From Minisyncoccota bacterium (GTDB lineage Bacteria; Patescibacteriota; Minisyncoccia; Phycocordibacterales; UBA918), in the NCBI GenBank assembly GCA_937975855.1, contig CALJTT010000010.1, positions 1-55,024 on the forward strand: a stretch of DNA of 55,024 bases. Reading direction: 5' to 3'. Both the position numbers and the translations under genes were made by a program. The notes beneath the pieces are model-generated. The model made no database searches. It was given only the letters and a program-made list of their open reading frames with translations, and was not told where the DNA came from. Below are positions 1 through 55,024 of this stretch, piece after piece (the stretch's first letter is position 1; each line of letters starts with the position of its first letter).

Positions 1-30
1 AATGCTCAATATGCTGAGCTGATTCTCACT

Positions 31-106
31 TGGGGCGACTACCGGGAATCGAACCCGAACTGCCGGTACCACAAACCGGTGCACTAACCGTTATACTATA
101 GTCGCC
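31..106 (-). tRNA. tRNA-His (anticodon GTG) with encoded G-1 and 3' CCA
   Basis: The reverse complement folds as a cloverleaf. Acceptor stem GCGACTA/TAGTCGC, with an extra 5' G opposite C73. D-stem GTAT/GTGC with a GG-containing loop. Anticodon stem CCGGT/ACCGG with loop TTGTGGT. T-arm TCGGG-TTCGATT-CCCGG. The sequence ends CCCA. Confidence 0.9.
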
Positions 107-431
107 ATGTTTCCCGTTCCCATTGAGGACTCAAGCGGCTGTGTCTCTAGCATGAGAGGTCAGTCCGCCATTGTTGGGATGCGCATAGTTATACCTATTT
201 TTATACAAAAAGTCGAGCCGATAAATTCATATCGTATATACTATTATTTATGAATAACAATTCTATGTTAGTGGCCCTATTCTTTACCTTGCTACTGGGG
301 GCGGGAGTTGGTTTTTACCTGGCCAGAATCATTTTTTGACAAATATTTTTTCTGTTGATTAGTGTAGTTTTAAGTTACAAAAGGGTATATACTAGCGTCT
401 GAATTGTTATCAGAATAATCAAAATATTTAT

Positions 432-791
432 ATGTTACAAGAATTCAAAGATTTCGCGATGAAGGGCAACGTAGTTGACCTAGCAGTTGCAGTTGTTATT
501 GGTGCAGCGTTTGGGAAAATCGTTTCTTCACTCGTTGACAACCTAATTACACCACTGGTTGGAATCCTTATGGGTGGAGTAGATTTTTCAAACCTAGCAT
601 ACACGTCAGGTGAAGCAGTATTTACTTACGGTGCCTTCATTCAGTCAATCATCGACTTTGTTATCGTTGCGTTCGTTATCTTCATGGTTGTGAAGGGAAT
701 CAACAAAGCACAGGGTCCTAAAGAGGAAGAAGAAGCAGGTCCATCTGAAGTTGATCTTCTTACAGAGATCCGCGACAGCCTGAAGCGATAA
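432..791 (+). CDS. mscL: Large-conductance mechanosensitive channel MscL
   Basis: 119 aa. The N-terminus [31 protein letters not shown] is the canonical MscL TM1 signature. There is a second TM helix and a charged C-terminal helix. Confidence 0.9.
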
Positions 792-816
792 GTTTGTTTC
801 AGTATTTTTTGAAGAC

Positions 817-843
817 AAAAAGCACCCGAAAGGGTGCTTTTTG
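817..843 (+). terminator. Rho-independent terminator after mscL
   Basis: Stem AGCACCC / GGGTGCT with GAAA loop, followed by a T-run. Confidence 0.7.
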
Positions 844-1223
844 TTTGTTTACTAGATTAGAAAATAGTTTTGACCAGACGCAAAACTCATTTCGTGGCCG
901 AGTAGTTTTGGGGACTTATCCACATAGTCACATGTAATCTGCTTATTTTGGCAAAAATACAGGATCCTAAAAATGCTAGTATGGGTTAACCACACGAGAC
1001 ACACACGTCCTCGTGTGTGTCGGAGGTAGGCACACTCTCTTGCGGTTGTTATCGTGAACTAGGTTCGCGTGTGCTTTGTAGTTCTCATTGGAGTTAGACG
1101 GTAGCGTAGTTTGCCAACCAGCAAGCTTTTTCTTCCCCGATACCGTTTCATTCGAATGAAACCCGACGTAGAGATAGACAGATACAGATTACTAATTTCA
1201 CCCACCACAAAAAATAAGAAGTT

Positions 1224-1559
1224 ATGAAAATCACCCACATTCGCAAGCGAGACGGCTCAACCCAGCCATACGATCACGAGAAAATCGTCAACGCTATTGC
1301 TCGGGCACTAGCAGAAACTGGAGAAGGAAACCGTGAAGATGCAACAATAGTTGCTGAAATCGCAGAACACAAAATCGTCGCATTTTGTGTTCAGGCTGGT
1401 ACAGCTGAGGAAGGGAGTGCAATACATGGTAAGTGTATTGATGGTCATCCGGCAGTGGAAGAAATTCAAGACGTAGTGGAGCAAGCTTTGATGGAGAAGG
1501 ATTTCTTTGTCACAGCCAAGACGTACATTATCTATCGTAATGAACGGAAGAAGTTGCGC
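1224..1559 (+). other. ATP-cone domain region of nrdB
   Basis: It starts with the K-R-D-G-x-x-x-x-(F/Y)-x-x-x-K-I pattern typical of ATP-cones and ends with the Y-x-x-Y-R helix. A ~25-residue insertion (VAFCVQAGTAEEGSAIHGKCIDGH) lies inside the domain. Confidence 0.75.
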
Positions 1560-2537
1560 GAGAAAGATGTTTTTTCAAAACGAGTAGAGCTAAAGCCGTA
1601 CGAGTATCCAGAGCTATACGAATATGTAGATGCAATTCGTCACTCATATTGGGTGCACACAGAATTCAACTTCACCGGAGACATGCAGGACTTCCATGTG
1701 AATATCACTGAATCCGAACGTAACGCAATCAAGCGCACAATGCTCGCAATTGCTCAGATCGAAGTAGCGGTAAAAAGTTTCTGGGGCAAGATCGGTGACA
1801 AGCTGCCAAAGCCAGAGATTGCTGCTGTTGGAGCAACTTTCGCAGAGAGTGAGGTGCGCCACACCGACGCGTACGCTCACCTGCTCGAGATTCTCGGCCT
1901 AAACGATGAATTTTCAAATATAAAAAACATTCCAGTAATCCAGGAGCGAATGGATTACCTCGGGAAGGTATCACAACTCGCGCAAGGAAAAGAGGACCGA
2001 GAGTATGTTCACGCGATCATGCTGTTCTCACTGTTTGTAGAGCACGTTTCATTGTTCTCGCAGTTCCTCATTATGATGAGCTTCAACAAACACAAGAATG
2101 TGTTCAAAGGCATTTCAAATGCTGTAGAAGCAACCAGTAAAGAAGAGAACCTTCACGGCATGTTTGGAATTGATGTGATCAACATCATTCAACAAGAGCA
2201 CCCAGAATGGTTCGACGCAGAATGTGAATCTGCGATCATTACTGCTTGCGAGGAAGCTTATACTGCAGAAGCAAAGATCATTGACTGGATTTTCGAAGCA
2301 GGAGAATTAGACTTCTTGCCAGCTGCAAACATCAAAGAGTTCATCAAGCACCGATTCAACAACTCGCTCGCTGCGATCAACATGCCACGTCACTTTGATG
2401 TCAGCGACGCCTTGCTTGAAGAGACTGACTGGTTTGATAACGAAGTTATTGCTACGAAGCACGTCGACTTCTTTGACAAGCGGTCAATCAATTACAACAA
2501 GCGTTCGTCTAGTGTGACTAGTGACGATCTATTCTAA
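1224..2537 (+). CDS. nrdB: Class I ribonucleotide reductase beta (radical-generating) subunit with N-terminal ATP-cone
   Basis: 437 aa. Residues 1 to ~112 form an ATP-cone (IRKRDGSTQPYDHEKIVNAI ... TYIIYRNERKKLRE). The rest is a ferritin-like R2 core: first metal ligand Glu (AQIEVAV), an ExxH (ESEVRH) with Tyr at H+4 (HTDAY), and a second ExxH (EENLH). Confidence 0.9.
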   Translation: MKITHIRKRDGSTQPYDHEKIVNAIARALAETGEGNREDATIVAEIAEHKIVAFCVQAGTAEEGSAIHGKCIDGHPAVEEIQDVVEQALMEKDFFVTAKTYIIYRNERKKLREKDVFSKRVELKPYEYPELYEYVDAIRHSYWVHTEFNFTGDMQDFHVNITESERNAIKRTMLAIAQIEVAVKSFWGKIGDKLPKPEIAAVGATFAESEVRHTDAYAHLLEILGLNDEFSNIKNIPVIQERMDYLGKVSQLAQGKEDREYVHAIMLFSLFVEHVSLFSQFLIMMSFNKHKNVFKGISNAVEATSKEENLHGMFGIDVINIIQQEHPEWFDAECESAIITACEEAYTAEAKIIDWIFEAGELDFLPAANIKEFIKHRFNNSLAAINMPRHFDVSDALLEETDWFDNEVIATKHVDFFDKRSINYNKRSSSVTSDDLF

Positions 2538-2614
2538 ATCGTCTACAATACAAACACGACACATCATTTACATTTGGAAGCAGTCGCGCTTAGAAACTAA
2601 CTGGAAGATACAAA

Positions 2615-4309
2615 ATGAACAAAGAACCTTGGTACTGGGTTAACGAAAATACACGAGCGTTTATGGCTCGTGGTTATCTGGTGGATGATCAGACTACCGA
2701 AGAGCGCGTTCGAGCCATTGGAGAATTTGCTGAGAAAACTCTCGGAAAAGAAGGTTTTGCAGACAAATTCGAAGACTATATGTCCAAAGGTTGGGTTAGT
2801 CTCGCTACACCAGTCTGGGCAAACTTTGGTCTTGAGCGCGGACTGCCGATTAGTTGCTTTGGTTCATACGTCTCAGACGATATGGCCAATATTTTGCATA
2901 CTCAAGCAGAGGTCGGCATGATGAGTAAGTATGGAGGCGGTTGTAGTGCTTACTTCGGTGATTTGCGCGGCCGAGGAACAGAGATTCTAAACAACGGCTA
3001 TTCGTCTGGGCCAGTGCACTTTATGCAGCTGTTCGAGAAGATTCTTGACGTGATCAGTCAGGGTGCTACAAGACGTGGTGTCTTCGCGGCCTATTTGCCA
3101 GTAGAGCATCCAGACATTCTAGAGCATCTCGATATCGGTACAGAAGGTAACCCAATTCAGAAAATCCAAAATGCCGTCACAGTAGGAGACGAGTGGATGC
3201 AGTCAATGATCGATGGAGACGAGGACAAGCGCAAGATCTGGGCTAAGATCATCCAGCGACGTGGTGAGATCGGCTACCCTTACATTATCTTTAGCGACAA
3301 TGCCAACAACGCCAAGCCACAGGTCTACAAAGACAAAAACTTGCCGATCTACGCCAGTAACGTTTGTAGCGAGATCATGTTGCCGTCGAGTAAAGACTGG
3401 TCTTTCGTTTGCTGTCTTTCTTCTCTAAATGTTCGTCACTACGATGAATGGAAAGACACTGACTTGGTTGAGACTATGACTTGGTTCCTAGAGGCTGTGA
3501 TGACCAACTTCATCGACAAGCTAGAGGCGATGCGCGATGGTGACAACGAAGACAAGCGTCTTGCATTCAAGTTTATGGAACGCCCGTACAATTTTGCTAA
3601 GGCAAACCGCGCGTTGGGTCTTGGCGCGTTGGGGTATCATTCGTATCTGCAAAGCAAAGGTCTGCCATTTACGAGTACTAAAGCTAAAGCACTCAATAAA
3701 GAAATTTTCAAAACAATCCAAGCTCGGTCTTTTGCAGCCAGTGCTGAGATGGCCAAGGAACTGGGAGAGCCAGAAATCCTCAAAGGCTATGGACGAAGAC
3801 ACACGACAACAATGGCCATTGCTCCAAACACGTCTTCTGGGTTTATTCTTGGACAAGTGTCGCAGGGTATCGAACCGATCTGGAGTAACTGTTACATTAA
3901 AGACGTAGCGAAGTTGAAGGTGGTGATCAAGAACCCACTTCTTGAAGAGCTGCTTGAAGAGAAAGGTAAGAACGACAAAGTTACCTGGGACAGTATTCGT
4001 GACAATGATGGGTCGGTGCAGCATCTCGATATTCTATCTGACGAAGAGAAAGACGTTTTCCGAACATTTGCCGAAATTGACCAGAATATACTGATTGAAC
4101 ATGCTGGAGACCGACAGAAATTCATCGACCAGGGTCAGTCACTGAATGTGATGGTGCCACCAGACGTCCCACCAAAAGAAATCAACCAGCTATACATCGA
4201 AGCTTGGAAGGGGGGTTGTAAAGCGCTCTACTACCAGCACAGCATGAACGCAGCCCAGCAGATGGTGCGCAAGAAGTTGGCTGAGAAGGAAGCCAAGAGC
4301 AAAAAATAA
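2615..4309 (+). CDS. nrdA: Class I ribonucleotide reductase alpha subunit, short form without ATP-cone
   Basis: 564 aa. Contains PISCFGS (equivalent of Cys225), SNVCSEIMLP (the N-C-E catalytic motif) and ALYYQH (radical-transfer Tyr pair). The protein starts directly with the core fold. The C-terminal tail after YY contains no Cys. Confidence 0.92.
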   Translation: MNKEPWYWVNENTRAFMARGYLVDDQTTEERVRAIGEFAEKTLGKEGFADKFEDYMSKGWVSLATPVWANFGLERGLPISCFGSYVSDDMANILHTQAEVGMMSKYGGGCSAYFGDLRGRGTEILNNGYSSGPVHFMQLFEKILDVISQGATRRGVFAAYLPVEHPDILEHLDIGTEGNPIQKIQNAVTVGDEWMQSMIDGDEDKRKIWAKIIQRRGEIGYPYIIFSDNANNAKPQVYKDKNLPIYASNVCSEIMLPSSKDWSFVCCLSSLNVRHYDEWKDTDLVETMTWFLEAVMTNFIDKLEAMRDGDNEDKRLAFKFMERPYNFAKANRALGLGALGYHSYLQSKGLPFTSTKAKALNKEIFKTIQARSFAASAEMAKELGEPEILKGYGRRHTTTMAIAPNTSSGFILGQVSQGIEPIWSNCYIKDVAKLKVVIKNPLLEELLEEKGKNDKVTWDSIRDNDGSVQHLDILSDEEKDVFRTFAEIDQNILIEHAGDRQKFIDQGQSLNVMVPPDVPPKEINQLYIEAWKGGCKALYYQHSMNAAQQMVRKKLAEKEAKSKK

Positions 4310-4313
4310 GAAT

Positions 4314-4343
4314 AAAAAAGCGACCGTAATGGTCGCTTTTTTA
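4314..4343 (+). terminator. Rho-independent terminator after nrdA
   Basis: GCGACC-gtaat-GGTCGC hairpin flanked by an A-run and a T-run. Confidence 0.75.
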
Positions 4344-4544
4344 TTTCACATGTTGACATCTTCTTCAAAAAAGACAACTTCACGGTATAGTATATGTGTA
4401 AGAGATTTCTCTTACGAACATGTTTCTATTTCCTTATCTTCGGGTAAGGACCTCGGCGTCTTGCCGGGATTGCGTGTCGCGACCACGTAGTCCCCGCTAG
4501 GCGCCGTTGTGTTTTTAGGTGTTTTGTGATTACCTATAGGTCTT

Positions 4545-5483
4545 ATGAGGTTTACATATTTTCTCGCCCTAGTGTTCGCACTAGCGATCGGAGGCATACA
4601 TTGGTATCAAAAGGATTCTTATATATGTGCTGCGCCGGTAGAATATCGACTAGGCGCAATCGATCCTTCTTTCTCGCTTGAGCGTGAGGACGCGCTGAGT
4701 GCCATGAAAATGGCTACCAATATTTGGGACAAGGCCGGCGGAGCGGCTCCACATTTTGTATACGACGAAGAAGCAGACCTGGTAGTACAGTTTGTGTTTG
4801 ATGAACGCCAGGCAACAGCCAACGCCCAAGAGGTAGACCAGACGGACCTAGACGAGGCACGAAACGAAAACAACCTCATTAGAGAAACCATCGCCGGTCT
4901 GCAAACAAGATACGAAGAAATGCAGGAAGATTTTAATTCACGTAAGAGCATCTACGATCGCTCGCTCGCTAGCTATAACGAAGCAGTGAGACAGGTTAAT
5001 GACCGAGGTGGCGCTGGCTCTACAGAATTTGACTCACTTAACGCAACTCAACTTGAACTAGAGTCAGAATCAAGCGACTTGCGAAAACTGGCTGACGACT
5101 TGGGTAGTGTTGCTTCGCAACTCAATCAGCTTAGCGCTGAGGGCAATCGCCTCATAAACTCATACAACCAGGACGTAAACACCTATAACAATCGTTATGG
5201 CTACGAAGAAGAATTTGTTCAAGGTGTTTACACTGGCGACGAGATCAGCATTTTTAAATTCTCAACCGAAGCAGAGCTGGTGTCTGTCCTAGCGCATGAG
5301 TTTGGGCACGCCCTAGGGATCGACCACGTTGAGGAAGAGGGCTCTCTCATGCATTACCTTCTGGCAGAAGGATTGGAGTCGGTGATACCGTTGTCAGACG
5401 CGGATAGGGAAGCGCTTGAAAACACTTGTCAGGTGGACACGTGGCAATTCAAGGTTCGACAAATGATCCGCTCGAAGTTTTGA
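4545..5483 (+). CDS. Membrane-anchored metzincin-type zinc metalloprotease
   Basis: 312 aa. N-terminal hydrophobic anchor (FTYFLALVFALAIGGI), a long polar coiled-coil-like middle region, and a C-terminal HEFGHALGIDH (HExxHxxGxxH) followed by SLMHY (Met-turn candidate). Confidence 0.75.
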   Translation: MRFTYFLALVFALAIGGIHWYQKDSYICAAPVEYRLGAIDPSFSLEREDALSAMKMATNIWDKAGGAAPHFVYDEEADLVVQFVFDERQATANAQEVDQTDLDEARNENNLIRETIAGLQTRYEEMQEDFNSRKSIYDRSLASYNEAVRQVNDRGGAGSTEFDSLNATQLELESESSDLRKLADDLGSVASQLNQLSAEGNRLINSYNQDVNTYNNRYGYEEEFVQGVYTGDEISIFKFSTEAELVSVLAHEFGHALGIDHVEEEGSLMHYLLAEGLESVIPLSDADREALENTCQVDTWQFKVRQMIRSKF

Positions 5484-5507
5484 CATTTGACCCGTCTAGG
5501 GTATACT
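5480..5507 (+). promoter_or_regulatory. Sigma-70-type promoter for secE-nusG (TTGACA-16-TATACT)
   Basis: TTGACA at 5480-5485 overlaps the stop codon of the protease gene. TATACT lies at 5502-5507, a 16-nt spacer. Confidence 0.5.
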
Positions 5508-5522
5508 TACCGCAATAAAGAA

Positions 5523-5545
5523 ATCGCCCTTTGGGCGGTTTTTTA
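5523..5545 (+). terminator. Hairpin plus T-run between the secE promoter and the secE start codon (terminator/attenuator)
   Basis: ATCGCCC-ttt-GGGCGGT followed by TTTTTT. It lies downstream of the predicted -10 box and 27 nt upstream of the secE ATG. Confidence 0.55.
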
Positions 5546-5571
5546 AAACCAAACATAATTTATTTATTCCT

Positions 5572-5760
5572 ATGGACGCATTCGCAAACTACATCAAAGC
5601 CACTGCTGCAGAAATGAAGCAGGTTAAATGGCCAACCAGCCAAACGGCAGCATTTTATACTTTGCTGGTTTTGGTGCTTTCAGGACTAACTGCAATGTAC
5701 GCCGGTGCATTCGACTACATCTTCGCGCAGCTTATCAACTTTGTGGTAACAAACTACTAG
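5572..5760 (+). CDS. secE: Preprotein translocase subunit SecE
   Basis: 62 aa with a single C-terminal TM helix. The KQVKWPT motif is typical of SecE (E-x-x-K-V-x-W-P). It sits immediately upstream of nusG with a 1-nt spacer. Confidence 0.85.
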   Translation: MDAFANYIKATAAEMKQVKWPTSQTAAFYTLLVLVLSGLTAMYAGAFDYIFAQLINFVVTNY

Positions 5761-5761
5761 T

Positions 5762-6307
5762 ATGGCCAAACAACACGGAGACGGCGAACGTCACTGGTAC
5801 GCAATTCACACCTACAGTGGATACGAAAATGCAGTAACGCGTAACCTAAAACAACGAATCGACTCGCTCAACATGAACGACTCAATTTTCAATGTTGTTG
5901 TACCAACTGAAAAAAAGATACGCGTAAAGGGAGGCAAGCGAGTAACCGAAGAAGAAAAAATTTACCCTGGATACGTCCTAGTAGAAATGATCGTAAACGA
6001 CGAGTCGTGGTTCGTAGTTCGAAACACTCCGCGTGTAACTGGTTTTGTTGGAAGTGGTACGCAGCCAGTGCCGCTAACTGAGGGCGAGTACAACGCACTG
6101 ATGAAGCAGATGACAGACGACTCTCCAAAACACACAGTTGACCTTGAGCCAGGCGATATCGTAACCATTGCAGACGGACCATTCAAAGAGATGGAAGGAA
6201 AGGTTGGCGAAGTGGACGAAGCGTCAGGTAAGGTAAAAGTCATGGTCAGCATGTTCGGCCGCGAGACTCCAGTGGAATTAGATTTTCTGCAGATTAAGAA
6301 GGCTTAG
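5762..6307 (+). CDS. nusG: Transcription termination/antitermination factor NusG
   Basis: 181 aa. NGN domain (WYAIHTYSGYENAV ... PGYVLVEM) and C-terminal KOW domain (GDIVTIADGPFKEMEGKVGEVD ... VMVSMFGRETPVELDF). Confidence 0.93.
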   Translation: MAKQHGDGERHWYAIHTYSGYENAVTRNLKQRIDSLNMNDSIFNVVVPTEKKIRVKGGKRVTEEEKIYPGYVLVEMIVNDESWFVVRNTPRVTGFVGSGTQPVPLTEGEYNALMKQMTDDSPKHTVDLEPGDIVTIADGPFKEMEGKVGEVDEASGKVKVMVSMFGRETPVELDFLQIKKA

Positions 6308-6313
6308 ATAAAT

Positions 6314-6348
6314 GAAAACGCCCCACCGAAAGCCAGTAGGGCGTTTTC
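6314..6348. terminator. Bidirectional hairpin between convergent nusG and gmk
   Basis: AACGCCC ... GGGCGTT stem flanked by an A-run and a T-run. Confidence 0.55.
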
Positions 6349-6360
6349 GGTAGGGCGCGG

Positions 6361-6927
6361 TTACGAAATGAGACGAAGCACTCTAGCCAGTGTCTCTTCC
6401 GGAGTACCAACTGGTATCCAGTTAAGGTTCTTGATTGTTCTGGCAGCATGTTCAGACTCGTATGAGGCAGTAATTCGCCGTTCGATTTCTTCTGGATCGT
6501 CGCCACGCTCATACATCCGCCGACGCAGTTCGTCGTCTCCCGGGCTTTCGAGGTAGATAGGAATAATCTTTACTCCTCGAGGGCTGAACTCACGCTGCAA
6601 GATGTCGTGCTGACCTTCAGTGGTTGTGATGTTAACAAAAGCAAAACCTTCTGCTTGGTCCAGAACTCGGTTCACTTCAGTTTTGGTAAGACCATAGTGA
6701 TGAGTTCCAAATAAACACACGTCCCACAGTAAGTCATCACATTGACCCATTTCCTCCATCGTGAGGAAGTAATAGGCGTTGTCTGGCTCACCGTTACGCT
6801 GATCACGTGTGGTGATGGTGATGAGTCTGCTTTGTGGAAAAAGTTTGAGCAGAGCAAGTTCAAGAATCGTCTTACCACCACCGGAAGGGCCGGAGATGAT
6901 GAGCAGTTTAGACTGTTCGATCGTCAT
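6361..6927 (-). CDS. gmk: Guanylate kinase-like P-loop nucleoside monophosphate kinase
   Basis: 188 aa. P-loop ISGPSGGGKT, and TTRDQRNGEPDNAYYF matching the Gmk motif TTRxxRxGExxGxxYxF. A GGAGA Shine-Dalgarno lies ~11 nt upstream. Confidence 0.72.
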   Translation of the reverse strand: MTIEQSKLLIISGPSGGGKTILELALLKLFPQSRLITITTRDQRNGEPDNAYYFLTMEEMGQCDDLLWDVCLFGTHHYGLTKTEVNRVLDQAEGFAFVNITTTEGQHDILQREFSPRGVKIIPIYLESPGDDELRRRMYERGDDPEEIERRITASYESEHAARTIKNLNWIPVGTPEETLARVLRLIS

Positions 6928-7027
6928 TGGACGTCTCCGTGCGCTGAAGGGGTTCTTTGATTATTATGCAGTTTTTTAGTAAAAAGTCAATAGATTACCT
7001 ATTTTTTATGTTTGTTAGAATCTCTTT

Positions 7028-7609
7028 ATGAAAATACAACGTCCTCCATCTTCACAACCACTACCAGACCACGCCGAGTGCGTGTTCAAAGGGCAGATTT
7101 TTGATGTGTATCAGTGGCAGCAGGAAATGTATGATGGTTCGACTGCGACTTTTGAAAAGTTGAAGCGGGCTGACACGGTGATTGTTTTTCCGGTGCTAGA
7201 TAATGGAAACATTCTGCTTACCAAACAAGAGCAGCCAGGCAAACGTCCGTTCATTGGAGCTCCAGGTGGGCGAGTAGACCCTGGGGAAGAAGTGTTCGAG
7301 GCAGCCAAACGCGAGCTGCTAGAGGAAACAGGTTGTGTGGCTGATGAGTTCGAGCTTTATAATTCAACCCAGCCAGTAAGTAAAATCGAGTGGGCAGTCT
7401 ATGTATTTATTGCCAAAGGAGTAAAGAAGGTGGCAGATCTCAACCTAGATCCAGGAGAGAAGATTGAACTCGTTGAGTACTCGTTCAAAGAATTTCTAAA
7501 GGTCGCGTGCGGGCCGGATTTCGACGGTAAAGAAATCGTCCGCGATGTACTTGAAGCTAAAATGGACGAGGACAAAATGAAAGAATTGAAGCTGAAGTTT
7601 TCACAATAA
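7028..7609 (+). CDS. NUDIX hydrolase (ADP-ribose pyrophosphatase-like)
   Basis: 193 aa with an intact NUDIX box: GAPGGRVDPGEEVFEAAKRELLEETG. Confidence 0.85.
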   Translation: MKIQRPPSSQPLPDHAECVFKGQIFDVYQWQQEMYDGSTATFEKLKRADTVIVFPVLDNGNILLTKQEQPGKRPFIGAPGGRVDPGEEVFEAAKRELLEETGCVADEFELYNSTQPVSKIEWAVYVFIAKGVKKVADLNLDPGEKIELVEYSFKEFLKVACGPDFDGKEIVRDVLEAKMDEDKMKELKLKFSQ

Positions 7610-7611
7610 CC

Positions 7612-7640
7612 TTGCTAAATAAGAATTGTTTTTGTATAGT
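7612..7640 (+). promoter_or_regulatory. Promoter for rplK (TTGCTA-17-TATAGT)
   Basis: -35 at 7612-7617 and -10 at 7635-7640, leaving a ~60-nt leader before the rplK ATG. Confidence 0.5.
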
Positions 7641-7704
7641 ACGCGGGCTTCTGGGTGGTAACTTATGGACGGTTATTGCTCGCACAACCTAATTTCTAAT
7701 AAAC

Positions 7705-8130
7705 ATGGCAAAGCAACTAATAAAACAAGTAAAAGTACAGGCTCCGGCCGGTAAAGCAACTCCAGCACCACCACTTGGACCGGTTCTTGGTGCAGCGGGT
7801 ATTAACATCGGTGAGTTCGTAAATCAGTTCAACGACCAGACACGAGACCGAATGGGCGACATCGTTCCAACCGTGATCAACGTTTACGATGACCGAAGTT
7901 TTGACTTTGTTACCAAGGTATCTCCAATGTCTCGTTTGATTCTCAAAAAGATCGGCAAGCCAAAAGGATCAGGAAAAAACTTGGTTTCTAAGGGAGGTGA
8001 AATTACCAAAGCACAAGTTCGAGAAGTAGCTGAAGAAAAAATGCCTGACTTAAACGCCGGAAGTGTAGAAGCAGCTATGAAAATTGTAGAAGGAAGCTGC
8101 TACTCAATGGGAGTGAAGGTGGTTGACTAG
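7705..8130 (+). CDS. rplK: 50S ribosomal protein L11
   Basis: 141 aa. KVQAPAGKATPAPPLGPVLGAAGINIGEFVNQFN is the L11 N-terminal signature. Confidence 0.95.
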   Translation: MAKQLIKQVKVQAPAGKATPAPPLGPVLGAAGINIGEFVNQFNDQTRDRMGDIVPTVINVYDDRSFDFVTKVSPMSRLILKKIGKPKGSGKNLVSKGGEITKAQVREVAEEKMPDLNAGSVEAAMKIVEGSCYSMGVKVVD

Positions 8131-8146
8131 TCGAAGTAAGTTACAA

Positions 8147-8179
8147 GCAGCCTGGGTCTTTTGACTCCAGGCTGTTTTG
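8147..8179 (+). terminator. Rho-independent terminator directly after rplK
   Basis: CAGCCTGGGTC-tttt-GACtCCAGGCTG followed by TTTT. Confidence 0.7.
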
Positions 8180-8224
8180 CTGTAGTATGTTCGTCGACTC
8201 GATCTTTTAATATGGGGAAATACA

Positions 8225-8569
8225 GTGGCAACAAGACCGACATACTCCTTCACTTACCAGGGTGAATCTTATCGCTTGTCTCATTCAGCGTTCCAGTGTC
8301 CCTGGACGTATCGAGGTAGATGGTGCGGTATTCCGCTGTACTGTCCGGTACGGGAGGACGTTCAATGCACAACCGAATATGAATTTTGGCGAGTGTTACA
8401 AAACGTGTTCGCGAGACATCGTGTAGAGCTTCCAGATACGGCGTCCGTCACTGTACATACAGAAACATCAGGTCAGTTTCTCTGTAATGTTAGGCTGCCC
8501 GACGACGCATTTCTTGGCCATGGTCTTCTTGTGCTATGTTCTGGTCATGGTGCTCAGAAAGCTGCGTAA
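8225..8569 (+). CDS. Hypothetical Cys/Trp-rich protein (GTG start)
   Basis: 114-aa ORF bracketed by the rplK terminator and its own terminator. No family recognised. It occupies the position where rplA normally follows rplK. Confidence 0.4.
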   Translation: MATRPTYSFTYQGESYRLSHSAFQCPWTYRGRWCGIPLYCPVREDVQCTTEYEFWRVLQNVFARHRVELPDTASVTVHTETSGQFLCNVRLPDDAFLGHGLLVLCSGHGAQKAA

Positions 8570-8577
8570 ATTTTTAA

Positions 8578-8610
8578 AGCCCGGTGTCACGACAGACGCC
8601 GGGCTTTTTG
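8578..8610 (+). terminator. Rho-independent terminator after the 8225-8569 ORF
   Basis: AGCCCGG ... CCGGGCT stem followed by TTTTT. It lies inside the long-ORF prediction 8487-9335, which argues for the internal ATG at 8625 as the true start of the next gene. Confidence 0.7.
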
Positions 8611-8624
8611 CTATTCTAGTGGCC

Positions 8625-9335
8625 ATGCAATACATTCCCATCAAAACTCGTATCATGCAGCCTCCTCAGGACGACTTGTTTGCTGTGCTAGATGAATGTC
8701 TGACTGATGTGCAAGAGAAAGACGTGCTGGTTGTTTCCTCAAAAATAGTTTCAATACACGAGGGTAATTGTTTGCCAGCTGAAAAAACAGACAAAGCTCA
8801 TCTTATAGAACAGGAGGCAGACTTACTAGTTCCACGGGACTATTGGAGTTCACCACTGACAGTCACACGCAACGCGTTCATTGGCACTGCCGGCGTCGAT
8901 GAGAGTAATGCTAATGGATATCTGGTCCCTTTACCAAAAGATTCGTTTGCGAGTGCCAAGGCTATTTATGAATATATAAAGACTCGATTTGGGATAGAGC
9001 AATTTGGCGTAGTAGTGACAGACAGTCACTCGACACCTCTGAGGCGTGGAGCAATGGGTGTGGCTATCGGCTGGTGGGGAATCGAACCCACGATCGATCA
9101 TGTGGGGGAAGAGGATTTGTTTGGGCGAGAGCTCAAGGTCGAAGTGAGTAACCTGGTGGACGGCATCGCTGCGGGCGCAACAGTTGTGATGGGAGAAACG
9201 GTAGAGTGTCAGCCGGTTGTGATAGCGCGTGACATACCCAACCTGTCTTTTACCGAAACTGACACTAAAGATCAGTTGTTTGTATCATTCGAAGAAGACA
9301 CTTTCCGGGTGTTGTACGAACGTTTTTTAAATTGA
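8625..9335 (+). CDS. CofE-like (F420-0:gamma-glutamyl ligase family) protein
   Basis: VLVVSSKIVSIHEGN, GTAGVDESNANGY, VVVTDSHSTPLRRGAMGVAIGWWGIEP and AAGATVVMGE..QPVVIARD together follow the CofE/F420-ligase fold pattern. The start was moved to the ATG at 8625, downstream of the terminator. Confidence 0.78.
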   Translation: MQYIPIKTRIMQPPQDDLFAVLDECLTDVQEKDVLVVSSKIVSIHEGNCLPAEKTDKAHLIEQEADLLVPRDYWSSPLTVTRNAFIGTAGVDESNANGYLVPLPKDSFASAKAIYEYIKTRFGIEQFGVVVTDSHSTPLRRGAMGVAIGWWGIEPTIDHVGEEDLFGRELKVEVSNLVDGIAAGATVVMGETVECQPVVIARDIPNLSFTETDTKDQLFVSFEEDTFRVLYERFLN

Positions 9336-9357
9336 ATAAAGTGTTATCATTATTTTA

Positions 9358-9771
9358 ATGAAAACAGTATATGTTGGTATGGCACTCACAGACGCCCCGG
9401 AAGAATTTCGAGGGATGTTCCAAAATGAATTAAAAGATGCCCTACGCACTCTCCCAGATGTTGAGGTGCTTGATTTTATTGGACTAGAGAATGGTACTGA
9501 GATTGATGTCTACGAGTACGATCGGAAATGTACAGAAGAATGTGATCTGATGGTGGCAGTGTGTGACCATGCGTCTTTGGGATTAGGTATGGAAATCGCA
9601 TTTCGACAAACTTCAGGAAAGCCGCTCTGTATATTTGCAAAGGAGGATGCAAAAGTGACACGTATGGTGACCGGTATGGCAGCGAAAGAGGACTGCCGGT
9701 TTGTACGATATCAAAGTGTCGACGATATTATCCAGGTAGTTTCAGCTGAATTAGAGAAAATGTCTAACTAA
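9358..9771 (+). CDS. Nucleoside 2-deoxyribosyltransferase-superfamily protein, DNPH1/Rcl-like (deoxy)nucleotide N-glycosidase
   Basis: 137 aa. CDLMVAVCDHASLGLGMEIAFRQTSGKPLCIFAKE matches the DNPH1 core (ADVVVAEVTQPSLGVGYELGRA...ILCLF), including the catalytic Glu. Confidence 0.7.
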   Translation: MKTVYVGMALTDAPEEFRGMFQNELKDALRTLPDVEVLDFIGLENGTEIDVYEYDRKCTEECDLMVAVCDHASLGLGMEIAFRQTSGKPLCIFAKEDAKVTRMVTGMAAKEDCRFVRYQSVDDIIQVVSAELEKMSN

Positions 9772-10279
9772 CTGTCCGTTTAAAATCAACCCATTCAAAT
9801 TGTAAATTTTTATGAAGCTGGATTTGTGAACGATTTACTTCGGTAAAGTCAGATTCAAATTCTGGGAAAAAAGTGTCCCCGGGTAAATCATCGTGAAAAA
9901 TCGTGATGTGAAGATTGTCGACGAAGGGAAGTGCTTGACGGTAAAGTTCGCTTCCACCACCAATGTGAATTTCTGAGGGTTTTTCTTGTGCGGCTTGTGC
10001 AAACGCTTCTTCTAAGCTGTGAACGACTGTGATACCGTCATGCTTGTATTTCTGATCTCGAGTCACCACGATGCTCAGGCGATTTGGCAGAGGTTTACCT
10101 AAAATATCTATAATAGATTCAAATGTTTTTCTACCCAGTATGACGGGCTTGTGTAACGTAAGTTCTTTGAAGCGACGCATGTCAGCTGGAACATGCCACA
10201 GCAAGTTGTTTTTGTGGCCGATCACACGGGTTTTGCTACCCATGCTAGCGACGATTGCGACAGGAATATTTTTGTACAT
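9764..10279 (-). CDS. folA: Dihydrofolate reductase
   Basis: 171 aa. VIGHKNNLLWHVPADMRRFKELTLHKPVILGRKTFESI and the GGG motif (IHIGGGSELY) align with the E. coli FolA core, including Asp27. Confidence 0.9.
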   Translation of the reverse strand: MYKNIPVAIVASMGSKTRVIGHKNNLLWHVPADMRRFKELTLHKPVILGRKTFESIIDILGKPLPNRLSIVVTRDQKYKHDGITVVHSLEEAFAQAAQEKPSEIHIGGGSELYRQALPFVDNLHITIFHDDLPGDTFFPEFESDFTEVNRSQIQLHKNLQFEWVDFKRTVS

Positions 10280-10291
10280 TCGTTATTTTCT

Positions 10292-10927
10292 TTATTCTGA
10301 AACCGCGTGCTCAGTTTTCAGGGTTTTTATGTCACCGCTGAGCACAAGTTCAATTTCGTCTTTCTTGTCCGGTTCACCCTTTTCAATAACGTCTTTTCTG
10401 TGCCAACGGCTCTGTCTGGCGTCGACGGCGTGACTTAGGTCTTCGAATACTATTTGACAGAATCGTTCGCCGGGATACAGACGAATGATCTGTGACGCGG
10501 TATTGTTGCGTACAGGAAGTGTTAGCATGCCTTCGTAGCCAGAGTCAATGATTCCGGTCAGATCGACTGATAAGCCCTTTCGATTGACGGATGAACGTGG
10601 ATATAAAATGGCCATCAAATCTTTAGGGATCTTTACGCTCTCAAGAGAAGAAACAAGGATGTGTTCATTAGGAAGCAGTTCAAAATACTGACCTTGTTCT
10701 AGTTCGATCACATCAAAATATTCTGGACCATGATTACGTAGTGGATCAATTCGTAACGCTTCGCGACCGGACTTGGTTATGATGTATTGCTTTGGCAACA
10801 TGAACGTAAAGCCGAGACGAAGGTCAACCGAGTGGGCTTGTAGTTGAAATGTGTCGACATTGGGTTCGATTGCGAGGTCTCCGTTTTTGATCCGTGAGAG
10901 GATTTCTGTTTGTGTGAGTACTGACAT
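10292..10927 (-). CDS. dCTP deaminase/dUTPase-superfamily protein (Dcd-like, catalytic Glu not conserved)
   Basis: 211 aa. Dcd-like N-terminus (EILSRIKNGDLAIEP ... HSVDLRLG) and PRSSVNRKGL (equivalent of GRSSLARLGL). IIDSGYEGMLTLPVRNN aligns to E. coli IDPGWSGCIVLEFYN with Pro at the Glu138 position. There is an extra charged C-terminal tail of ~35 aa. Confidence 0.8.
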   Translation of the reverse strand: MSVLTQTEILSRIKNGDLAIEPNVDTFQLQAHSVDLRLGFTFMLPKQYIITKSGREALRIDPLRNHGPEYFDVIELEQGQYFELLPNEHILVSSLESVKIPKDLMAILYPRSSVNRKGLSVDLTGIIDSGYEGMLTLPVRNNTASQIIRLYPGERFCQIVFEDLSHAVDARQSRWHRKDVIEKGEPDKKDEIELVLSGDIKTLKTEHAVSE

Positions 10928-10939
10928 GGGAAGTGTGCG

Positions 10940-11785
10940 TTATAAAACTATTTTTAATCCTTTGATGGCTGCTTGAGGAGTGTATTGTTGCGTGAGGTTT
11001 TCGATGATTTCTTTTACGACAGCGTGGTCTTTTTTCTCTGCTCGTGCAAATGTATCTTTAGGAATTTGCAGGTCAATAGGAGCGTGTTCGCAGGTGCGAT
11101 TGAGCATCTCTCGGGCGCCATCATAATGGATGTCATAAATATGCGCGTTTGAAATAGTGTGTGTATAAATTCCAGGAGCGACATTTAGACGTTTAGCCAG
11201 AATATGTTGCAATAATGCAAAGCCAGCCACGTCCGCCGGATTGCCAAGAATCATATCGTTGCTACGAACAATATTGTGTAAGTGCAATCGACCACCAATG
11301 ATGTTAGCTGTAAATCCAAACGGGCAAGGTACGTTTGCTCTTTTCATTCCTCCGAGTCCATCACTGCCGGGATCCCACGCCAAGACAACGCCGTGACGGG
11401 AACTTGGTTCTCGTTCGAGTAGTGTGATCAAGTCTCCAAGTTGGTCACGTCCAAAATGTTTTCGCCAACGGTACCCATAGGCAACAGTGAGCGTGTCTCC
11501 GGGATTAGTAAAATCGTCCCAGATTTTTGTGTACTCACGAAGGAAATCACCTGGTTTGCGTAGTCCAGCGATAAACCAGACCTGTTCGGCAACAAACATT
11601 TTTACGGGTACCTTACGAAGTGAGAGTAGCGGAAAGCCGTCTTTCTCAAGATCAATGTTAAATGTTACTCCTGGTAGACTCATAGTAGAGTGCCCAGTAC
11701 GTTCGTTGACCTCTTCAATGCCGTGGTCGAGTATGTTGCGAATGGCGTTTTGATAGACGATGTCGTAGCCACTGGTTTGTTGCAT
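10940..11785 (-). CDS. Thymidylate synthase (ThyA) family enzyme with Asp at the Asn177 specificity position
   Basis: 281 aa. Aligns without gaps to E. coli ThyA from Cys146 through Asn177: VPCPFGFTANIIGGRLHLHNIVRSNDMILGNPADVAGFALL versus [41 protein letters not shown]. Arg21, Glu58, Cys146, Arg166, Ser167, Asp169, His207 and Tyr209 are conserved. Asn177 is replaced by Asp. Confidence 0.85.
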   Translation of the reverse strand: MQQTSGYDIVYQNAIRNILDHGIEEVNERTGHSTMSLPGVTFNIDLEKDGFPLLSLRKVPVKMFVAEQVWFIAGLRKPGDFLREYTKIWDDFTNPGDTLTVAYGYRWRKHFGRDQLGDLITLLEREPSSRHGVVLAWDPGSDGLGGMKRANVPCPFGFTANIIGGRLHLHNIVRSNDMILGNPADVAGFALLQHILAKRLNVAPGIYTHTISNAHIYDIHYDGAREMLNRTCEHAPIDLQIPKDTFARAEKKDHAVVKEIIENLTQQYTPQAAIKGLKIVL

Positions 11786-11791
11786 AAAAGC

Positions 11792-11820
11792 ATTGTACTA
11801 ATACGCACGAAAACTATCAA
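11792..11820 (-). promoter_or_regulatory. Near-consensus promoter of the thyA-like/dcd-like/folA operon (TTGATA-17-TACAAT), 6 nt upstream of the ATG
   Basis: On the minus strand the sequence reads TTGATA gttttcgtgcgtattag TACAAT gctttt ATG. Confidence 0.6.
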
Positions 11821-11880
11821 CTGAAACCTGTCCTAGAATCTTTTGACGCGGTATACTGACAAAACTGTTGAATATAAAAT

Positions 11881-12408
11881 ATGAATACTGTATCGGACCT
11901 AAATATAAAAAAAGCTATCGAGTATCCGTATCTTCCTGAGGGGAGGACGCTTGAATATGTTCCGATTACCAATCAGCACATGGCCGCTGCCCGCGCGTAC
12001 GCTGAGGAGAATTCTATTGACACAACTATGCCAACCGGCTCGGTGTTGGTTCTGAATGGTGAGATCATCGGACGAGGTGCCAATGGCAGTACGTATCATC
12101 AGGAAAACGTCTGTGTCCGTGTTGCTCAAAATATTCCAACCGGCCAGGGATATGACTTGTGTGAAGGATGTACGCACAAGAACCACAGCGAACCGAGGTC
12201 AATTTTAGATGCTCAAGAACGGGGTCATGAAACCAAGGGGGCAGATTTATATTTGTGGGGTCACTGGTGGTGTTGCGAGCCGTGCTGGAACGCAATGATC
12301 AAGGCGGGCGTACATAGAGTGTTCTTGATGGAAGGGAGCCAAATTTTTTTTAACAAAGAAGAGGAAGGTAACGTTGTGGGACGGCAGTTTGACGTGTCAC
12401 GCGTTTAA
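11881..12408 (+). CDS. Deoxycytidylate (dCMP) deaminase / cytidine-deoxycytidylate deaminase family
   Basis: 175 aa. Zinc motifs HSE (H-x-E) and CEPC (CxxC within CCEPCWNAMIKAGV), with spacing typical of ComEB/dCMP deaminases. Confidence 0.8.
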   Translation: MNTVSDLNIKKAIEYPYLPEGRTLEYVPITNQHMAAARAYAEENSIDTTMPTGSVLVLNGEIIGRGANGSTYHQENVCVRVAQNIPTGQGYDLCEGCTHKNHSEPRSILDAQERGHETKGADLYLWGHWWCCEPCWNAMIKAGVHRVFLMEGSQIFFNKEEEGNVVGRQFDVSRV

Positions 12409-12500
12409 CTCCCCGCCCGCGTGGCCCCGTTTTGACGTAATAAAACGTACTCATTACGCCGTGATATCATGCAAAAGTATAAGTAACTCTATTGACCGAT

Positions 12501-13184
12501 ATGGCAGGAAAACTCATAGTTATTGAAGGAGGAGATGGAGCGGGAAAGGCTACCCAAGCCAAACTACTGATTGATCGTTTGCAGTCTGATGGACATGATG
12601 TCAAGACTTTGGATTTTCCGCGTTATACAGATAACCACTTTGGCAAACTGATTCGCGAATGTTTGGATGGAGGGCGAGGTGATTTTATGAAAATGGACCC
12701 ACGTGTGGTGGCGACACTATACGCCGCCGATCGATTCGAAACAAAATCGACACTTGAAGAATGGTTGGCAGCAGACAACATAGTTGTGCTCGACCGCTAT
12801 GTGAGTGCCAATATGATGCACCAAGGTGCGAAGCTGCAAGACGATGCAGAGCTGCCGGCTCTGATTGAATGGATTGATGATATGGAATTTGAAGTGTTTG
12901 GCATACCTCGCCCAGATGTGACGTTCTATTTTGATATTCCATTCGAGACTCGCAAAAAATTAAAGCAGCAGGCGGCAACAGAAGGGAAGCATACTGGCGA
13001 ACTGGATGTGGCCGAGAAGGATCAGGAACATCAGCGACTAGTTGGAGAGCGAGCTCAAAAAATCGTTGGACTACGACCTGACTGGCAACAAATTACTTGC
13101 TGTACAGACGAAAATGAACTTCGTTCTATCGACGATATTCACAAAGAGGTTTACGGGATTGTTTCTAAGATTGTGAAGACATGA
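12501..13184 (+). CDS. tmk: Thymidylate kinase-family dNMP kinase
   Basis: P-loop IEGGDGAGKAT, DRY motif (VLDRYVSAN) and a LID-like region. The ORF track starts at TTG 12492; the ATG at 12501 (MAGKLIVIEG) is more likely. Confidence 0.85.
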   Translation: MAGKLIVIEGGDGAGKATQAKLLIDRLQSDGHDVKTLDFPRYTDNHFGKLIRECLDGGRGDFMKMDPRVVATLYAADRFETKSTLEEWLAADNIVVLDRYVSANMMHQGAKLQDDAELPALIEWIDDMEFEVFGIPRPDVTFYFDIPFETRKKLKQQAATEGKHTGELDVAEKDQEHQRLVGERAQKIVGLRPDWQQITCCTDENELRSIDDIHKEVYGIVSKIVKT

Positions 13185-13606
13185 AACTACAAATAAAAAA
13201 ATTGCATCCTGACGCTAAGCTGCCAACATTTGCCCACGCGACAGATGCTGGGATGGATTTGTATACAGTAGAAGATTTTGAACTTAAACCCGGTGAACAT
13301 ACAGCTTACATAAAAACGGGCATATCGATTGCCTTGCCTGATGGATATGCTGGGCTGGTTTGGGATAAAAGTGGAATTGCAAATAAGCGTCATTTAAAAG
13401 TCACTGGCGGTGTGTTTGATTCTGACTATAGGGGGGAATACCTGATTGGTTTATTTAACTTTGGAAATGAAACTCAAACATTTGTAGCGGGTGACAAGGT
13501 TGCTCAGCTTCTGATTCAGAAAGTTGAACATCCAGAAATAGTAGAAGTAAAAGAACTGGATGAAACAGATCGTGGTGAAGGTAGATTTGGAAGCACTGGA
13601 ACATAA
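13181..13606 (+). CDS. dut: dUTP pyrophosphatase (trimeric dUTPase)
   Basis: 141 aa. Contains AGMDLY, GLVWDKSG, GVFDSDYRGEY and a C-terminal RGEGRFGSTG motif V. It overlaps the tmk stop codon (ATGA). Confidence 0.9.
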   Translation: MKLQIKKLHPDAKLPTFAHATDAGMDLYTVEDFELKPGEHTAYIKTGISIALPDGYAGLVWDKSGIANKRHLKVTGGVFDSDYRGEYLIGLFNFGNETQTFVAGDKVAQLLIQKVEHPEIVEVKELDETDRGEGRFGSTGT

Positions 13607-13713
13607 CTAGCGAGTTGGGTTATAATTAAAAAATAATTTTGCATTTATGATCTAGTTGTTTCGTTCAGCCTCTGTAGAGCCATTTAATTAAACAGTTTTT
13701 CAGTATCAAAAGT

Positions 13714-14982
13714 ATGAACGAGTATAACTACATCAAAAATCAGGACGAAGAAATCTACGACACACTGGTCGGTGAGGAAGAGCGGGAGAAAAAAGGAATT
13801 GAACTCATTCCTAGTGAGAACTATGTGTCGATGGCAACCCGTGAAGCGATGGGGTCTGTCTTTACAAACAAGTATTCTGAAGGCTACCCAGGGCGTCGAT
13901 ACTACGGTGGGCAGGAGTTCACAGATGCAATGGAGCGGATTGCAATTGATCGAGCCAAACAATTGTTCAAAGCCGAGTATGCCAACGTTCAACCATTAGG
14001 TGGGGCGGCGGCAAACGTCGCGATGTATTTTGCGTTGATGGAGCCGGGCGACACGGTGTTGGGAATGGACTTGTCTCACGGCGGGCACCTGACTCATGGT
14101 CACCCGACGACAGCGATCAACAAAGTCTTTAACTTTGTTCGATATAAAATGAAAGACGTCGACACGGGTGAGATCGACTACGACCACTTGCGCGAGATGG
14201 CGATAGAACACAAGCCAAAGATTATCCTCGCTGGTTTCTCGGCCTATAGTCGTGAACTCGACTACACGAAGTTCAAAGAAATCGCTGACGAGGTCGGCGC
14301 GTATACAGTGGCAGACATGGCACACATCACCGGATTGATTGCGTCGGGAGTTTTAAAAAATCCGTTTGATTATGGTTTCGACGTGATGACCATGACAACC
14401 CACAAGTCATTGCGTGGACCACGAGGTGGGATGATTGTCGTGCGTGAAAGTGCCGAGATTGCCAAAAAAATAAACAAGGCAGTGTTCCCAGGAATGCAGG
14501 GCGGGCCGCACATGCACCAGATTGCTGCCAAAGCCGTAGCATTTAAAGAAGCGCTTGATCCAAGTTTCAAAGCATATGCGCAGCAGATTGTTAAAAACGC
14601 TAAGGCGATGGAGGTCGTATTTAAAGCTGAGAACGTGCGTCTGATGTGTGGTGGAACTGACAATCACTTGTTGTTGGCCGACGTGCACAGCTCACTGAAC
14701 ATTACCGGCCAAGAAGCTGAGGACGTCCTCGAAGAAGTTGGTATCACGCTCAACAAAAACATGATCGCCGACGAACCACGCACAGCGATGGACCCGTCAG
14801 GAATTCGTTTTGGTACCCCGGCCATGACAACACGAGGAATGAAAGAAGAACAGGCGACCCGTCTGGCAGAAATCATGATTGAAATTATGCGCAACAAAGA
14901 CGATGCTGACAAAAAGGCCGAACTGCAAAAAGAAGTGCAGGAGATGTGTGAAGCGTTTCCAGTGCCAGAAAAGTTTGTGTAG
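13714..14982 (+). CDS. glyA: Serine hydroxymethyltransferase
   Basis: 422 aa. Contains ELIPSENY, YYGG and the PLP-lysine motif TTHKSLRGPRGG. Confidence 0.95.
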   Translation: MNEYNYIKNQDEEIYDTLVGEEEREKKGIELIPSENYVSMATREAMGSVFTNKYSEGYPGRRYYGGQEFTDAMERIAIDRAKQLFKAEYANVQPLGGAAANVAMYFALMEPGDTVLGMDLSHGGHLTHGHPTTAINKVFNFVRYKMKDVDTGEIDYDHLREMAIEHKPKIILAGFSAYSRELDYTKFKEIADEVGAYTVADMAHITGLIASGVLKNPFDYGFDVMTMTTHKSLRGPRGGMIVVRESAEIAKKINKAVFPGMQGGPHMHQIAAKAVAFKEALDPSFKAYAQQIVKNAKAMEVVFKAENVRLMCGGTDNHLLLADVHSSLNITGQEAEDVLEEVGITLNKNMIADEPRTAMDPSGIRFGTPAMTTRGMKEEQATRLAEIMIEIMRNKDDADKKAELQKEVQEMCEAFPVPEKFV

Positions 14983-15012
14983 AGTCAATATTAATCTTAA
15001 TGACAAACCCCT

Positions 15013-15519
15013 ATGACAATGGAGAATCCAGAAAGTAATATTTACAATTTTCCTAAGCAGGAACGGAACACTAGTCCTGACCCGGAAGTTCTGACTGACT
15101 ACAAAGATAAATATGGCGACCGCATTTATCAGTTTTGTTCTGAGAACAGTATTCAAGATCGCTCTGATGCGTTGTTGGAAGAATTTGCTAAGACAGAATT
15201 TGATGGTGAAATGACTGACTATCGCATGTCTGAATACCTGGCACGAATAGAACTGCATGAAAGTTCAGAATATGCTGACCGTTATGGTGATGCGGTCCAC
15301 AGCCGTTGTCGTGACGTTGGTGCGGATGATTTATTTAGCGCAGTCTTGGTGTCGATGTATATGGACAGACACGAAGGAGAACTAAGCGATCGCGAATTTG
15401 CTGTACATGTTGATCGTGCAAAAAAGCTTGACACTGCAGATTGGCCACTGACGTTTGGCAGTCAGGTTGATGCTGTTGAACAAGATGATTCCGAAGGTGG
15501 TGTAGAGGCTGCAGCGTAA
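15013..15519 (+). CDS. Hypothetical acidic protein
   Basis: 168-aa ORF, 30 nt after glyA on the same strand. D/E-rich with no recognised motif. Confidence 0.5.
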   Translation: MTMENPESNIYNFPKQERNTSPDPEVLTDYKDKYGDRIYQFCSENSIQDRSDALLEEFAKTEFDGEMTDYRMSEYLARIELHESSEYADRYGDAVHSRCRDVGADDLFSAVLVSMYMDRHEGELSDREFAVHVDRAKKLDTADWPLTFGSQVDAVEQDDSEGGVEAAA

Positions 15520-15595
15520 AGCCGAGGAACGCCCTTTGAATTGATAAGATCAAACTTTGTGATATGTTTGATGTAAATCAGTACAGGAGGAGAAA

Positions 15596-16225
15596 ATGTT
15601 CGATGCAAATTCAGCTGCTCCTCGCGAGAAGTTGTTGTCCCTGATGGACTTTGTTGAGTTCATTAATTTGTTTCGGTCTGTAAGGCGGACTATTTGGTAC
15701 AAAGGGAGTGATCACGTAGAACTAGACGGTGACCACTCGTTCCAGGTTGCCATGGTTGCTTGGTTCGTAAACTGCCGTTTCGAGCTTGGCCTAAGCACAG
15801 ATCGTCTCATTAGGTATGCACTTGTGCACGACGTACCTGAGGTTTACGCGTTTGATACTCCCAATTTCCTGCGCCCTGGCCCAGTTCAACTGGAAATGTT
15901 TAGTAAGGATGAGTATGAAGGTGCTGCACGCGTTGCCATTCAACAGCAGTGGGGAGATAGGTTCCCTGAACTGTTGAAAGCTATGGATGAGTACGAAGCT
16001 GGTGACGACGAAGAGTCCAAACTGATCTGTGCTCTTGAAAAAATTCTTGCAGTCATAAATATCTACCAGGATGATGGTCGCACATGGCAAAAGCTGGAAA
16101 TAAAATTGGATGAAGCTCTAGACTTTCAGGAGCGTCGTCTTTCAAAACATCCGTTAGTCTCAGAGTTGTGGCAAGAGTTAAAAAAGATTCTGGTTGAATG
16201 CCCGCAGTTGTTCCACCAAAAGTGA
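15596..16225 (+). CDS. HD-domain phosphohydrolase (YfbR-like 5'-deoxynucleotidase candidate)
   Basis: 209 aa. H...HD metal motif (DHSFQVAMVAW ... ALVHDVPEVYAFD). A strong AGGAGGA Shine-Dalgarno lies upstream. Confidence 0.72.
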   Translation: MFDANSAAPREKLLSLMDFVEFINLFRSVRRTIWYKGSDHVELDGDHSFQVAMVAWFVNCRFELGLSTDRLIRYALVHDVPEVYAFDTPNFLRPGPVQLEMFSKDEYEGAARVAIQQQWGDRFPELLKAMDEYEAGDDEESKLICALEKILAVINIYQDDGRTWQKLEIKLDEALDFQERRLSKHPLVSELWQELKKILVECPQLFHQK

Positions 16226-16257
16226 AAAAGCCGGTCCGGTGGATCGGCTTTTTTTGT
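16226..16257 (+). terminator. Rho-independent terminator after the HD gene
   Basis: AAAAAGCCGGTCC-ggtg-GATCGGCTTTTTTT. Confidence 0.7.
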
Positions 16258-16273
16258 TTGCTATTATAGTGGA

Positions 16274-17347
16274 ATGAGTATTCGTTCTTTCGTATTGTTC
16301 GCTTCACGCAATTGGCTCACAGTGGCTTTTATTGCGGGGTTTGTGACGGACTTGATTTTGCTCAATCGGATCGACGACGTGATCGACAATGTGATATTGG
16401 CGGCGTACGCCTTGCTTGCAACTTTTTCTATTCTTGTATTTTACGCTGGCACGGCTGAGCGCTTTGGGATGACGGTGTCGCGACTGGTTGTAAAGAATGC
16501 TCCGATTCTGATGCAGTACGCGTTTGGTGGATTGCTCTCGGGGATGCTTATTTTTTATGGGCGTAGTGGCGACTGGGTGGCGAGTGCGCCGTTCATGCTT
16601 CTGATACTTGGTGTGATCGTTGGTAACGAGTTATTCGAGAAACGGTCAGAGTTGCTGGTATGGCAGCTGACGGTTTATTTCATTGGAATTTTTTCCTACG
16701 CGCTATTGATAGTCCCAGTGATTTTAGGAAAGACTGGTGACGGGATCTTTATTCTCAGTGGACTGCTAGCCTTGATGGTGTTTGCGTTCGTGGTGCAGAT
16801 TTTGTATCGCATCATTCCAAACTTTCTATCTAAAAGTATTCGCAAGCTGATTTTTATAATCGGTACTTTGTATATCGGGATGTCGAGTCTCTACTTCTTT
16901 AACTTGATCCCACCGATTCCTTTGTCACTGACCGAGCTCGACATCGTCGAGTCGGTGTATCGCGACAACGACGGCAACTATCGCATTACGGACGAAGCGC
17001 AGGCCTGGTACCGAATACTGCCTTTTGTGGATGACGTTATGAATCCTGACGGTTCGACGATTGGATGTTTTGCGAGAGTGTACGCTCCAACCAGACTCGA
17101 GACCAAGATCTTCCATCGTTGGGAATATTACGACGCCGACATAGGCTGGCGTGAGGTCTTTCGGTTTGGCTATCCGATCACCGGTGAGAACAGCGGCGGG
17201 TATCGTGGCTACACAATCCTCGACAGTTTCTCTGACGGACTGTGGCGGTGTGGGGTAGAGAACGAGCGCGGGCAAGTACTGGGTCGCACAGTAGTGCGTA
17301 TAGACTCGACCAAACGAGGTGGAGGATCCGTGACAAGGATTGAATAG
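16274..17347 (+). CDS. Polytopic membrane protein with DUF2914-like C-terminal domain
   Basis: 357 aa. About 7 predicted TM helices, then a soluble beta-rich C-terminus (GYRGYTILDSFSDGLWRCGVENERGQVLGRTVVRI). Confidence 0.68.
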   Translation: MSIRSFVLFASRNWLTVAFIAGFVTDLILLNRIDDVIDNVILAAYALLATFSILVFYAGTAERFGMTVSRLVVKNAPILMQYAFGGLLSGMLIFYGRSGDWVASAPFMLLILGVIVGNELFEKRSELLVWQLTVYFIGIFSYALLIVPVILGKTGDGIFILSGLLALMVFAFVVQILYRIIPNFLSKSIRKLIFIIGTLYIGMSSLYFFNLIPPIPLSLTELDIVESVYRDNDGNYRITDEAQAWYRILPFVDDVMNPDGSTIGCFARVYAPTRLETKIFHRWEYYDADIGWREVFRFGYPITGENSGGYRGYTILDSFSDGLWRCGVENERGQVLGRTVVRIDSTKRGGGSVTRIE

Positions 17348-17367
17348 TTCGTTACAGTAGCAACACT

Positions 17368-19068
17368 ATGCAAGCTGCTTTGCGACAGGAGATTATTGAT
17401 GTGCTAAAACAACTCGATCTACCCGAGATTGAATTTGTCGTAGACTATCCAACAGATAAAAACGCCGGGGCGGATTTTTTTTCAAATGTCGCGCTGGTTT
17501 TAAGTAAACAAGTTGGGAAAAATCCACGTGAAGTGGCGGAACAAATTTGCGCTGCGCTTGAAGGCAAGATCGACCAGGTTGAATCAATCGAAGTCGCCGG
17601 GCCGGGATTTTTGAACTTCGTTGCCCATCGCGATTTTTTTACCACCAGTATGGCACAAGTTTTGGCGTCAGGTGATCAGTGGGGGAAGAATGATTCTTGG
17701 CAGGACAAGGTTGTGATTGTTGAGTACACCGACCCGAATCCGTTTAAAGAATTACACATCGGACATATCGTACCGAATGCCTTAGGTGAGTCTTTGGCGC
17801 GATTATTTATGATGAGTGGTGCAGACACTCGTCGGGTCACGTTTCAAGGTGACGTAGGAATGCACGTGGCCAAGGCGATCTATGGACTACAGCAACTGGG
17901 TGCGACCGTAGAGACAATCGACGCGGCATTGTTGGGACAAGCTTATGCTGCCGGTTCGCAGGCGTTTGATTCTTCAGAAGAGATTCAGGTCGAAATCAAA
18001 GCGCTGAACAAAAGCATCTATCACAAAAGTGACGAGGCTGTGAATCAGCTGTACGACAAGGGTAAGCAAGTCTCGCTTGAGTATTTTGAACAAGCGTATG
18101 AAGTTTTAGGTTCAGAGTTTGAGCACAACTTTTTTGAAAGCGTGACGGGACCAGTCGGGAAGAAGCTGGTCGAGGCGCACATCGGTGATGTGTTTACAGA
18201 GAGTAAAGGTGCAGTTATTTTTGAAGGTGAAGAGCACGGTCTGCATACTCGAGTATTTATAAATAACGAAGGTCTGCCAACTTACGAAACCAAAGACGTT
18301 GGTTTGATTCAGTGTAAGGAGGACTGGAGTAAAGAAGTAACCGGCAAATCTTTCGATCACACAATCACCGTCACAGGGACTGAGCAGCAGGAATATTTTA
18401 AAGTCACCACCAAAGCCAGTACGCTCATCCAGCCAGAGTTAGCAGGGAAGGTAGAGCTTGTTCCCAACGGCATGTTGCGTCTGTCCGAAGGAAAGATGTC
18501 TTCACGAACAGGGGATGTTATTCGCGCCTTGTCCTTGGTTGAAGACGTAAAGCAGGCGGCGCTTGAACGCATGCGGGAAAACAGTGTGATCGACGATGAG
18601 AAAGTCGCCGAGCAAGTGGCAGTAGCAGCGATCAAATACACCATTCTAAAAATAGCCGCGGGGAAGGATATTGTCTTTGACTTAAAAAAATCGATATCGT
18701 TTGAAGGCGACTCCGGTCCATATCTTCAATACACTTACGCTCGGATTAAAAGTGTGCTCGAAAAAGCGGCCCAGGCTGGCGTCGTGCCGGACACAACTAA
18801 CGCACCAGTCGCCTCGTACACAGTAGAGAAACTGGTCGAGCGATTTCCGTCAGTGATCGAAATGGCGCTGACCGAACGAGCGCCGCATCATGTTGTCACG
18901 TATTTGACTGAGCTCGCCTCAGAATTCAACTCTTTTTATGCGGCCGAAAAAATCGCTGACGTAAGTGACAAGTTTGCACCATATAAAGCTGCAGTTGCAG
19001 GGGCGGTTGCAGTTACTCTCAAACAAGGTCTTTGGGTGCTTGGTATAAAAGCGCCAGAACGGATGTAA
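17368..19068 (+). CDS. argS: Arginyl-tRNA synthetase
   Basis: 566 aa. HIGH-type motif (PFKELHIGHI), an ArgRS N-terminal additional domain, and a DALR anticodon-binding C-terminus ending in RM. Confidence 0.93.
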   Translation: MQAALRQEIIDVLKQLDLPEIEFVVDYPTDKNAGADFFSNVALVLSKQVGKNPREVAEQICAALEGKIDQVESIEVAGPGFLNFVAHRDFFTTSMAQVLASGDQWGKNDSWQDKVVIVEYTDPNPFKELHIGHIVPNALGESLARLFMMSGADTRRVTFQGDVGMHVAKAIYGLQQLGATVETIDAALLGQAYAAGSQAFDSSEEIQVEIKALNKSIYHKSDEAVNQLYDKGKQVSLEYFEQAYEVLGSEFEHNFFESVTGPVGKKLVEAHIGDVFTESKGAVIFEGEEHGLHTRVFINNEGLPTYETKDVGLIQCKEDWSKEVTGKSFDHTITVTGTEQQEYFKVTTKASTLIQPELAGKVELVPNGMLRLSEGKMSSRTGDVIRALSLVEDVKQAALERMRENSVIDDEKVAEQVAVAAIKYTILKIAAGKDIVFDLKKSISFEGDSGPYLQYTYARIKSVLEKAAQAGVVPDTTNAPVASYTVEKLVERFPSVIEMALTERAPHHVVTYLTELASEFNSFYAAEKIADVSDKFAPYKAAVAGAVAVTLKQGLWVLGIKAPERM

Positions 19069-19211
19069 TTAACCGATATTTATAAATGATTGTCCCCATT
19101 CCTTTGTAGTGCTTAGTTGAGAGTTACGTATTATCATATTGACCATGAGTAGTGGCATGTGTTTTCAGGCAACTGAACTATAATATAAGTATTAAAATAA
19201 TTTACGTTTAT

Positions 19212-20129
19212 ATGAACTTTAAGAACTTTTCATTTTTAATAGCTGGCGTTGTGCTCGCTGGTGCAGGTGCAGTTTATGCTGCTGCACCGTCAGGTGGGTA
19301 TGCACCGAACGCAACTCTAGATCCAGATTGTGCGCCTGGCGATGTTGATTGTTTTGTTAGTGCTACATCTACTGGTTCAGCTTGGAATAACGCTGACGGT
19401 TCTACAGCTGATGAGACTGGAAATATCAATTATACTGCCGGGCGAGTGACTCTTGGGGCGGTTGCAGGAGCAGTTGGTCATTTTAATGTTTATTCTCCAG
19501 CAGCTTCAGGTACTCCAAATATAGTTCTGGTAGATAACTCCGGGGGAGGTAATGCTGCCGCTGTGTCTGCATGGAAAACAGGACTTGGTTTTTGGGATTC
19601 TTCAGGTGATGCAGCAGCAGGTGTTGATCCAGATATGTACATAGGGATGCCAGGATATGTTGGTATTGGCACCGCATCACCTGAAGCAATTTTTGAGGTA
19701 GATGACGAAGGTATTACTTATCAGATAGCGGGAGCTTCTGCTGCTGATGGAAGAGGTTTTGTTATTAATGTTGATTCAGCACGTACTCCTGCCGGATGGG
19801 CACGAGGACTTACGTCGACTGTCGATGGTGTAAGTACAGCTCGATTTGGCATCAGAGGTGTCGGATCTACTACTAATTATGCTTTTATATCTGGTGATAA
19901 CACCCGTGCCTCAGTCAACAATGCGGACCTCGTAGTTCGTTCAGACACAGGAAATGTTGGTATTGGTGGTAAAGTGAATCCTGACGCCAAATTAGAAGTA
20001 GGGGGGTCAATAATAGTTGGTGATGGTGGAGAAACTTGTGATGGTGCAGTCCAAGGTGCTATCAAATACAACGCTGCTACAAACAAACACCAAGGTTGTG
20101 ACGGTACGTCCTGGAATGATCTCTACTAA
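19212..20129 (+). CDS. Secreted Gly/Ala/Asp-rich protein with Cys-bracketed C-terminal motif
   Basis: Signal peptide MNFKNFSFLIAGVVLAGAGAVYA after trimming to the ATG at 19212. The C-terminus reads GETCDGAVQGAIKYNAATNKHQGCDGTSWNDLY. Confidence 0.65.
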   Translation: MNFKNFSFLIAGVVLAGAGAVYAAAPSGGYAPNATLDPDCAPGDVDCFVSATSTGSAWNNADGSTADETGNINYTAGRVTLGAVAGAVGHFNVYSPAASGTPNIVLVDNSGGGNAAAVSAWKTGLGFWDSSGDAAAGVDPDMYIGMPGYVGIGTASPEAIFEVDDEGITYQIAGASAADGRGFVINVDSARTPAGWARGLTSTVDGVSTARFGIRGVGSTTNYAFISGDNTRASVNNADLVVRSDTGNVGIGGKVNPDAKLEVGGSIIVGDGGETCDGAVQGAIKYNAATNKHQGCDGTSWNDLY

Positions 20130-20175
20130 GTAGTTTAACTAAGAAGTTAATTTATAAATTAAATTTTTCCTAGTT

Positions 20176-21714
20176 ATGAAACTACAGAAAATTCTCTTGC
20201 TGGCGGCTCTGGTTTTCTCGGGTAACGTTGCTTTTGCAGCACCGATAGACGCAACCGACCACTGGGCATGGGGGGAGGTATTAGGTTGGGTTAACTGGTT
20301 GCCAGCCAACACAACAGCGATCGATGTGACCGACACGAACATTACTGGTCAGATCTGGTCACAAAACCACGGCTGGATAAACTTGCAGCCAACGAACGCG
20401 GGTGTAACGAACACTTGTTCAGGTGATGTCAGTGGTTACGCTTGGGGTGAGAAAGTTGGTTACATCAATTTTGATGGAGTATCAATCGATCCTTCAACCG
20501 GAATCTTTTCCGGGACAGCGGCTGCGCCAGGTGGTTATGGTGACATCGTTTTTACGGGAACAAACATTGCGGTAAAAACTGACTGGAGATGTACTTCAAA
20601 TAGTGGAGGCTCTACCACTCGTGTAGGTAGCCGTAGCTCAAGCCCGAGCAATACTTCACCAGCACAAGATTCTGACAACGACGGTCTGACTGATGAAGAA
20701 GAAATCAACGACACAGGCACCGACCCATTTGACCCAGACACCGACGATGATGGTCTAGAGGACGGAGAAGAAGTTGACGAGCACGACACTGATCCGACGG
20801 ACCCAGACACTGACGGTGGTGGTATCAACGATGGCCAGGAAGTGAATCAGGGAACAGATCCTCTTGATGACGATAACGAGACTCTCACCGGGCCGGACTC
20901 TGACAACGACGGTTTGTCTGACGCAGCAGAAATTGCCATCGGTTCTGACCCAAACGATCCTGACTCTGACAACGACGGTCTAGACGACGGGGCCGAGGTC
21001 ATGCAGTACGGTACTGACCCGACTGACAAAGATACAGACAACGACGGTCTGACAGATGGTGACGAAGCAAACAGTCACCGAACTGATCCAAACGATCCTG
21101 ATACCGATGATGGTGGAATCAAGGACGGACAGGAAGTTAGTCAAGGTACAGACCCGCTAGACAAAGGTAACGAAGAGCGAGTTGTACGTTTAGTTACAAC
21201 TACGCCAGCAACAGAGTGTCCGTACTTCACTCAACACATGCGTGTAGGTGATCGAGACGGACAAATTGGTTCTTCAGCCCAAGAGGTGGGTGTTCCACCA
21301 ACTATCAACGAGGTTGCTAAGTTGCAACAAGTTCTCAAAGATCAAGGTCACTACGATGGACCGGTCACAGGTTACTTTGGTCCATTGACTAAAGTGGCGG
21401 TAAATAGTTGGCAGGTACAACACCGTCCGCAAGTACTTGATCCATGGAACCTAAGTGGACCGACGGGCTGGTTCTACAAGTCTTCAGAGCGGTGGATGAA
21501 CGAACTTCTCAACTGCCCAGACTCAGTGACATTAGATACCGGGTTATTCCTGCCAGCGGGGACGAATGCTGTCAGTTCATCAAACACTTTGGTGCCGCCG
21601 ACAATCCCAGCTGACCTAGACAGTTTGTCAGAAGGAGAGCGGTCAACTCTAATGGCCACACTACGAACATTCATCCAAGTCTTGCAAAAAAGACTAGCTG
21701 AATTGACTGGTTAG
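20176..21714 (+). CDS. Secreted protein with Trp-rich N-terminal repeats, thrombospondin type-3 (calcium-binding) repeats and a C-terminal peptidoglycan-binding domain
   Basis: 512 aa with a signal peptide. Three W-x-x-x-x-G-W/Y-I/V-N-F/W/L units. Seven DxDxDGxxDxxE units ([24 protein letters not shown], and others). PG_binding_1-like [19 protein letters not shown]. Confidence 0.8.
20668..21170 (+). repeat. Intragenic tandem TSP3-type repeats (about seven units)
   Basis: Recurring nucleotide core GA(C/T)(T/A)C(T/A)GACAACGACGGT encoding D-S/T-D-N-D-G. Confidence 0.8.
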
Positions 21715-21735
21715 GAAGAATTGAAGAGGAAGACA

Positions 21736-21762
21736 AAAAAACACCCGCGGGTGTTTTTTGTT
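21736..21762 (+). terminator. Rho-independent terminator
   Basis: AAAAAAACACCCGCGGGTGTTTTTTG. Confidence 0.72.
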
Positions 21763-21864
21763 TTGTAGCATAAAAAATCATGCTACGATTCACAGGTGGC
21801 CTGATACGTCACTTGTGTTGCGAGAAATTGCAACGCTATGTCTGATATACATAACTAATTTCAT

Positions 21865-24800
21865 ATGAATAAAAAAATGCATGGTCGTGAAAACGATAGT
21901 GTCGAAGTTGTAGATGTAGTAGAAAAGAGTGACGTTGCCCTGCGCGAAGAGGTTATTCTAGAATTCTGGCGTGAGCAGGATATTTTTAATAAAAGTGTGA
22001 TGGTGCCAGCCGGTGAATCACCTAAAAGGGATTTTGTATTTTACGACGGACCACCGTTTGCGACAGGTTTGCCGCACTACGGCCATATTTTGGCTGGAAC
22101 AATCAAGGACGCAATTCCGCGATTTTGGACAATGAACGGCTACCGTGTGCGCCGCAAGTGGGGGTGGGACTGTCATGGATTGCCGTTGGAGAATCTGATT
22201 GAAAAGAAGCTTGGCCTAGCGACTAAGCGCGATATCGAAGAGTACGGCGTACAGAACTTTAATGAGCAAGCGCGTGGGGCAGTAATGGAATACGCTGATG
22301 ACTGGAAACAAATCATCCCCCGTATGGGACGGTGGGCTGACATGGATAACGACTACAAGACCATGGACAGCACCTACACCGAGAGTGTGTGGTGGGTGTT
22401 CAAGCAGCTCCATGAAAAAGGTTTAGTATTTGAAGGATTCAAAACCATGCACCTGTGTCCACGCTGCGGGACAACTTTGAGTAACTTTGAGGTGAACCAG
22501 GGGTACAAAGATATCAAAGACATTGCGGTGACGGTGCCACTAAAACTAGTCGACGATGCCGACGACGCGTCGTTGTTAGTCTGGACTACAACACCGTGGA
22601 CTCTGCCAGGAAACTTGGCAGCGGCTGTGAACCAAGAGTTTGTTTACGTTAAAGTTCGAGTTACGCTGGATGGAAAAGAATGGGTGGTTATTTTGGCCAA
22701 AGAACGCTTGGCTCAATTAGGTGCGGAAGAATACGAGGTCATTGGCGAGATGAAGGGAAGTGATTTGGTCGGTAAAAAATACGAACCACCATTTCCATGG
22801 ATGGGCGAGCAGGATTTTGAAGGGAAGGAGAACGCCTGGCAAATTCTTCATGCGGACTATGTTGAAATCGGTACCGACGGAACTGGTGCTGTTCACATCG
22901 CTCCGGCGTTTGGTGAAGACGATATGATTTTGGCCAAAGAGCACGGTGTGCCGATTGTGCACCACGTTGACAATACCGGACATTTTAAAGATTGGGTGAC
23001 GGATTTTGCAGGTCAACTCGTTAAACCAAAAGACGACGACGAGTCTGGTGTTAGTCACCTCGATGCCGATATTGAAGTAGTCAAAGCTCTGAAAGCCGCT
23101 GGAAAATTATTCAAGAAAGAAAACATCACCCACAGTTATCCGCATTGCTGGCGGTGTGACACTCCACTGCTTAACTATGCGACGACGTCGTGGTTTGTAG
23201 ATGTGCCAAGCATCAAAGACCAGCTGGTCGCAAATAATGACAAGGTAAAGTGGGTGCCGGAACACGTCGGAACAAATCGCTTTGGCAAGTGGCTGGAAGG
23301 AGCTCGCGACTGGGCGGTGTCACGACAGCGTTACTGGGGAGCGCCGCTGCCGATTTGGAAGAATCCCGAAACCAAAGAATACAAAGTGATGGGGAGTCTG
23401 GAAGACATGAAAGAATACGTACCAAAAAGCGGCAACCAGTACTTTGTCATGCGACATGGCGAAAGCGAGAGTAACGTCGCAGCGGTGATTAGTGCGAACA
23501 TCGACAATGATGACTCGATTACAGATACTGGAAAAGAACAAGTGCAGGAGACGGCCGCAGAATTAAAAGACAAAAAAATCGATCTCATTATCGCTTCGCC
23601 ATTTATGCGTACGCGGCAGACTGCTGAGTTGGTTCGCGACGAACTTGGGATAACCGCAGACGCGCTGGTGTTTGATGAACGGATTCGTGAATATGACTTG
23701 GCCGATGAATTTGAAGGAAAGAAGTGGCAGAGGGATTACTCTCAAGCAAACTTCGCCACCTGGGAAGAAAGATTTACCAAAGAACTGCCAGATTCAGAAA
23801 ACCGGCGTGATGTGATGAAGCGCATGGGGGAGTTCTTGTACGATGTTGAACAAACTCACAAAGGGAAGAATATTTTGATCGTTAGTCATGGTGGACCGAT
23901 AGCGACTTTGCGCGCTGTAGTGTCAGGTTGGAATATCGAACAACAAAAGGCAGACTATGACACAGATAGGTATTTCTTAAACGCACAGTGGCAGCAGTTG
24001 GATTTTGTCCCATTGCCTCACAACGACAACTACGAACTAGATTTTCATCGACCTTATATTGACGATGTTGTTTTGGAAGAAGACGGAGTAAAGCTTGAAC
24101 GCGTACCCGACGTGTTTGATTGTTGGTTTGAAAGTGGCTCGATGCCGTACGGCCAGCGACACTTTATGGGTGAGGCACAGAGTGATTTTGATCCGGAGAA
24201 TGGCGTTGGGTTACCGGCGCAGTTTATTGCTGAGGGGCTCGACCAGACTCGCGGCTGGTTCTACTCACTGATCGTGTTGGGCACTGCCTTGTTTGGCAAG
24301 TCTCCGTACGAGAATGTGATTGTAAACGGGCTCGTGTTGGCCGAAGACGGTAAGAAGATGTCAAAAAAGCTACAAAACTACCCGGACCCAATAGAACTGG
24401 CTGATCGAACGGGTGTAGACGCGATGCGATTTTATTTACTTTCTTCATCACTGATGCGAGGCGAAGATCTCAACTTCTCAGAGAAAGAAGTGCTCGAATT
24501 ACAACGAAAAAACATCGGACGACTGCACAACGTTCTCGCGATGTACGAGATATTCGCTGATGGTACCGAAGCTCGGGCTGACTCGGACCACGTGTTGGAC
24601 CGGTGGATCGTGGCGAGACTACAGCAGCTGGTAAACGAGACAACTGCTGGATACAAGTCATACGAACTCGACAAAGCGACGCGGCCAGTCACCGATTTTA
24701 TCGACGACCTATCGGTGTGGTATTTGCGGCGTAGTCGAGATCGACTAAAGAGCGACGACGAGATCGACAAGACTTTGGCGCTCGCGACTTTGCGTCATGT

Positions 24801-25401
24801 GTTGCACACGTTGTCATTAGTGATGGCGCCTGCGATGCCGTTTTATGCCGAACATCTGTGGTGTTCTGTGTGTGAAGAAGATGACGCGGAGAGCGTTCAT
24901 CTGGCTGCCTGGCCAACTGAAGGTGTGGTCGATGAATCTGTGTTGGAAAAGATGGTGGCGACTCGTGACATCGTGACGCAAGCACTCGAGGCTCGAACCA
25001 AAGCCAACATCAAAGTCCGACAGCCGATTGTGTCAGTGTCAGGACCCGAGCTGCCGGATGACTTGCAGCAGATCGTGCTCGACGAACTTAATGCAAAGTC
25101 GTATCAAACTGCAGACAACATTTCGATCGACACTAACCTCACGGATGAGCTTATTGCTGAAGGTGCTGTCCGCGAGCTGATGCGTGCGGTACAAGGAAAA
25201 CGAAAGAAAGAAGGACTAGAACCACATGACGACATTGTTTTGACAGTTCAAACTGCTGATGTTGGGAAAGGGGCGATTGAAGCGCACAAAGAATTACTCG
25301 TCAGTACTGTCGGTGCTACTGATCTACAATTTGCTGCTACTGACGGGGAAGAATTAGTTGTAGGAGATTATCAGTTTACGTTTAGCTTTGAAAAGAAATA
25401 A
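21865..25401 (+). CDS. ileS: Isoleucyl-tRNA synthetase with an internal histidine-phosphatase domain
   Basis: 1178 aa. HIGH (PHYGHILAG), CP1 editing domain (TTTPWTLPGN), Zn knuckles CPRC and CWRC, SRQRYWGAPLPIW, DCWFESGSMP and KMSKS (KKMSKK). An additional ~200-aa domain is inserted at aa ~524-722. Confidence 0.93.
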   Translation: MNKKMHGRENDSVEVVDVVEKSDVALREEVILEFWREQDIFNKSVMVPAGESPKRDFVFYDGPPFATGLPHYGHILAGTIKDAIPRFWTMNGYRVRRKWGWDCHGLPLENLIEKKLGLATKRDIEEYGVQNFNEQARGAVMEYADDWKQIIPRMGRWADMDNDYKTMDSTYTESVWWVFKQLHEKGLVFEGFKTMHLCPRCGTTLSNFEVNQGYKDIKDIAVTVPLKLVDDADDASLLVWTTTPWTLPGNLAAAVNQEFVYVKVRVTLDGKEWVVILAKERLAQLGAEEYEVIGEMKGSDLVGKKYEPPFPWMGEQDFEGKENAWQILHADYVEIGTDGTGAVHIAPAFGEDDMILAKEHGVPIVHHVDNTGHFKDWVTDFAGQLVKPKDDDESGVSHLDADIEVVKALKAAGKLFKKENITHSYPHCWRCDTPLLNYATTSWFVDVPSIKDQLVANNDKVKWVPEHVGTNRFGKWLEGARDWAVSRQRYWGAPLPIWKNPETKEYKVMGSLEDMKEYVPKSGNQYFVMRHGESESNVAAVISANIDNDDSITDTGKEQVQETAAELKDKKIDLIIASPFMRTRQTAELVRDELGITADALVFDERIREYDLADEFEGKKWQRDYSQANFATWEERFTKELPDSENRRDVMKRMGEFLYDVEQTHKGKNILIVSHGGPIATLRAVVSGWNIEQQKADYDTDRYFLNAQWQQLDFVPLPHNDNYELDFHRPYIDDVVLEEDGVKLERVPDVFDCWFESGSMPYGQRHFMGEAQSDFDPENGVGLPAQFIAEGLDQTRGWFYSLIVLGTALFGKSPYENVIVNGLVLAEDGKKMSKKLQNYPDPIELADRTGVDAMRFYLLSSSLMRGEDLNFSEKEVLELQRKNIGRLHNVLAMYEIFADGTEARADSDHVLDRWIVARLQQLVNETTAGYKSYELDKATRPVTDFIDDLSVWYLRRSRDRLKSDDEIDKTLALATLRHVLHTLSLVMAPAMPFYAEHLWCSVCEEDDAESVHLAAWPTEGVVDESVLEKMVATRDIVTQALEARTKANIKVRQPIVSVSGPELPDDLQQIVLDELNAKSYQTADNISIDTNLTDELIAEGAVRELMRAVQGKRKKEGLEPHDDIVLTVQTADVGKGAIEAHKELLVSTVGATDLQFAATDGEELVVGDYQFTFSFEKK
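23434..24030 (+). other. Histidine phosphatase (phosphoglycerate-mutase-like, branch 1) domain embedded in ileS
   Basis: YFVMRHGESESN (RHGxxxxN), ASPFMRTRQTA (second Arg) and LIVSHGGPI (second catalytic His). It is in frame and flanked on both sides by IleRS core motifs. Confidence 0.75.
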
Positions 25402-25403
25402 GT

Positions 25404-25781
25404 ATGAGGCTTCATCATATTGCTCTAGCTGTCGCAGATGTTGATGCTAGCGCTGCTTGGTACGGCGAATATTTTTCTTTTAAGGAATTGCACCGATATG
25501 AAAAAGGCGGCAAAACATTTTGCATGATTGATTGTGATGGGTTTCGCCTGGAATTAATTTCTGGCGATGATACCCAGGATCTCGCAAAAGCCCAATCAGC
25601 CACCCCGCGCTGGATGCGACATTTTTGTATCGAGGTTGAACGTTTAGATGAGATATTCAACCGCTTATCTGGCGCTGGCGTAACGATTGAAAAAGAATTA
25701 ACCGAAGCAGGATTCGGTGGACGTTATTTCTTTGTATCTGATGTAGATGGAAATATGATTGAGGTTTGGTCTAACGCATAA
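25404..25781 (+). CDS. VOC/glyoxalase-family protein
   Basis: 125 aa. MRLHHIALAVADVDASAAWY and RHFCIEV ... VSDVDGNMIEV show the paired beta-alpha-beta-beta-beta module pattern. Confidence 0.8.
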   Translation: MRLHHIALAVADVDASAAWYGEYFSFKELHRYEKGGKTFCMIDCDGFRLELISGDDTQDLAKAQSATPRWMRHFCIEVERLDEIFNRLSGAGVTIEKELTEAGFGGRYFFVSDVDGNMIEVWSNA

Positions 25782-26359
25782 TGTCCTACAACATCTACAC
25801 AACCGACGCGATTGTTTGTGGGACGTATGACCGCAATACTTCTGATCGTAGCTATCGGTTGTTTACTCAAAAACTAGGAATGGTTTGGGCAGACGCGCGT
25901 AGCGTGCGGGCAGAGAAGTCGAAACAGCGCAGTGCGCTGACAGATTTTTCTTTGGTCAGAATATCGTTGGTGCGAGGCAAGGCCGGGTGGAAGATCGGCA
26001 GTGTGGTAGCGCAAACAAACTTTTACCACGCAGCTACCGACCAGGCGGCACGGGGAAGTGTAGTGTCGATTGTGCGTCTCGTGCGTCGGTATCTGCAGGG
26101 GGAAGAGACCAACGTTGAATTGTTTGACTTCGTGACTGAGGCGTTAAAAACAGCTGGTGGCAGTATCGAGCATCGAGCATTTTTTGACGGTTGCGTGGCG
26201 GCCCGCTGCCTGACTCTTTTGGGATATGTGGCTACCGACCGACTGCCGGACGATGTCAGTTCGCGGCCGGCCGCAGAATTTCCTGCGCTATTTAGTGTCA
26301 AGGTCGAACGAAAGGTCAAAGATGTGCTCAGAATCGCCGAGGCCGCTAGCCAGCTTTAA
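25781..26359 (+). CDS. recO: RecO-like DNA repair protein (short form)
   Basis: 192 aa. OB-fold-like N-terminus (DAIVCGTYDRNTSDRSYRLFTQKLGMVWADARSVRAEKSKQRSAL) followed by a helical domain. The assignment is from pattern only. Confidence 0.5.
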   Translation: MSYNIYTTDAIVCGTYDRNTSDRSYRLFTQKLGMVWADARSVRAEKSKQRSALTDFSLVRISLVRGKAGWKIGSVVAQTNFYHAATDQAARGSVVSIVRLVRRYLQGEETNVELFDFVTEALKTAGGSIEHRAFFDGCVAARCLTLLGYVATDRLPDDVSSRPAAEFPALFSVKVERKVKDVLRIAEAASQL

Positions 26360-26395
26360 TTCCGCTATTCTGGCAAAGTGATATACTGATTTGCA

Positions 26396-28402
26396 ATGAC
26401 TGACGTACACGACAGCGAAGAACTGCGAGCCTTGCGGCGCAAGCTATACGCGCGCAGCAGCGCAGCAAATTCTGTTCAACAACACGAACTCAGTAACCCT
26501 GAGGTCGATGTTTCGCGTAACTGGAATTTACCTAATCAACCGCAACCCCAAGTTCAGGCACAACCGCAGCCGCAAGTCGTCACTCCAGCACCCGCCGCCG
26601 CCCAGCCTACACAAGTAACTTCACCCGTCACCCGACCGCAAGAATCGGTTGTAGAAAACGCTCCGGCTGCCCCGGCCCCAGTCAAGCGTAGACGCCGTTA
26701 CCGTACGTTTATTCTGATCGCTAGTTTGCTGGTATTTATATTTGGCGTCGGTCTGTCTAGTTTGTACCTATACATGGGCGGCAATCAGATCTCTAGTGCT
26801 CAGATCGATATTGACCTGCAAGGTCCATTTACCATAGGTGGTGGAGAAGTTCTAAAGATGCAGGTTTCTCTAGGTAATCAAAACACCGTACCGATCGAGT
26901 CGGCTACATTAGTAATGAAGTATCCGCCAGGCACGCGGTCTGTTGGCGAGGCTCCACGGAACTTGTTTGAAGAACGCATTCCGATTCGCAACATCGCACC
27001 AAACGAATATCGAAACGTGCCGGTTAGCGTCATTGTTTTTGGGGAAGAACAAAGTGAACAAAACATCAGCGCAACTATCGAATATCGTATAGCTGGTTCT
27101 AGCGGAACTTTCTACAAAGACGCTGAGCCACTGAAATTTAGCATCAGTTCGTCGCCGTTGTTGGTGCGACTTGAAAGTGTCGAAAAGGTTGCCTCAGGCC
27201 AAACTGTCGACGTGACCATGACGTTAGTTTCAAACGCCTCGTCTCCACTGAAAGACATCCTAGTGAGTGCCGAATATCCCAACGGGTTCCGATTCGAATC
27301 AGCTGATCCTTCGCCAGTGTTTGGACAAAACGTGTGGCGGGTGGACGAACTGTTGCCACAAGAGTCAAAGACGATCACCTTGACCGGTGTAGTACTTGGG
27401 CTGACCGAAGAAACATTCCGGATCAACGTCGACGCTGGTCCAGCGCTGCCAGACAATCCATTTATAGTTGGCTCGGTTTTGGCCGAGACAGGAATCGACT
27501 TCTTTATCGAACGACCGTTTATTAATGTTGTCACCAAAATAAATGGTGATAGTAATAGCACCCATGTTCTTGAACAAGATGAAACTTCTAGAGTTGATGT
27601 TCTGGTGACCAATACACTCGAAGAGACGGTGTACGACATGTTTGTTGAAGTCATTCCCGGCGGTAACGTGCTTGACGAGCAATCGATCTCTGCAGGCAGC
27701 GGATTTTATGATTCTAACTCGGGGACAGTTCAGTGGCGAGTAGCAAACAACAGTACGTTTGCCGTCATTCGCCCGGGGGAAACACGGTCCCTCTCGTTTG
27801 GCGTTCGAACTGCCGAAGTGCAGTCAACAGCCGCTTATGACCTGGTAGTCAACGTCTACGCTCGTAGGGTAGCCGAGCGCAGCGCGTCAGAGCAGTTGAT
27901 CGGTACAGCACAAACCGGCGTCAAATTTTCTTCAGAAATATTTACCGGCAGCCAGGTAGGACGCAATGATGCAGGCCTAAGCGATCGGGGCCCAATTCCG
28001 CCTAAAGTTGGCGAAGAGACAACATACACCCTGACCATGGTGGCCGAGGCCGGGGTGAATGATATTGTTGACGTAATTGGTAACGCCTCACTACCAGTCC
28101 ATGTAAAATGGCTGAACTCTGTTGAGGGTGATGGTGACTTGGTCTTTAACCCAGTTTCCAAACAACTTGAATGGAAAGCCGGAAATATTTTATCTAAGGC
28201 ACGCAAACAAGTATCGTTCCAAGTTGCAATAACGCCCAGCACCTCGCAAGTTGGTTCGTCACCAACGCTTATGAATAGTCAGACGCTGCGGGCAACGGAT
28301 CGCTTTACAGACGCTCGATTGCAGTCAAGTGCAGGGCCGGTGTACACTGAACTTTCAACTGAGGCTGGTTTTGAAGAGGAAAATGGTAAAGTGCAGCGGT
28401 AA
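26396..28402 (+). CDS. Single-pass membrane protein with a large beta-rich ectodomain
   Basis: 668 aa. PQ-rich low-complexity N-terminus (QPQPQVQAQPQPQVV), RRRRYR followed by a TM helix (TFILIASLLVFIFGVGLSSLYLYM), then ~530 aa without a catalytic motif. Confidence 0.68.
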   Translation: MTDVHDSEELRALRRKLYARSSAANSVQQHELSNPEVDVSRNWNLPNQPQPQVQAQPQPQVVTPAPAAAQPTQVTSPVTRPQESVVENAPAAPAPVKRRRRYRTFILIASLLVFIFGVGLSSLYLYMGGNQISSAQIDIDLQGPFTIGGGEVLKMQVSLGNQNTVPIESATLVMKYPPGTRSVGEAPRNLFEERIPIRNIAPNEYRNVPVSVIVFGEEQSEQNISATIEYRIAGSSGTFYKDAEPLKFSISSSPLLVRLESVEKVASGQTVDVTMTLVSNASSPLKDILVSAEYPNGFRFESADPSPVFGQNVWRVDELLPQESKTITLTGVVLGLTEETFRINVDAGPALPDNPFIVGSVLAETGIDFFIERPFINVVTKINGDSNSTHVLEQDETSRVDVLVTNTLEETVYDMFVEVIPGGNVLDEQSISAGSGFYDSNSGTVQWRVANNSTFAVIRPGETRSLSFGVRTAEVQSTAAYDLVVNVYARRVAERSASEQLIGTAQTGVKFSSEIFTGSQVGRNDAGLSDRGPIPPKVGEETTYTLTMVAEAGVNDIVDVIGNASLPVHVKWLNSVEGDGDLVFNPVSKQLEWKAGNILSKARKQVSFQVAITPSTSQVGSSPTLMNSQTLRATDRFTDARLQSSAGPVYTELSTEAGFEEENGKVQR

Positions 28403-28413
28403 GTAAGATACAT

Positions 28414-29802
28414 ATGACAGACAATGAGAACAAGATGGAAAAAATCGTCTCACTCGCCAAGCGACGTGGGTTTGTGTTTCCCGGAAGTGAAATTTATGGG
28501 GGACTCAAAGGTACTTGGGACCTGGGTCCGCTTGGAGTCGCTTTAAATAACAATCTGAAACAAGAATGGTGGAAGATGTTCGTCGACGGTCGCGAAGACA
28601 TGTATGGACTCGACGCGTCTATTTTAATGAACGCCAAAGTATGGGAGGCAAGTGGACATACAGGCGCGGGATTTTGCGACCCTTTGGTGGAAGACGTAGA
28701 AACCGGTGAGCGTTTTAGAGCGGACCACCTCCTTAAAGATAATGGGATCGAAGCAGAAGGAATGACCTTGTCAGAGATCGATGCTCTGATTAAAGAGAAA
28801 GATATAAAAAGTCCAAAAGGTAATGACCTGACAAACGCGCGTGAATTTAACATGATGTTTGAAAGTCGGGTCGGCGCTACCGCGGGTGACGAAGGAAAGG
28901 TATATCTCCGTCCCGAAACAGCTCAGGGAATCTTTGTAAATTTTAAAAACGTCGTCGACACAATGGCGCCAAAAATGCCGTTTGGTATCGCACAGATTGG
29001 CAAGGCTTTTCGTAACGAAATCGCGCCACGCGAGTGGTTGTTCCGCGTGCGTGAGTTTGAACAAATGGAGATCGAATATTTTGTAGCTGAAGATCAATGG
29101 GAAGCAGAGTACGCAAAGCTGCTCGAAGACATTCGAGCGTGGCATCAGCACATTGGTCTGCTAGACGAAAACATTCGTGAATATGAAGTGCCGGATAATG
29201 ACTTGGCGCACTATAGTAAACGAACAATTGATTTTGAATATAACTATCCTGGGAAAGGCTTTGACGAGCTGGCTGGTTTTGCATACCGAACTGACCATGA
29301 CCTAAAAAATCACGAAGAAGCCAGTGGAACTAAAATGCGTTATACGCCCGTCGACGGTGTGCCATTTATTCCGCATGTGCTGGAACCGTCTTTTGGTATT
29401 GGGCGTGCGTTAACGGCTGTTCTGTGCGAAGCGTATACCGAAGACACCATGGGCGAATCATCTCGTATGTACCTCAAACTGCCTGCACACCTCGCCCCAT
29501 ACCGAGTCGCAGTCTCACCACTCCTCAAAAACAAACCACAGCTGGTCGAGAAGGCACGCGAAGTATTTACAATGCTGAAGAAAGAATTTGGCAACGTCGC
29601 GTGGGACGACAACGGCAACGTCGGCAAGCGCTATCGCCGCCAGGACGAGATCGGTACACCACATTGCGTCGTGATCGACTTCGACACACTCGGAGAAGAA
29701 TCTCCAGAACACAAAGACACAGTGACTGTGCGGGATAGGGATACGGGGGAACAGAAGAGGGTTGCGATTGGTGAGCTTGCAAGTTACTTGTTGCAAGTCT
29801 AA
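28414..29802 (+). CDS. glyQS: Glycyl-tRNA synthetase (homodimeric GlyQS type)
   Basis: 462 aa. KRRGFVFPGSEIYGGLKGTWDLGPLG signature, class II motifs, and a C-terminal anticodon-binding domain. Confidence 0.93.
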   Translation: MTDNENKMEKIVSLAKRRGFVFPGSEIYGGLKGTWDLGPLGVALNNNLKQEWWKMFVDGREDMYGLDASILMNAKVWEASGHTGAGFCDPLVEDVETGERFRADHLLKDNGIEAEGMTLSEIDALIKEKDIKSPKGNDLTNAREFNMMFESRVGATAGDEGKVYLRPETAQGIFVNFKNVVDTMAPKMPFGIAQIGKAFRNEIAPREWLFRVREFEQMEIEYFVAEDQWEAEYAKLLEDIRAWHQHIGLLDENIREYEVPDNDLAHYSKRTIDFEYNYPGKGFDELAGFAYRTDHDLKNHEEASGTKMRYTPVDGVPFIPHVLEPSFGIGRALTAVLCEAYTEDTMGESSRMYLKLPAHLAPYRVAVSPLLKNKPQLVEKAREVFTMLKKEFGNVAWDDNGNVGKRYRRQDEIGTPHCVVIDFDTLGEESPEHKDTVTVRDRDTGEQKRVAIGELASYLLQV

Positions 29803-29813
29803 TTTCTTTACCT

Positions 29814-31310
29814 ATGGATAAAAAAGCCAAATACATCACTACCACGCTACCTTACGTAAATGCCGAGCCGCATATTGGCACGGTACTTGAAATCGCCCAG
29901 GCCGACTGCCTGGCGCGATATTATCGTTTGATGGGTCACGAGGTGTTTTTTAGTACGGGTACTGACGAACATGGGCAAAAGATTGCACAAAAGGCCGACG
30001 AGTTGGGGCAAGATAGACATGAATATGTTGATGAATACGCTGCCACGTTTGAGAAGCTGCGTGAAGCATTGAACCTATCGAACGACGCCTTCATCCGCAC
30101 AACCAGCGAAGATCATAAAAAGGCCGCCCAAGAAATCTGGAAACGCTGTGAAGCAGCGGGGGATATTTATAAAAAATCCTATACCGGCTTGTACTGTGTC
30201 GGCTGCGAGGTTTATTACAAACAAGACGAACTAGACGAAAACAACTGTTGTTTGATCCACCTCAAACCAGTCGAAGAGGTCGAAGAGGAGAACTACTTCT
30301 TTCGCTTGTCTAAGTATCAGGACCAGCTAGTCGCGTATCTAGAGGACGAGTCGCGTACGCCTACTGCCTGGGCGCGTACCTGGACTCTCGAGTTTGCCAA
30401 AGGTGGCCTGGAGGACGTGTCGATTTCGCGTCATGTGTCACGTATGGACTGGGGAGTGCCAGTTCCCGGCGACGACGAGCACGTCATGTACGTGTGGTTC
30501 GACGCGCTGACAAACTACATCAGCACGCTGGGCTGGCCAGACGAATCGCCTGATGGAAACTTTCAAAAGTTTTGGGTAGACGGCGACACGTTGCAGTTGG
30601 CAGGGAAGGATCAAATGCGCTTCCAGTCATTGATCTGGCAGGCGATGCTGTTGTCAGCCGAGTTGCCGCAAACGGATGTGATCCAGTATCACGGCTTTAT
30701 AAATATCGACGGACAAAAGATCAGCAAGAGTATCGGCAACGTCATCTCACCATACGAGGTGGTTGAGAAGTACGGCACAGACGCTACGCGTTATTTCCTG
30801 TTGCGACACATGCACCCAACCGAGGACTCAGACATCACCTGGGCCAAGATGGACGAGTGGTATACCGCAAATCTGGTGAATGGGATTGGTAACCTGACCG
30901 CACGGATTATGAAGATGGCACAGACGCATCTGACGGTAGAAGAAATTCAGTCGCACATAGAGAGTAAACAAGTCGACGACCTTTTTGAACTACAAAACGA
31001 CAATCCACAGTCCGTACCAGACTTGGCGCACTACACAGCCAGTTTTTCTACATACAATCTCCAGGGCGCATCTAACAACGTCTGGCAATTAATCGGCGAT
31101 CTGGACCAAATGATTCAAGATACCGAACCATTTAAGTTGATAAAGACTGACGAAGCGAAAGCGAAAGAAATTATCGTTACATTGGTAGGCAAGCTGCAAG
31201 ATGTTGCGACAAGACTGATTCCACTAATGCCAGAGACTGCAGAAATCATCTATCAAGCAGTAAGGGAAAATAAGAAGCCAGAGAATTTATTTGGCAGGTT
31301 AGAGAGTTAG
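29814..31310 (+). CDS. metG: Methionyl-tRNA synthetase (short form, no C-terminal tRNA-binding domain)
   Basis: 498 aa. PYVNAEPHIGT (HIGH), a Cys knuckle (CVGCEVYY...NCCLIH) and KISKSIGN (KMSKS). Confidence 0.93.
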   Translation: MDKKAKYITTTLPYVNAEPHIGTVLEIAQADCLARYYRLMGHEVFFSTGTDEHGQKIAQKADELGQDRHEYVDEYAATFEKLREALNLSNDAFIRTTSEDHKKAAQEIWKRCEAAGDIYKKSYTGLYCVGCEVYYKQDELDENNCCLIHLKPVEEVEEENYFFRLSKYQDQLVAYLEDESRTPTAWARTWTLEFAKGGLEDVSISRHVSRMDWGVPVPGDDEHVMYVWFDALTNYISTLGWPDESPDGNFQKFWVDGDTLQLAGKDQMRFQSLIWQAMLLSAELPQTDVIQYHGFINIDGQKISKSIGNVISPYEVVEKYGTDATRYFLLRHMHPTEDSDITWAKMDEWYTANLVNGIGNLTARIMKMAQTHLTVEEIQSHIESKQVDDLFELQNDNPQSVPDLAHYTASFSTYNLQGASNNVWQLIGDLDQMIQDTEPFKLIKTDEAKAKEIIVTLVGKLQDVATRLIPLMPETAEIIYQAVRENKKPENLFGRLES

Positions 31311-31312
31311 TT

Positions 31313-31705
31313 ATGAATAAAGATTTTGAAACGTTACGCGTCCTTGCGCACAAAAATATTACGAACAACCCCTTCTTCAAAGGCAAGGATGAGACTGAAC
31401 TCATTGGATACTTTTTTTCAGGAATTCAAGGTGAAGTTTCCGAAGTCGAAATTGAGTTAAAGCCACAAAACTCTGTTCATCTGACTGACGAATTAAGCGA
31501 CATTATATGGACAAACTTGATGTTGCTTGAGACATGTGCTCGGGCAGGCTGGATTGATAGTATTGATTCCGTATACGAGCATGCTAAACAGAAGTTCATA
31601 GAGCGCTCGCCAGCTTTTGAAACAGCAGACGATAATTTGTGGCAAGAAATTAAAGAGAAACAAAAAGAAAAGCTCAAACGAAACCACGAAGACCGGTATG
31701 GTTAA
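31313..31705 (+). CDS. MazG-like nucleotide pyrophosphohydrolase
   Basis: 130 aa, all-alpha. Contains EVSEVEIEL and LTDELSDIIWTNLML (ExxE ... ExxD metal motifs). Confidence 0.68.
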   Translation: MNKDFETLRVLAHKNITNNPFFKGKDETELIGYFFSGIQGEVSEVEIELKPQNSVHLTDELSDIIWTNLMLLETCARAGWIDSIDSVYEHAKQKFIERSPAFETADDNLWQEIKEKQKEKLKRNHEDRYG

Positions 31706-32285
31706 AAATAATCCCATGAAAAACGTCATCATCATTCACGGCAAGCCGTCTAAGGAAAATTACTATGATCCTGCTCTTGGTACATCTAGTAACTTCGCGT
31801 GGATTCCGTGGCTGCAGAAGCAGCTGTTGGTGCGCGACATCATGCCCAATGTGCCCGAGATGCCGCACGCTTATCTGCCCGAGTACACCAGCTGGAAGCG
31901 TGAGTTTGAACGCTTCGATATAACTCCAGACACGACCTTAGTTGGGCATAGTATGGCTGGGGGATTTTTGCTGCGTTGGTTGTCTGAAAATCTAGATGCA
32001 TCTCCAGCGCGTGTTGTTCTTGTTGCTCCATCACTCGACCCATTGTGCAAGAACGAAACTGGATTTTGTGAGTTTGAAATCGACAGCGCAATCACTGATC
32101 GTACGCAGCTAATCGTGATGACAAGTGATAATGATTCTGAGAAAGCCGAGACATCGCGGCAAATGATCATCGACGCCCTGCCGACCACTGACGTCAGGAT
32201 GTTTCCTGGCTACGGACATTTTATTCCTGAGCACAGTCTAGGGAAAGACACGTTAGAAGAGCTTTTAGCTATTATTTTGGAGTAG
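31698..32285 (+). CDS. Alpha/beta serine hydrolase (YdeN/RBBP9-like)
   Basis: VIIIHG ... WIPWL ... LVGHSMAGGF (GxSxG) ... GHF. The ATG at 31698 overlaps the mazG-like stop codon. Confidence 0.62.
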   Translation: MVKNNPMKNVIIIHGKPSKENYYDPALGTSSNFAWIPWLQKQLLVRDIMPNVPEMPHAYLPEYTSWKREFERFDITPDTTLVGHSMAGGFLLRWLSENLDASPARVVLVAPSLDPLCKNETGFCEFEIDSAITDRTQLIVMTSDNDSEKAETSRQMIIDALPTTDVRMFPGYGHFIPEHSLGKDTLEELLAIILE

Positions 32286-32286
32286 T

Positions 32287-33528
32287 TTGAAAGAAATCAT
32301 CATGCCTGACGTCTTAACTAGTATGAATGTATTTGGAAGGAAGGTGATTGACTTGCTTGTGATGACTGCGCTGCTGGGGCTTTTGTTGTGGATTTTATTA
32401 CCGACGGGGGTGCGCGCTGCTGGACCTGAGATTTCTGGTTGGGTGCCGTGGTGGGCCCCAGACGAGGGGATTGAAGAGGTGATCGACAACATGGACGAGA
32501 TCGATATTGTCTATCCATTTATATACGAGATTGAAGGTGGTGGTGACATTGTGGCCAAGGTAGATATAGAGCGGGGCGTTTGGGAAGATTTGCTAGAAGA
32601 GGCGGACGACGAGCGAGTCGAAGTCATTCCAACCCTTGCTTGGTTTGACGGCGAGGCGATTCACGCTGTTTTGTCTGACCGGCGCGAGCGACGGCAGCTG
32701 GTGTCAGATATCGAAGACTTGGTCGACGATAATAACTTTGACGGAATCAATATTGACTTTGAACAAAAGTGGTCGGAGACGATCGATGATTACTCACTTT
32801 TCCTCAAGGAACTAAATCGTGCCCTTGGCCGCGACGATCTGACTTGTACTATCGAGGCGCGCATGGAGCCTGAACATCGATGGCGTAATGTGCCGAGCAA
32901 CATCACCTATGCCAACGACTACGAGGCGATTAACAAGCACTGCGACTGGGTCGAGCTGATGACATATGACCAGCAGCGGGCGGACCTGGTTTTCAACGAC
33001 CAACGGCGTGGCTTGCCATACAACCCAGTGGCCGATATCGACTGGGTCGAGCATGTGCTGCAGCTGGCTCTAGAAGATATCGACGCGGACAAGATCATGT
33101 TGGGCATTCCGACCTATGGTCGAGCGTATGATGTAACGGTTGCTCCAGATTGGTATAAAGATTATCAAAGGGTCGCATCGGTCGATCACTCAAGGGCGAT
33201 TGTGCTGGCTGACGACATCTACGATGTTCCTGTTGGACGCACAGAGGGCGGTGAGGCGATCATCACTTACTTCCCAGAGGACTCAGTTTGGAAGATTTTC
33301 AATCAACTACCGACTCCTGCCGGCACGCCGGATGGGTATGAGGCTGCCGCCAAGGCTTTGCTGGTTGCGAATATTACTGGTATCGAGATTCCGGTTCGCA
33401 TGTTGACCTGGGGCGATGCAAAAGCAGCCAAAGACAAGCTGGACCTAGCAACCGAGTACGACCTGAAGGGTGTCGCTTTCTTTAAATTCGACGGGGAAGA
33501 AGACGAGGATATTTGGGACCTGTTTTAG
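32287..33528 (+). CDS. Membrane-anchored glycoside hydrolase family 18-like protein
   Basis: N-terminal TM helix and FDGINIDFEQ (GH18 DxxDxDxE with the second Asp replaced by Asn). The start is either TTG at 32287 or ATG at 32302. Confidence 0.72.
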   Translation: MKEIIMPDVLTSMNVFGRKVIDLLVMTALLGLLLWILLPTGVRAAGPEISGWVPWWAPDEGIEEVIDNMDEIDIVYPFIYEIEGGGDIVAKVDIERGVWEDLLEEADDERVEVIPTLAWFDGEAIHAVLSDRRERRQLVSDIEDLVDDNNFDGINIDFEQKWSETIDDYSLFLKELNRALGRDDLTCTIEARMEPEHRWRNVPSNITYANDYEAINKHCDWVELMTYDQQRADLVFNDQRRGLPYNPVADIDWVEHVLQLALEDIDADKIMLGIPTYGRAYDVTVAPDWYKDYQRVASVDHSRAIVLADDIYDVPVGRTEGGEAIITYFPEDSVWKIFNQLPTPAGTPDGYEAAAKALLVANITGIEIPVRMLTWGDAKAAKDKLDLATEYDLKGVAFFKFDGEEDEDIWDLF

Positions 33529-33569
33529 CCAAAGTGGACTAAAACAGAGAAAAATGTTATAATCCCGAA

Positions 33570-33965
33570 ATGAATAAAAAAGCCCTACTAATACCGAGCA
33601 ACAACAAGAAAGAATTTTTCCTCCAGGACTGCCGAGGATACAAAACACCCGAATGGGGATTTTTTGGAGCGGACATTAAAACCGGAGACACACCGCTAAA
33701 GACAGTACTAAAAGTAGCAAAAGTAGAACTTGATTTAGACTTAAAAGAAGAAGATTTAGTGCACGTGGGGGAGTTCACCCAAGAATCTGAAAGTGAATCT
33801 ACCGAGCGCTCAATTTACGTGTACCGTAGCAACGCAGCCAAGTTCACCGTTAACAACGGTCCTGGTGGACACTGGCTCGGGCAAGGAGGTTGTATCAAGC
33901 GCCTAGAAGAAGACGAAAAATTTGAAGATATCTTAAAGGCTATACAGGCGTTACCTGAAGCGTAA
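33570..33965 (+). CDS. Small NUDIX-like protein with a degenerate NUDIX box
   Basis: 131 aa. GFFGADIKTGDTPLKTVLKVAKVELDLD only loosely follows Gx5Ex7REUxEExGU. Confidence 0.4.
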   Translation: MNKKALLIPSNNKKEFFLQDCRGYKTPEWGFFGADIKTGDTPLKTVLKVAKVELDLDLKEEDLVHVGEFTQESESESTERSIYVYRSNAAKFTVNNGPGGHWLGQGGCIKRLEEDEKFEDILKAIQALPEA

Positions 33966-34668
33966 CAGTTACGACCTTTTCTTCGCCGGGCATGAGACCG
34001 GTGTTTGGCAGTCCAAACTCACGATACTGCCAGATTGGTTCGATACAGACGTATTTACTAGCGTCATCGGTCCATAGACAGTATTCGTCGAAGCCAGTAC
34101 TGCTTATAGTGATGGTGTGATTTGCTGTTTGTAGAGTCGCATCTTTTGCCCGTTTATTCTCATCGAACATCGTTACAAAAACATCGTCTGGTGGCGTGTC
34201 TTGGGTGCATGTGTAGTCACCGATCTTAAATGAAAAGTCACTCCCGTGCGTTGCAAAGTACGGATGGAAGCCAAGCGAGATCGGCATTTGGTCTGGGTTG
34301 GGGCAGTCAGGTGCGCGACTGATGGTGACGTGGTAAAAGAGCGAGTTAGCCGTCTCGGTGATTTTGGTTGTGACAGTGTGGTTCCAATTAAACTTTTCTG
34401 TAGCTGAAAAATGACTGATGGCTGTAATGGTGTCGGTATCAGGGTTGTGCGATACGTCGCCATGGTCGCTGTACATCAACAGGCCGTGTAGGGGCAATTT
34501 ACATCCAGCAACATCACGCTGCTGCACGCTGAACTGCGGTACGCACAAAGGAATGCCGCCGCGGGTTTCGCCGCTTTCGTGTGGTTGTAAAGAGTGAATG
34601 ACAGACTTGCCTTTGTGCGCCCAGTGGACGAGGGTATGACCCGGTGTTACCGCGATTGTGTTTTCCAT
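33940..34668 (-). CDS. Aldose 1-epimerase superfamily (YeaD/glucose-6-phosphate 1-epimerase-like)
   Basis: TRGGIPLCVPQFS...LPLHGLL, GFHPYF and VCIEP match the YeaD motifs RGGVPVCWPWFG...LPAHGFAR, HTYF and VCVET. The start is set to the ATG at 34668, because the long ORF would overlap tatD. Confidence 0.68.
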   Translation of the reverse strand: MENTIAVTPGHTLVHWAHKGKSVIHSLQPHESGETRGGIPLCVPQFSVQQRDVAGCKLPLHGLLMYSDHGDVSHNPDTDTITAISHFSATEKFNWNHTVTTKITETANSLFYHVTISRAPDCPNPDQMPISLGFHPYFATHGSDFSFKIGDYTCTQDTPPDDVFVTMFDENKRAKDATLQTANHTITISSTGFDEYCLWTDDASKYVCIEPIWQYREFGLPNTGLMPGEEKVVTVTLQVTPV

Positions 34669-34692
34669 ATATCCGAGTGTATCATAGGCACT

Positions 34693-35544
34693 ATGAAATA
34701 CATCGACACACATGCTCACCTGAATATCGCCGCTTTTGACGAAGACCGGGCAGCTGTGATTGCCAAGTGTCGAGCAGAAGAAGTTACTGTTATAAACGTG
34801 GGCACCAAAGAAAGCACCAGTCAGTTGGCTGTAGAGATCGCAGAGGCCAACGACGACGTGTACGCCATCGTTGGCCTGCATCCGATTCAAACCACACCCG
34901 AGTATCACAGTACCGAAGAAATCGGTGAGGGAAGTGAACCATTCAAAAGTAAAGGAGAAGTCTTCAATAAAGACTTCTATCGAGACTTAGCTAAGAGCAA
35001 AAAGGTCGTCGGTATCGGCGAGTGCGGCTTTGATTTCTTCCGCTGTGACCCAGGTACCTATGCAGTCCAAGAAGAACAATTCATCGCACAGATCGAGCTG
35101 GCCAACGAACTAGAGCTGCCGTTGATGATCCATACGCGTGACGCCAAAGGCAATCAGGCCAGCGCAAACCCCAACGGCCGCAGTGCCTACGACGACGTGT
35201 ACGATGTTTTAAAGCAATACGCCAAAGTGCCTTTCAATGTTCATTTCTATGCCGGTAACTACGAACAGGCTAAAAAATTCTTCGACCTCGGTGGGACAAT
35301 TTCATTCACCGGCGTAATAACCTTCGCCAAGGACTACGAAGAAGTCGTGCGCGATGCGCCGCTCGACCGCATCCATGCCGAGACCGACTGTCCCTACGTC
35401 GCCCCCGTCCCACACCGCGGCCAGCGCTGCGAACCCTGGATGATGAAAGAGGTCCTACAGAAGATTGCCGATATCAAAGGGCTCGATGAGGAAGAGGTGA
35501 GAGAGCAGTTGTGGGAGAATGCACAAAGTTTGTACAGGATCTAG
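34693..35544 (+). CDS. tatD: TatD-family metal-dependent DNase/hydrolase
   Basis: MKYIDTHAHLN, GECGFDF, PLMIHTRDA, NVHFYAG and HAETDCPY. The start is set at the ATG at 34693. Confidence 0.88.
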   Translation: MKYIDTHAHLNIAAFDEDRAAVIAKCRAEEVTVINVGTKESTSQLAVEIAEANDDVYAIVGLHPIQTTPEYHSTEEIGEGSEPFKSKGEVFNKDFYRDLAKSKKVVGIGECGFDFFRCDPGTYAVQEEQFIAQIELANELELPLMIHTRDAKGNQASANPNGRSAYDDVYDVLKQYAKVPFNVHFYAGNYEQAKKFFDLGGTISFTGVITFAKDYEEVVRDAPLDRIHAETDCPYVAPVPHRGQRCEPWMMKEVLQKIADIKGLDEEEVREQLWENAQSLYRI

Positions 35545-35981
35545 TATTGAATAGTAATACTTTCAGCCTTGTGTCCCCGCAGCGTCTCTCGAGCCATCGG
35601 AATCATGAAGTGTAGGTTTTGCATGCAATTGCTGGGCAAGTCATTTACTGGTATCCACTCGACTTCCTCGTAGTCGCCTTTTTGCGCGTCAGTTGCTGCT
35701 CCGGTATAAATAGCTGCGTAAAATTCTATCTGGGCCAGGTCTGGACTTCTTCCGCCATTATTGATGATCGTTGCAAAATGAGTCCACTTGTCAGTAGGGA
35801 TGTCGAGCAACGTTTCTTCTTTGCATTCTCGTGCCATACACTCCACGACAGTCTCGCCGTCTTCAACCTTGCCGCCCATTCCGTTTAGTTTGCCAGCCTG
35901 CCACTCAGGCTTTTGTTTATGTACGAGTAATACGCGTTGTAACTCGGCATCAAACACAAATCCAACGGTATAGATTTTCAT
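35541..35981 (-). CDS. NUDIX hydrolase (paralogue 1)
   Basis: 146 aa. NUDIX box GMGGKVEDGETVVECMARECKEETLLD. Confidence 0.8.
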   Translation of the reverse strand: MKIYTVGFVFDAELQRVLLVHKQKPEWQAGKLNGMGGKVEDGETVVECMARECKEETLLDIPTDKWTHFATIINNGGRSPDLAQIEFYAAIYTGAATDAQKGDYEEVEWIPVNDLPSNCMQNLHFMIPMARETLRGHKAESITIQY

Positions 35982-36005
35982 AATTTTAGTGTAGCAAACT
36001 TGTCA

Positions 36006-36437
36006 CTAGTAAGTAATTTCGATGCTAACTGAATCGTGTCCGAGGATTTGTTGGCGAGCCATGGGAACAAAAAATGGAATGTTGGCTATAACGTTTTGAG
36101 GAAGTTCATTGTAAGGGAACCATTCAATTTCTTCGTGGTGGTTTTTGCGGGCATCTTTCATTGCGCCTTTGTATGTTGTCGCATAAACATTTGTAATGTT
36201 GCCTTTTATATTCATTGTCGCGAATTGGAGCCATTTAGCAGATGGTATTTTGAGAGCAGTTTCTTCCTCACACTCACGCACCATACAGTCTAGCGGTGTT
36301 TCTCCGAGTTCGATTTTGCCGCCTACACCGTTAATTAGACCCTTTTGCCATTCAGGACTGCCTTTGTGTACTAACAAAACATGCTTTAAATCAGTATCAA
36401 AGATAAAACCAAGAGAGCAGGTGTTCATATTAATCAA
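36006..36437 (-). CDS. NUDIX hydrolase (paralogue 2)
   Basis: 143 aa. NUDIX box GVGGKIELGETPLDCMVRECEEETALK. Collinear similarity to the neighbouring paralogue. Confidence 0.8.
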   Translation of the reverse strand: MINMNTCSLGFIFDTDLKHVLLVHKGSPEWQKGLINGVGGKIELGETPLDCMVRECEEETALKIPSAKWLQFATMNIKGNITNVYATTYKGAMKDARKNHHEEIEWFPYNELPQNVIANIPFFVPMARQQILGHDSVSIEITY

Positions 36438-37350
36438 ACAGCTCTAGCAAATACTCGTTAATTTCTCGCTGGTCCATGGTGTAAAACGTGGTCTTGCTGC
36501 TGCGGTTTAGGTCTCGGGCTAGGTCACGGCCGACGAAGCGCCAGTGCCATGGTTCGTAAATATAGAAATCGTTGCCCTCGGGATAGGACAGGATAAAGCC
36601 GTACTTGTAGGCATTCTTCTCGAGCCATTCAAATCCTTCGGTATCGCCAAAGCTGGTGTAAGTACCGCCGACACTTGGCACTGTCAGGTCTACCGTTGTG
36701 CCCAGTTGATGCTCGCTGTAGCCCTGGTCGGCTGAAAAGGCGTTGGCCCCCGAACCGTACACCTGGGTAAACTGGCCTTTGAGGTCAGTTTGTTCGTCGA
36801 ATGAACGATAGGCTGATACTACCTTTAGGTCGTGGCCGTCACGCTTGGCGCGCTCGAGCATGTCTTCAAGAAACTTGAGGGCTTCACCGTGGAAGTACTG
36901 GTCTTCTTTTCCGTCTAAAACAAAATCGTCGTCAATCTGTCTAATTCGAGAAGGAATGAAGTTTTCGTTTAGAAAGTAGACCTTGGAATATTTGGCCAGG
37001 AGTTCTTCGTCGATGTCGTTTAGTTTTTGGAACTCGTCGAGAGTGCCAGCGAGGTCGCGGATCTGGTCTTCGAACTCTTCGTTCTTATCGCGCTCGTCGC
37101 GGTACTCGTCGGCGATACCTTCCAGTTCGTTGCGAACGTTGTCTAGGTCAGACCGCAGAGAAGCGATAGTGGTCGAGGCGGTTGCCAATTCAGCTTTGCT
37201 TTTTTGGTTTGCGCTGATGGCGGCTTTGGTGATTGATTCGATCTGCAGGTTTTGATCGTATGTACGCATACCAAGAAAACCGGTAGTGACAACTGTCACT
37301 CCAGCCAGTCCAGCCAAAACATATGCAGTGCCGCGGGGGATTTGAATCAT
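36430..37350 (-). CDS. Membrane-anchored D-alanyl-D-alanine carboxypeptidase (peptidase M15B/VanY-like) with a coiled-coil stalk
   Basis: SAYRSFDEQ, SEHQLGTTVD and EPWHWRF are the M15B zinc and active-site motifs. The start is set at the ATG at 37350 because a TGcTACAAT -10 box overlaps the upstream GTG. Confidence 0.8.
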   Translation of the reverse strand: MIQIPRGTAYVLAGLAGVTVVTTGFLGMRTYDQNLQIESITKAAISANQKSKAELATASTTIASLRSDLDNVRNELEGIADEYRDERDKNEEFEDQIRDLAGTLDEFQKLNDIDEELLAKYSKVYFLNENFIPSRIRQIDDDFVLDGKEDQYFHGEALKFLEDMLERAKRDGHDLKVVSAYRSFDEQTDLKGQFTQVYGSGANAFSADQGYSEHQLGTTVDLTVPSVGGTYTSFGDTEGFEWLEKNAYKYGFILSYPEGNDFYIYEPWHWRFVGRDLARDLNRSSKTTFYTMDQREINEYLLELFD

Positions 37351-37379
37351 GTAGTCGCATTGTAGCACGCAAATTAGTA

Positions 37380-37408
37380 TTGAAGATACTGTCTATTTGT
37401 GGTAGATT
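37380..37408 (+). promoter_or_regulatory. Promoter for rpsF-ssb-rpsR (TTGAAG-17-TAGATT with TGn)
   Basis: -35 at 37380-37385, with TGg followed by TAGATT at 37400-37408. Confidence 0.5.
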
Positions 37409-37442
37409 GCGCGGGCATTACCAGTTAATTTCTAAGACGAAT

Positions 37443-37961
37443 ATGTCAGAAGAAAAAATGCCAGCGGCTGAAGCTGCTCACTATGAGCTTGCTTTCCACG
37501 TACTTCCAACAGTCGCTGAAGGGGAAGTAGCTGATGTTGTGTCCAAGCTTCGATCGACGATCGAGGCAGCCGGCGGAACAATTACAGAAGAAGAAGCGCC
37601 AGCACGGTTTGACCTGGCTTACGATATTGTTAAATATCTTGAGGGTCGTAACCGTAAGTTTTCTAGCGCGTACTTTGGTTGGGTTCGATTTACCCTTGAA
37701 CCAAGCAAGGTGACAGAAGTTAACGAAGTTCTCGAAAATACTACTTCGTTGCTTCGACACCTGTTGATCCGTATGACCAAAGCGGAAGAAGCGCATGTAT
37801 TCATGTTCCATGAAGCGCTTGAAGACAACACTTCAGAAACTATCGACCTGGACGCAACAGCTCCAGCCGAAGTAGAAGAAAACCAAGCTGACGAAGCAAC
37901 ACAAGAGAAAGAAGATAAAAAAGAGGAGAATGGCGAAGAAGCAAAAACCGAGGTAAAATAA
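37443..37961 (+). CDS. rpsF: 30S ribosomal protein S6 with a long acidic C-terminal tail
   Basis: HYELAFHVLP ... is S6-like and sits in the conserved rpsF-ssb-rpsR order. The last ~50 aa are D/E/K-rich. Confidence 0.8.
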   Translation: MSEEKMPAAEAAHYELAFHVLPTVAEGEVADVVSKLRSTIEAAGGTITEEEAPARFDLAYDIVKYLEGRNRKFSSAYFGWVRFTLEPSKVTEVNEVLENTTSLLRHLLIRMTKAEEAHVFMFHEALEDNTSETIDLDATAPAEVEENQADEATQEKEDKKEENGEEAKTEVK

Positions 37962-37992
37962 TAAGCACATTATTTACTAAAGACTTCTTCTT

Positions 37993-38457
37993 ATGTACCT
38001 CAACAAAGCAATGGTGTTTGGCAACTTGACCCGAGACCCAGAACTAAAGGTTTTACCCAACGGCACTAACGTCTGTGCTATGGGATTGGCTACCAACCGC
38101 GTCTACAACGACAAGGACGGCAACCGCCAAGAAATGACCGAGTTCCACAACGTGACCGTGTTCGGTCGCCAGGCTGAGAACTGTTCTAAATACCTAAGTA
38201 AGGGCGCCAGCGCTTACATCGAAGGTCGACTACAGACTCGTAGTTGGGAGAAGGACGGAGTTAAACAATACCGTACCGAAATCATCGCTGATACAGTGCA
38301 GTTCGGTCCAAAGGCCGGCAGCACTGCTGGAAGCACAGGTTCAGCTGCAGCCGGTGGAAGTACCGTTGCAGCTGGAGCCGGCAGTCCAGCAGAGAAGGCG
38401 CCAGCTATGCCGGACTATCCAGAAGAGGAAATCAACCCAGAAGACATCCCATTTTAG
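37993..38457 (+). CDS. ssb: Single-stranded DNA-binding protein
   Basis: 154 aa. OB fold (NKAMVFGNLTRDPELKVLPNGTNV ... FHNVTVFGRQAE), a Gly/Ala-rich linker, and an acidic tip ending DIPF. Confidence 0.92.
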   Translation: MYLNKAMVFGNLTRDPELKVLPNGTNVCAMGLATNRVYNDKDGNRQEMTEFHNVTVFGRQAENCSKYLSKGASAYIEGRLQTRSWEKDGVKQYRTEIIADTVQFGPKAGSTAGSTGSAAAGGSTVAAGAGSPAEKAPAMPDYPEEEINPEDIPF

Positions 38458-38612
38458 CGCCCGATGCAATAAATCTGCTTCGTTGTCGTTCAAAAAATAT
38501 CAGTCATCGTACCAACGTACGACTCCCGATATTTTATTCCGACGCCTCGCATCTTTATCACCTCAAGCACTAAAATATGAATACGATATTTATTAGAAAC
38601 TTCATTTAAAAT

Positions 38613-38813
38613 ATGGAAACAGAAAAAAAACAAAGTGCACCACCGCACCACATCGACTACAAGGACATCACACGTTTGAACAACTACGTGAACCCTCACG
38701 CTCGAATGTTCAATCGCCGACGTAGTGGTTTGACTGCCAAAGGGCAGCGAAACTTCGCCAGCGCGATCAAGCGAGCACGATTTATGGCATTGATGCCGTA
38801 CATCCAGCGATAG
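38613..38813 (+). CDS. rpsR: 30S ribosomal protein S18
   Basis: 66 aa. IDYKDITRLNNYVNPHARMFNRRRSGLTAKGQRNFASAIKRARFMALMPY. Confidence 0.9.
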   Translation: METEKKQSAPPHHIDYKDITRLNNYVNPHARMFNRRRSGLTAKGQRNFASAIKRARFMALMPYIQR

Positions 38814-38823
38814 GCTGAATCAA

Positions 38824-38862
38824 CAAAAGAACGGCGACCCATCGGGTCGCCGTTCTTTTGTT
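38824..38862. terminator. Bidirectional terminator between rpsR and efp
   Basis: AAAAGAACGGCGACCC-atc-GGGTCGCCGTTCTTTT, a perfect 12-bp stem with an A-run and a T-run. Confidence 0.75.
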
Positions 38863-38871
38863 GTCTGATCC

Positions 38872-39447
38872 CTACGCCTTCTCAATTCTTTCCGTGTATT
38901 GTCCGCTGTCGGTGTTTATCGCGATAACATCCCCGATGTTTATAAACTGTGGTGCGTGGACTGAGTATCCTGTTTCGACAATCACTTCTTTGGTCGCTCC
39001 GCTACTAGTGTTGCCTTTGACCGCTTCGGCAGCTTCTTTTACTTTGAGCTCGACCTTGACCGGGGTAATGATCGACATGATTTCTTCATCAAAAAGCAGA
39101 GCCTGCACCTCGCTATTTTCGGGCACGAACTTTGCCATGTCTCCGATCACAGTCGCGTCTAGACTGAATCGGTCTTTGGGGTTGTCTGGGGTACAGAACC
39201 AACTCTCGCCACGGTTGGTGTATAGATATTTGACCTGTTTCTTTTCCAGATCAGCCTCCTGCAACACGTCAGACTGGTGAAAGGTGCGTTCGATTACGTT
39301 GCCACTGCGCAGGTTTTTCATACGCACGTTGTTGCTGGCTTTCTGCCGGTCTTTTTTAGAGATGCTGTTTGATAGCACCAAATAAGGATCGCCATCCATA
39401 GTGACGGTCTTTTTTACTGTGATTTCGTTATATTGAACTTTAGCCAT
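38872..39447 (-). CDS. efp: Elongation factor P
   Basis: Collinear with E. coli EF-P (MDGDPYLVL ..., three beta-barrel domains, C-terminal IGDVIAINTDSGQYTERI). The start is set at the ATG at 39447 (MAKVQY), 7 nt downstream of a TGgTAATAT box. Confidence 0.88.
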   Translation of the reverse strand: MAKVQYNEITVKKTVTMDGDPYLVLSNSISKKDRQKASNNVRMKNLRSGNVIERTFHQSDVLQEADLEKKQVKYLYTNRGESWFCTPDNPKDRFSLDATVIGDMAKFVPENSEVQALLFDEEIMSIITPVKVELKVKEAAEAVKGNTSSGATKEVIVETGYSVHAPQFINIGDVIAINTDSGQYTERIEKA

Positions 39448-39519
39448 GCGCGGTATATTACCAAACACATAGTCACCAGTGCAACTTCCTGCACATAAAA
39501 TCGGTGATAGTATGCGAGT

Positions 39520-40110
39520 ATGCTCGGCACCACAACCACAGAATCAGCTGGGGACCTCTCAGACGAAGAGGTGCTAGTTCGCAGTCAAGCTCAGCCCTGG
39601 CTGTTTCGCATTCTGGTTGATCGCTATGAGGCGGCCTTTATGCGTAAGGCTAGGTCGATAATTTTTAACCCACTGGACGCGGAAGAGGTTGTGCAAGACA
39701 CATTTGCCAAGATTTATATCAACGCAGACAAATTTGCTCCACAAGAAGGAGCTAAGTTTTCTTCTTGGGCGTATCGCATTCTCATGAACACAGCCTTTAC
39801 TCGTTATCAAAAGTTAGTAAAAGAAGGACAGCGATTCCAGAACATAGACCCCGAGTTCGAACAGTTTATTGGCGAGAAGAAAGGACACAGCGCTTTTGAA
39901 GAACGCCGTGATGGAATTGATCGGGTGCTAGAGAGGCTCCCAGGGAACTTCGCCGTAGTGTTGCGGCTTCATTACTTAGAAAGGTGGTCGCACGCTGCGA
40001 TCGCGGACGATACTGGTGAGAACGTCGGCACTATAAAAGCGCGTATCCACCGGGCTAAAGAGGCGTTTAGGAAAGAAGCAAAAGGGAAAGAGGCAGACCT
40101 GCTTTTATAA
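39520..40110 (+). CDS. Sigma-70 family (ECF-like) RNA polymerase sigma factor
   Basis: 196 aa. Region 2 (AEEVVQDTFAKIY ... SWAYRILMN) and region 4 HTH (SHAAIADDTGENVGTIKARIHRAKEAFRK). Confidence 0.8.
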   Translation: MLGTTTTESAGDLSDEEVLVRSQAQPWLFRILVDRYEAAFMRKARSIIFNPLDAEEVVQDTFAKIYINADKFAPQEGAKFSSWAYRILMNTAFTRYQKLVKEGQRFQNIDPEFEQFIGEKKGHSAFEERRDGIDRVLERLPGNFAVVLRLHYLERWSHAAIADDTGENVGTIKARIHRAKEAFRKEAKGKEADLLL

Positions 40111-40143
40111 AACCTTTCAACACTTACTTTAGTTATCTAGAAT

Positions 40144-40473
40144 ATGAAAACCATATCAAACAAAATCATGCGCCGCGTTTACTATAGCTACGCACTTTCT
40201 TACACACAACAGCCGATGTTGTTTGTCGGGCTGATTTTGGGTGGGGCAGTTGCGTTGTTCGGCCGTTGGACACACGTGGCCAGTATCACAGATAATCTAT
40301 TAGGTACGCCACTAGGTAATATCCCAAATTTTGCCGCAGCATCTTTTATGTCAGCAATCGAGCGTGGGGAACTAGGAACAGTTTTGGTGGTGTTGACGAT
40401 TGCTAGTTTGACTGCGATTGCGGTGTGGAAGTTACGTAGAGTACAACTGGCGTCAGTTTGGCAAGCAGTCTAA
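40144..40473 (+). CDS. Small membrane protein downstream of the sigma factor (possible anti-sigma partner)
   Basis: 109 aa with two hydrophobic helices. The proposed role rests on position only. Confidence 0.45.
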   Translation: MKTISNKIMRRVYYSYALSYTQQPMLFVGLILGGAVALFGRWTHVASITDNLLGTPLGNIPNFAAASFMSAIERGELGTVLVVLTIASLTAIAVWKLRRVQLASVWQAV

Positions 40474-40584
40474 ACAAACAATTCTAGCCAAAACATAACC
40501 TCTAGACGTGAAGTAAGAATAGACAAAAATATGAGGTTGATATATGTTGCTAGATAGAAGTTTGGTCATGGAAGGACAAAGACT

Positions 40585-41157
40585 ATGAGTGCATTTGCAC
40601 ACACTACAGCGGTACAGTTTCTGTTGGAGCGGGTTACGAGACTCGCTGAAGAGGGTATTCTCGGAGAAGTTATAACTTCAGAGGGTAGTCCGCACCACGG
40701 TGCGCCTATGGATGTGTCGTATCACACGAACTACCGTCTGCAGGTTGCAGGTAGTGGCGCAGATGATCCACGGCGAATGCAAGATTTCCGACGTTCAATC
40801 TTGCTGATTGAGGACTGTGGCATACGTGACGATCTTTGCACTGCCTTAGTTAAGGCATCTGCGGTTACGTTGTTTATCAGTCCAGATACGCAACAAAACG
40901 AATGGTGGAGTAGACCAATTCCTTTTACCTTACAGGTAGAGGGTGAGGCAGAGATGACGCTTGCCCTTGTTGATTATGTCGAGGGGCTGCGCCTGAATTT
41001 ATTTGCTGGTGACAATCAAAGCGGTCTTTTTCCTAAAGATTGTCTTGAGACAAAAATCTTTCGAGCCTTAAGTTCTAGAGAGCATCATCAGGCTGGCCTG
41101 ACAAAGGCAGACGCGACTTTGCAGGAGCTGGAAGAGGTATGGAAGCCGAATGAGTGA
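40585..41157 (+). CDS. Hypothetical protein
   Basis: 190-aa ORF with a GGAAGGA Shine-Dalgarno. No recognised motif. Confidence 0.5.
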   Translation: MSAFAHTTAVQFLLERVTRLAEEGILGEVITSEGSPHHGAPMDVSYHTNYRLQVAGSGADDPRRMQDFRRSILLIEDCGIRDDLCTALVKASAVTLFISPDTQQNEWWSRPIPFTLQVEGEAEMTLALVDYVEGLRLNLFAGDNQSGLFPKDCLETKIFRALSSREHHQAGLTKADATLQELEEVWKPNE

Positions 41158-41464
41158 ACTTTGTAAGGAGAGGGGTATGAAGGGAGTTCTTGTCTTTGTT
41201 GCTCTTATGATGACATCGACTGCGCTTGCTGGTGTCGAAGCATCTAGGGAGATTGATTCACGGGGCGATGTCTACCACAACCTGGTCGTAGAATTTGTTC
41301 GTCTGCCAGAGACTGATGCTGCCGCTGTAAAGATCATGAATATCCTTAAAAAATGCCCCGCTTCTTACGTCGTGGTTAAAAGGGAGGACGGTTCAGTTAA
41401 GGTGATCTTTTTCTCTGCAGACGGTCAGAGATGTCTTAGTCAGAAAGAAACAGAGATTGAGTGA
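41150..41464 (+). CDS. Hypothetical secreted protein
   Basis: 104 aa. Overlaps the previous ORF by 8 nt. Signal-peptide-like VLVFVALMMTSTALA. Confidence 0.5.
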   Translation: MSELCKERGMKGVLVFVALMMTSTALAGVEASREIDSRGDVYHNLVVEFVRLPETDAAAVKIMNILKKCPASYVVVKREDGSVKVIFFSADGQRCLSQKETEIE

Positions 41465-41487
41465 CTGATTAGTCATTGCGGTAAAAA

Positions 41488-41513
41488 CAAAAGGGCCCCT
41501 AGGGGCCCTTTAA
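41488..41513. terminator. Bidirectional terminator between the 41150-41464 ORF and recA
   Basis: AAAGGGCCCCTAGGGGCCCTTT palindrome. Confidence 0.65.
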
Positions 41514-41520
41514 GTTTGAT

Positions 41521-42609
41521 TTACCCAGCTGCTTCTTCCTTCAACGCTTTTCTAATATTCTTTAGTATCTCAGCTTTGAGCTTCTTGTCTGCCTTTAGGG
41601 TCTTGCGGGCGGCGTCGTATCCACGACCTAGTTTAACAACGGCTGATTCGTCGGCCCCGGGTGGGGTATAGCTGTAGCTGGCGCCAGCCTTGGCAACCAT
41701 TTTGTATTTCTCCCCGAGGGCAAGAATCTCGCCCTCTCGACTGATACCCTCACCGTAGATCAGGTCGAATTCGGTAGTGCGGAATGGGGCAGCAACCTTG
41801 TTCTTGACTACCTTGACGCGGTGACGGCCACCAACGACCTCGTCGCCTTTTTTAATCTGGGCGATACGACGAATGTCTAGTCGGACTGAGGTGTAGAACT
41901 TGAGAGCCTTTCCACCGGGGGTAGTTTCTGGGTTACCAAACATCACACCAACCTGCATGCGGATCTGGTTGATAAAGATAACGACCGTTTTACTCTTGGC
42001 GACGATTCCAGTTAGTTTACGCAGTGCCTGGCTCATCAGTCGAGCTTGTTTACCAACGTGGTGAGCACCCATTTCTCCTTCGATCTCGTCACGAGGGGTA
42101 AGGGCAGCGACCGAGTCAACCACAATTACGTCCAACTTGCCGCTGCGGACAAGACTCTCGACGATTTCGAGAGCTTGTTCACCGTTGTCAGGCTGTGAGA
42201 TCAATAATTCGTCTAATTTGACTCCCAAGTTACCAGCGTAGATGGGGTCCATAGCGTGTTCAGCATCGATAAAGGCGCAGATGCCACCTTCTTTCTGGGC
42301 TTCTGCTACAGCATGTAGTGAAAGGGTAGATTTACCAGAAGACTCAGGACCAAAAATTTCAACGATACGCCCACGAGGGAAGCCGCCAATACCCAAAGCG
42401 TCATCCAGTCCAATCGAACCAGTTGAAACCGAGGCGATGTCTACCTTCTTGGTTTCGTCTAGCGTCATGATTGCGTCGTCACCAAATTTTGTTTTGATGC
42501 TGCGCAACGTCTCTAGAATCTCACTACTATCTTTCTCGTTACCTTTCTTGTTTTCAGTAACGTCAGTTGGGACTGTCTTCTTTGGTTTTATTTCTTTTTT
42601 TGCTGGCAT
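41521..42609 (-). CDS. recA: Recombinase RecA
   Basis: 362 aa. [17 protein letters not shown] (Walker A), [10 protein letters not shown]1/L2 loop motifs, and a Lys-rich N-terminal extension. Confidence 0.97.
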
Positions 42610-42612
42610 GAT

Positions 42613-42990
42613 TTATTGATTATATGTGAAGCTCATTGGGGTGTAGACAAACTCTTGGGTGAGAGAAGTGCGACGTCCATATCGATCCTCAGCTTCTAAG
42701 GTAGTTACAGTATACCCGTTTTCTAGCACCACGTCAGTGGCAAAGTTACCTTTTGGGTCAGTGTAAATAGACCGACCGTTCAGCCAGAGGTGTGAAATAT
42801 TGGTTGCGCTGCCACTGAGTGTGACTATGCGTTCGTTTTGGCGCATGGACGGATCTTCGTTTAGGGTGATTCCTGGTCCAGTAATGAGGAAGCGAGCTTG
42901 AAAAGCAATGTATAGGAGAACCAGCAGCACGCCGGTGAGCACAAATCCACCCTGGACGACAGACCTGAAGGTGAGGAAGTCGTGTTTCAT
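42613..42990 (-). CDS. Small membrane-anchored hypothetical protein
   Basis: 125 aa. One TM helix (GGFVLTGVLLVLLYIAF) and a beta-rich ectodomain. It has 3-nt spacers to both ftsK and recA, so it belongs to the same operon. Confidence 0.6.
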   Translation of the reverse strand: MKHDFLTFRSVVQGGFVLTGVLLVLLYIAFQARFLITGPGITLNEDPSMRQNERIVTLSGSATNISHLWLNGRSIYTDPKGNFATDVVLENGYTVTTLEAEDRYGRRTSLTQEFVYTPMSFTYNQ

Positions 42991-42993
42991 AGA

Positions 42994-45171
42994 TTAGTCT
43001 TCCTCTTCTGATTCGTCGTCACCGCCTTGACTGAGGATCTCTCGCGGTCGCGATCCATCTTGTGGTCCGATTACACCGTTCTCTTCCAGCAGGTCGATGA
43101 GTCGGGCTGCTCGAGAATATCCGACTCGTAACTTGCGCTGTATGTAAGAGGTTGATGCTTTACCGGCCTCGATTACTGCAATACGCGCGTCGTCGTACAG
43201 CTCGTCATCAGCATCGTCGTTGCCGACCAGAGAAGAGAACATAGCGTCTGCATTGCCTTCGGACTGCTCGTCGAGGTCAAGCTGGTCCATCAGTCCGGCG
43301 TCTTGCTTCTTTAGGTAGTCAACGACTTTCTTGATCTCTTCTTCGGAAACAAAGGCTGACTGTAGACGAACCGGCTTTGGGCTGTCAGAACTAAGGTAAA
43401 GCATGTCACCAGCACCAAGCAGCTTCTCGGCTCCTACAGTGTCGATGATGGTTCGTGAGTCGATCTGTGATGCCACAGCAAAGGCGACTCGAGTTGGCAC
43501 GTTGGCCTTGATAGTCCCTGTGATGACGTTTACAGACGGACGTTGGGTAGCGAGGATAAGGTGAATACCAACTGCCCGAGACATTTGTGCCAAACGAACG
43601 ATCATTCCTTCTAGTTCGCGAGGGTAGGCCTGCATCAGGTCGTTAAGCTCGTCCAACACGATGACAATATAAGGCAGAGCTTCGGGCAGGTTTGCTTTCT
43701 CTTCCTCTGGTGATTCGTTGTCCTCCCACTCTTTGCGGGCTGGTTTGTAGATGTTGGTGTGGTAACTGGCGATGTTTTGGACTGACTCAGCCTGCAGGAT
43801 GTCGTAGCGTCGTTCCATTTCTTTTACTGCCCATGATAATGACCGGATGGCCTTTTTAGCGTCAGTGATGACTGGTGTCAAAAGGTGAGGGATTTTGTTG
43901 TAGAGAGTAAGCTCTACTCGCTTTGGGTCGATCAGAATGAAGCGCAGCTGGTCAGGCGAGTTACGCATCAGAAGTGAAATGATGAGGTTTTGGATCATAA
44001 CCGATTTACCAGAACCAGTAGTACCAGCGATCAGTCCGTGTGGCATGCGAGCGATGTTTGTAAAGTGCACCTTGCCAGTCACGTCTTTTCCAAGCGCCGC
44101 AATCAACGGATGAGGAGAGTCAGCGTATTCAGGAGTAGAGAGTAAAGGAGCGAGTCCGACCGTGGCGCGAGTTTCGTTTGGTACTTCGATACCGACCAGT
44201 GACTTGCCAGGAATAGGAGCTTCGATTCGAATCGAGTCAGCCTTTAGGGCAAGCTGTAGTTCTTGCTGTAGTCCGGCAATTTTGGCTATACGAACTCCTT
44301 GTGCTGGCTTCAGTGCGTAGCGGGTGATTGTGGGCCCACTTTCAACTGCATCCATTTCGACACTGATACCAAAGTCCTTGAGAGTTCGTTTGATTGTGTT
44401 TGCGTTTGCTTTCACATCACCGATTTGTGCCTTGCCTTTTTCTTTGTTCAAGAGCGTCAGTGGTGGAGGTAGATAGGTGCCTTCAAAGTGCTTTACAACA
44501 ATATCGCCTGGTTTAGCCTTCGCAACGTCAGCGACCTTTTTGGTTACGCTAGCAACCAGACCTTTACTCGAAGGCTCATCCGAGTCTTCGTCGAGAGTCA
44601 GGTCATTAGCCTCTTCGGGAATGTTTAAGTTCTCAATGTCGTTGTCGTTCTCCAAAGATTCTTTTTCGCGCCGGCGTGGCATTCTGAGACCGGTGTTGAA
44701 CAGGAGGAAGAGGGAAATCAGAACTAGGGCTCCGACTATTACTGCTGTCAGACTAGTTCCAAGCGCAGCCGCTAGAGGCCAGGCAACAGCCAGCCCGACC
44801 CATCCACCGATCTGGCCCTCGGCATCGTATAGATGGAACGCTCCCAAAAGAGAAAGAAACAGAAGGATGACGCCGATCACTTTCGCAGTACTGACTTCTT
44901 GGTCAGACTCTTTAGGGTTCAGTAAAACAAATATGTAGAGCGTACATATAATAGGTGCCAGCCATGCCCCGGTCCCAAGTAGTGTCTCGAGGAACAAGGC
45001 TACGTATTTGCCCACGGGGCCAGCTACCCCAAGCAACGAGAACAAAAAAAATACCGCAAACACGGCAAAGACTACCGCCCATATACCTTGGCGTGTGTGT
45101 GGATGCACATCTTCGAAACGATTCTTTCGCGCTTCTTTGTTATTCTTTGGCTTTTGTTTTTTCTTGGCCAT
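42994..45171 (-). CDS. ftsK: DNA translocase FtsK
   Basis: 725 aa. Four N-terminal TM helices, a linker, a motor domain (GTTGSGKSV Walker A, IVIVLDELNDL Walker B) and a gamma wHTH domain (ASTSYIQRKLRVGYSRAARLIDLLE). Confidence 0.93.
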   Translation of the reverse strand: MAKKKQKPKNNKEARKNRFEDVHPHTRQGIWAVVFAVFAVFFLFSLLGVAGPVGKYVALFLETLLGTGAWLAPIICTLYIFVLLNPKESDQEVSTAKVIGVILLFLSLLGAFHLYDAEGQIGGWVGLAVAWPLAAALGTSLTAVIVGALVLISLFLLFNTGLRMPRRREKESLENDNDIENLNIPEEANDLTLDEDSDEPSSKGLVASVTKKVADVAKAKPGDIVVKHFEGTYLPPPLTLLNKEKGKAQIGDVKANANTIKRTLKDFGISVEMDAVESGPTITRYALKPAQGVRIAKIAGLQQELQLALKADSIRIEAPIPGKSLVGIEVPNETRATVGLAPLLSTPEYADSPHPLIAALGKDVTGKVHFTNIARMPHGLIAGTTGSGKSVMIQNLIISLLMRNSPDQLRFILIDPKRVELTLYNKIPHLLTPVITDAKKAIRSLSWAVKEMERRYDILQAESVQNIASYHTNIYKPARKEWEDNESPEEEKANLPEALPYIVIVLDELNDLMQAYPRELEGMIVRLAQMSRAVGIHLILATQRPSVNVITGTIKANVPTRVAFAVASQIDSRTIIDTVGAEKLLGAGDMLYLSSDSPKPVRLQSAFVSEEEIKKVVDYLKKQDAGLMDQLDLDEQSEGNADAMFSSLVGNDDADDELYDDARIAVIEAGKASTSYIQRKLRVGYSRAARLIDLLEENGVIGPQDGSRPREILSQGGDDESEEED

Positions 45172-45241
45172 GAAGCGTTTAAGCCTTAATAAAGGTAGTG
45201 TAGCACAACAAAAAAAGAAGATACCAGACCATAAAAAAGAC

Positions 45242-45270
45242 TTGCAGTTAAAGGCAAATGTCCTTATAGT
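45242..45270 (+). promoter_or_regulatory. Promoter TTGCAG-17-TATAGT upstream of the 45314 ORF
   Basis: -35 at 45242-45247 and -10 at 45265-45270. An AAGAGGA Shine-Dalgarno precedes the ATG. Confidence 0.5.
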
Positions 45271-45313
45271 GCGTAAATGACTCTAAGAGCCTTTTAGGTA
45301 AGAGGACAAACTT

Positions 45314-46069
45314 ATGGACAAAAAAGACACCAAAATTAATATAAAAAGACTCAGCAACAATTTAGGCTTTTATAACAATGTCTTTAAAAAGTCTGAGAAG
45401 ATAGCGTCAGTAGTTTTATACTTACTTTCATTTAAGGACACAGACAGTGCCGAGAGTCTTTTAGAGAAAAGGCTAGAAGAAAAGTCTTTTAAGTTACACG
45501 AAGTGTCTCTAAAATCTCTTAATCAAGTACAAGGTTCAACAGAGACACTCCTTGAGGTAAGACAGTGTCTTTTAGAGCTGATGAGTACTTTGGAGCTCGC
45601 GTCAGCGTCGCGAGTAATTCCTGGCGACTTAGTGCAGACATTAGTTGAGCATATTGATGTCGTGCATCGACATCTGAATAATCATTACCTTAATGATGAA
45701 GGTATCTCGACTACCAGTTTGCATTCGGTCACCCACGAAACAATCGCCAGCGAATCGGCTGACTCGGCAGTAAAGAGTGCCGCGCCCGCGGCCGCTCCGA
45801 AGGTCCGCAGGCAGCAGCGCGTTAGTGTTCCGGCTGGGGACATTAGTACAGACGCATACCTTGTCTATAGTCAGCTAACGGACAGGGCTGAGCGGATAAA
45901 GACAGTCCTTGAAGCCAAGCCAGAGGCGACAATAAAAGACGTGGCTGAAATTGTAACGGACGTCAGTGAAAAGACAATTCAACGCGAGTTGAATAGTCTT
46001 ATAGAAAAAGGACAAGTAAAAAGAACAGGAGAAAGACGTTGGTCTAGATACTCCGCAGTAAAGGACTAA
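45314..46069 (+). CDS. Hypothetical protein with a C-terminal winged-helix-like segment
   Basis: 251 aa. EKTIQRELNSLIEKGQVKRTGERRWSRY resembles a wHTH recognition helix plus wing. Confidence 0.55.
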   Translation: MDKKDTKINIKRLSNNLGFYNNVFKKSEKIASVVLYLLSFKDTDSAESLLEKRLEEKSFKLHEVSLKSLNQVQGSTETLLEVRQCLLELMSTLELASASRVIPGDLVQTLVEHIDVVHRHLNNHYLNDEGISTTSLHSVTHETIASESADSAVKSAAPAAAPKVRRQQRVSVPAGDISTDAYLVYSQLTDRAERIKTVLEAKPEATIKDVAEIVTDVSEKTIQRELNSLIEKGQVKRTGERRWSRYSAVKD

Positions 46070-46690
46070 TGGTTATTCTATAAGTCAGTAAACTCTGGAG
46101 TCCTTTAGTCATTACCTCCCGAATTATTGTTTTCTAATCTGCCCCAAGATTAAAAGTGGATGGAGGGATAGAGCGAGGTCGATGTCACAGTTTGACATTT
46201 CTTGATCTCGTTTTGCTATAGTACTTTTGGTAAACTTCTATCCACGGCCTCGTCTTCATTGATAGGCCCAAATAATCCGTAAAATCAGCCAGTTTAGCTC
46301 TAGACATATAACGGTGTATCCACATTGTAGTCACTAGTTTTAGACTAATTTACTGGTATAGTTATGGGGTATGCGCTGTGGCGCTTTTTTCGAATAGAGA
46401 AAAGGTAAGTCCGAGCGCTTTGTTTTTTGAAAATGTGACTTCTTGTAAAAGTCGTCCTATATATCAAACTTACCCTACCGAATCCCTGATCATCCCGTCC
46501 CGGAAGCTATGACTGAAATTCAGTTTGGAGTTACAGCTAGGCTGCTTACCTTTTGGTATTCAGTTTGGTGATATGAGCAATCGAGTTGATACTTCGATTG
46601 TGAATATGAATTAATTCATATTATTAGATATCAGCTACACATTCGTGTGTAGCACCCATCACTAACGATGGTTTACAGATTAAAAAAATT

Positions 46691-48724
46691 ATGACAATCG
46701 CAAAAGATTTTGCAGCTAAGTTCGCAGTAGCGTTCGTAGCAGTAGCAATGATCTTCACAATGTTTGCTGCTCCGGCACAAGCAGACGAAGCTGAAGATCT
46801 ACAAGCATTGATTGACAGCCTAATGGCTCAAATCGCTGCACTTGAAAGTGGTTCAGGAAGCACAGACTCATCAGTGGGTTCTTCTATGAGCTCATCATCA
46901 GTATGTCCATACACATGGACTCGAAACCTAAAAATGGGTTCTGAAGGTGCTGACGTAATGAAGCTACAACAGTTTCTAAACGACAACGCTGATACTCGAG
47001 TAGCAGTATCAGGTGCTGGTTCTGCAGGAGCAGAGACCATGTACTATGGCCCAGCTACAGCTGCCGCTGTTAGCAAGTTCCAAGTGATGTACCGTGCTGA
47101 GGTACTTTCACCAACAGGACTAGTTAACCCAACAGCTTACTTTGGTCCATCTTCACGAGCAAAAGCAAACATGCTTTGTACTTCTGCTCCAGTAGTAGAT
47201 AACGGAAGTGGAGAAGAAGTGGAAGAAGGTGAAGAAACAGAAGAAGAAACTTCAAACAATGGTTCAGTGACACTTCAAGGTGAAGGTACACTTGAAACAT
47301 TCGAAATCGACGATGCAGAAGATGAAGTACAAGAAGCTGCTGAAGACGAAGTAGTGATGGAAATCACTGCTGAAGCTGAAGACGGCGACATCGAAGTTGC
47401 ACGAATGACTATGGAGCTCGTTGCTAACGTAGGAAACGAAGAAGTGCAGCCATGGGATGTGTTCGAAGAAGTATCAATCTGGGTGGACGGAGACAAAGTT
47501 GCTTCTTTCGAAGCTGACGACGAAGACAACTACCTAGATGAAGACGAAGGAACATTCCGAATGTCTAACCTAGGTCTTATCCTAGAAGAAGACGAAGAAG
47601 TTGACATCTACGTTGCTGTTTCAGTAATGAACTCAGTAGACGGTGCAGACATGAACGCTGCAGAGTGGACTATCGACGTTCTTTCAGCTCGAACATTCGA
47701 CGCTGACGGAGTTGCTGACACTGATTCATTCGACGAAATGGATGGTGCTGGTATCACATTCGACATCGTTGTAGAAGGTGTTGATGACGAAGCAGAAATT
47801 TCTTCAAACAGCAGTACTCCTGATTCAGCTACTCTTAAGGTAGAAGACAACACGTCAGAATCAGACGAATACGTAGTGCACCTATTCGACATCGAAGTTG
47901 ATGAAGATTCATCTGACCTCGTACTTGATGATGCATTCGTATGGGTATCTGTAACAAACCCAGTTGGTAACCTGGCAACATTCGCAGCTGAAGATGTGGT
48001 TGCTGATGTATACCTAACTATCGACGGCAAAACTGAATCTGGTGATGCTGTAACTGGTAACGAAGGTGCTGCAATCGCAGATGGTGCTACAGAACGTGTA
48101 GGATACCGATTCGAATTCGACGGTCTTGACCTAGATGCAGACACAGACTACACAGCTGAAGTATCTATCATGTTTGAAGGTGCTGACGTTGTAGCTGGTG
48201 CTGGTACAGAGTACGATCTTGGTACTGGTATCATGACTGATGTAGACGCACAGGAAGCTGGTGCTAAGTGGCAAGTGGAAGGTCTTGACAATGACTTCGT
48301 ACTCGAAGGAGACGATGATTCAGAGACTCACACACTAAACACAGTAGTTCCAGTTATCTCAGGTGTTTCTGTTTCAGAATCAACTAACGACGACCAGACA
48401 AACGGTACAGTATCATTCCGATTCTCAGTAGAAGCTGACGGAGAAAATGATATTGACAACTTCACTGTTGCTAACATCGTAGACGCAATTGCTGGTGGAA
48501 CTCTTGCACCAACTCCTGTACTTGTAAAGACAAGTGGAGATGCAGTTACGAACGCTGCTGGTGACTTCACTATCGAAGATGGTGACGAAGCAAGCTTCGC
48601 TCTTACATACACATTCACTGGAACTGCTCCAGCTGACAATGGTTCATACTTTGTAACCCTTGAAAGTGTACTAGGTGTAGAAGTTGACGAAACTTCAGAC
48701 GCGCTTGATATCACAGGCAACTAA
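46691..48724 (+). CDS. Very acidic secreted surface protein with an N-terminal peptidoglycan-binding domain (S-layer/cell-envelope candidate)
   Basis: 677 aa. Signal peptide (AVAFVAVAMIFTMFAAPAQA), a PG_binding_1-like segment (GSEGADVMKLQQFLN ... YYGPATAAAVSKFQ), then ~500 aa rich in D/E/T/V/G. Codon choice is strongly biased. Confidence 0.75.
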   Translation: MTIAKDFAAKFAVAFVAVAMIFTMFAAPAQADEAEDLQALIDSLMAQIAALESGSGSTDSSVGSSMSSSSVCPYTWTRNLKMGSEGADVMKLQQFLNDNADTRVAVSGAGSAGAETMYYGPATAAAVSKFQVMYRAEVLSPTGLVNPTAYFGPSSRAKANMLCTSAPVVDNGSGEEVEEGEETEEETSNNGSVTLQGEGTLETFEIDDAEDEVQEAAEDEVVMEITAEAEDGDIEVARMTMELVANVGNEEVQPWDVFEEVSIWVDGDKVASFEADDEDNYLDEDEGTFRMSNLGLILEEDEEVDIYVAVSVMNSVDGADMNAAEWTIDVLSARTFDADGVADTDSFDEMDGAGITFDIVVEGVDDEAEISSNSSTPDSATLKVEDNTSESDEYVVHLFDIEVDEDSSDLVLDDAFVWVSVTNPVGNLATFAAEDVVADVYLTIDGKTESGDAVTGNEGAAIADGATERVGYRFEFDGLDLDADTDYTAEVSIMFEGADVVAGAGTEYDLGTGIMTDVDAQEAGAKWQVEGLDNDFVLEGDDDSETHTLNTVVPVISGVSVSESTNDDQTNGTVSFRFSVEADGENDIDNFTVANIVDAIAGGTLAPTPVLVKTSGDAVTNAAGDFTIEDGDEASFALTYTFTGTAPADNGSYFVTLESVLGVEVDETSDALDITGN

Positions 48725-48772
48725 ATTTAGTCTTTGACTAAATTCTAGTTTGGCGTAAGCCAAAGCTGAATC

Positions 48773-48799
48773 AAAAAAGCCCCCGAGGGGGCTTTTTTG
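48773..48799 (+). terminator. Rho-independent terminator
   Basis: AAAAAAGCCCC-cgag-GGGGCTTTTTT. Confidence 0.75.
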
Positions 48800-48828
48800 T
48801 GTCTGCATATAATTTGGTACACTAGGGT

Positions 48829-49332
48829 ATGTTTAAAATATTTACGACCATTAGCTGCTTCTTTATTTTTAGCCTACTATTGTTTACTCCCGACGCAGTA
48901 CAGGCTTACGAAGTGAGTGACGCGACTAGTTACCGAGTTACTGACACGTCAGTTCTGTATGTCCTGACATATTCACACACTATTGCCAACTACGAGTCTT
49001 TCTACCCAATGTTCCCGGTCGAGAGTCAGGCTATGGTCGAGTCTGGGAAGGTAGGAATGACATACCAGTTTGCTGGTTTGGACTCAAGTGAATACGACTC
49101 GGTCGCTGTCGTGATCAGTAAGGCTTCGATAGTAGATAAGCGCTACATTGTTCCTGCTAGCACTAAAAAAGATTTTACTTTGGCTGTAGTACTACGTGGT
49201 GACAATCTCCCGGCCGTCACGCCAGAGTTGCGCGTGTCTGACCTGCAAGTCCTGATACAAAAAGCTAATGAAACTGAACAGGGGATATTAGAACCAGTAG
49301 CGCATCAACTAGACGGATTGCGAGTAAACTAG
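48829..49332 (+). CDS. Hypothetical secreted protein
   Basis: 167 aa. Signal peptide (TTISCFFIFSLLLFTPDAVQA). No recognised motif. Confidence 0.55.
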   Translation: MFKIFTTISCFFIFSLLLFTPDAVQAYEVSDATSYRVTDTSVLYVLTYSHTIANYESFYPMFPVESQAMVESGKVGMTYQFAGLDSSEYDSVAVVISKASIVDKRYIVPASTKKDFTLAVVLRGDNLPAVTPELRVSDLQVLIQKANETEQGILEPVAHQLDGLRVN

Positions 49333-49450
49333 CACTTATGTTCAACAAAACCTTTTTCAAATTTTTATTTAGTTTCGTGTTAGTTATTGCTACTGTGCTG
49401 ATGATAATTCTAGCGCTTGGAATCGTGAGTGGGGTACAATAGTCACAAGT

Positions 49451-49936
49451 ATGATCAGAATCTCAGAACAGTATTTTTGGAGTCTCGTTTTCTCAGTCTT
49501 CTTTGTTGTGCTTGTGATAATGGGCGATATTATTCTAGAAACGGAAGCCTATTTAAAATGGTACGACCTCACAACCTTTGACTATCTGGTCGTTACTCTG
49601 GCCACTTGGAGACTGACTCGTCTGTTTGTGCAGGATTCAATCACACGCTTTATCCGCGAGCAGTTCATGGACGTGGTTAAATCAGGGCGTGGCTACAGAC
49701 TGGAGAAGCCCAAGTCTGGCGTACGGCGTATTCTCGCCGAGTCGTTCTCTTGTCCTTGGTGCACCAGTATATGGGTAGCAATGGTAGTACTTTTCTTGTA
49801 TGTACTTACTCCGTACGCTGTTTATCCGTTTGCTTTGCTGGCCTTATCAGCTGCCGCCTCATTTATGTACAATGTTTCTAGCTTGATTGGGAACAACGCA
49901 GAGCGCGCTAAAAAGCAAAACGATCTCTTGTCTTAG
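49451..49936 (+). CDS. DUF1360-like integral membrane protein
   Basis: 161 aa with 3-4 TM helices. The FSCPWCTSIWVA motif (CxWCxSxW) is typical of DUF1360. Confidence 0.62.
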   Translation: MIRISEQYFWSLVFSVFFVVLVIMGDIILETEAYLKWYDLTTFDYLVVTLATWRLTRLFVQDSITRFIREQFMDVVKSGRGYRLEKPKSGVRRILAESFSCPWCTSIWVAMVVLFLYVLTPYAVYPFALLALSAAASFMYNVSSLIGNNAERAKKQNDLLS

Positions 49937-50137
49937 TTGGTCTGTCAATTCAGTTTACAAATTGACATAATTTGATACAGTAGACCACGTCAGACTCATG
50001 ACAGTTGGTAGTGTTGCGCAAAGGTAACACAATAAAGAACGGATTCGTTCGCCAGCCGAGGTCCAATTTCTATATGATGTTGGCCGGTCGAACTCACATA
50101 ATGTGAGTCTGCATATTATCCATTCAAAAAAACTAGA

Positions 50138-50623
50138 ATGGCAATTACAAAAGAAAAAAAGCAAGACATTCTTGCAAAGCTTGAAGGTATCAAAAAAGAC
50201 GCAGCGGCGATCGTTTTTGTTCGTTTCAATGAAATGACCGGACACGACATGACAGCTATGCGTCAAACTATGCGTGAAGAAGGTGTTGGCTACTTTGTAG
50301 CAAAGAAAACACTAATGAAGCGCACATTTGATGGTGTCTACGAGGGCGACATGCCAGAACTAGAAGGGGAGATTGCGATTGCATACGCAACTGACGCTAT
50401 TGCGCCAGCGCAGCAGATCAAAGCATTTGCAGGGACTCATAAAGATAAGATCATCATTGCTGGTGGTGTCTTCCAGGGGGTGTTCAAAGATGCGGCTGAG
50501 ATGACAGAAATCGCTTCAATCCCAGCTCTTCCAGTACTACGTGGAATGTTTGTGAACGTTATTAATAGTCCAATCCAAGGACTTGTCCTAGGATTGAATG
50601 CTATCGCGCAAAAGCGAAGCTAA
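50138..50623 (+). CDS. rplJ: 50S ribosomal protein L10
   Basis: 161 aa. The L10 pattern (KQDILAKLEG ... GYFVAKKTLMKR) is followed immediately by rplL. It is preceded by a ~200-nt ORF-free leader. Confidence 0.92.
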   Translation: MAITKEKKQDILAKLEGIKKDAAAIVFVRFNEMTGHDMTAMRQTMREEGVGYFVAKKTLMKRTFDGVYEGDMPELEGEIAIAYATDAIAPAQQIKAFAGTHKDKIIIAGGVFQGVFKDAAEMTEIASIPALPVLRGMFVNVINSPIQGLVLGLNAIAQKRS

Positions 50624-50635
50624 TTCAAATAAAAC

Positions 50636-51163
50636 ATGTCAGACGAACAAGAAACTAAAGCAGCAGAGGCGGAAGCAGTAGTTGAAGAAGCTACCGAAGA
50701 AGCTACCGAAGAAGCAGCTCCTGCAGTTGAAGAAACAAAAGAAGAGGCTCCAGCTGAAGCAGCGTCAGAATCTGATGTTGATGAGTCAGTTGAAGTGCCA
50801 GCTGAATTTGCTGCACTAGTAGAGCAGGTTGAAAAAATGACGGTTCTAGAACTACACGAACTCGTGAAAGTACTAGAAAAGCGATTCGGTGTATCAGCAT
50901 CTGCAGTAGCAGTCGCTGGTCCTGTAGCTGGCGGTGACGCTGGTGAAGAGCAGTCAGAGTTCACTGTAGAGCTTACAGAAGCTGGTGGACAGAAGATCGC
51001 TGTTATCAAGGCTGTGAAGGGAATTCTAGGTCTTGGACTAAAGGAAGCAAAAGAAATGGTAGATGGAGCTCCAGCAGAGGTAAAAGCTGGTCTTAAGAAA
51101 GAAGAAGCAGAAGAGATGAAAGCTACGCTTGAAGAAGCTGGAGCAACAGTTACTCTCAAGTAA
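50636..51163 (+). CDS. rplL: 50S ribosomal protein L7/L12 with an N-terminal acidic extension
   Basis: The C-terminal 120 aa are collinear with E. coli L7/L12 ([19 protein letters not shown] ... [25 protein letters not shown] ... [11 protein letters not shown]). The first ~55 aa are E/A/T-rich and additional. Confidence 0.9.
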
Positions 51164-51256
51164 GTGAGAGTTGTGGGCAAGTTTACTTGTCCATGACCGA
51201 GCGAACGTAGAGTGCAAGCTATGCTTACCCTTAAATAAGGTTATCTACTGAACAAA

Positions 51257-51283
51257 AGGCGGCCGCTTTGCGGTCGTCTTTTG
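51257..51283 (+). terminator. Terminator after rplL
   Basis: GGCGGCCGC-ttt-GCGGTCGTC (two G-U pairs) followed by TTTT. Confidence 0.6.
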
Positions 51284-51296
51284 TTATACTAGAGCC

Positions 51297-51533
51297 ATGA
51301 GATTTCTAATTGCAGTATTATTTTTTGGCTTCTTCTTTGGTGTGCTCGACGTCATGTTTGCGGACATAGACAGAAGTAGCGATGGAGGTTGTCGGCAACT
51401 GCGGGACACGGATACGCTCTCAAACAAAGAATTTGCTTGTGTGTTTGAGGATTGTAAGTGCGGCGAATGGTATGAATACACCCTCACGCACCAGTTGATC
51501 ACGTCACAGTCAAAAGAAACTGTCGAGCGATAG
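51297..51533 (+). CDS. Small secreted Cys-containing hypothetical protein
   Basis: 78 aa. Signal-like MRFLIAVLFFGFFFGVL and four Cys. A TGtTATACT box lies 6 nt upstream of the ATG. Confidence 0.45.
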   Translation: MRFLIAVLFFGFFFGVLDVMFADIDRSSDGGCRQLRDTDTLSNKEFACVFEDCKCGEWYEYTLTHQLITSQSKETVER

Positions 51534-51571
51534 CACCAATAACCTATGTTATACTCGCCATACTAAATAGC

Positions 51572-52210
51572 ATGGCAGCACAAGATCCACTAGCAATCCT
51601 CTTTGGCAGCGCAGCGCGCGTCAAGTTATTGCGTTTTTTTCTCTTCAATCCCTCCAAAGATTTTCACTTTGATGATATTTCGCGCCGGGCCAAGCTAGTT
51701 CGTCGCACTGCTAGAACTGAACTGACTCAGCTTGAGAAGGCGAGTGTTATCAAGCAAAAGACTATTTACATAGACCATCCAGATAAGGATAAAGATAAGA
51801 AGTTGAAAGCGGTTGGTTACACATTGAATAAAGACTTCCAGGAGCTACAGGCACTACAGACATTTCTATTCGAAACCGCACCAATAGACGGAAAGAACCT
51901 TATGAAGCATCTGCGGACAGCTGGAACGCTAGATTTTGTCGGCATTAGTGGAGTGTTTGTGCGAGATTTTGAACAACGACTAGACGTAATCGTAGCAATG
52001 AAAAAGTTTTCACAAAGCAAGATCGAAAAAGCCATCCGAGCTCTCGAAGCAGAGGTGGGGATTGAAATCAGGTTCGCGGCCATGTCTAGCGAAGACCTTA
52101 TGTATCGAGTCGGAATGTACGACAAACTAACCAGAGATTTTTTCGACTATAGTCACCAAGTATTAATCGACAAAACTGGCATCAAAGAAGAAGCATTGCA
52201 CGTGCGTTAA
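51572..52210 (+). CDS. Hypothetical protein with an N-terminal winged-helix-like domain
   Basis: 212 aa. ARVKLLRFFLFNPSKDFHFDDISRRAKLVRRTARTELTQLEKASVIKQK. Confidence 0.55.
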   Translation: MAAQDPLAILFGSAARVKLLRFFLFNPSKDFHFDDISRRAKLVRRTARTELTQLEKASVIKQKTIYIDHPDKDKDKKLKAVGYTLNKDFQELQALQTFLFETAPIDGKNLMKHLRTAGTLDFVGISGVFVRDFEQRLDVIVAMKKFSQSKIEKAIRALEAEVGIEIRFAAMSSEDLMYRVGMYDKLTRDFFDYSHQVLIDKTGIKEEALHVR

Positions 52211-52225
52211 ATTTATTTGGAATCT

Positions 52226-52765
52226 TTAGATACGATTATCAGGATCGTTGGCACAGCCTTCACCTGACCAATTTACGCCGCCGGGATTATATGTACCGAT
52301 ACTTTTGCCACCACTTCCAACGCAAATAACTTTGGCGTTTCCTTGAACCCTAGCCATGAAAGTATAGTGATTTTGGTAAGTGCTGTTTCCGGTATGCCAC
52401 CGCATAAAAAAATTGGAATTCCCAGTAACGTCTGTTATGGATTCACATAGTTGTCTGAATTGGGTTTGTTTAGAAGGAGTTAGTCCTCTGAGTGCGACGT
52501 TCGAACAAAGGTTGGCTGATCCTTCAGTCTGAATCCACACGCCATTAATATTATCGTTAGTGTAGTTGCGTGGGTGGCCAATCTCAAGAGCGTTTAACGC
52601 CATTAAGTTTTGTAAGGAATTCATTTCTTGAGCAACCGTACTTTCCTTGGCTGATTGCCGCGCATCGTTTAAACTGCCGAGAACCACAGCTGAAAGAATG
52701 CCAATGATTGCAATCACCACAAGAAGCTCGATGAGGGTGAAGCCGGATTGTTTTGAGAGGGTCAT
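52226..52765 (-). CDS. Type IV pilin/pseudopilin (prepilin-type N-terminal cleavage/methylation domain)
   Basis: MTLSKQSG|FTLIELLVVIAIIGILSAVVLGSL, followed by a variable Cys-containing globular domain. Confidence 0.87.
   Translation of the reverse strand: MTLSKQSGFTLIELLVVIAIIGILSAVVLGSLNDARQSAKESTVAQEMNSLQNLMALNALEIGHPRNYTNDNINGVWIQTEGSANLCSNVALRGLTPSKQTQFRQLCESITDVTGNSNFFMRWHTGNSTYQNHYTFMARVQGNAKVICVGSGGKSIGTYNPGGVNWSGEGCANDPDNRI
52704..52753. repeat. 50-nt segment identical to 53252-53301 (pilin N-terminal helix coding region)
   Basis: ATGATTGCAATCACCACAAGAAGCTCGATGAGGGTGAAGCCGGATTGTTT is present in both pilin genes. Confidence 0.9.
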
Positions 52766-52780
52766 AGTGATTTATTCAGG

Positions 52781-53326
52781 TTATGGATTTAAAGGACAAC
52801 CTGATCCAGTGTAGTTTCCAGTGCCAGGATTCAAAGGTCCAACATAGCGTCCGCCTGTGCTACCAGCACAAAAGACTTTGTTCCCACCTGTTCTAGCGAA
52901 GAAAGAGTAGTGCGGACCAAACGAACCGTTCTCTCTGTACCAGCGCAATAACATAAAGTATTGACCATTATATGAAGAGTTAGCTTGGATACCATTGCAG
53001 AGTTTTCGGAATTCAGTCTGACTGTTAGTAGTTAATCCTGCTAGGGTGATATTGTCACAGGTCGGGCTAGCTCCGTCGCTACGAATCCAGACTGAACGAT
53101 CGGCGTCTGTGTAGTGTCTGGAGTGGCCAATTTCTAATGAGTTAAGCTCCATCATTTTTGCCAACGAGTTAACCTGTTGAGCTATAGAAGCATCCTTCGC
53201 ACTCTGCCGCGCATCATTCAAACTCCCCAGCACAACCGCAGAAAGAATACCGATGATTGCAATCACCACAAGAAGCTCGATGAGGGTGAAGCCGGATTGT
53301 TTCGTCCGGGTTGAGAATTTATACAT
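52781..53326 (-). CDS. Type IV pilin/pseudopilin paralogue
   Basis: MYKFSTRTKQSG|FTLIELLVVIAIIGILSAVVLGSL. The C-terminal domain has diverged from the neighbouring paralogue. Confidence 0.87.
   Translation of the reverse strand: MYKFSTRTKQSGFTLIELLVVIAIIGILSAVVLGSLNDARQSAKDASIAQQVNSLAKMMELNSLEIGHSRHYTDADRSVWIRSDGASPTCDNITLAGLTTNSQTEFRKLCNGIQANSSYNGQYFMLLRWYRENGSFGPHYSFFARTGGNKVFCAGSTGGRYVGPLNPGTGNYTGSGCPLNP
53252..53301. repeat. Second copy of the 50-nt pilin repeat
   Basis: Identical to 52704-52753 by direct comparison. Confidence 0.9.
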
Positions 53327-53338
53327 GATGGAATGAGT

Positions 53339-53554
53339 TTAAACTTCCTCGATTAGTGCATCTTCTGCTACATTTGGCTCGGCTGAACTAGATCCTCCAA
53401 GCATGTCCATATACATAAACGCAGTTATAAGCAGAAAGACGCTAGCAATTACGATAGTAATCAGGTTGGCAGTTTTCTTAGAAGTAACGCCAGCCTTCTT
53501 CATAAGTCTTAGAAACCAGGGGTCGTTAGATGTGATTTGATCTGTTGGTGGCAT
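53339..53554 (-). CDS. Small single-pass membrane protein at the head of the pilin operon
   Basis: 71 aa. TM helix LITIVIASVFLLITAFMYM, 12 nt upstream of the pilin gene. Confidence 0.45.
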   Translation of the reverse strand: MPPTDQITSNDPWFLRLMKKAGVTSKKTANLITIVIASVFLLITAFMYMDMLGGSSSAEPNVAEDALIEEV

Positions 53555-53730
53555 GGTAATTTAAAATAAGTACAGCTCGTTTAATACTTAAAATATAACA
53601 CTCATACATAATTTTTATGGAAGAACCGATTTTGACTGGGGATAATTGCTGTGAATAGGTGTGGATAAAAGTGTGTATAAATTTCGTAATTGAGTAGTCT
53701 TTTGCTCATTAAAATACAGAAAACAGCCGC

Positions 53731-53758
53731 TTGACTTTCATCTGGTTTCCTATAAGAT
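53731..53758 (+). promoter_or_regulatory. Candidate 23S rRNA promoter (TTGACT-16-TAAGAT)
   Basis: -35 at 53731-53736 and -10 at 53753-53758. No protein-coding ORF lies between it and the 23S gene. Confidence 0.45.
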
Positions 53759-53837
53759 AGCGAGCACGTAACTGATATGGTAATCAATCAAAAGCAACTT
53801 CGCGACACATAAGTCCACCGCTTCGGTGAATTTCTGT

Positions 53838-53870
53838 GCCGCGACTGTCGCGGCTTTTATTTTGAAAACT
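53838..53870 (+). promoter_or_regulatory. boxB-like hairpin plus boxA-like element (rRNA antitermination leader)
   Basis: GCCGCGA-ctg-TCGCGGC hairpin followed by TTTTATTTTGAAAACT. TTTGAAAACT resembles the boxA elements of rrn leaders. Confidence 0.4.
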
Positions 53871-54319
53871 ATATATGGAGGTGCGCGCTGTTTGACAGAC
53901 ATCATGAGTGAAAGTCCTTAGAGAATTTATTCTCGGGAGACTGATCAAGTGATGGTTGTATGCTAGTCATACAATTGCATAGACAGGAGATGGATTGATA
54001 AGGTCCGTCTCCGAGAAAGTCCTACCCGGAATCGACGCCGGGTAGGCGATTCCGCATATCCTACCGGATATGCGGAGTAGGTAAGTCTGTCTGGATTAGA
54101 TCCCAAAAAGAATGGCACACTGTCATTTTTCATTCACCTCCCAGGTGAATGAAAGGTCTTTTCGTCCCAGACAGACAAACAAAACGTCGTGAGCGTTTAC
54201 GCTCACGACAGACCGGAGTATGTATCTCCGGTCGACACTCAAAATTGTACAGCGGTGTACAGCGTGACTGTAGTGAATGTTGATCGACTAGGTTTCGACC
54301 TGGCCGTGTATAACGTTCC

Positions 54320-55024
<705 letters not shown>

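Follow-up and report, generated by a model that had tools for sequence, protein, structure and literature searches.

Introduction

To our knowledge, the route through dUMP, with either ThyA or ThyX as the enzyme, is regarded as universal for de novo thymidylate synthesis in cellular life. The chemistry of dCMP methylation (EC 2.1.1.54-type) is already known from phages. In the DNA of Xanthomonas phage Xp12, 5mC replaces C, and the ThyA homologue of this phage, together with 5 of 7 metagenomic Asp177 homologues, gives rise to 5mdC when expressed in E. coli; the formation of thymidine nucleotides by way of deaminated 5-methyl-dC nucleotides has also been described for phages (bioRxiv 10.1101/2024.12.05.627091). 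Within the ThyA superfamily, the residue at position 177 (E. coli ThyA numbering) is Asp in enzymes that use cytosine (T4 CH, MilA, BcmA) and Asn in those that use uracil (TS, SPO1 dUH) (PMC5175136, PMC8670742), and the laboratory variants L. casei N229D and E. coli N177D are engineered dCMP methylases, as cited in PMC8670742.

Other positions distinguish the chemistries carried out on cytosine, and a rule set for positions 177, 143 and 169 has been published (PMC13326640). In T4 dCH, Asp145 (at Cys-3) activates water and the D145N mutant is inactive; the enzyme has Ser94 at Tyr-2, and is without the C-terminal tail that seals the active site of ThyA (PMC6400193). The 5-hydroxy-dCMP synthases of the RB69 gp48 type carry D169N (PMC13326640), while the preference of MilA for ribose requires Ala at the position of TS-Ser167 and Lys at that of TS-Arg126' (PMC5175136). 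Here we analyse a ThyA homologue from a member of the Minisyncoccota. Judging from its active-site residues we suggest, with moderate confidence, that it may be a folate-dependent 5-methyl-dCMP synthase of the Xp12 kind, recruited as a housekeeping enzyme in Patescibacteria, where it would serve a route to dTMP by methylation and then deamination.

A ThyA homologue with Asp at position 177

The window, by which we mean the whole stretch of 55,024 nucleotides that was analysed, is cellular: it encodes a class I RNR, several aminoacyl-tRNA synthetases, RecA, FtsK, SSB and ribosomal proteins. The features discussed below are the following.

9764..10279, minus strand: dihydrofolate reductase (folA), third gene of the operon; would recycle the DHF from reductive methylation
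10292..10927, minus strand: Dcd-family protein, encoded second in the operon; Pro in the column of the catalytic Glu, PRSSVNRKG kept, predicted to be non-deaminating
10940..11785, minus strand: ThyA-superfamily enzyme, 281 aa, ATG start; predicted dCMP C5-methyltransferase (5mdCMP synthase) with the Xp12-type signature
11792..11820, minus strand: promoter-like sequence in the 95-bp region between the divergent genes, TTGATA-17-TACAAT (10/12), a short way upstream of where TS starts; a consensus match only
11881..12408, plus strand: CDA-fold deaminase, divergent from TS; predicted to convert 5mdCMP to dTMP
12492..13184, plus strand: thymidylate kinase (tmk), downstream of the deaminase
13181..13606, plus strand: genuine dUTPase (dut), a looser partner
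13714..14982, plus strand: serine hydroxymethyltransferase (glyA), which supplies 5,10-methylene-THF

The ORF at 10940..11785 matches the Pfam family Thymidylat_synt (E=4.3e-52). From Cys146 to residue 177 it aligns free of gaps both to solved ThyA structures (HMMER) and to E. coli ThyA, T4 gp42 and the Xp12 enzyme (MAFFT), and the column of Asn177 is occupied by Asp (segment RSNDMILGNPAD, compared with E. coli ThyA). The preliminary description of this DNA had claimed exactly this gap-free stretch and this Asp, and had made its reading depend on a careful structural alignment; the HMMER alignments to solved structures give Asp. The residues that it listed as retained (Arg21, Arg166, Ser167, Glu58, His207 and Tyr209) are all present in our alignment, as is its ThyA-like C-terminus AIKGLKIVL, and the RSND...ND context that it gave for T4 gp42 is seen in the MAFFT alignment. 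Trp80, Tyr94, Arg126, Cys146 and Asp169 are kept as well. That description did not include seven further substitutions relative to E. coli ThyA: Leu143 to Asn, His147 to Pro, Gln165 to Val, Ser180 to Gly, Asp205 to Asn, Arg127 to His and Trp83 to Phe. Set against canonical ThyA, the enzyme thus shares Cys146, Glu58, Tyr94, Arg166, Asp169 and the C-terminal tail, and departs from it at Asn177 (Asp) and in the Leu143/His147/Gln165 shell (Asn, Pro and Val).

The AlphaFold model (pLDDT 84.9) agrees with membership in the ThyA fold: the top 50 Foldseek matches are all genuine ThyA structures (TM 0.72-0.78), and neither T4 dCH nor MilA is among these 50. A six-frame HMM search of the window returned one TS-family ORF (6.5e-134), with the runner-up at E>1, and Pfam scans of the scanned window ORFs of at least 120 aa found no ThyX. 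The earlier statement that this is the only ThyA homologue therefore holds within the window; one related genome carries a canonical ThyA too (see below).

The enzyme could also be an ordinary thymidylate synthase despite Asp177, working in a Gram-positive-type scheme in which dCTP is converted to dCMP by the Dcd-like protein, to dUMP by a dCMP deaminase, to dTMP by TS and to dTDP by Tmk. We consider this unlikely, but several observations do speak for it. In the window, and at nearly all loci with the module, there is no second TS-family gene; the fold and C-terminal tail of the enzyme are ThyA-like, and it passes the cutoff of TIGR03284. Databases call these proteins "thymidylate synthase" (and the neighbouring family "dCTP deaminase"), and the CPR literature annotates the gene as thyA. 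In principle, a protonated Asp177 could also pair with uracil. On the other hand, TIGR03284 is alone among the NCBIfam ThyA models in being passed, the other models, most of the ThyA equivalogs among them, scoring far below their cutoffs, and all natural Asp177 enzymes tested to date use a cytosine nucleotide (bioRxiv 10.1101/2024.12.05.627091, PMC5175136, PMC13326640).

Conservation across Patescibacteria

A search of 5.8 billion proteins yielded 2,425 relatives, of which the best 120 (65-99% identical, ~278 aa) were analysed. Asp177 is found in 120/120 of these, all with the motif RSND…P.D, and these best 120 also carry Pro147, Val/Ile165, Asn143 and Asp169; wherever the source gives a name, they belong to Patescibacteria/CPR lineages. 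Scanning GTDB species genomes gave 352 relatives. The best 80 of them are nearly all labelled Patescibacteria (Saccharibacteria, Kaiser-, Pacei-, Parcu-, Morani-, Doudna-, Taylor-, Colwell-, Vogel-, Adler- and Nomurabacteria, Minisyncoccia), with a few unclassified and one short contig binned as Saprospiraceae. For the analysis of gene neighbourhoods, 80 GTDB loci were combined with three long contigs and the window to give 84 loci; wherever residue 177 of an operon copy could be read, it is Asp. Conservation of Asp177 throughout the clade is far beyond chance.

Core genes flank the module, nusG/rplK on one side and those of the rplJ/rplL type on the other, in contigs of up to 1.09 Mb, and the CPR-type enzyme is nearly missing from the viral contigs of IMG/VR (one match, at 35% identity). 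On these grounds we reject a prophage or a contamination as its origin. On one contig of 1.09 Mb (L004/L005), a canonical ThyA is encoded ~2 kb from the Asp177 gene; it is 64% identical to E. coli ThyA and has Asn177, His147, Gln165 and Leu143. This coexistence suggests that the two enzymes are not redundant and have different jobs, and it speaks against the Asp177 enzyme being an ordinary thymidylate synthase.

Active-site signature

For the CPR clade, the twelve residues that form the shell around C5 are W Y x N C P V S N D G D, and for Xp12 they are W Y K N C P L S S D G D; the corresponding residues of E. coli ThyA are W Y A L C H Q S C D G N, and those of T4 are W Y S D C T M S N D G D. 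Four more shell residues have changed along with 177, and in the same way as in Xp12, which counts against an ordinary thymidylate synthase; so does the observation that 18/18 canonical ThyA representatives in our set have Asn177 together with Leu143 and His147. Among the non-CPR representatives with Asp177 (n=107), position 143 is Asn in 92 and acidic in 0, and Asp169 is present in all.

With respect to the sugar, Ser167 is kept (RSND in 120/120 of the best 120 of the 2,425 relatives), as is Arg126. The enzyme thus does not have the Ala/Lys pair of the CMP-specific MilA/BcmA type, and we reject this assignment. With respect to the chemistry, the best 120 of the 2,425 relatives have Asn at Cys-3 (position 143) in 120/120, Val at Tyr-2 in 115/120 and Asp169 in 120/120, and the CPR clade has a conserved hydrophobic C-terminal tail of the IKGLKIVL type. 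Together, these signatures predict a reductive methylase that is specific for cytosine and for the 2'-deoxy sugar.

Other C5 chemistry on dCMP, either hydroxymethylation as in T4 gp42 or hydroxylation as in RB69 gp48, would share Asp177 with the enzyme described here. Position 143, however, is Asn rather than Asp or Glu, and in T4 dCH the change D145N abolishes activity (PMC6400193); there is no Ser at Tyr-2, the C-terminal tail is present, and Asp169 is kept where the 5hodCMP synthases have Asn (PMC13326640). In addition, folA lies in the operon, and T4 dCH and MilA fall outside the Foldseek top 50. Both readings are highly improbable, and we reject them on the published signatures (143, Tyr-2, tail, 169). 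The preliminary description had likewise preferred reductive methylation to hydroxymethylation, a preference with which Asn143, Val at Tyr-2, the tail, Asp169 and folA agree. Its central proposal of a dCMP C5-methyltransferase gains indirect support from the signature, from the linkage to folA and a deaminase, and from relatives of the Xp12 type. It did not draw on the precedent set by the Xp12 pathway, nor on the missing catalytic Glu of the neighbouring Dcd-like protein.

Relationship to the phage enzymes

Among phage proteins, the best matches (35-40% identity) come from Xanthomonas phage Xp12 and its relatives in the Mesyanzhinovviridae (PaMx74 and others), where they go by the name of "thymidylate synthase". 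As in the Xp12-type methylases, the CPR enzyme combines Asp177, a non-acidic residue 143 and Asp169 with linkage to DHFR and deaminase genes. In an exhaustive HMMER search, Asp177 is the rule among the best 150 representatives, in most cases accompanied by Pro147 and Phe83, and canonical enzymes with Asn177, His147, Gln165 and Trp83 come only further down the list. One near relative (P0273, of the P0127 cluster at 45% identity to the query) is encoded on a phage contig, and the next gene downstream of it encodes a deaminase.

Neighbour joining groups the CPR core clade with a bootstrap of 98%. The smallest clade that holds both the query and Xp12 contains 114 sequences, 114/114 of them with Asp177, at a bootstrap of 20%, and the Asn177 enzymes cluster apart from the Asp177 group. 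The deep nodes are weak (8-43%), too low to name a specific sister group for the CPR clade. Both these joining nodes and the identity of 35-40% to the validated phage enzymes count against the methylate-first pathway.

The gene module

The TS, Dcd-like and folA genes are consecutive, with a 12-nt spacer on each side of the Dcd-like gene. Co-transcription of the TS gene with folA, as claimed earlier, is plausible, although the two are not adjacent, with the Dcd-like gene between them. The divergent deaminase next door is indeed there, across a gap of 95 bp from TS. Promoter-like sites such as the one upstream of TS show no enrichment over shuffles. The same layout recurs over the 84 loci in many CPR lineages, usually beside rplK: 83 loci have the Dcd-like gene, 81 the deaminase, 78 folA, 68 tmk and 54 glyA, and 22 have dut in their flanks. 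A T4-gp1-type dNMP kinase (DNMK, 3/84) and a HAD hydrolase occur at some loci. A Nuc_deoxyrib_tr-like gene (9358-9771) and an F420-ligase-like gene (8487-9335) were considered as members of the module and rejected, as they are found at 9/84 and 6/84 loci, respectively. Natural fusions join an Asp177 TS to a dCMP-deaminase domain (P0140) and to a MazG-like NTP pyrophosphohydrolase (P0187); an Asn177 TS is fused to DHFR (P0265).

In the HMMER alignment to solved dCTP deaminases, the Dcd-like protein has Pro at the Glu column of the ...VLEFYN strand, which we take to be the catalytic Glu138 of E. coli Dcd. This Pro is found in 120/120 Dcd-like relatives and in the full-length operon copies across the 84 loci, and the motifs PRSSVNRKG and, at the C-terminus, SRWHxKDV are conserved. 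Because the column of the catalytic Glu is Pro in 120/120, the protein is probably unable to deaminate dCTP or to make dUTP, but it is under selection. A conserved Glu in its GYEG motif is unlikely to be a relocated catalytic acid, as the position varies (Q/K/A/D). Possibly the protein is a dCTP pyrophosphatase that yields dCMP, although this is a guess.

Within the CDA fold, the deaminase is a divergent protein with two Cys clusters, and has invariant H102/E104/C132/C135 plus H73/C78/C94/C97. The zinc motifs HSE and CEPC (H-x-E, C-x-x-C), a feature of dCMP deaminases, are invariant. The best Foldseek matches of its model (pLDDT 90.5) are the dCMP deaminases of T4, cyanophage S-TIM5, human, PBCV-1 and S. 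mutans, at a TM of only 0.45-0.5. In Xp12-type phages, the deaminase that adjoins the Asp177 TS is 5mC-selective; the characterised one uses the triphosphate 5mdCTP and not the monophosphate, and selectivity of deaminases for 5mC is reported to be polyphyletic and unpredictable from sequence (bioRxiv 10.1101/2024.12.05.627091). The triphosphate specificity of the phage deaminase counts against the methylate-first pathway, as does the lack of a close relationship between the CPR deaminase and the Xp12/mSCD deaminases, the characterised phage one included.

A proposed route to thymidylate

In the pathway that we propose, the Glu-less Dcd-like protein would hydrolyse dCTP to dCMP, which the Asp177 enzyme would convert, with 5,10-methylene-THF, to 5mdCMP and DHF. 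DHFR and SHMT would regenerate the folate cofactor, the divergent deaminase would turn 5mdCMP into dTMP, and Tmk would phosphorylate dTMP to dTDP. The net effect would be synthesis of thymidylate by methylation first and deamination second, with no dUMP intermediate. We infer the activity of every CPR protein in this pathway; the signatures, conservation, linkage and fold are computed, and what the signatures mean and what the phage homologues do is taken from the literature. The presence of a real dUTPase in the window counts against this order of events.

Much of the module would suit an ordinary thymidylate synthase equally well. Its folA, glyA, tmk and dut make the cluster a textbook one for thymidylate, and every gene in it also has a role in the scheme that passes through dUMP. 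It is the active-site signature of the TS, and no other feature, that would set the order of methylation and deamination, because dCMP to dUMP to dTMP would account just as well for the Glu-less Dcd, for the deaminase next door and for the fusions.

5mdCMP might instead be phosphorylated and 5mC put into CPR DNA at replication, replacing C partly or wholly, with the deaminase diverting part of the pool to thymidine nucleotides and the Dcd-like protein depleting dCTP. The gene set of the all-5mC phages is present (Asp177 TS, deaminase and DHFR, with HAD in Xp12 and at locus L006), a T4-gp1-type DNMK lies beside the module in some genomes, a dCTPase-like function would suit the exclusion of C, and the canonical ThyA of L004 would then give dTMP independently. 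Nevertheless, we find this improbable: DNMK is found at only 3/84 loci vs 68/84 for tmk, a cell must retain some control over dCTP, and the sequence requires no incorporation; an unusual 5mC content of CPR DNA was not found reported, in a weak literature search. We are still more doubtful of a wholesale version, in which 5-methyl-dCTP would be made before replication and 5mC replace much or all of the genomic C, with the Dcd-like protein as a dCTP-excluding pyrophosphatase and the deaminase supplying thymidine nucleotides, as in Xp12. If true, wholesale use of a non-canonical base would be a first among cellular organisms.

The reading that we favour remains the 5-methyl-dCMP synthase in the service of dTMP supply. 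In a literature search that was in part uninformative, we found no paper noting Asp177 in the CPR "ThyA", the Glu-less Dcd or the module; one CPR paper reports that folA genes from CPR were tested by expressing them heterologously in E. coli deleted for folA. On our best reading, what is new is that a phage-type pathway would serve a major bacterial radiation as its housekeeping route to thymidylate, a cellular counterpart of what is otherwise known only from 5mC phages. If this is correct, a whole bacterial radiation makes thymine uracil-free, as so far seen only in phages with 5mC DNA; thousands of database entries for "thymidylate synthase" and "dCTP deaminase" are misnamed; and metabolic reconstructions of CPR, along with reasoning about sensitivity to antifolates and 5-FU-type compounds, need revision. 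It also raises the questions whether 5mC formed at the level of the nucleotide is present in CPR DNA, and in which direction the pathway passed between phages and CPR cells. Answers could come quickly, as cultured Saccharibacteria and simple in vivo assays for ThyA homologues exist (bioRxiv 10.1101/2024.12.05.627091).

Comparison with known systems

Canonical ThyA (E. coli, L. casei) has in common with the CPR enzyme the fold, Cys146, Glu58, Tyr94, Trp80, Arg21/126/166, Ser167, Asp169, His207, Tyr209, the tail and the linkage to folA. The two differ in overall sequence (~29% identity) and by the CPR substitutions at 177, 143, 147, 165, 83, 205 and 127. The variants L. casei N229D and E. coli N177D resemble the CPR enzyme in its predicted function, combining a ThyA scaffold with tail, reductive chemistry and Asp at 177. 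They are, however, single laboratory mutants, while the CPR enzymes form a natural, conserved lineage with several co-adapted shell changes.

T4 gp42 shares Asp at the base-recognition position and the RSND motif, and its substrate dCMP is the one predicted for the CPR enzyme. In contrast to the latter, which has Asn, Val, a tail and linkage to DHFR, it has Asp145 and Ser94, lacks a tail and releases THF; the identity is 21%.

The Xp12 enzyme shares the ThyA fold and the N143/P147/hydrophobic 165/D169/D177 shell, as well as two derived motifs that are both missing from ThyA, AYGYRWR-(deletion)-HFGRDQL and a DGLG insertion before NVPCP. The loci are alike in their neighbouring deaminase and DHFR and in their best PHROG (phrog_160), and the HAD gene beside the TS-deaminase-DHFR trio of Xp12 has a counterpart at CPR locus L006. 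The enzymes differ in that they are only 35-40% identical, and that the IKGLKIVL tail is found in the CPR enzyme only, which also has N168, N205 and H127. The CPR gene lies in cellular genomes near ribosomal-protein genes, its deaminase is of another subtype, and its module adds the Glu-less Dcd-like gene, tmk and glyA. We suggest that its purpose in CPR, unlike in Xp12, is likely the supply of dTMP and not the protection of DNA.

The Dcd-like protein and a second ThyA

Between the ThyA-like gene, whose product carries Asp at the ThyA Asn177 column (the Asp177 enzyme), and folA lies a gene whose product is named dCTP deaminase in databases:

10292-10927, minus strand: Dcd-like protein

The column of the catalytic Glu is occupied by Pro in this protein (GMLTLPVRN, versus GxIxLExxN in Dcd), and the same replacement is found in 120 of 120 relatives and also across the 84 loci compared. 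Despite its database name, the Dcd-like protein is probably not a deaminase. A divergent second Dcd-family paralogue of 255 aa, flanked by tmk and the deaminase gene, is present in one Saccharibacteria genome (locus L077:6611-7375, minus strand).

A canonical second ThyA accompanies the Asp177 enzyme only in L004 (7842-8777, minus strand) and L005, the only such case among the 84 loci (JGI 3300066188; contigs of ~1.09 Mb). This protein of 311 aa has Asn177 and is 64% identical to E. coli ThyA; its gene adjoins tmk, ~2 kb from that of the Asp177 enzyme, and may have been acquired horizontally.

Among the representative related proteins, P0253, P0257 and P0263 carry Asp177 in a ThyA sequence that is canonical in other respects, with Gln165, Asp205 and a tail like that of ThyA; His147 is present in P0257 only. 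These three may represent independent Asn-to-Asp switches. P0140 and P0187 are natural fusions, of a dCMP-deaminase domain with an Asp177 thymidylate synthase (TS) and of a MazG-like (PRA-PH) NTP pyrophosphohydrolase with an Asp177 TS, while in P0171 the TS domain is preceded by an HNH endonuclease domain.

Other genes in the window

Nucleotide-handling genes are unusually dense in the window (6361-7609, 15596-16225, 31313-31705 and 35541-36437), comprising a guanylate-kinase-like protein, three NUDIX proteins, an HD/YfbR-like 5'-deoxynucleotidase and MazG. Two further features are of note:

1224-4309, plus strand: class I ribonucleotide reductase (RNR), small and large subunits
21865-25401, plus strand: class I (Ile/Leu/Val/Met-type) tRNA synthetase, 1,178 aa

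The RNR has an N-terminal ATP-cone on the small subunit and no ATP-cone match in the large subunit, which is short (564 aa); in locus L008, unlike in the window, it is the large subunit that carries the ATP-cone. In the tRNA synthetase an inserted histidine-phosphatase (His_Phos_1) domain separates the catalytic part from the part that binds the anticodon, an architecture also found in L008 (1,209 aa).

Surroundings of the module

Two genes lie between rplK and folA:

8487-9335, plus strand: F420-0:gamma-glutamyl-ligase-family protein
9358-9771, plus strand: small protein, weak nucleoside 2-deoxyribosyltransferase match

They occur in only 6 and 9 of the 84 loci, respectively, and are therefore not core partners. 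The window's TS/Dcd-like/folA region recurs at 99% identity in a 3.6 kb contig (L009, CALDTK010000247.1). This contig is assigned to a 'Saprospiraceae' MAG but is probably of CPR origin and mis-binned.

In some Saccharimonadales genomes the module is flanked by a T4-gp1-type dNMP kinase (Pfam DNMK) and a HAD hydrolase (L006:11980-13360; L004:11498-12256). Xanthomonas phage Xp12 likewise has a HAD gene, immediately upstream of its ThyA homologue.

What the first reader, a model, noticed from the sequence alone, without database searches (positions are those of the whole stretch)
23434..24030. Complete histidine-phosphatase (PGAM-like) domain inserted in the catalytic core of isoleucyl-tRNA synthetase
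ORF 21865-25401 has every IleRS landmark: HIGH PHYGHILAG, CP1 TTTPWTLPGN, Zn knuckles CPRC/CWRC, KMSKS KKMSKK, and an anticodon-binding C-terminus. However, it is 1178 aa long.

The extra length lies between SRQRYWGAPLPIW (aa ~486-498) and HRPYIDD...DCWFESGSMP (aa ~728-760). From memory, E. coli and S. aureus IleRS have roughly 60-75 residues in this interval. Here aa ~524-722 read as an intact branch-1 histidine phosphatase, with YFVMRHGESESN (RHGxxxxN), ASPFMRTRQTA and LIVSHGGPI. The frame is continuous with no stop codon or frameshift.

I am not aware of a described aminoacyl-tRNA synthetase with an embedded His-phosphatase fold. The insertion point lies in the Rossmann-fold half that faces the tRNA 3' end. 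Plausible roles (inference) include:
- repair of 3'-phosphate or 2',3'-cyclic-phosphate tRNA ends
- hydrolysis of a nucleotide by-product or alarmone
- detoxification of a phosphorylated Ile-AMP mimic
Basis: partly seen in the sequence, partly recalled or inferred. Interest (0 to 1): 0.78.

Follow-up and report, generated by a model that had tools for sequence, protein, structure and literature searches.

The report
Phosphatase domain nested inside isoleucyl-tRNA synthetase
The isoleucyl-tRNA synthetase of this tiny-genome (CPR/Parcubacteria) bacterium carries a complete histidine phosphatase, apparently active, inside a variable loop of its catalytic body; hundreds of related species share this, nobody appears to have described it, and its substrate is unknown.

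Summary
ORF 21865-25401 (+) encodes an intact type-2 (eukaryote-like) IleRS of 1178 aa. About 206 extra residues (aa 519-724) lie where yeast IleRS has about 6.

The extra residues are a complete His_Phos_1 domain (PF00300, E=2e-31). AlphaFold gives it pLDDT 94. Its nearest structures are roughly 200-aa metabolite phosphatases (GpgP, PspA, PhoE, CobC). It sits in the middle of the CP3 subdomain.

It is not an assembly chimera. All 120 closest homologues carry it, as do at least 380 species-representative Patescibacteria genomes, in a conserved ileS-recO neighbourhood. R530, H531, R582, E609 and H675 are invariant, although the insert is the least conserved part of the protein.

New here:
- Other CPR IleRS carry 2 tandem copies, or copies at three other positions.
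- One IleRS also carries a GNAT and a RAYT domain.
- ValRS homologues, the named ones labelled Gracilibacteria or Peregrinibacteria, acquired 1-4 His_Phos domains independently, nearly all at the same CP3 site.

No literature was found on this. The substrate is unknown. My best guess is a tethered small-molecule phosphomonoesterase. A role acting on the synthetase's own chemistry or on the tRNA 3' end is not excluded. I rate it a new variant of a known kind.

The parts
21865..25401 (+). ileS: type-2 isoleucyl-tRNA synthetase with a nested phosphatase, 1178 aa. The public gene call starts at the second ATG, 21877, giving 1174 aa.
   Evidence: ORF. TIGR00392 scores 859 bits against a cut-off of 621. 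The best solved relatives are yeast and human cytosolic IleRS, then T. thermophilus IleRS.
22072..22098 (+). HIGH signature region, PHYGHILAG (aa 70-78)
   Evidence: Read directly from the translation. Invariant in 99 homologues.
22495..23154 (+). CP1 editing domain (about aa 211-430), with TTTPWTLPGN (aa 241-250) and GTGAVHIAPAFGEDD (aa 339-353)
   Evidence: Matches isolated IleRS editing-domain structures 1wk8 and 1ue0 over aa 213-427. Motif positions.
23302..23418 (+). CP2-CP3 linker ARDWAVSRQRYWG followed by the N-terminal half of CP3 (APLPIWKNPETKEYKVMGSLEDMKEY), aa 480-518
   Evidence: Aligns to ScIleRS up to residue 491. CP3 is ScIleRS 459-526, and linker 453-465 lines the tRNA/reveromycin pocket (PMC7955072).
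23419..24036 (+). Inserted module, aa 519-724: a complete His_Phos_1 domain plus its two junction peptides (VPKSGN... and ...PLPHNDNYE)
   Evidence: Absent from yeast, human and T. thermophilus IleRS. PF00300 E=2e-31. AlphaFold pLDDT 93.9 and pTM 0.91 for the module alone; above 90 within the full-length model, junctions included. Foldseek TM 0.70-0.75 to GpgP, PspA, PhoE and CobC.
23452..23457 (+). R530-H531 of the RHG motif. H531 is the predicted phospho-accepting nucleophile.
   Evidence: Invariant in 120 close homologues, in 30 diverse ones and in 80 genome loci. Aligns to the RHx motif of 9mmh, PspA and PhoE.
23608..23610 (+). R582, the second phosphate-binding arginine (SPFMRTRQTA)
   Evidence: Invariant.
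23689..23691 (+). E609, the predicted general acid/base (DERIREY), followed by the phosphatase-type motif EFEGK
   Evidence: Invariant. Aligns to lREihLGD-WEGK of PhoE.
23887..23889 (+). H675, the second catalytic histidine (LIVSHGG)
   Evidence: Invariant. The residues that follow vary (HGG, HNS, HAG, HDY), unlike the HGN of cofactor-dependent mutases.
24016..24024 (+). P718-H719-N720, a junction motif specific to the IleRS-nested form
   Evidence: 97-100% conserved. Absent from stand-alone relatives and from IleRS whose CP3 is empty.
24037..24153 (+). C-terminal half of CP3 (LDFHRPYIDD...) and the return to the Rossmann fold (DCWFESGSMPYG), aa 725-763
   Evidence: Alignment to yeast IleRS resumes at residue 498. 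Invariant motifs.
24349..24372 (+). KMSKS loop, GKKMSKKL (aa 829-836)
   Evidence: Read directly. Aligns to GRKMSKSL of yeast IleRS.
24598..25029 (+). Anticodon-binding helical domain (aa 912-1055)
   Evidence: PF08264, E=2e-30.
25117..25395 (+). C-terminal IleRS-type domain (DUF5915, aa 1085-1177)
   Evidence: PF19302, E=2e-14.

Best explanation
This gene is most likely the organism's main, housekeeping isoleucyl-tRNA synthetase. It is a type-2 enzyme from a Parcubacteria-group (Kaiserbacteria-like) CPR bacterium, and it is bifunctional.

**Anatomy (confidence about 0.9).**
- The synthetase part is complete: HIGH, KMSKS, the CP1 editing site and the anticodon domain are all intact. It should charge tRNA-Ile in the normal way.
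- Its CP3 subdomain is a small surface module that varies between lineages. It connects CP2 to the second Rossmann half. In this enzyme it has been split open and hosts a whole histidine phosphatase of about 200 aa, of the PhoE/PspA/GpgP/CobC class.

**Chemistry (inferred from the family).**
- H531 attacks a terminal phosphoryl group that is held by R530, R582 and H675.
- E609 protonates the leaving group and then activates water to release phosphate.

**Role (inferred; this step alone has confidence about 0.4).**
- The substrate is a soluble phosphomonoester, such as a metabolite or a nucleotide, not tRNA and not an isoleucine-specific compound.
- Nesting the domain in an essential, constitutively expressed enzyme gives the reduced genome a phosphatase that is always made along with the synthetase.
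- CP3 is used because it is the most tolerant loop in class Ia synthetases.

**Shown here:** the domain's identity, its fold, the intact catalytic set, the position, the breadth of conservation and the recurrence in other proteins.

**Inferred:** that the domain is active, what its substrate class is, and that it is not directly coupled to aminoacylation.
For: **Identity and position.**

**Fold and nearest relatives.**
- The module alone models at pLDDT 93.9.
- Foldseek's best matches are all roughly 200-aa metabolite phosphatases at TM 0.70-0.75: Rv2419c (GpgP), H. thermophilus PspA, riboflavin-pathway HFP 9mmh, PhoE and CobC.
- Sequence search gives the same ranking.

**Selection for catalysis.**
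- R530, H531, N537, R582, E609 and H675 are invariant in 120 homologues, although the insert has the lowest mean column identity of any region (0.60, against 0.84-0.89 in the Rossmann parts).
- The same residues are conserved at 35-77% overall identity and in 80 species genomes.
- Every tandem or extra copy keeps them.
- dN across the insert is 0.20-0.45 while dS is saturated.

**Real, orthologous and probably the main ileS.**
- All 120 best homologues carry PF00300, on contigs up to 1 Mb.
- At least 380 GTDB species genomes carry it.
- The order ileS, recO, DUF11-protein gene is kept in 66-67 of 80 loci.

**Tethering matters more than exact geometry.**
- IleRS variants carry the domain at four positions: in CP3; inside the CP3 zinc knuckle; after WFESGSMPY; and after the stem-contact (SC) fold.
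- Copy number ranges from 1 to 4.

**Unlikely to bind RNA.** Net charge is -14 in the window and the median is -6.5 over 72 inserts.

**This clade routinely fuses unrelated small enzymes to tRNA-related enzymes.** TsaC is found fused to MGMT, TruB, GNAT, NUDIX, a 2H cyclic phosphodiesterase (CPDase), MPG or His_Phos.
Against: - Nested insertion is a much rarer mutation than end-to-end fusion. Even so, His_Phos entered the same CP3 site independently in IleRS (Parcubacteria group) and in ValRS (named hits: Gracilibacteria, Peregrinibacteria). That looks like selection for this position, which begins right after the linker lining the tRNA CCA-end pocket.
- Among the 150 closest representatives of the insert, the only multidomain hosts are IleRS, ValRS and TsaC, apart from one two-domain tandem His_Phos protein. 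All three make an adenylate from ATP and release pyrophosphate. A pure hitch-hiker would be expected in more kinds of host.
- Both junctions are predicted with high confidence. This suggests a rigid mount, not a loose tether.
- No substrate has been identified, and no enzyme assay exists.
Confidence: 0.42

Rival explanations
1. tRNA-end service. The phosphatase removes a 3'(2')-phosphate or pyrophosphate from the CCA end of tRNA, so that a damaged tRNA becomes chargeable on the same enzyme. Such ends could arise from RNase cleavage or from toxSAS/CapRel-type pyrophosphorylation (the latter recalled from memory).
For: - CP3 starts directly after the CP2-CP3 linker, which lines the tRNA CCA/reveromycin pocket.
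- The same CP3 site was used independently in ValRS.
- Both junctions are predicted to be rigid.
- A terminal ribose phosphate is a phosphomonoester, the chemistry this fold performs.
- The HD domain of the E. coli CCA-adding enzyme is a precedent (recalled from memory).
Against: - The domain is acidic, with net charge -14 and a family median of -6.5.
- Other insertion positions lie far along the sequence, after the SC fold at about aa 900 and before CP2 in ValRS, and copy number is 2-4.
- The nearest structural relatives all act on small molecules.
- By the fold's topology, the active site lies at the C-terminal ends of the strands. That is the side away from the N-terminal junction (inference).
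Confidence: 0.15
2. By-product removal. The domain hydrolyses a product of adenylate chemistry next to the site where that product is made, pulling activation and editing cycles forward. Candidate substrates are pyrophosphate, AMP or a related nucleotide.
For: - All three host enzymes found (IleRS, ValRS and TsaC) convert ATP to an acyl- or carbamoyl-adenylate plus pyrophosphate.
- IleRS and ValRS both burn ATP in editing cycles (established knowledge).
- Histidine phosphatases can cleave a terminal phosphoanhydride, as the PPIP5K/Asp1 phosphatase domain does (branch 2; recalled from memory).
Against: - The TsaC-His_Phos fusion is rare, with only 4 clusters, and TsaC is fused far more often to unrelated enzymes such as MGMT.
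- No branch-1 enzyme of this subclass is known to me as a pyrophosphatase.
- Other aminoacyl-tRNA synthetases would benefit equally, yet none turned up.
Confidence: 0.12
3. Protein phosphatase. The domain removes a phosphate from the synthetase itself or from a partner protein. One target could be the KMSKS-loop serine, since HipA and HipT kinases inactivate GltX and TrpS in that way (recalled from memory). This would give built-in immunity or regulation.
For: - Branch-1 family members include protein phosphatases: SixA, PGAM5 and Sts-1 (established knowledge).
- SixA gives a sub-threshold match, 39-43 bits.
- The KMSKS loop here contains a serine, KKMSKK.
- All the insertion positions are in or next to the catalytic body.
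Against: - SixA membership fails, at 43 bits against a cut-off of 74.5.
- The best structural matches are metabolite phosphatases.
- No kinase is linked to the gene in the conserved neighbourhood.
- No kinase that targets IleRS or ValRS is known to me.
Confidence: 0.08
4. Hidden glycolytic enzyme. The insert supplies a phosphoglycerate mutase or another core metabolic phosphatase step that appears to be missing from some Parcubacteria genomes.
For: [quoted passage not shown]
- The best NCBIfam match for the insert is the archaeal dPGM model.
Against: - That match is 86-91 bits against a cut-off of 225, and pgm_1 scores 33.5 against 81.7.
- The motif after E609 is the phosphatase type, EFEGK as in PhoE, not the mutase type.
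- The residues after H675 vary, whereas mutases have a fixed HGN.
Confidence: 0.07
5. Non-catalytic module. The domain is kept as a structural or ligand-sensing element of CP3 and no longer hydrolyses anything.
For: - CP3 is structurally variable between lineages (PMC7191050).
- The junction motifs N524 and P718-H719-N720 are highly conserved.
Against: - All five catalytic residues are invariant across hundreds of sequences at 35-100% identity, and in every extra copy, while the rest of the domain drifts.
Confidence: 0.05
6. Artefact. The insert results from an assembly chimera or a sequencing frameshift that joined two genes.
For: None found.
Against: - The same architecture appears in 120 of 120 closest homologues from independent projects, and in at least 380 species genomes, including contigs of 0.65-1 Mb.
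- GC content is uniform across the gene.
- The reading frame is continuous.
Confidence: 0.01

Closest known systems
Type-2 (eukaryote/archaea-like) IleRS, e.g. S. cerevisiae IleRS (7D5C, 8WND), T. thermophilus IleRS (1ILE), and MupA/MupB
   Same: - Full-length collinear similarity at E around 1e-200.
- Same HIGH and KMSKS motifs, CP1 editing motifs, CP2-CP3 linker and anticodon domain.
   Different: - About 206 extra residues forming a whole enzyme domain sit in the middle of CP3, where the yeast enzyme has about 6 residues.
- This CP3 has no zinc knuckle, unlike T. thermophilus IleRS and unlike CPR IleRS with an empty CP3.
Small branch-1 histidine phosphatases: PhoE (1H2E), PspA/iPSP1 (4IJ5), GpgP Rv2419c (4QIH), CobC (6E4B), riboflavin-pathway HFP (9MMH)
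   Same: - Same fold, at TM 0.70-0.75.
- Same size, about 200 aa.
- Same catalytic R-H...R...E...H set and the same G-x-[WF]-E-G motif.
   Different: - Only 22-26% identity.
- It passes none of the curated equivalog cut-offs.
- It is nested inside another enzyme instead of standing alone.
- It has its own junction motif, PHN.
NCBIfam NF040702, 'isoleucine--tRNA ligase, N-acetyltransferase domain-containing'
   Same: A curated precedent for an IleRS that carries an extra enzyme domain. One CPR IleRS found here (P0252) carries both a His_Phos and a GNAT domain.
   Different: The window protein has no GNAT domain and scores 322 bits against a cut-off of 1999. It is not a member.
ValRS with CP3-nested His_Phos; the named hits are labelled Gracilibacteria or Peregrinibacteria
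   Same: The same kind of domain sits at the homologous position, between W-x-ISRQ-xx-WG and DTWFSS, in the sister class Ia synthetase. Copy number is 1-4.
   Different: - The host enzyme and the lineage are different.
- These inserts score only about 69 bits against the IleRS-insert profile, while stand-alone relatives score 146-186. This points to an independent acquisition.
Bifunctional RNase H / CobC-type acid phosphatase (Rv2228c type, NF005567)
   Same: A small branch-1 phosphatase is joined to an enzyme that acts on nucleic acids. The insert matches the phosphatase half of that model.
   Different: That is an end-to-end fusion, not a nested insertion. The score is 72-76 bits against a cut-off of 326.
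HD domain of the E. coli CCA-adding enzyme (2',3'-cyclic phosphodiesterase / phosphatase); recalled from memory
   Same: It is a tRNA 3'-end enzyme with an attached phosphatase activity. It serves as the model for the tRNA-repair rival explanation.
   Different: The fold is unrelated (HD) and the activity is metal-dependent. The comparison is an analogy only and was not tested here.

Membership tests
Isoleucyl-tRNA synthetase (TIGR00392 ileS equivalog) | Whole-protein score above the curated cut-off | tested here: met
   859 bits against 621.4.
Isoleucyl-tRNA synthetase (TIGR00392 ileS equivalog) | Class I signature motifs HIGH and KMSKS | tested here: met
   PHYGHILAG at aa 70-78 and KKMSKK at aa 830-835.
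Isoleucyl-tRNA synthetase (TIGR00392 ileS equivalog) | CP1 editing domain with its Thr-rich motif and its GTG-x-VH-x-AP...DD motif | tested here: met
   TTTPWTLPGN and GTGAVHIAPAFGEDD are present. The region matches editing-domain structures 1wk8 and 1ue0.
Isoleucyl-tRNA synthetase (TIGR00392 ileS equivalog) | Aminoacylation of tRNA-Ile | not testable with these tools
   This needs an enzyme assay. Indirect support comes from the conserved ileS-recO synteny and the very high conservation of the catalytic core.
Type-2 (eukaryote-like) IleRS | Closer to eukaryotic, archaeal and MupA/MupB enzymes than to type-1 bacterial IleRS | tested here: met
   Yeast and human IleRS at E about 1e-208, T. thermophilus at 4e-186, S. 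aureus type 1 at 3.5e-88. MupA and MupB are the next-best NCBIfam models.
Histidine phosphatase superfamily, branch 1 (PF00300) | Score above the Pfam gathering threshold | tested here: met
   110-114 bits against 21.7.
Histidine phosphatase superfamily, branch 1 (PF00300) | Catalytic set: RHG histidine, two arginines, glutamate and a second histidine | tested here: met
   R530, H531, R582, E609 and H675 are present and invariant.
Histidine phosphatase superfamily, branch 1 (PF00300) | The alpha/beta phosphoglycerate-mutase-like fold | tested here: met
   AlphaFold pLDDT 93.9. Foldseek probability 1.00 and TM 0.70-0.75 to PspA, GpgP, PhoE and CobC.
Histidine phosphatase superfamily, branch 1 (PF00300) | Phosphatase activity through a phospho-histidine intermediate | not testable with these tools
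   This needs an assay of the recombinant protein and of the H531A mutant.
Cofactor-dependent phosphoglycerate mutase (dPGM) | Curated model cut-off and mutase-type motifs | tested here: not met
   dPGM_arch scores 86-91 bits against 225, and pgm_1 scores 33.5 against 81.7. The motif after E609 is the phosphatase type.
SixA phosphohistidine phosphatase | TIGR00249 cut-off | tested here: not met
   39-43 bits against 74.5, and only the N-terminal third matches.
CobC alpha-ribazole phosphatase / PspA phosphoserine phosphatase | Equivalog cut-offs | tested here: not met
   TIGR03162 scores 73-78 bits against 162.9. NF045917 scores 65-69 against 350.
IleRS with GNAT domain (NF040702) | Model cut-off and presence of a GNAT domain | tested here: not met
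   322 bits against 1999, with no acetyltransferase Pfam hit.
Intein (considered because of the invariant H-N at the C-terminal junction) | Hint domain, a Cys/Ser N-terminal nucleophile, and HN followed by Cys, Ser or Thr | tested here: not met
   There is no Hint or intein Pfam hit. The residue after N720 is Asp. The segment is a complete phosphatase fold.

The most novel reading that the evidence does not exclude
The CP3-nested histidine phosphatase works together with the synthetase active site. It would either clear a phosphate or pyrophosphate block from the tRNA 3' end, or hydrolyse a product of adenylate chemistry. This would make it a previously unrecognised 'self-servicing' class Ia synthetase that CPR bacteria evolved at least twice, once in IleRS and once in ValRS.
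Probability: 0.25. Interest if true: 0.85.

Novelty: new variant of a known kind. Interest (0 to 1): 0.68.

Why it matters
**What is unusual.** Aminoacyl-tRNA synthetases are among the best-studied enzymes. Their known nested domains are editing modules or RNA-binding modules. Here a second enzyme with unrelated chemistry, apparently active, sits inside the catalytic body of an essential synthetase. It is conserved across a large part of the Parcubacteria group, in at least 380 species genomes. The sister enzyme ValRS acquired the same kind of domain independently at the same CP3 site in other CPR lineages.

**If the two activities are coupled,** this would be a new way of linking aminoacylation to tRNA-end repair or to nucleotide and pyrophosphate turnover.

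**If they are not coupled,** it is a clear case of how genome-reduced symbionts pack unrelated functions into essential genes.

**Practical consequences.**
- It identifies CP3 as a permissive insertion site that protein engineers could use.
- Automatic annotation mislabels these genes. The NCBI names seen for them were 'class I tRNA ligase family protein' or 'hypothetical protein', while JGI calls several of them isoleucyl-tRNA synthetase.
- Metabolic reconstructions of CPR genomes may miss a phosphatase that is hidden inside ileS or valS.

Tried and rejected
- **dN/dS for the insert against the rest of the gene** (window against L001, L002, L003 and L005). Synonymous sites are saturated, so only dN could be reported.
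- **Neighbour-joining tree of His_Phos copies** (nested at each site, tandem, and stand-alone). Branches are too long and the tree is unresolved. I relied on profile scores instead.
- **Synteny, as a source of a functional partner.** Only the housekeeping order ileS, recO, DUF11-protein gene is conserved. The glyoxalase/VOC gene directly downstream is absent from all 80 related loci.
- **Leader RNA upstream of ileS.** Rfam finds only a tRNA and the 23S rRNA in the window.
- **Intein idea**, prompted by the invariant H-N at the junction. Rejected: no Hint domain, and the next residue is Asp.
- **Link to phage defence.** No PADLOC family matches the insert.
- **A second His_Phos gene in the window.** None found.
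- **Orientation of the phosphatase pocket relative to the aminoacylation site.** The full-length AlphaFold model ran (pLDDT 78, pTM 0.63), but coordinates are not returned, so the geometry stays unknown.
- **Literature.** Five full-text searches on the architecture returned nothing relevant. A search on CPR and pyrophosphatase gave nothing usable.
- **Could not be done: per-genome census.** I could not check whether there is a single ileS, or whether gpmI, apgM, ppa or a stand-alone His_Phos is present, because whole genomes cannot be fetched here.


Full report
**1. Observation**

The window holds a continuous ORF at 21865-25401 (+) of 1178 aa. It matches the curated IleRS model TIGR00392 at 859 bits, against a cut-off of 621.
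- HIGH, PHYGHILAG: aa 70-78
- Zinc-knuckle-like CPRC and CWRC
- Editing motifs TTTPWTLPGN and GTGAVHIAPAFGEDD
- SRQRYWGAPLPIW: aa 486-498
- DCWFESGSMPYG: aa 752-763
- KMSKS loop KKMSKK: aa 830-835
- Anticodon_1 domain

Pfam finds His_Phos_1 (PF00300) at aa 527-693 with E=2e-31. The closest solved relatives are yeast and human cytosolic IleRS (E about 1e-208), then T. thermophilus IleRS. S. aureus type-1 IleRS is far weaker. The enzyme is therefore type 2.

Yeast IleRS aligns to aa 27-518 and resumes at aa 725, with only residues 491-498 of its own in between. The extra material is a clean block of about 206 aa, aa 519-724 (23419-24036). GC content does not change across it.

**2. It is real and old**

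- All 120 best database homologues (65-84% identity) carry PF00300. They come from several sequencing sources, on contigs up to 1 Mb. Where named, they are labelled Kaiserbacteria or Parcubacteria.
- I scanned one genome per GTDB species with an alignment of the insert.
- All 80 loci returned are Patescibacteria MAGs: Kaiser-, Nomura-, Taylor- and Wolfebacteria, Paceibacteria, Parcubacteria and Minisyncoccia. A block is labelled 'uncultured Ca. Saccharibacteria' by one bulk project; I could not verify that label.
- In these loci the ileS reading frame is continuous through a single copy of the insert.
- The order ileS, recO, DUF11-protein gene is kept in 66-67 of 80 loci.

Together this excludes a chimera. 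It also argues that this is the lineage's orthologous, housekeeping ileS.

**3. The domain looks catalytically competent**

- Among the 120 homologues the insert is the least conserved region, with mean column identity 0.60 against 0.84-0.89 for the Rossmann parts.
- Even so, N524, R530, H531, N537, T553, G556, R582, E609, E645, R653 and H675 are invariant.
- The same core survives in 30 sequences at only 34-77% identity and in 80 species genomes.
- Alignment to PhoE, PspA and the riboflavin-pathway phosphatase 9mmh places R530/H531 on the RHG motif. It places E609 on the acid/base glutamate, followed by the phosphatase-type G-x-[WF]-E-G motif. It places H675 on the second histidine.
- AlphaFold models the module at pLDDT 93.9.
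- Foldseek's best matches are all roughly 200-aa metabolite phosphatases at TM 0.70-0.75 and 22-26% identity: GpgP Rv2419c, PspA, HFP 9mmh, PhoE and CobC.
- It passes none of the curated sub-family cut-offs: dPGM, SixA, CobC or PspA.

It is a member of the superfamily, but its specificity is unassigned.

**4. Where it sits**

Published domain boundaries for ScIleRS place CP3 at residues 459-526. They describe the preceding linker, 453-ARDWNVSRNRYWG-465, as part of the pocket that binds reveromycin and the tRNA CCA end (PMC7955072). CP3 has a different architecture in each solved IleRS: beta-beta-alpha-alpha in C. albicans, a zinc-binding form in T. thermophilus and a three-helix form in S. aureus (PMC7191050).

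The insert splits CP3 at yeast residues 491/498, which is in its middle. In the full-length AlphaFold model (pLDDT 78, pTM 0.63) the insert and both junctions have pLDDT of about 85-97. This suggests a rigid mount. Coordinates are not returned, so I cannot say which way the pocket faces.

**5. A wider pattern, found here**

I searched 1.8 billion representative proteins with the insert. Besides many single-insert IleRS, this returned:
- IleRS with two tandem copies in CP3 (P0188, P0269, P0231).
- IleRS whose CP3 is an ordinary, empty zinc knuckle, but which carry a copy after WFESGSMPY and another after the SC fold at about aa 900 (P0189, P0264).
- IleRS with one copy in CP3 and a second after the SC fold (P0202, P0258).
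- One IleRS with the domain inside the zinc knuckle and a second copy after WFESGSMPY (P0237).
- One IleRS (P0252) with a His_Phos in CP3, a GNAT domain after WFESGSMPY, and a REP-associated tyrosine transposase domain inside CP1.

Every copy keeps the catalytic residues.

P0121 turned out to be a ValRS with four copies. Of its 119 listed homologues, 70 carry 1-3 His_Phos domains; the few that are named are labelled Gracilibacteria or Peregrinibacteria. Nearly all these domains lie between W-x-ISRQ-xx-WG and DTWFSS, which is the homologous CP3 site.

These ValRS inserts score only about 69 bits against the IleRS-insert profile. Stand-alone proteins of about 190 aa score 146-186 bits. The ValRS event is therefore independent. 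A Nomurabacteria ValRS (P0375, 931 aa) has no insert.

A rare TsaC-His_Phos fusion also exists, in 4 clusters. TsaC in these bacteria is fused much more often to MGMT. It is also found fused to TruB, GNAT, NUDIX, a 2H phosphodiesterase or MPG.

**6. Mechanism**

The anatomy is secure: a normal type-2 IleRS plus a phosphatase that should form a phospho-H531 intermediate. The substrate is not known.

I favour a soluble phosphomonoester and no direct coupling to aminoacylation (about 0.4). My reasons:
- The nearest relatives act on small molecules.
- The domain is acidic, with net charge -14 and a median of -6.5 over 72 inserts.
- Position and copy number vary.
- The clade habitually fuses unrelated small enzymes to tRNA-related enzymes.

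Three observations argue against this view:
- The same CP3 site was used independently in two paralogous synthetases.
- The hosts are restricted to three adenylate-forming enzymes.
- The junctions are predicted to be rigid.

These keep a cis-acting role alive, at a combined probability of about 0.25. That role could be repair of the tRNA 3' end or removal of pyrophosphate or nucleotides. Less likely alternatives are:
- a protein-phosphatase role;
- a hidden phosphoglycerate mutase, since PGM is reported missing in some Parcubacteria (PMC7304191), although the mutase criteria fail;
- a non-catalytic role, which the invariant catalytic set contradicts.

**7. Novelty**

Five full-text searches found no paper that links IleRS or any aminoacyl-tRNA synthetase with a histidine phosphatase domain. 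Databases record the Pfam architecture automatically. The NCBI names seen for these proteins were 'class I tRNA ligase family protein' or 'hypothetical protein', while JGI calls several of them isoleucyl-tRNA synthetase. NCBIfam has a curated IleRS-with-GNAT model, so synthetases with extra enzyme domains are a known kind of thing. This protein is not a member of that family.

I rate it a new variant of a known kind. It is widespread, conserved, convergent and uncharacterised.

**8. Verdict**

- The structural interpretation is supported and refined: the insert is in CP3, the enzyme is type 2, and the feature is clade-wide.
- The proposed functions are untested. The isoleucine-specific one is weakened by the parallel in ValRS.
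- Interest: 0.68.

Noticed in passing
P0121 and its homologues P0271-P0389 (no window coordinates): ValRS proteins carry 1-4 His_Phos_1 domains nested at the CP3 site homologous to the one in this IleRS; the few named ones are labelled Gracilibacteria or Peregrinibacteria. They appear to have acquired the domain independently. A few also have a copy before the W-x-ISRQ motif.
   Followed up: partly
P0252 (a representative IleRS, 1066 aa, truncated): One IleRS has three foreign domains in frame. A REP-associated tyrosine transposase (IS200-like Y1) domain sits inside the CP1 editing domain. A His_Phos sits in CP3. A GNAT acetyltransferase follows WFESGSMPY.
   Followed up: partly
P0219 and P0390-P0506 (TsaC/YrdC homologues from CPR): The threonylcarbamoyl-AMP synthase TsaC of Paceibacteria/Minisyncoccia is fused to many different small enzymes. 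MGMT (PF01035) is by far the most common partner. Others are TruB, His_Phos (4 clusters), GNAT, NUDIX, 2H cyclic phosphodiesterase and methylpurine glycosylase.
   Followed up: partly
window 25404-25781 (+): A glyoxalase/VOC-family gene of 125 aa starts 2 nt after the ileS stop codon, between ileS and recO. It is absent from this position in all 80 related loci, so it is a recent insertion specific to this lineage.
   Followed up: partly
window 20176-21714 (+) and 19152-20129 (+): Two predicted secreted proteins lie directly upstream of ileS. One has six bacterial TSP3 calcium-binding repeats and a peptidoglycan-binding domain. The other, of 325 aa, has no Pfam match.
   Followed up: partly
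window 26396-28402 (+): A 668-aa protein with a Pro/Gln-rich N-terminus, a likely membrane anchor and a DUF11 domain is syntenic with ileS-recO in 66 of 80 related genomes. Its function is unknown.
   Followed up: no
window 31-105 (-) and 54319-55024 (+): tRNA-His (GTG) lies at one end of the contig. The first 608 nt of a 23S rRNA gene run off the other end. No 16S rRNA gene is detected upstream of the 23S within the window.
   Followed up: no
window 24016-24024 (+) and 23434-23436 (+): The junction residues P718-H719-N720 are 97-100% conserved and are found only in the IleRS-nested form. N524, also invariant, is shared with stand-alone relatives as an N-x-Y motif before RHG. The role of the PHN motif is unexplained; it is not an intein.
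   Followed up: partly
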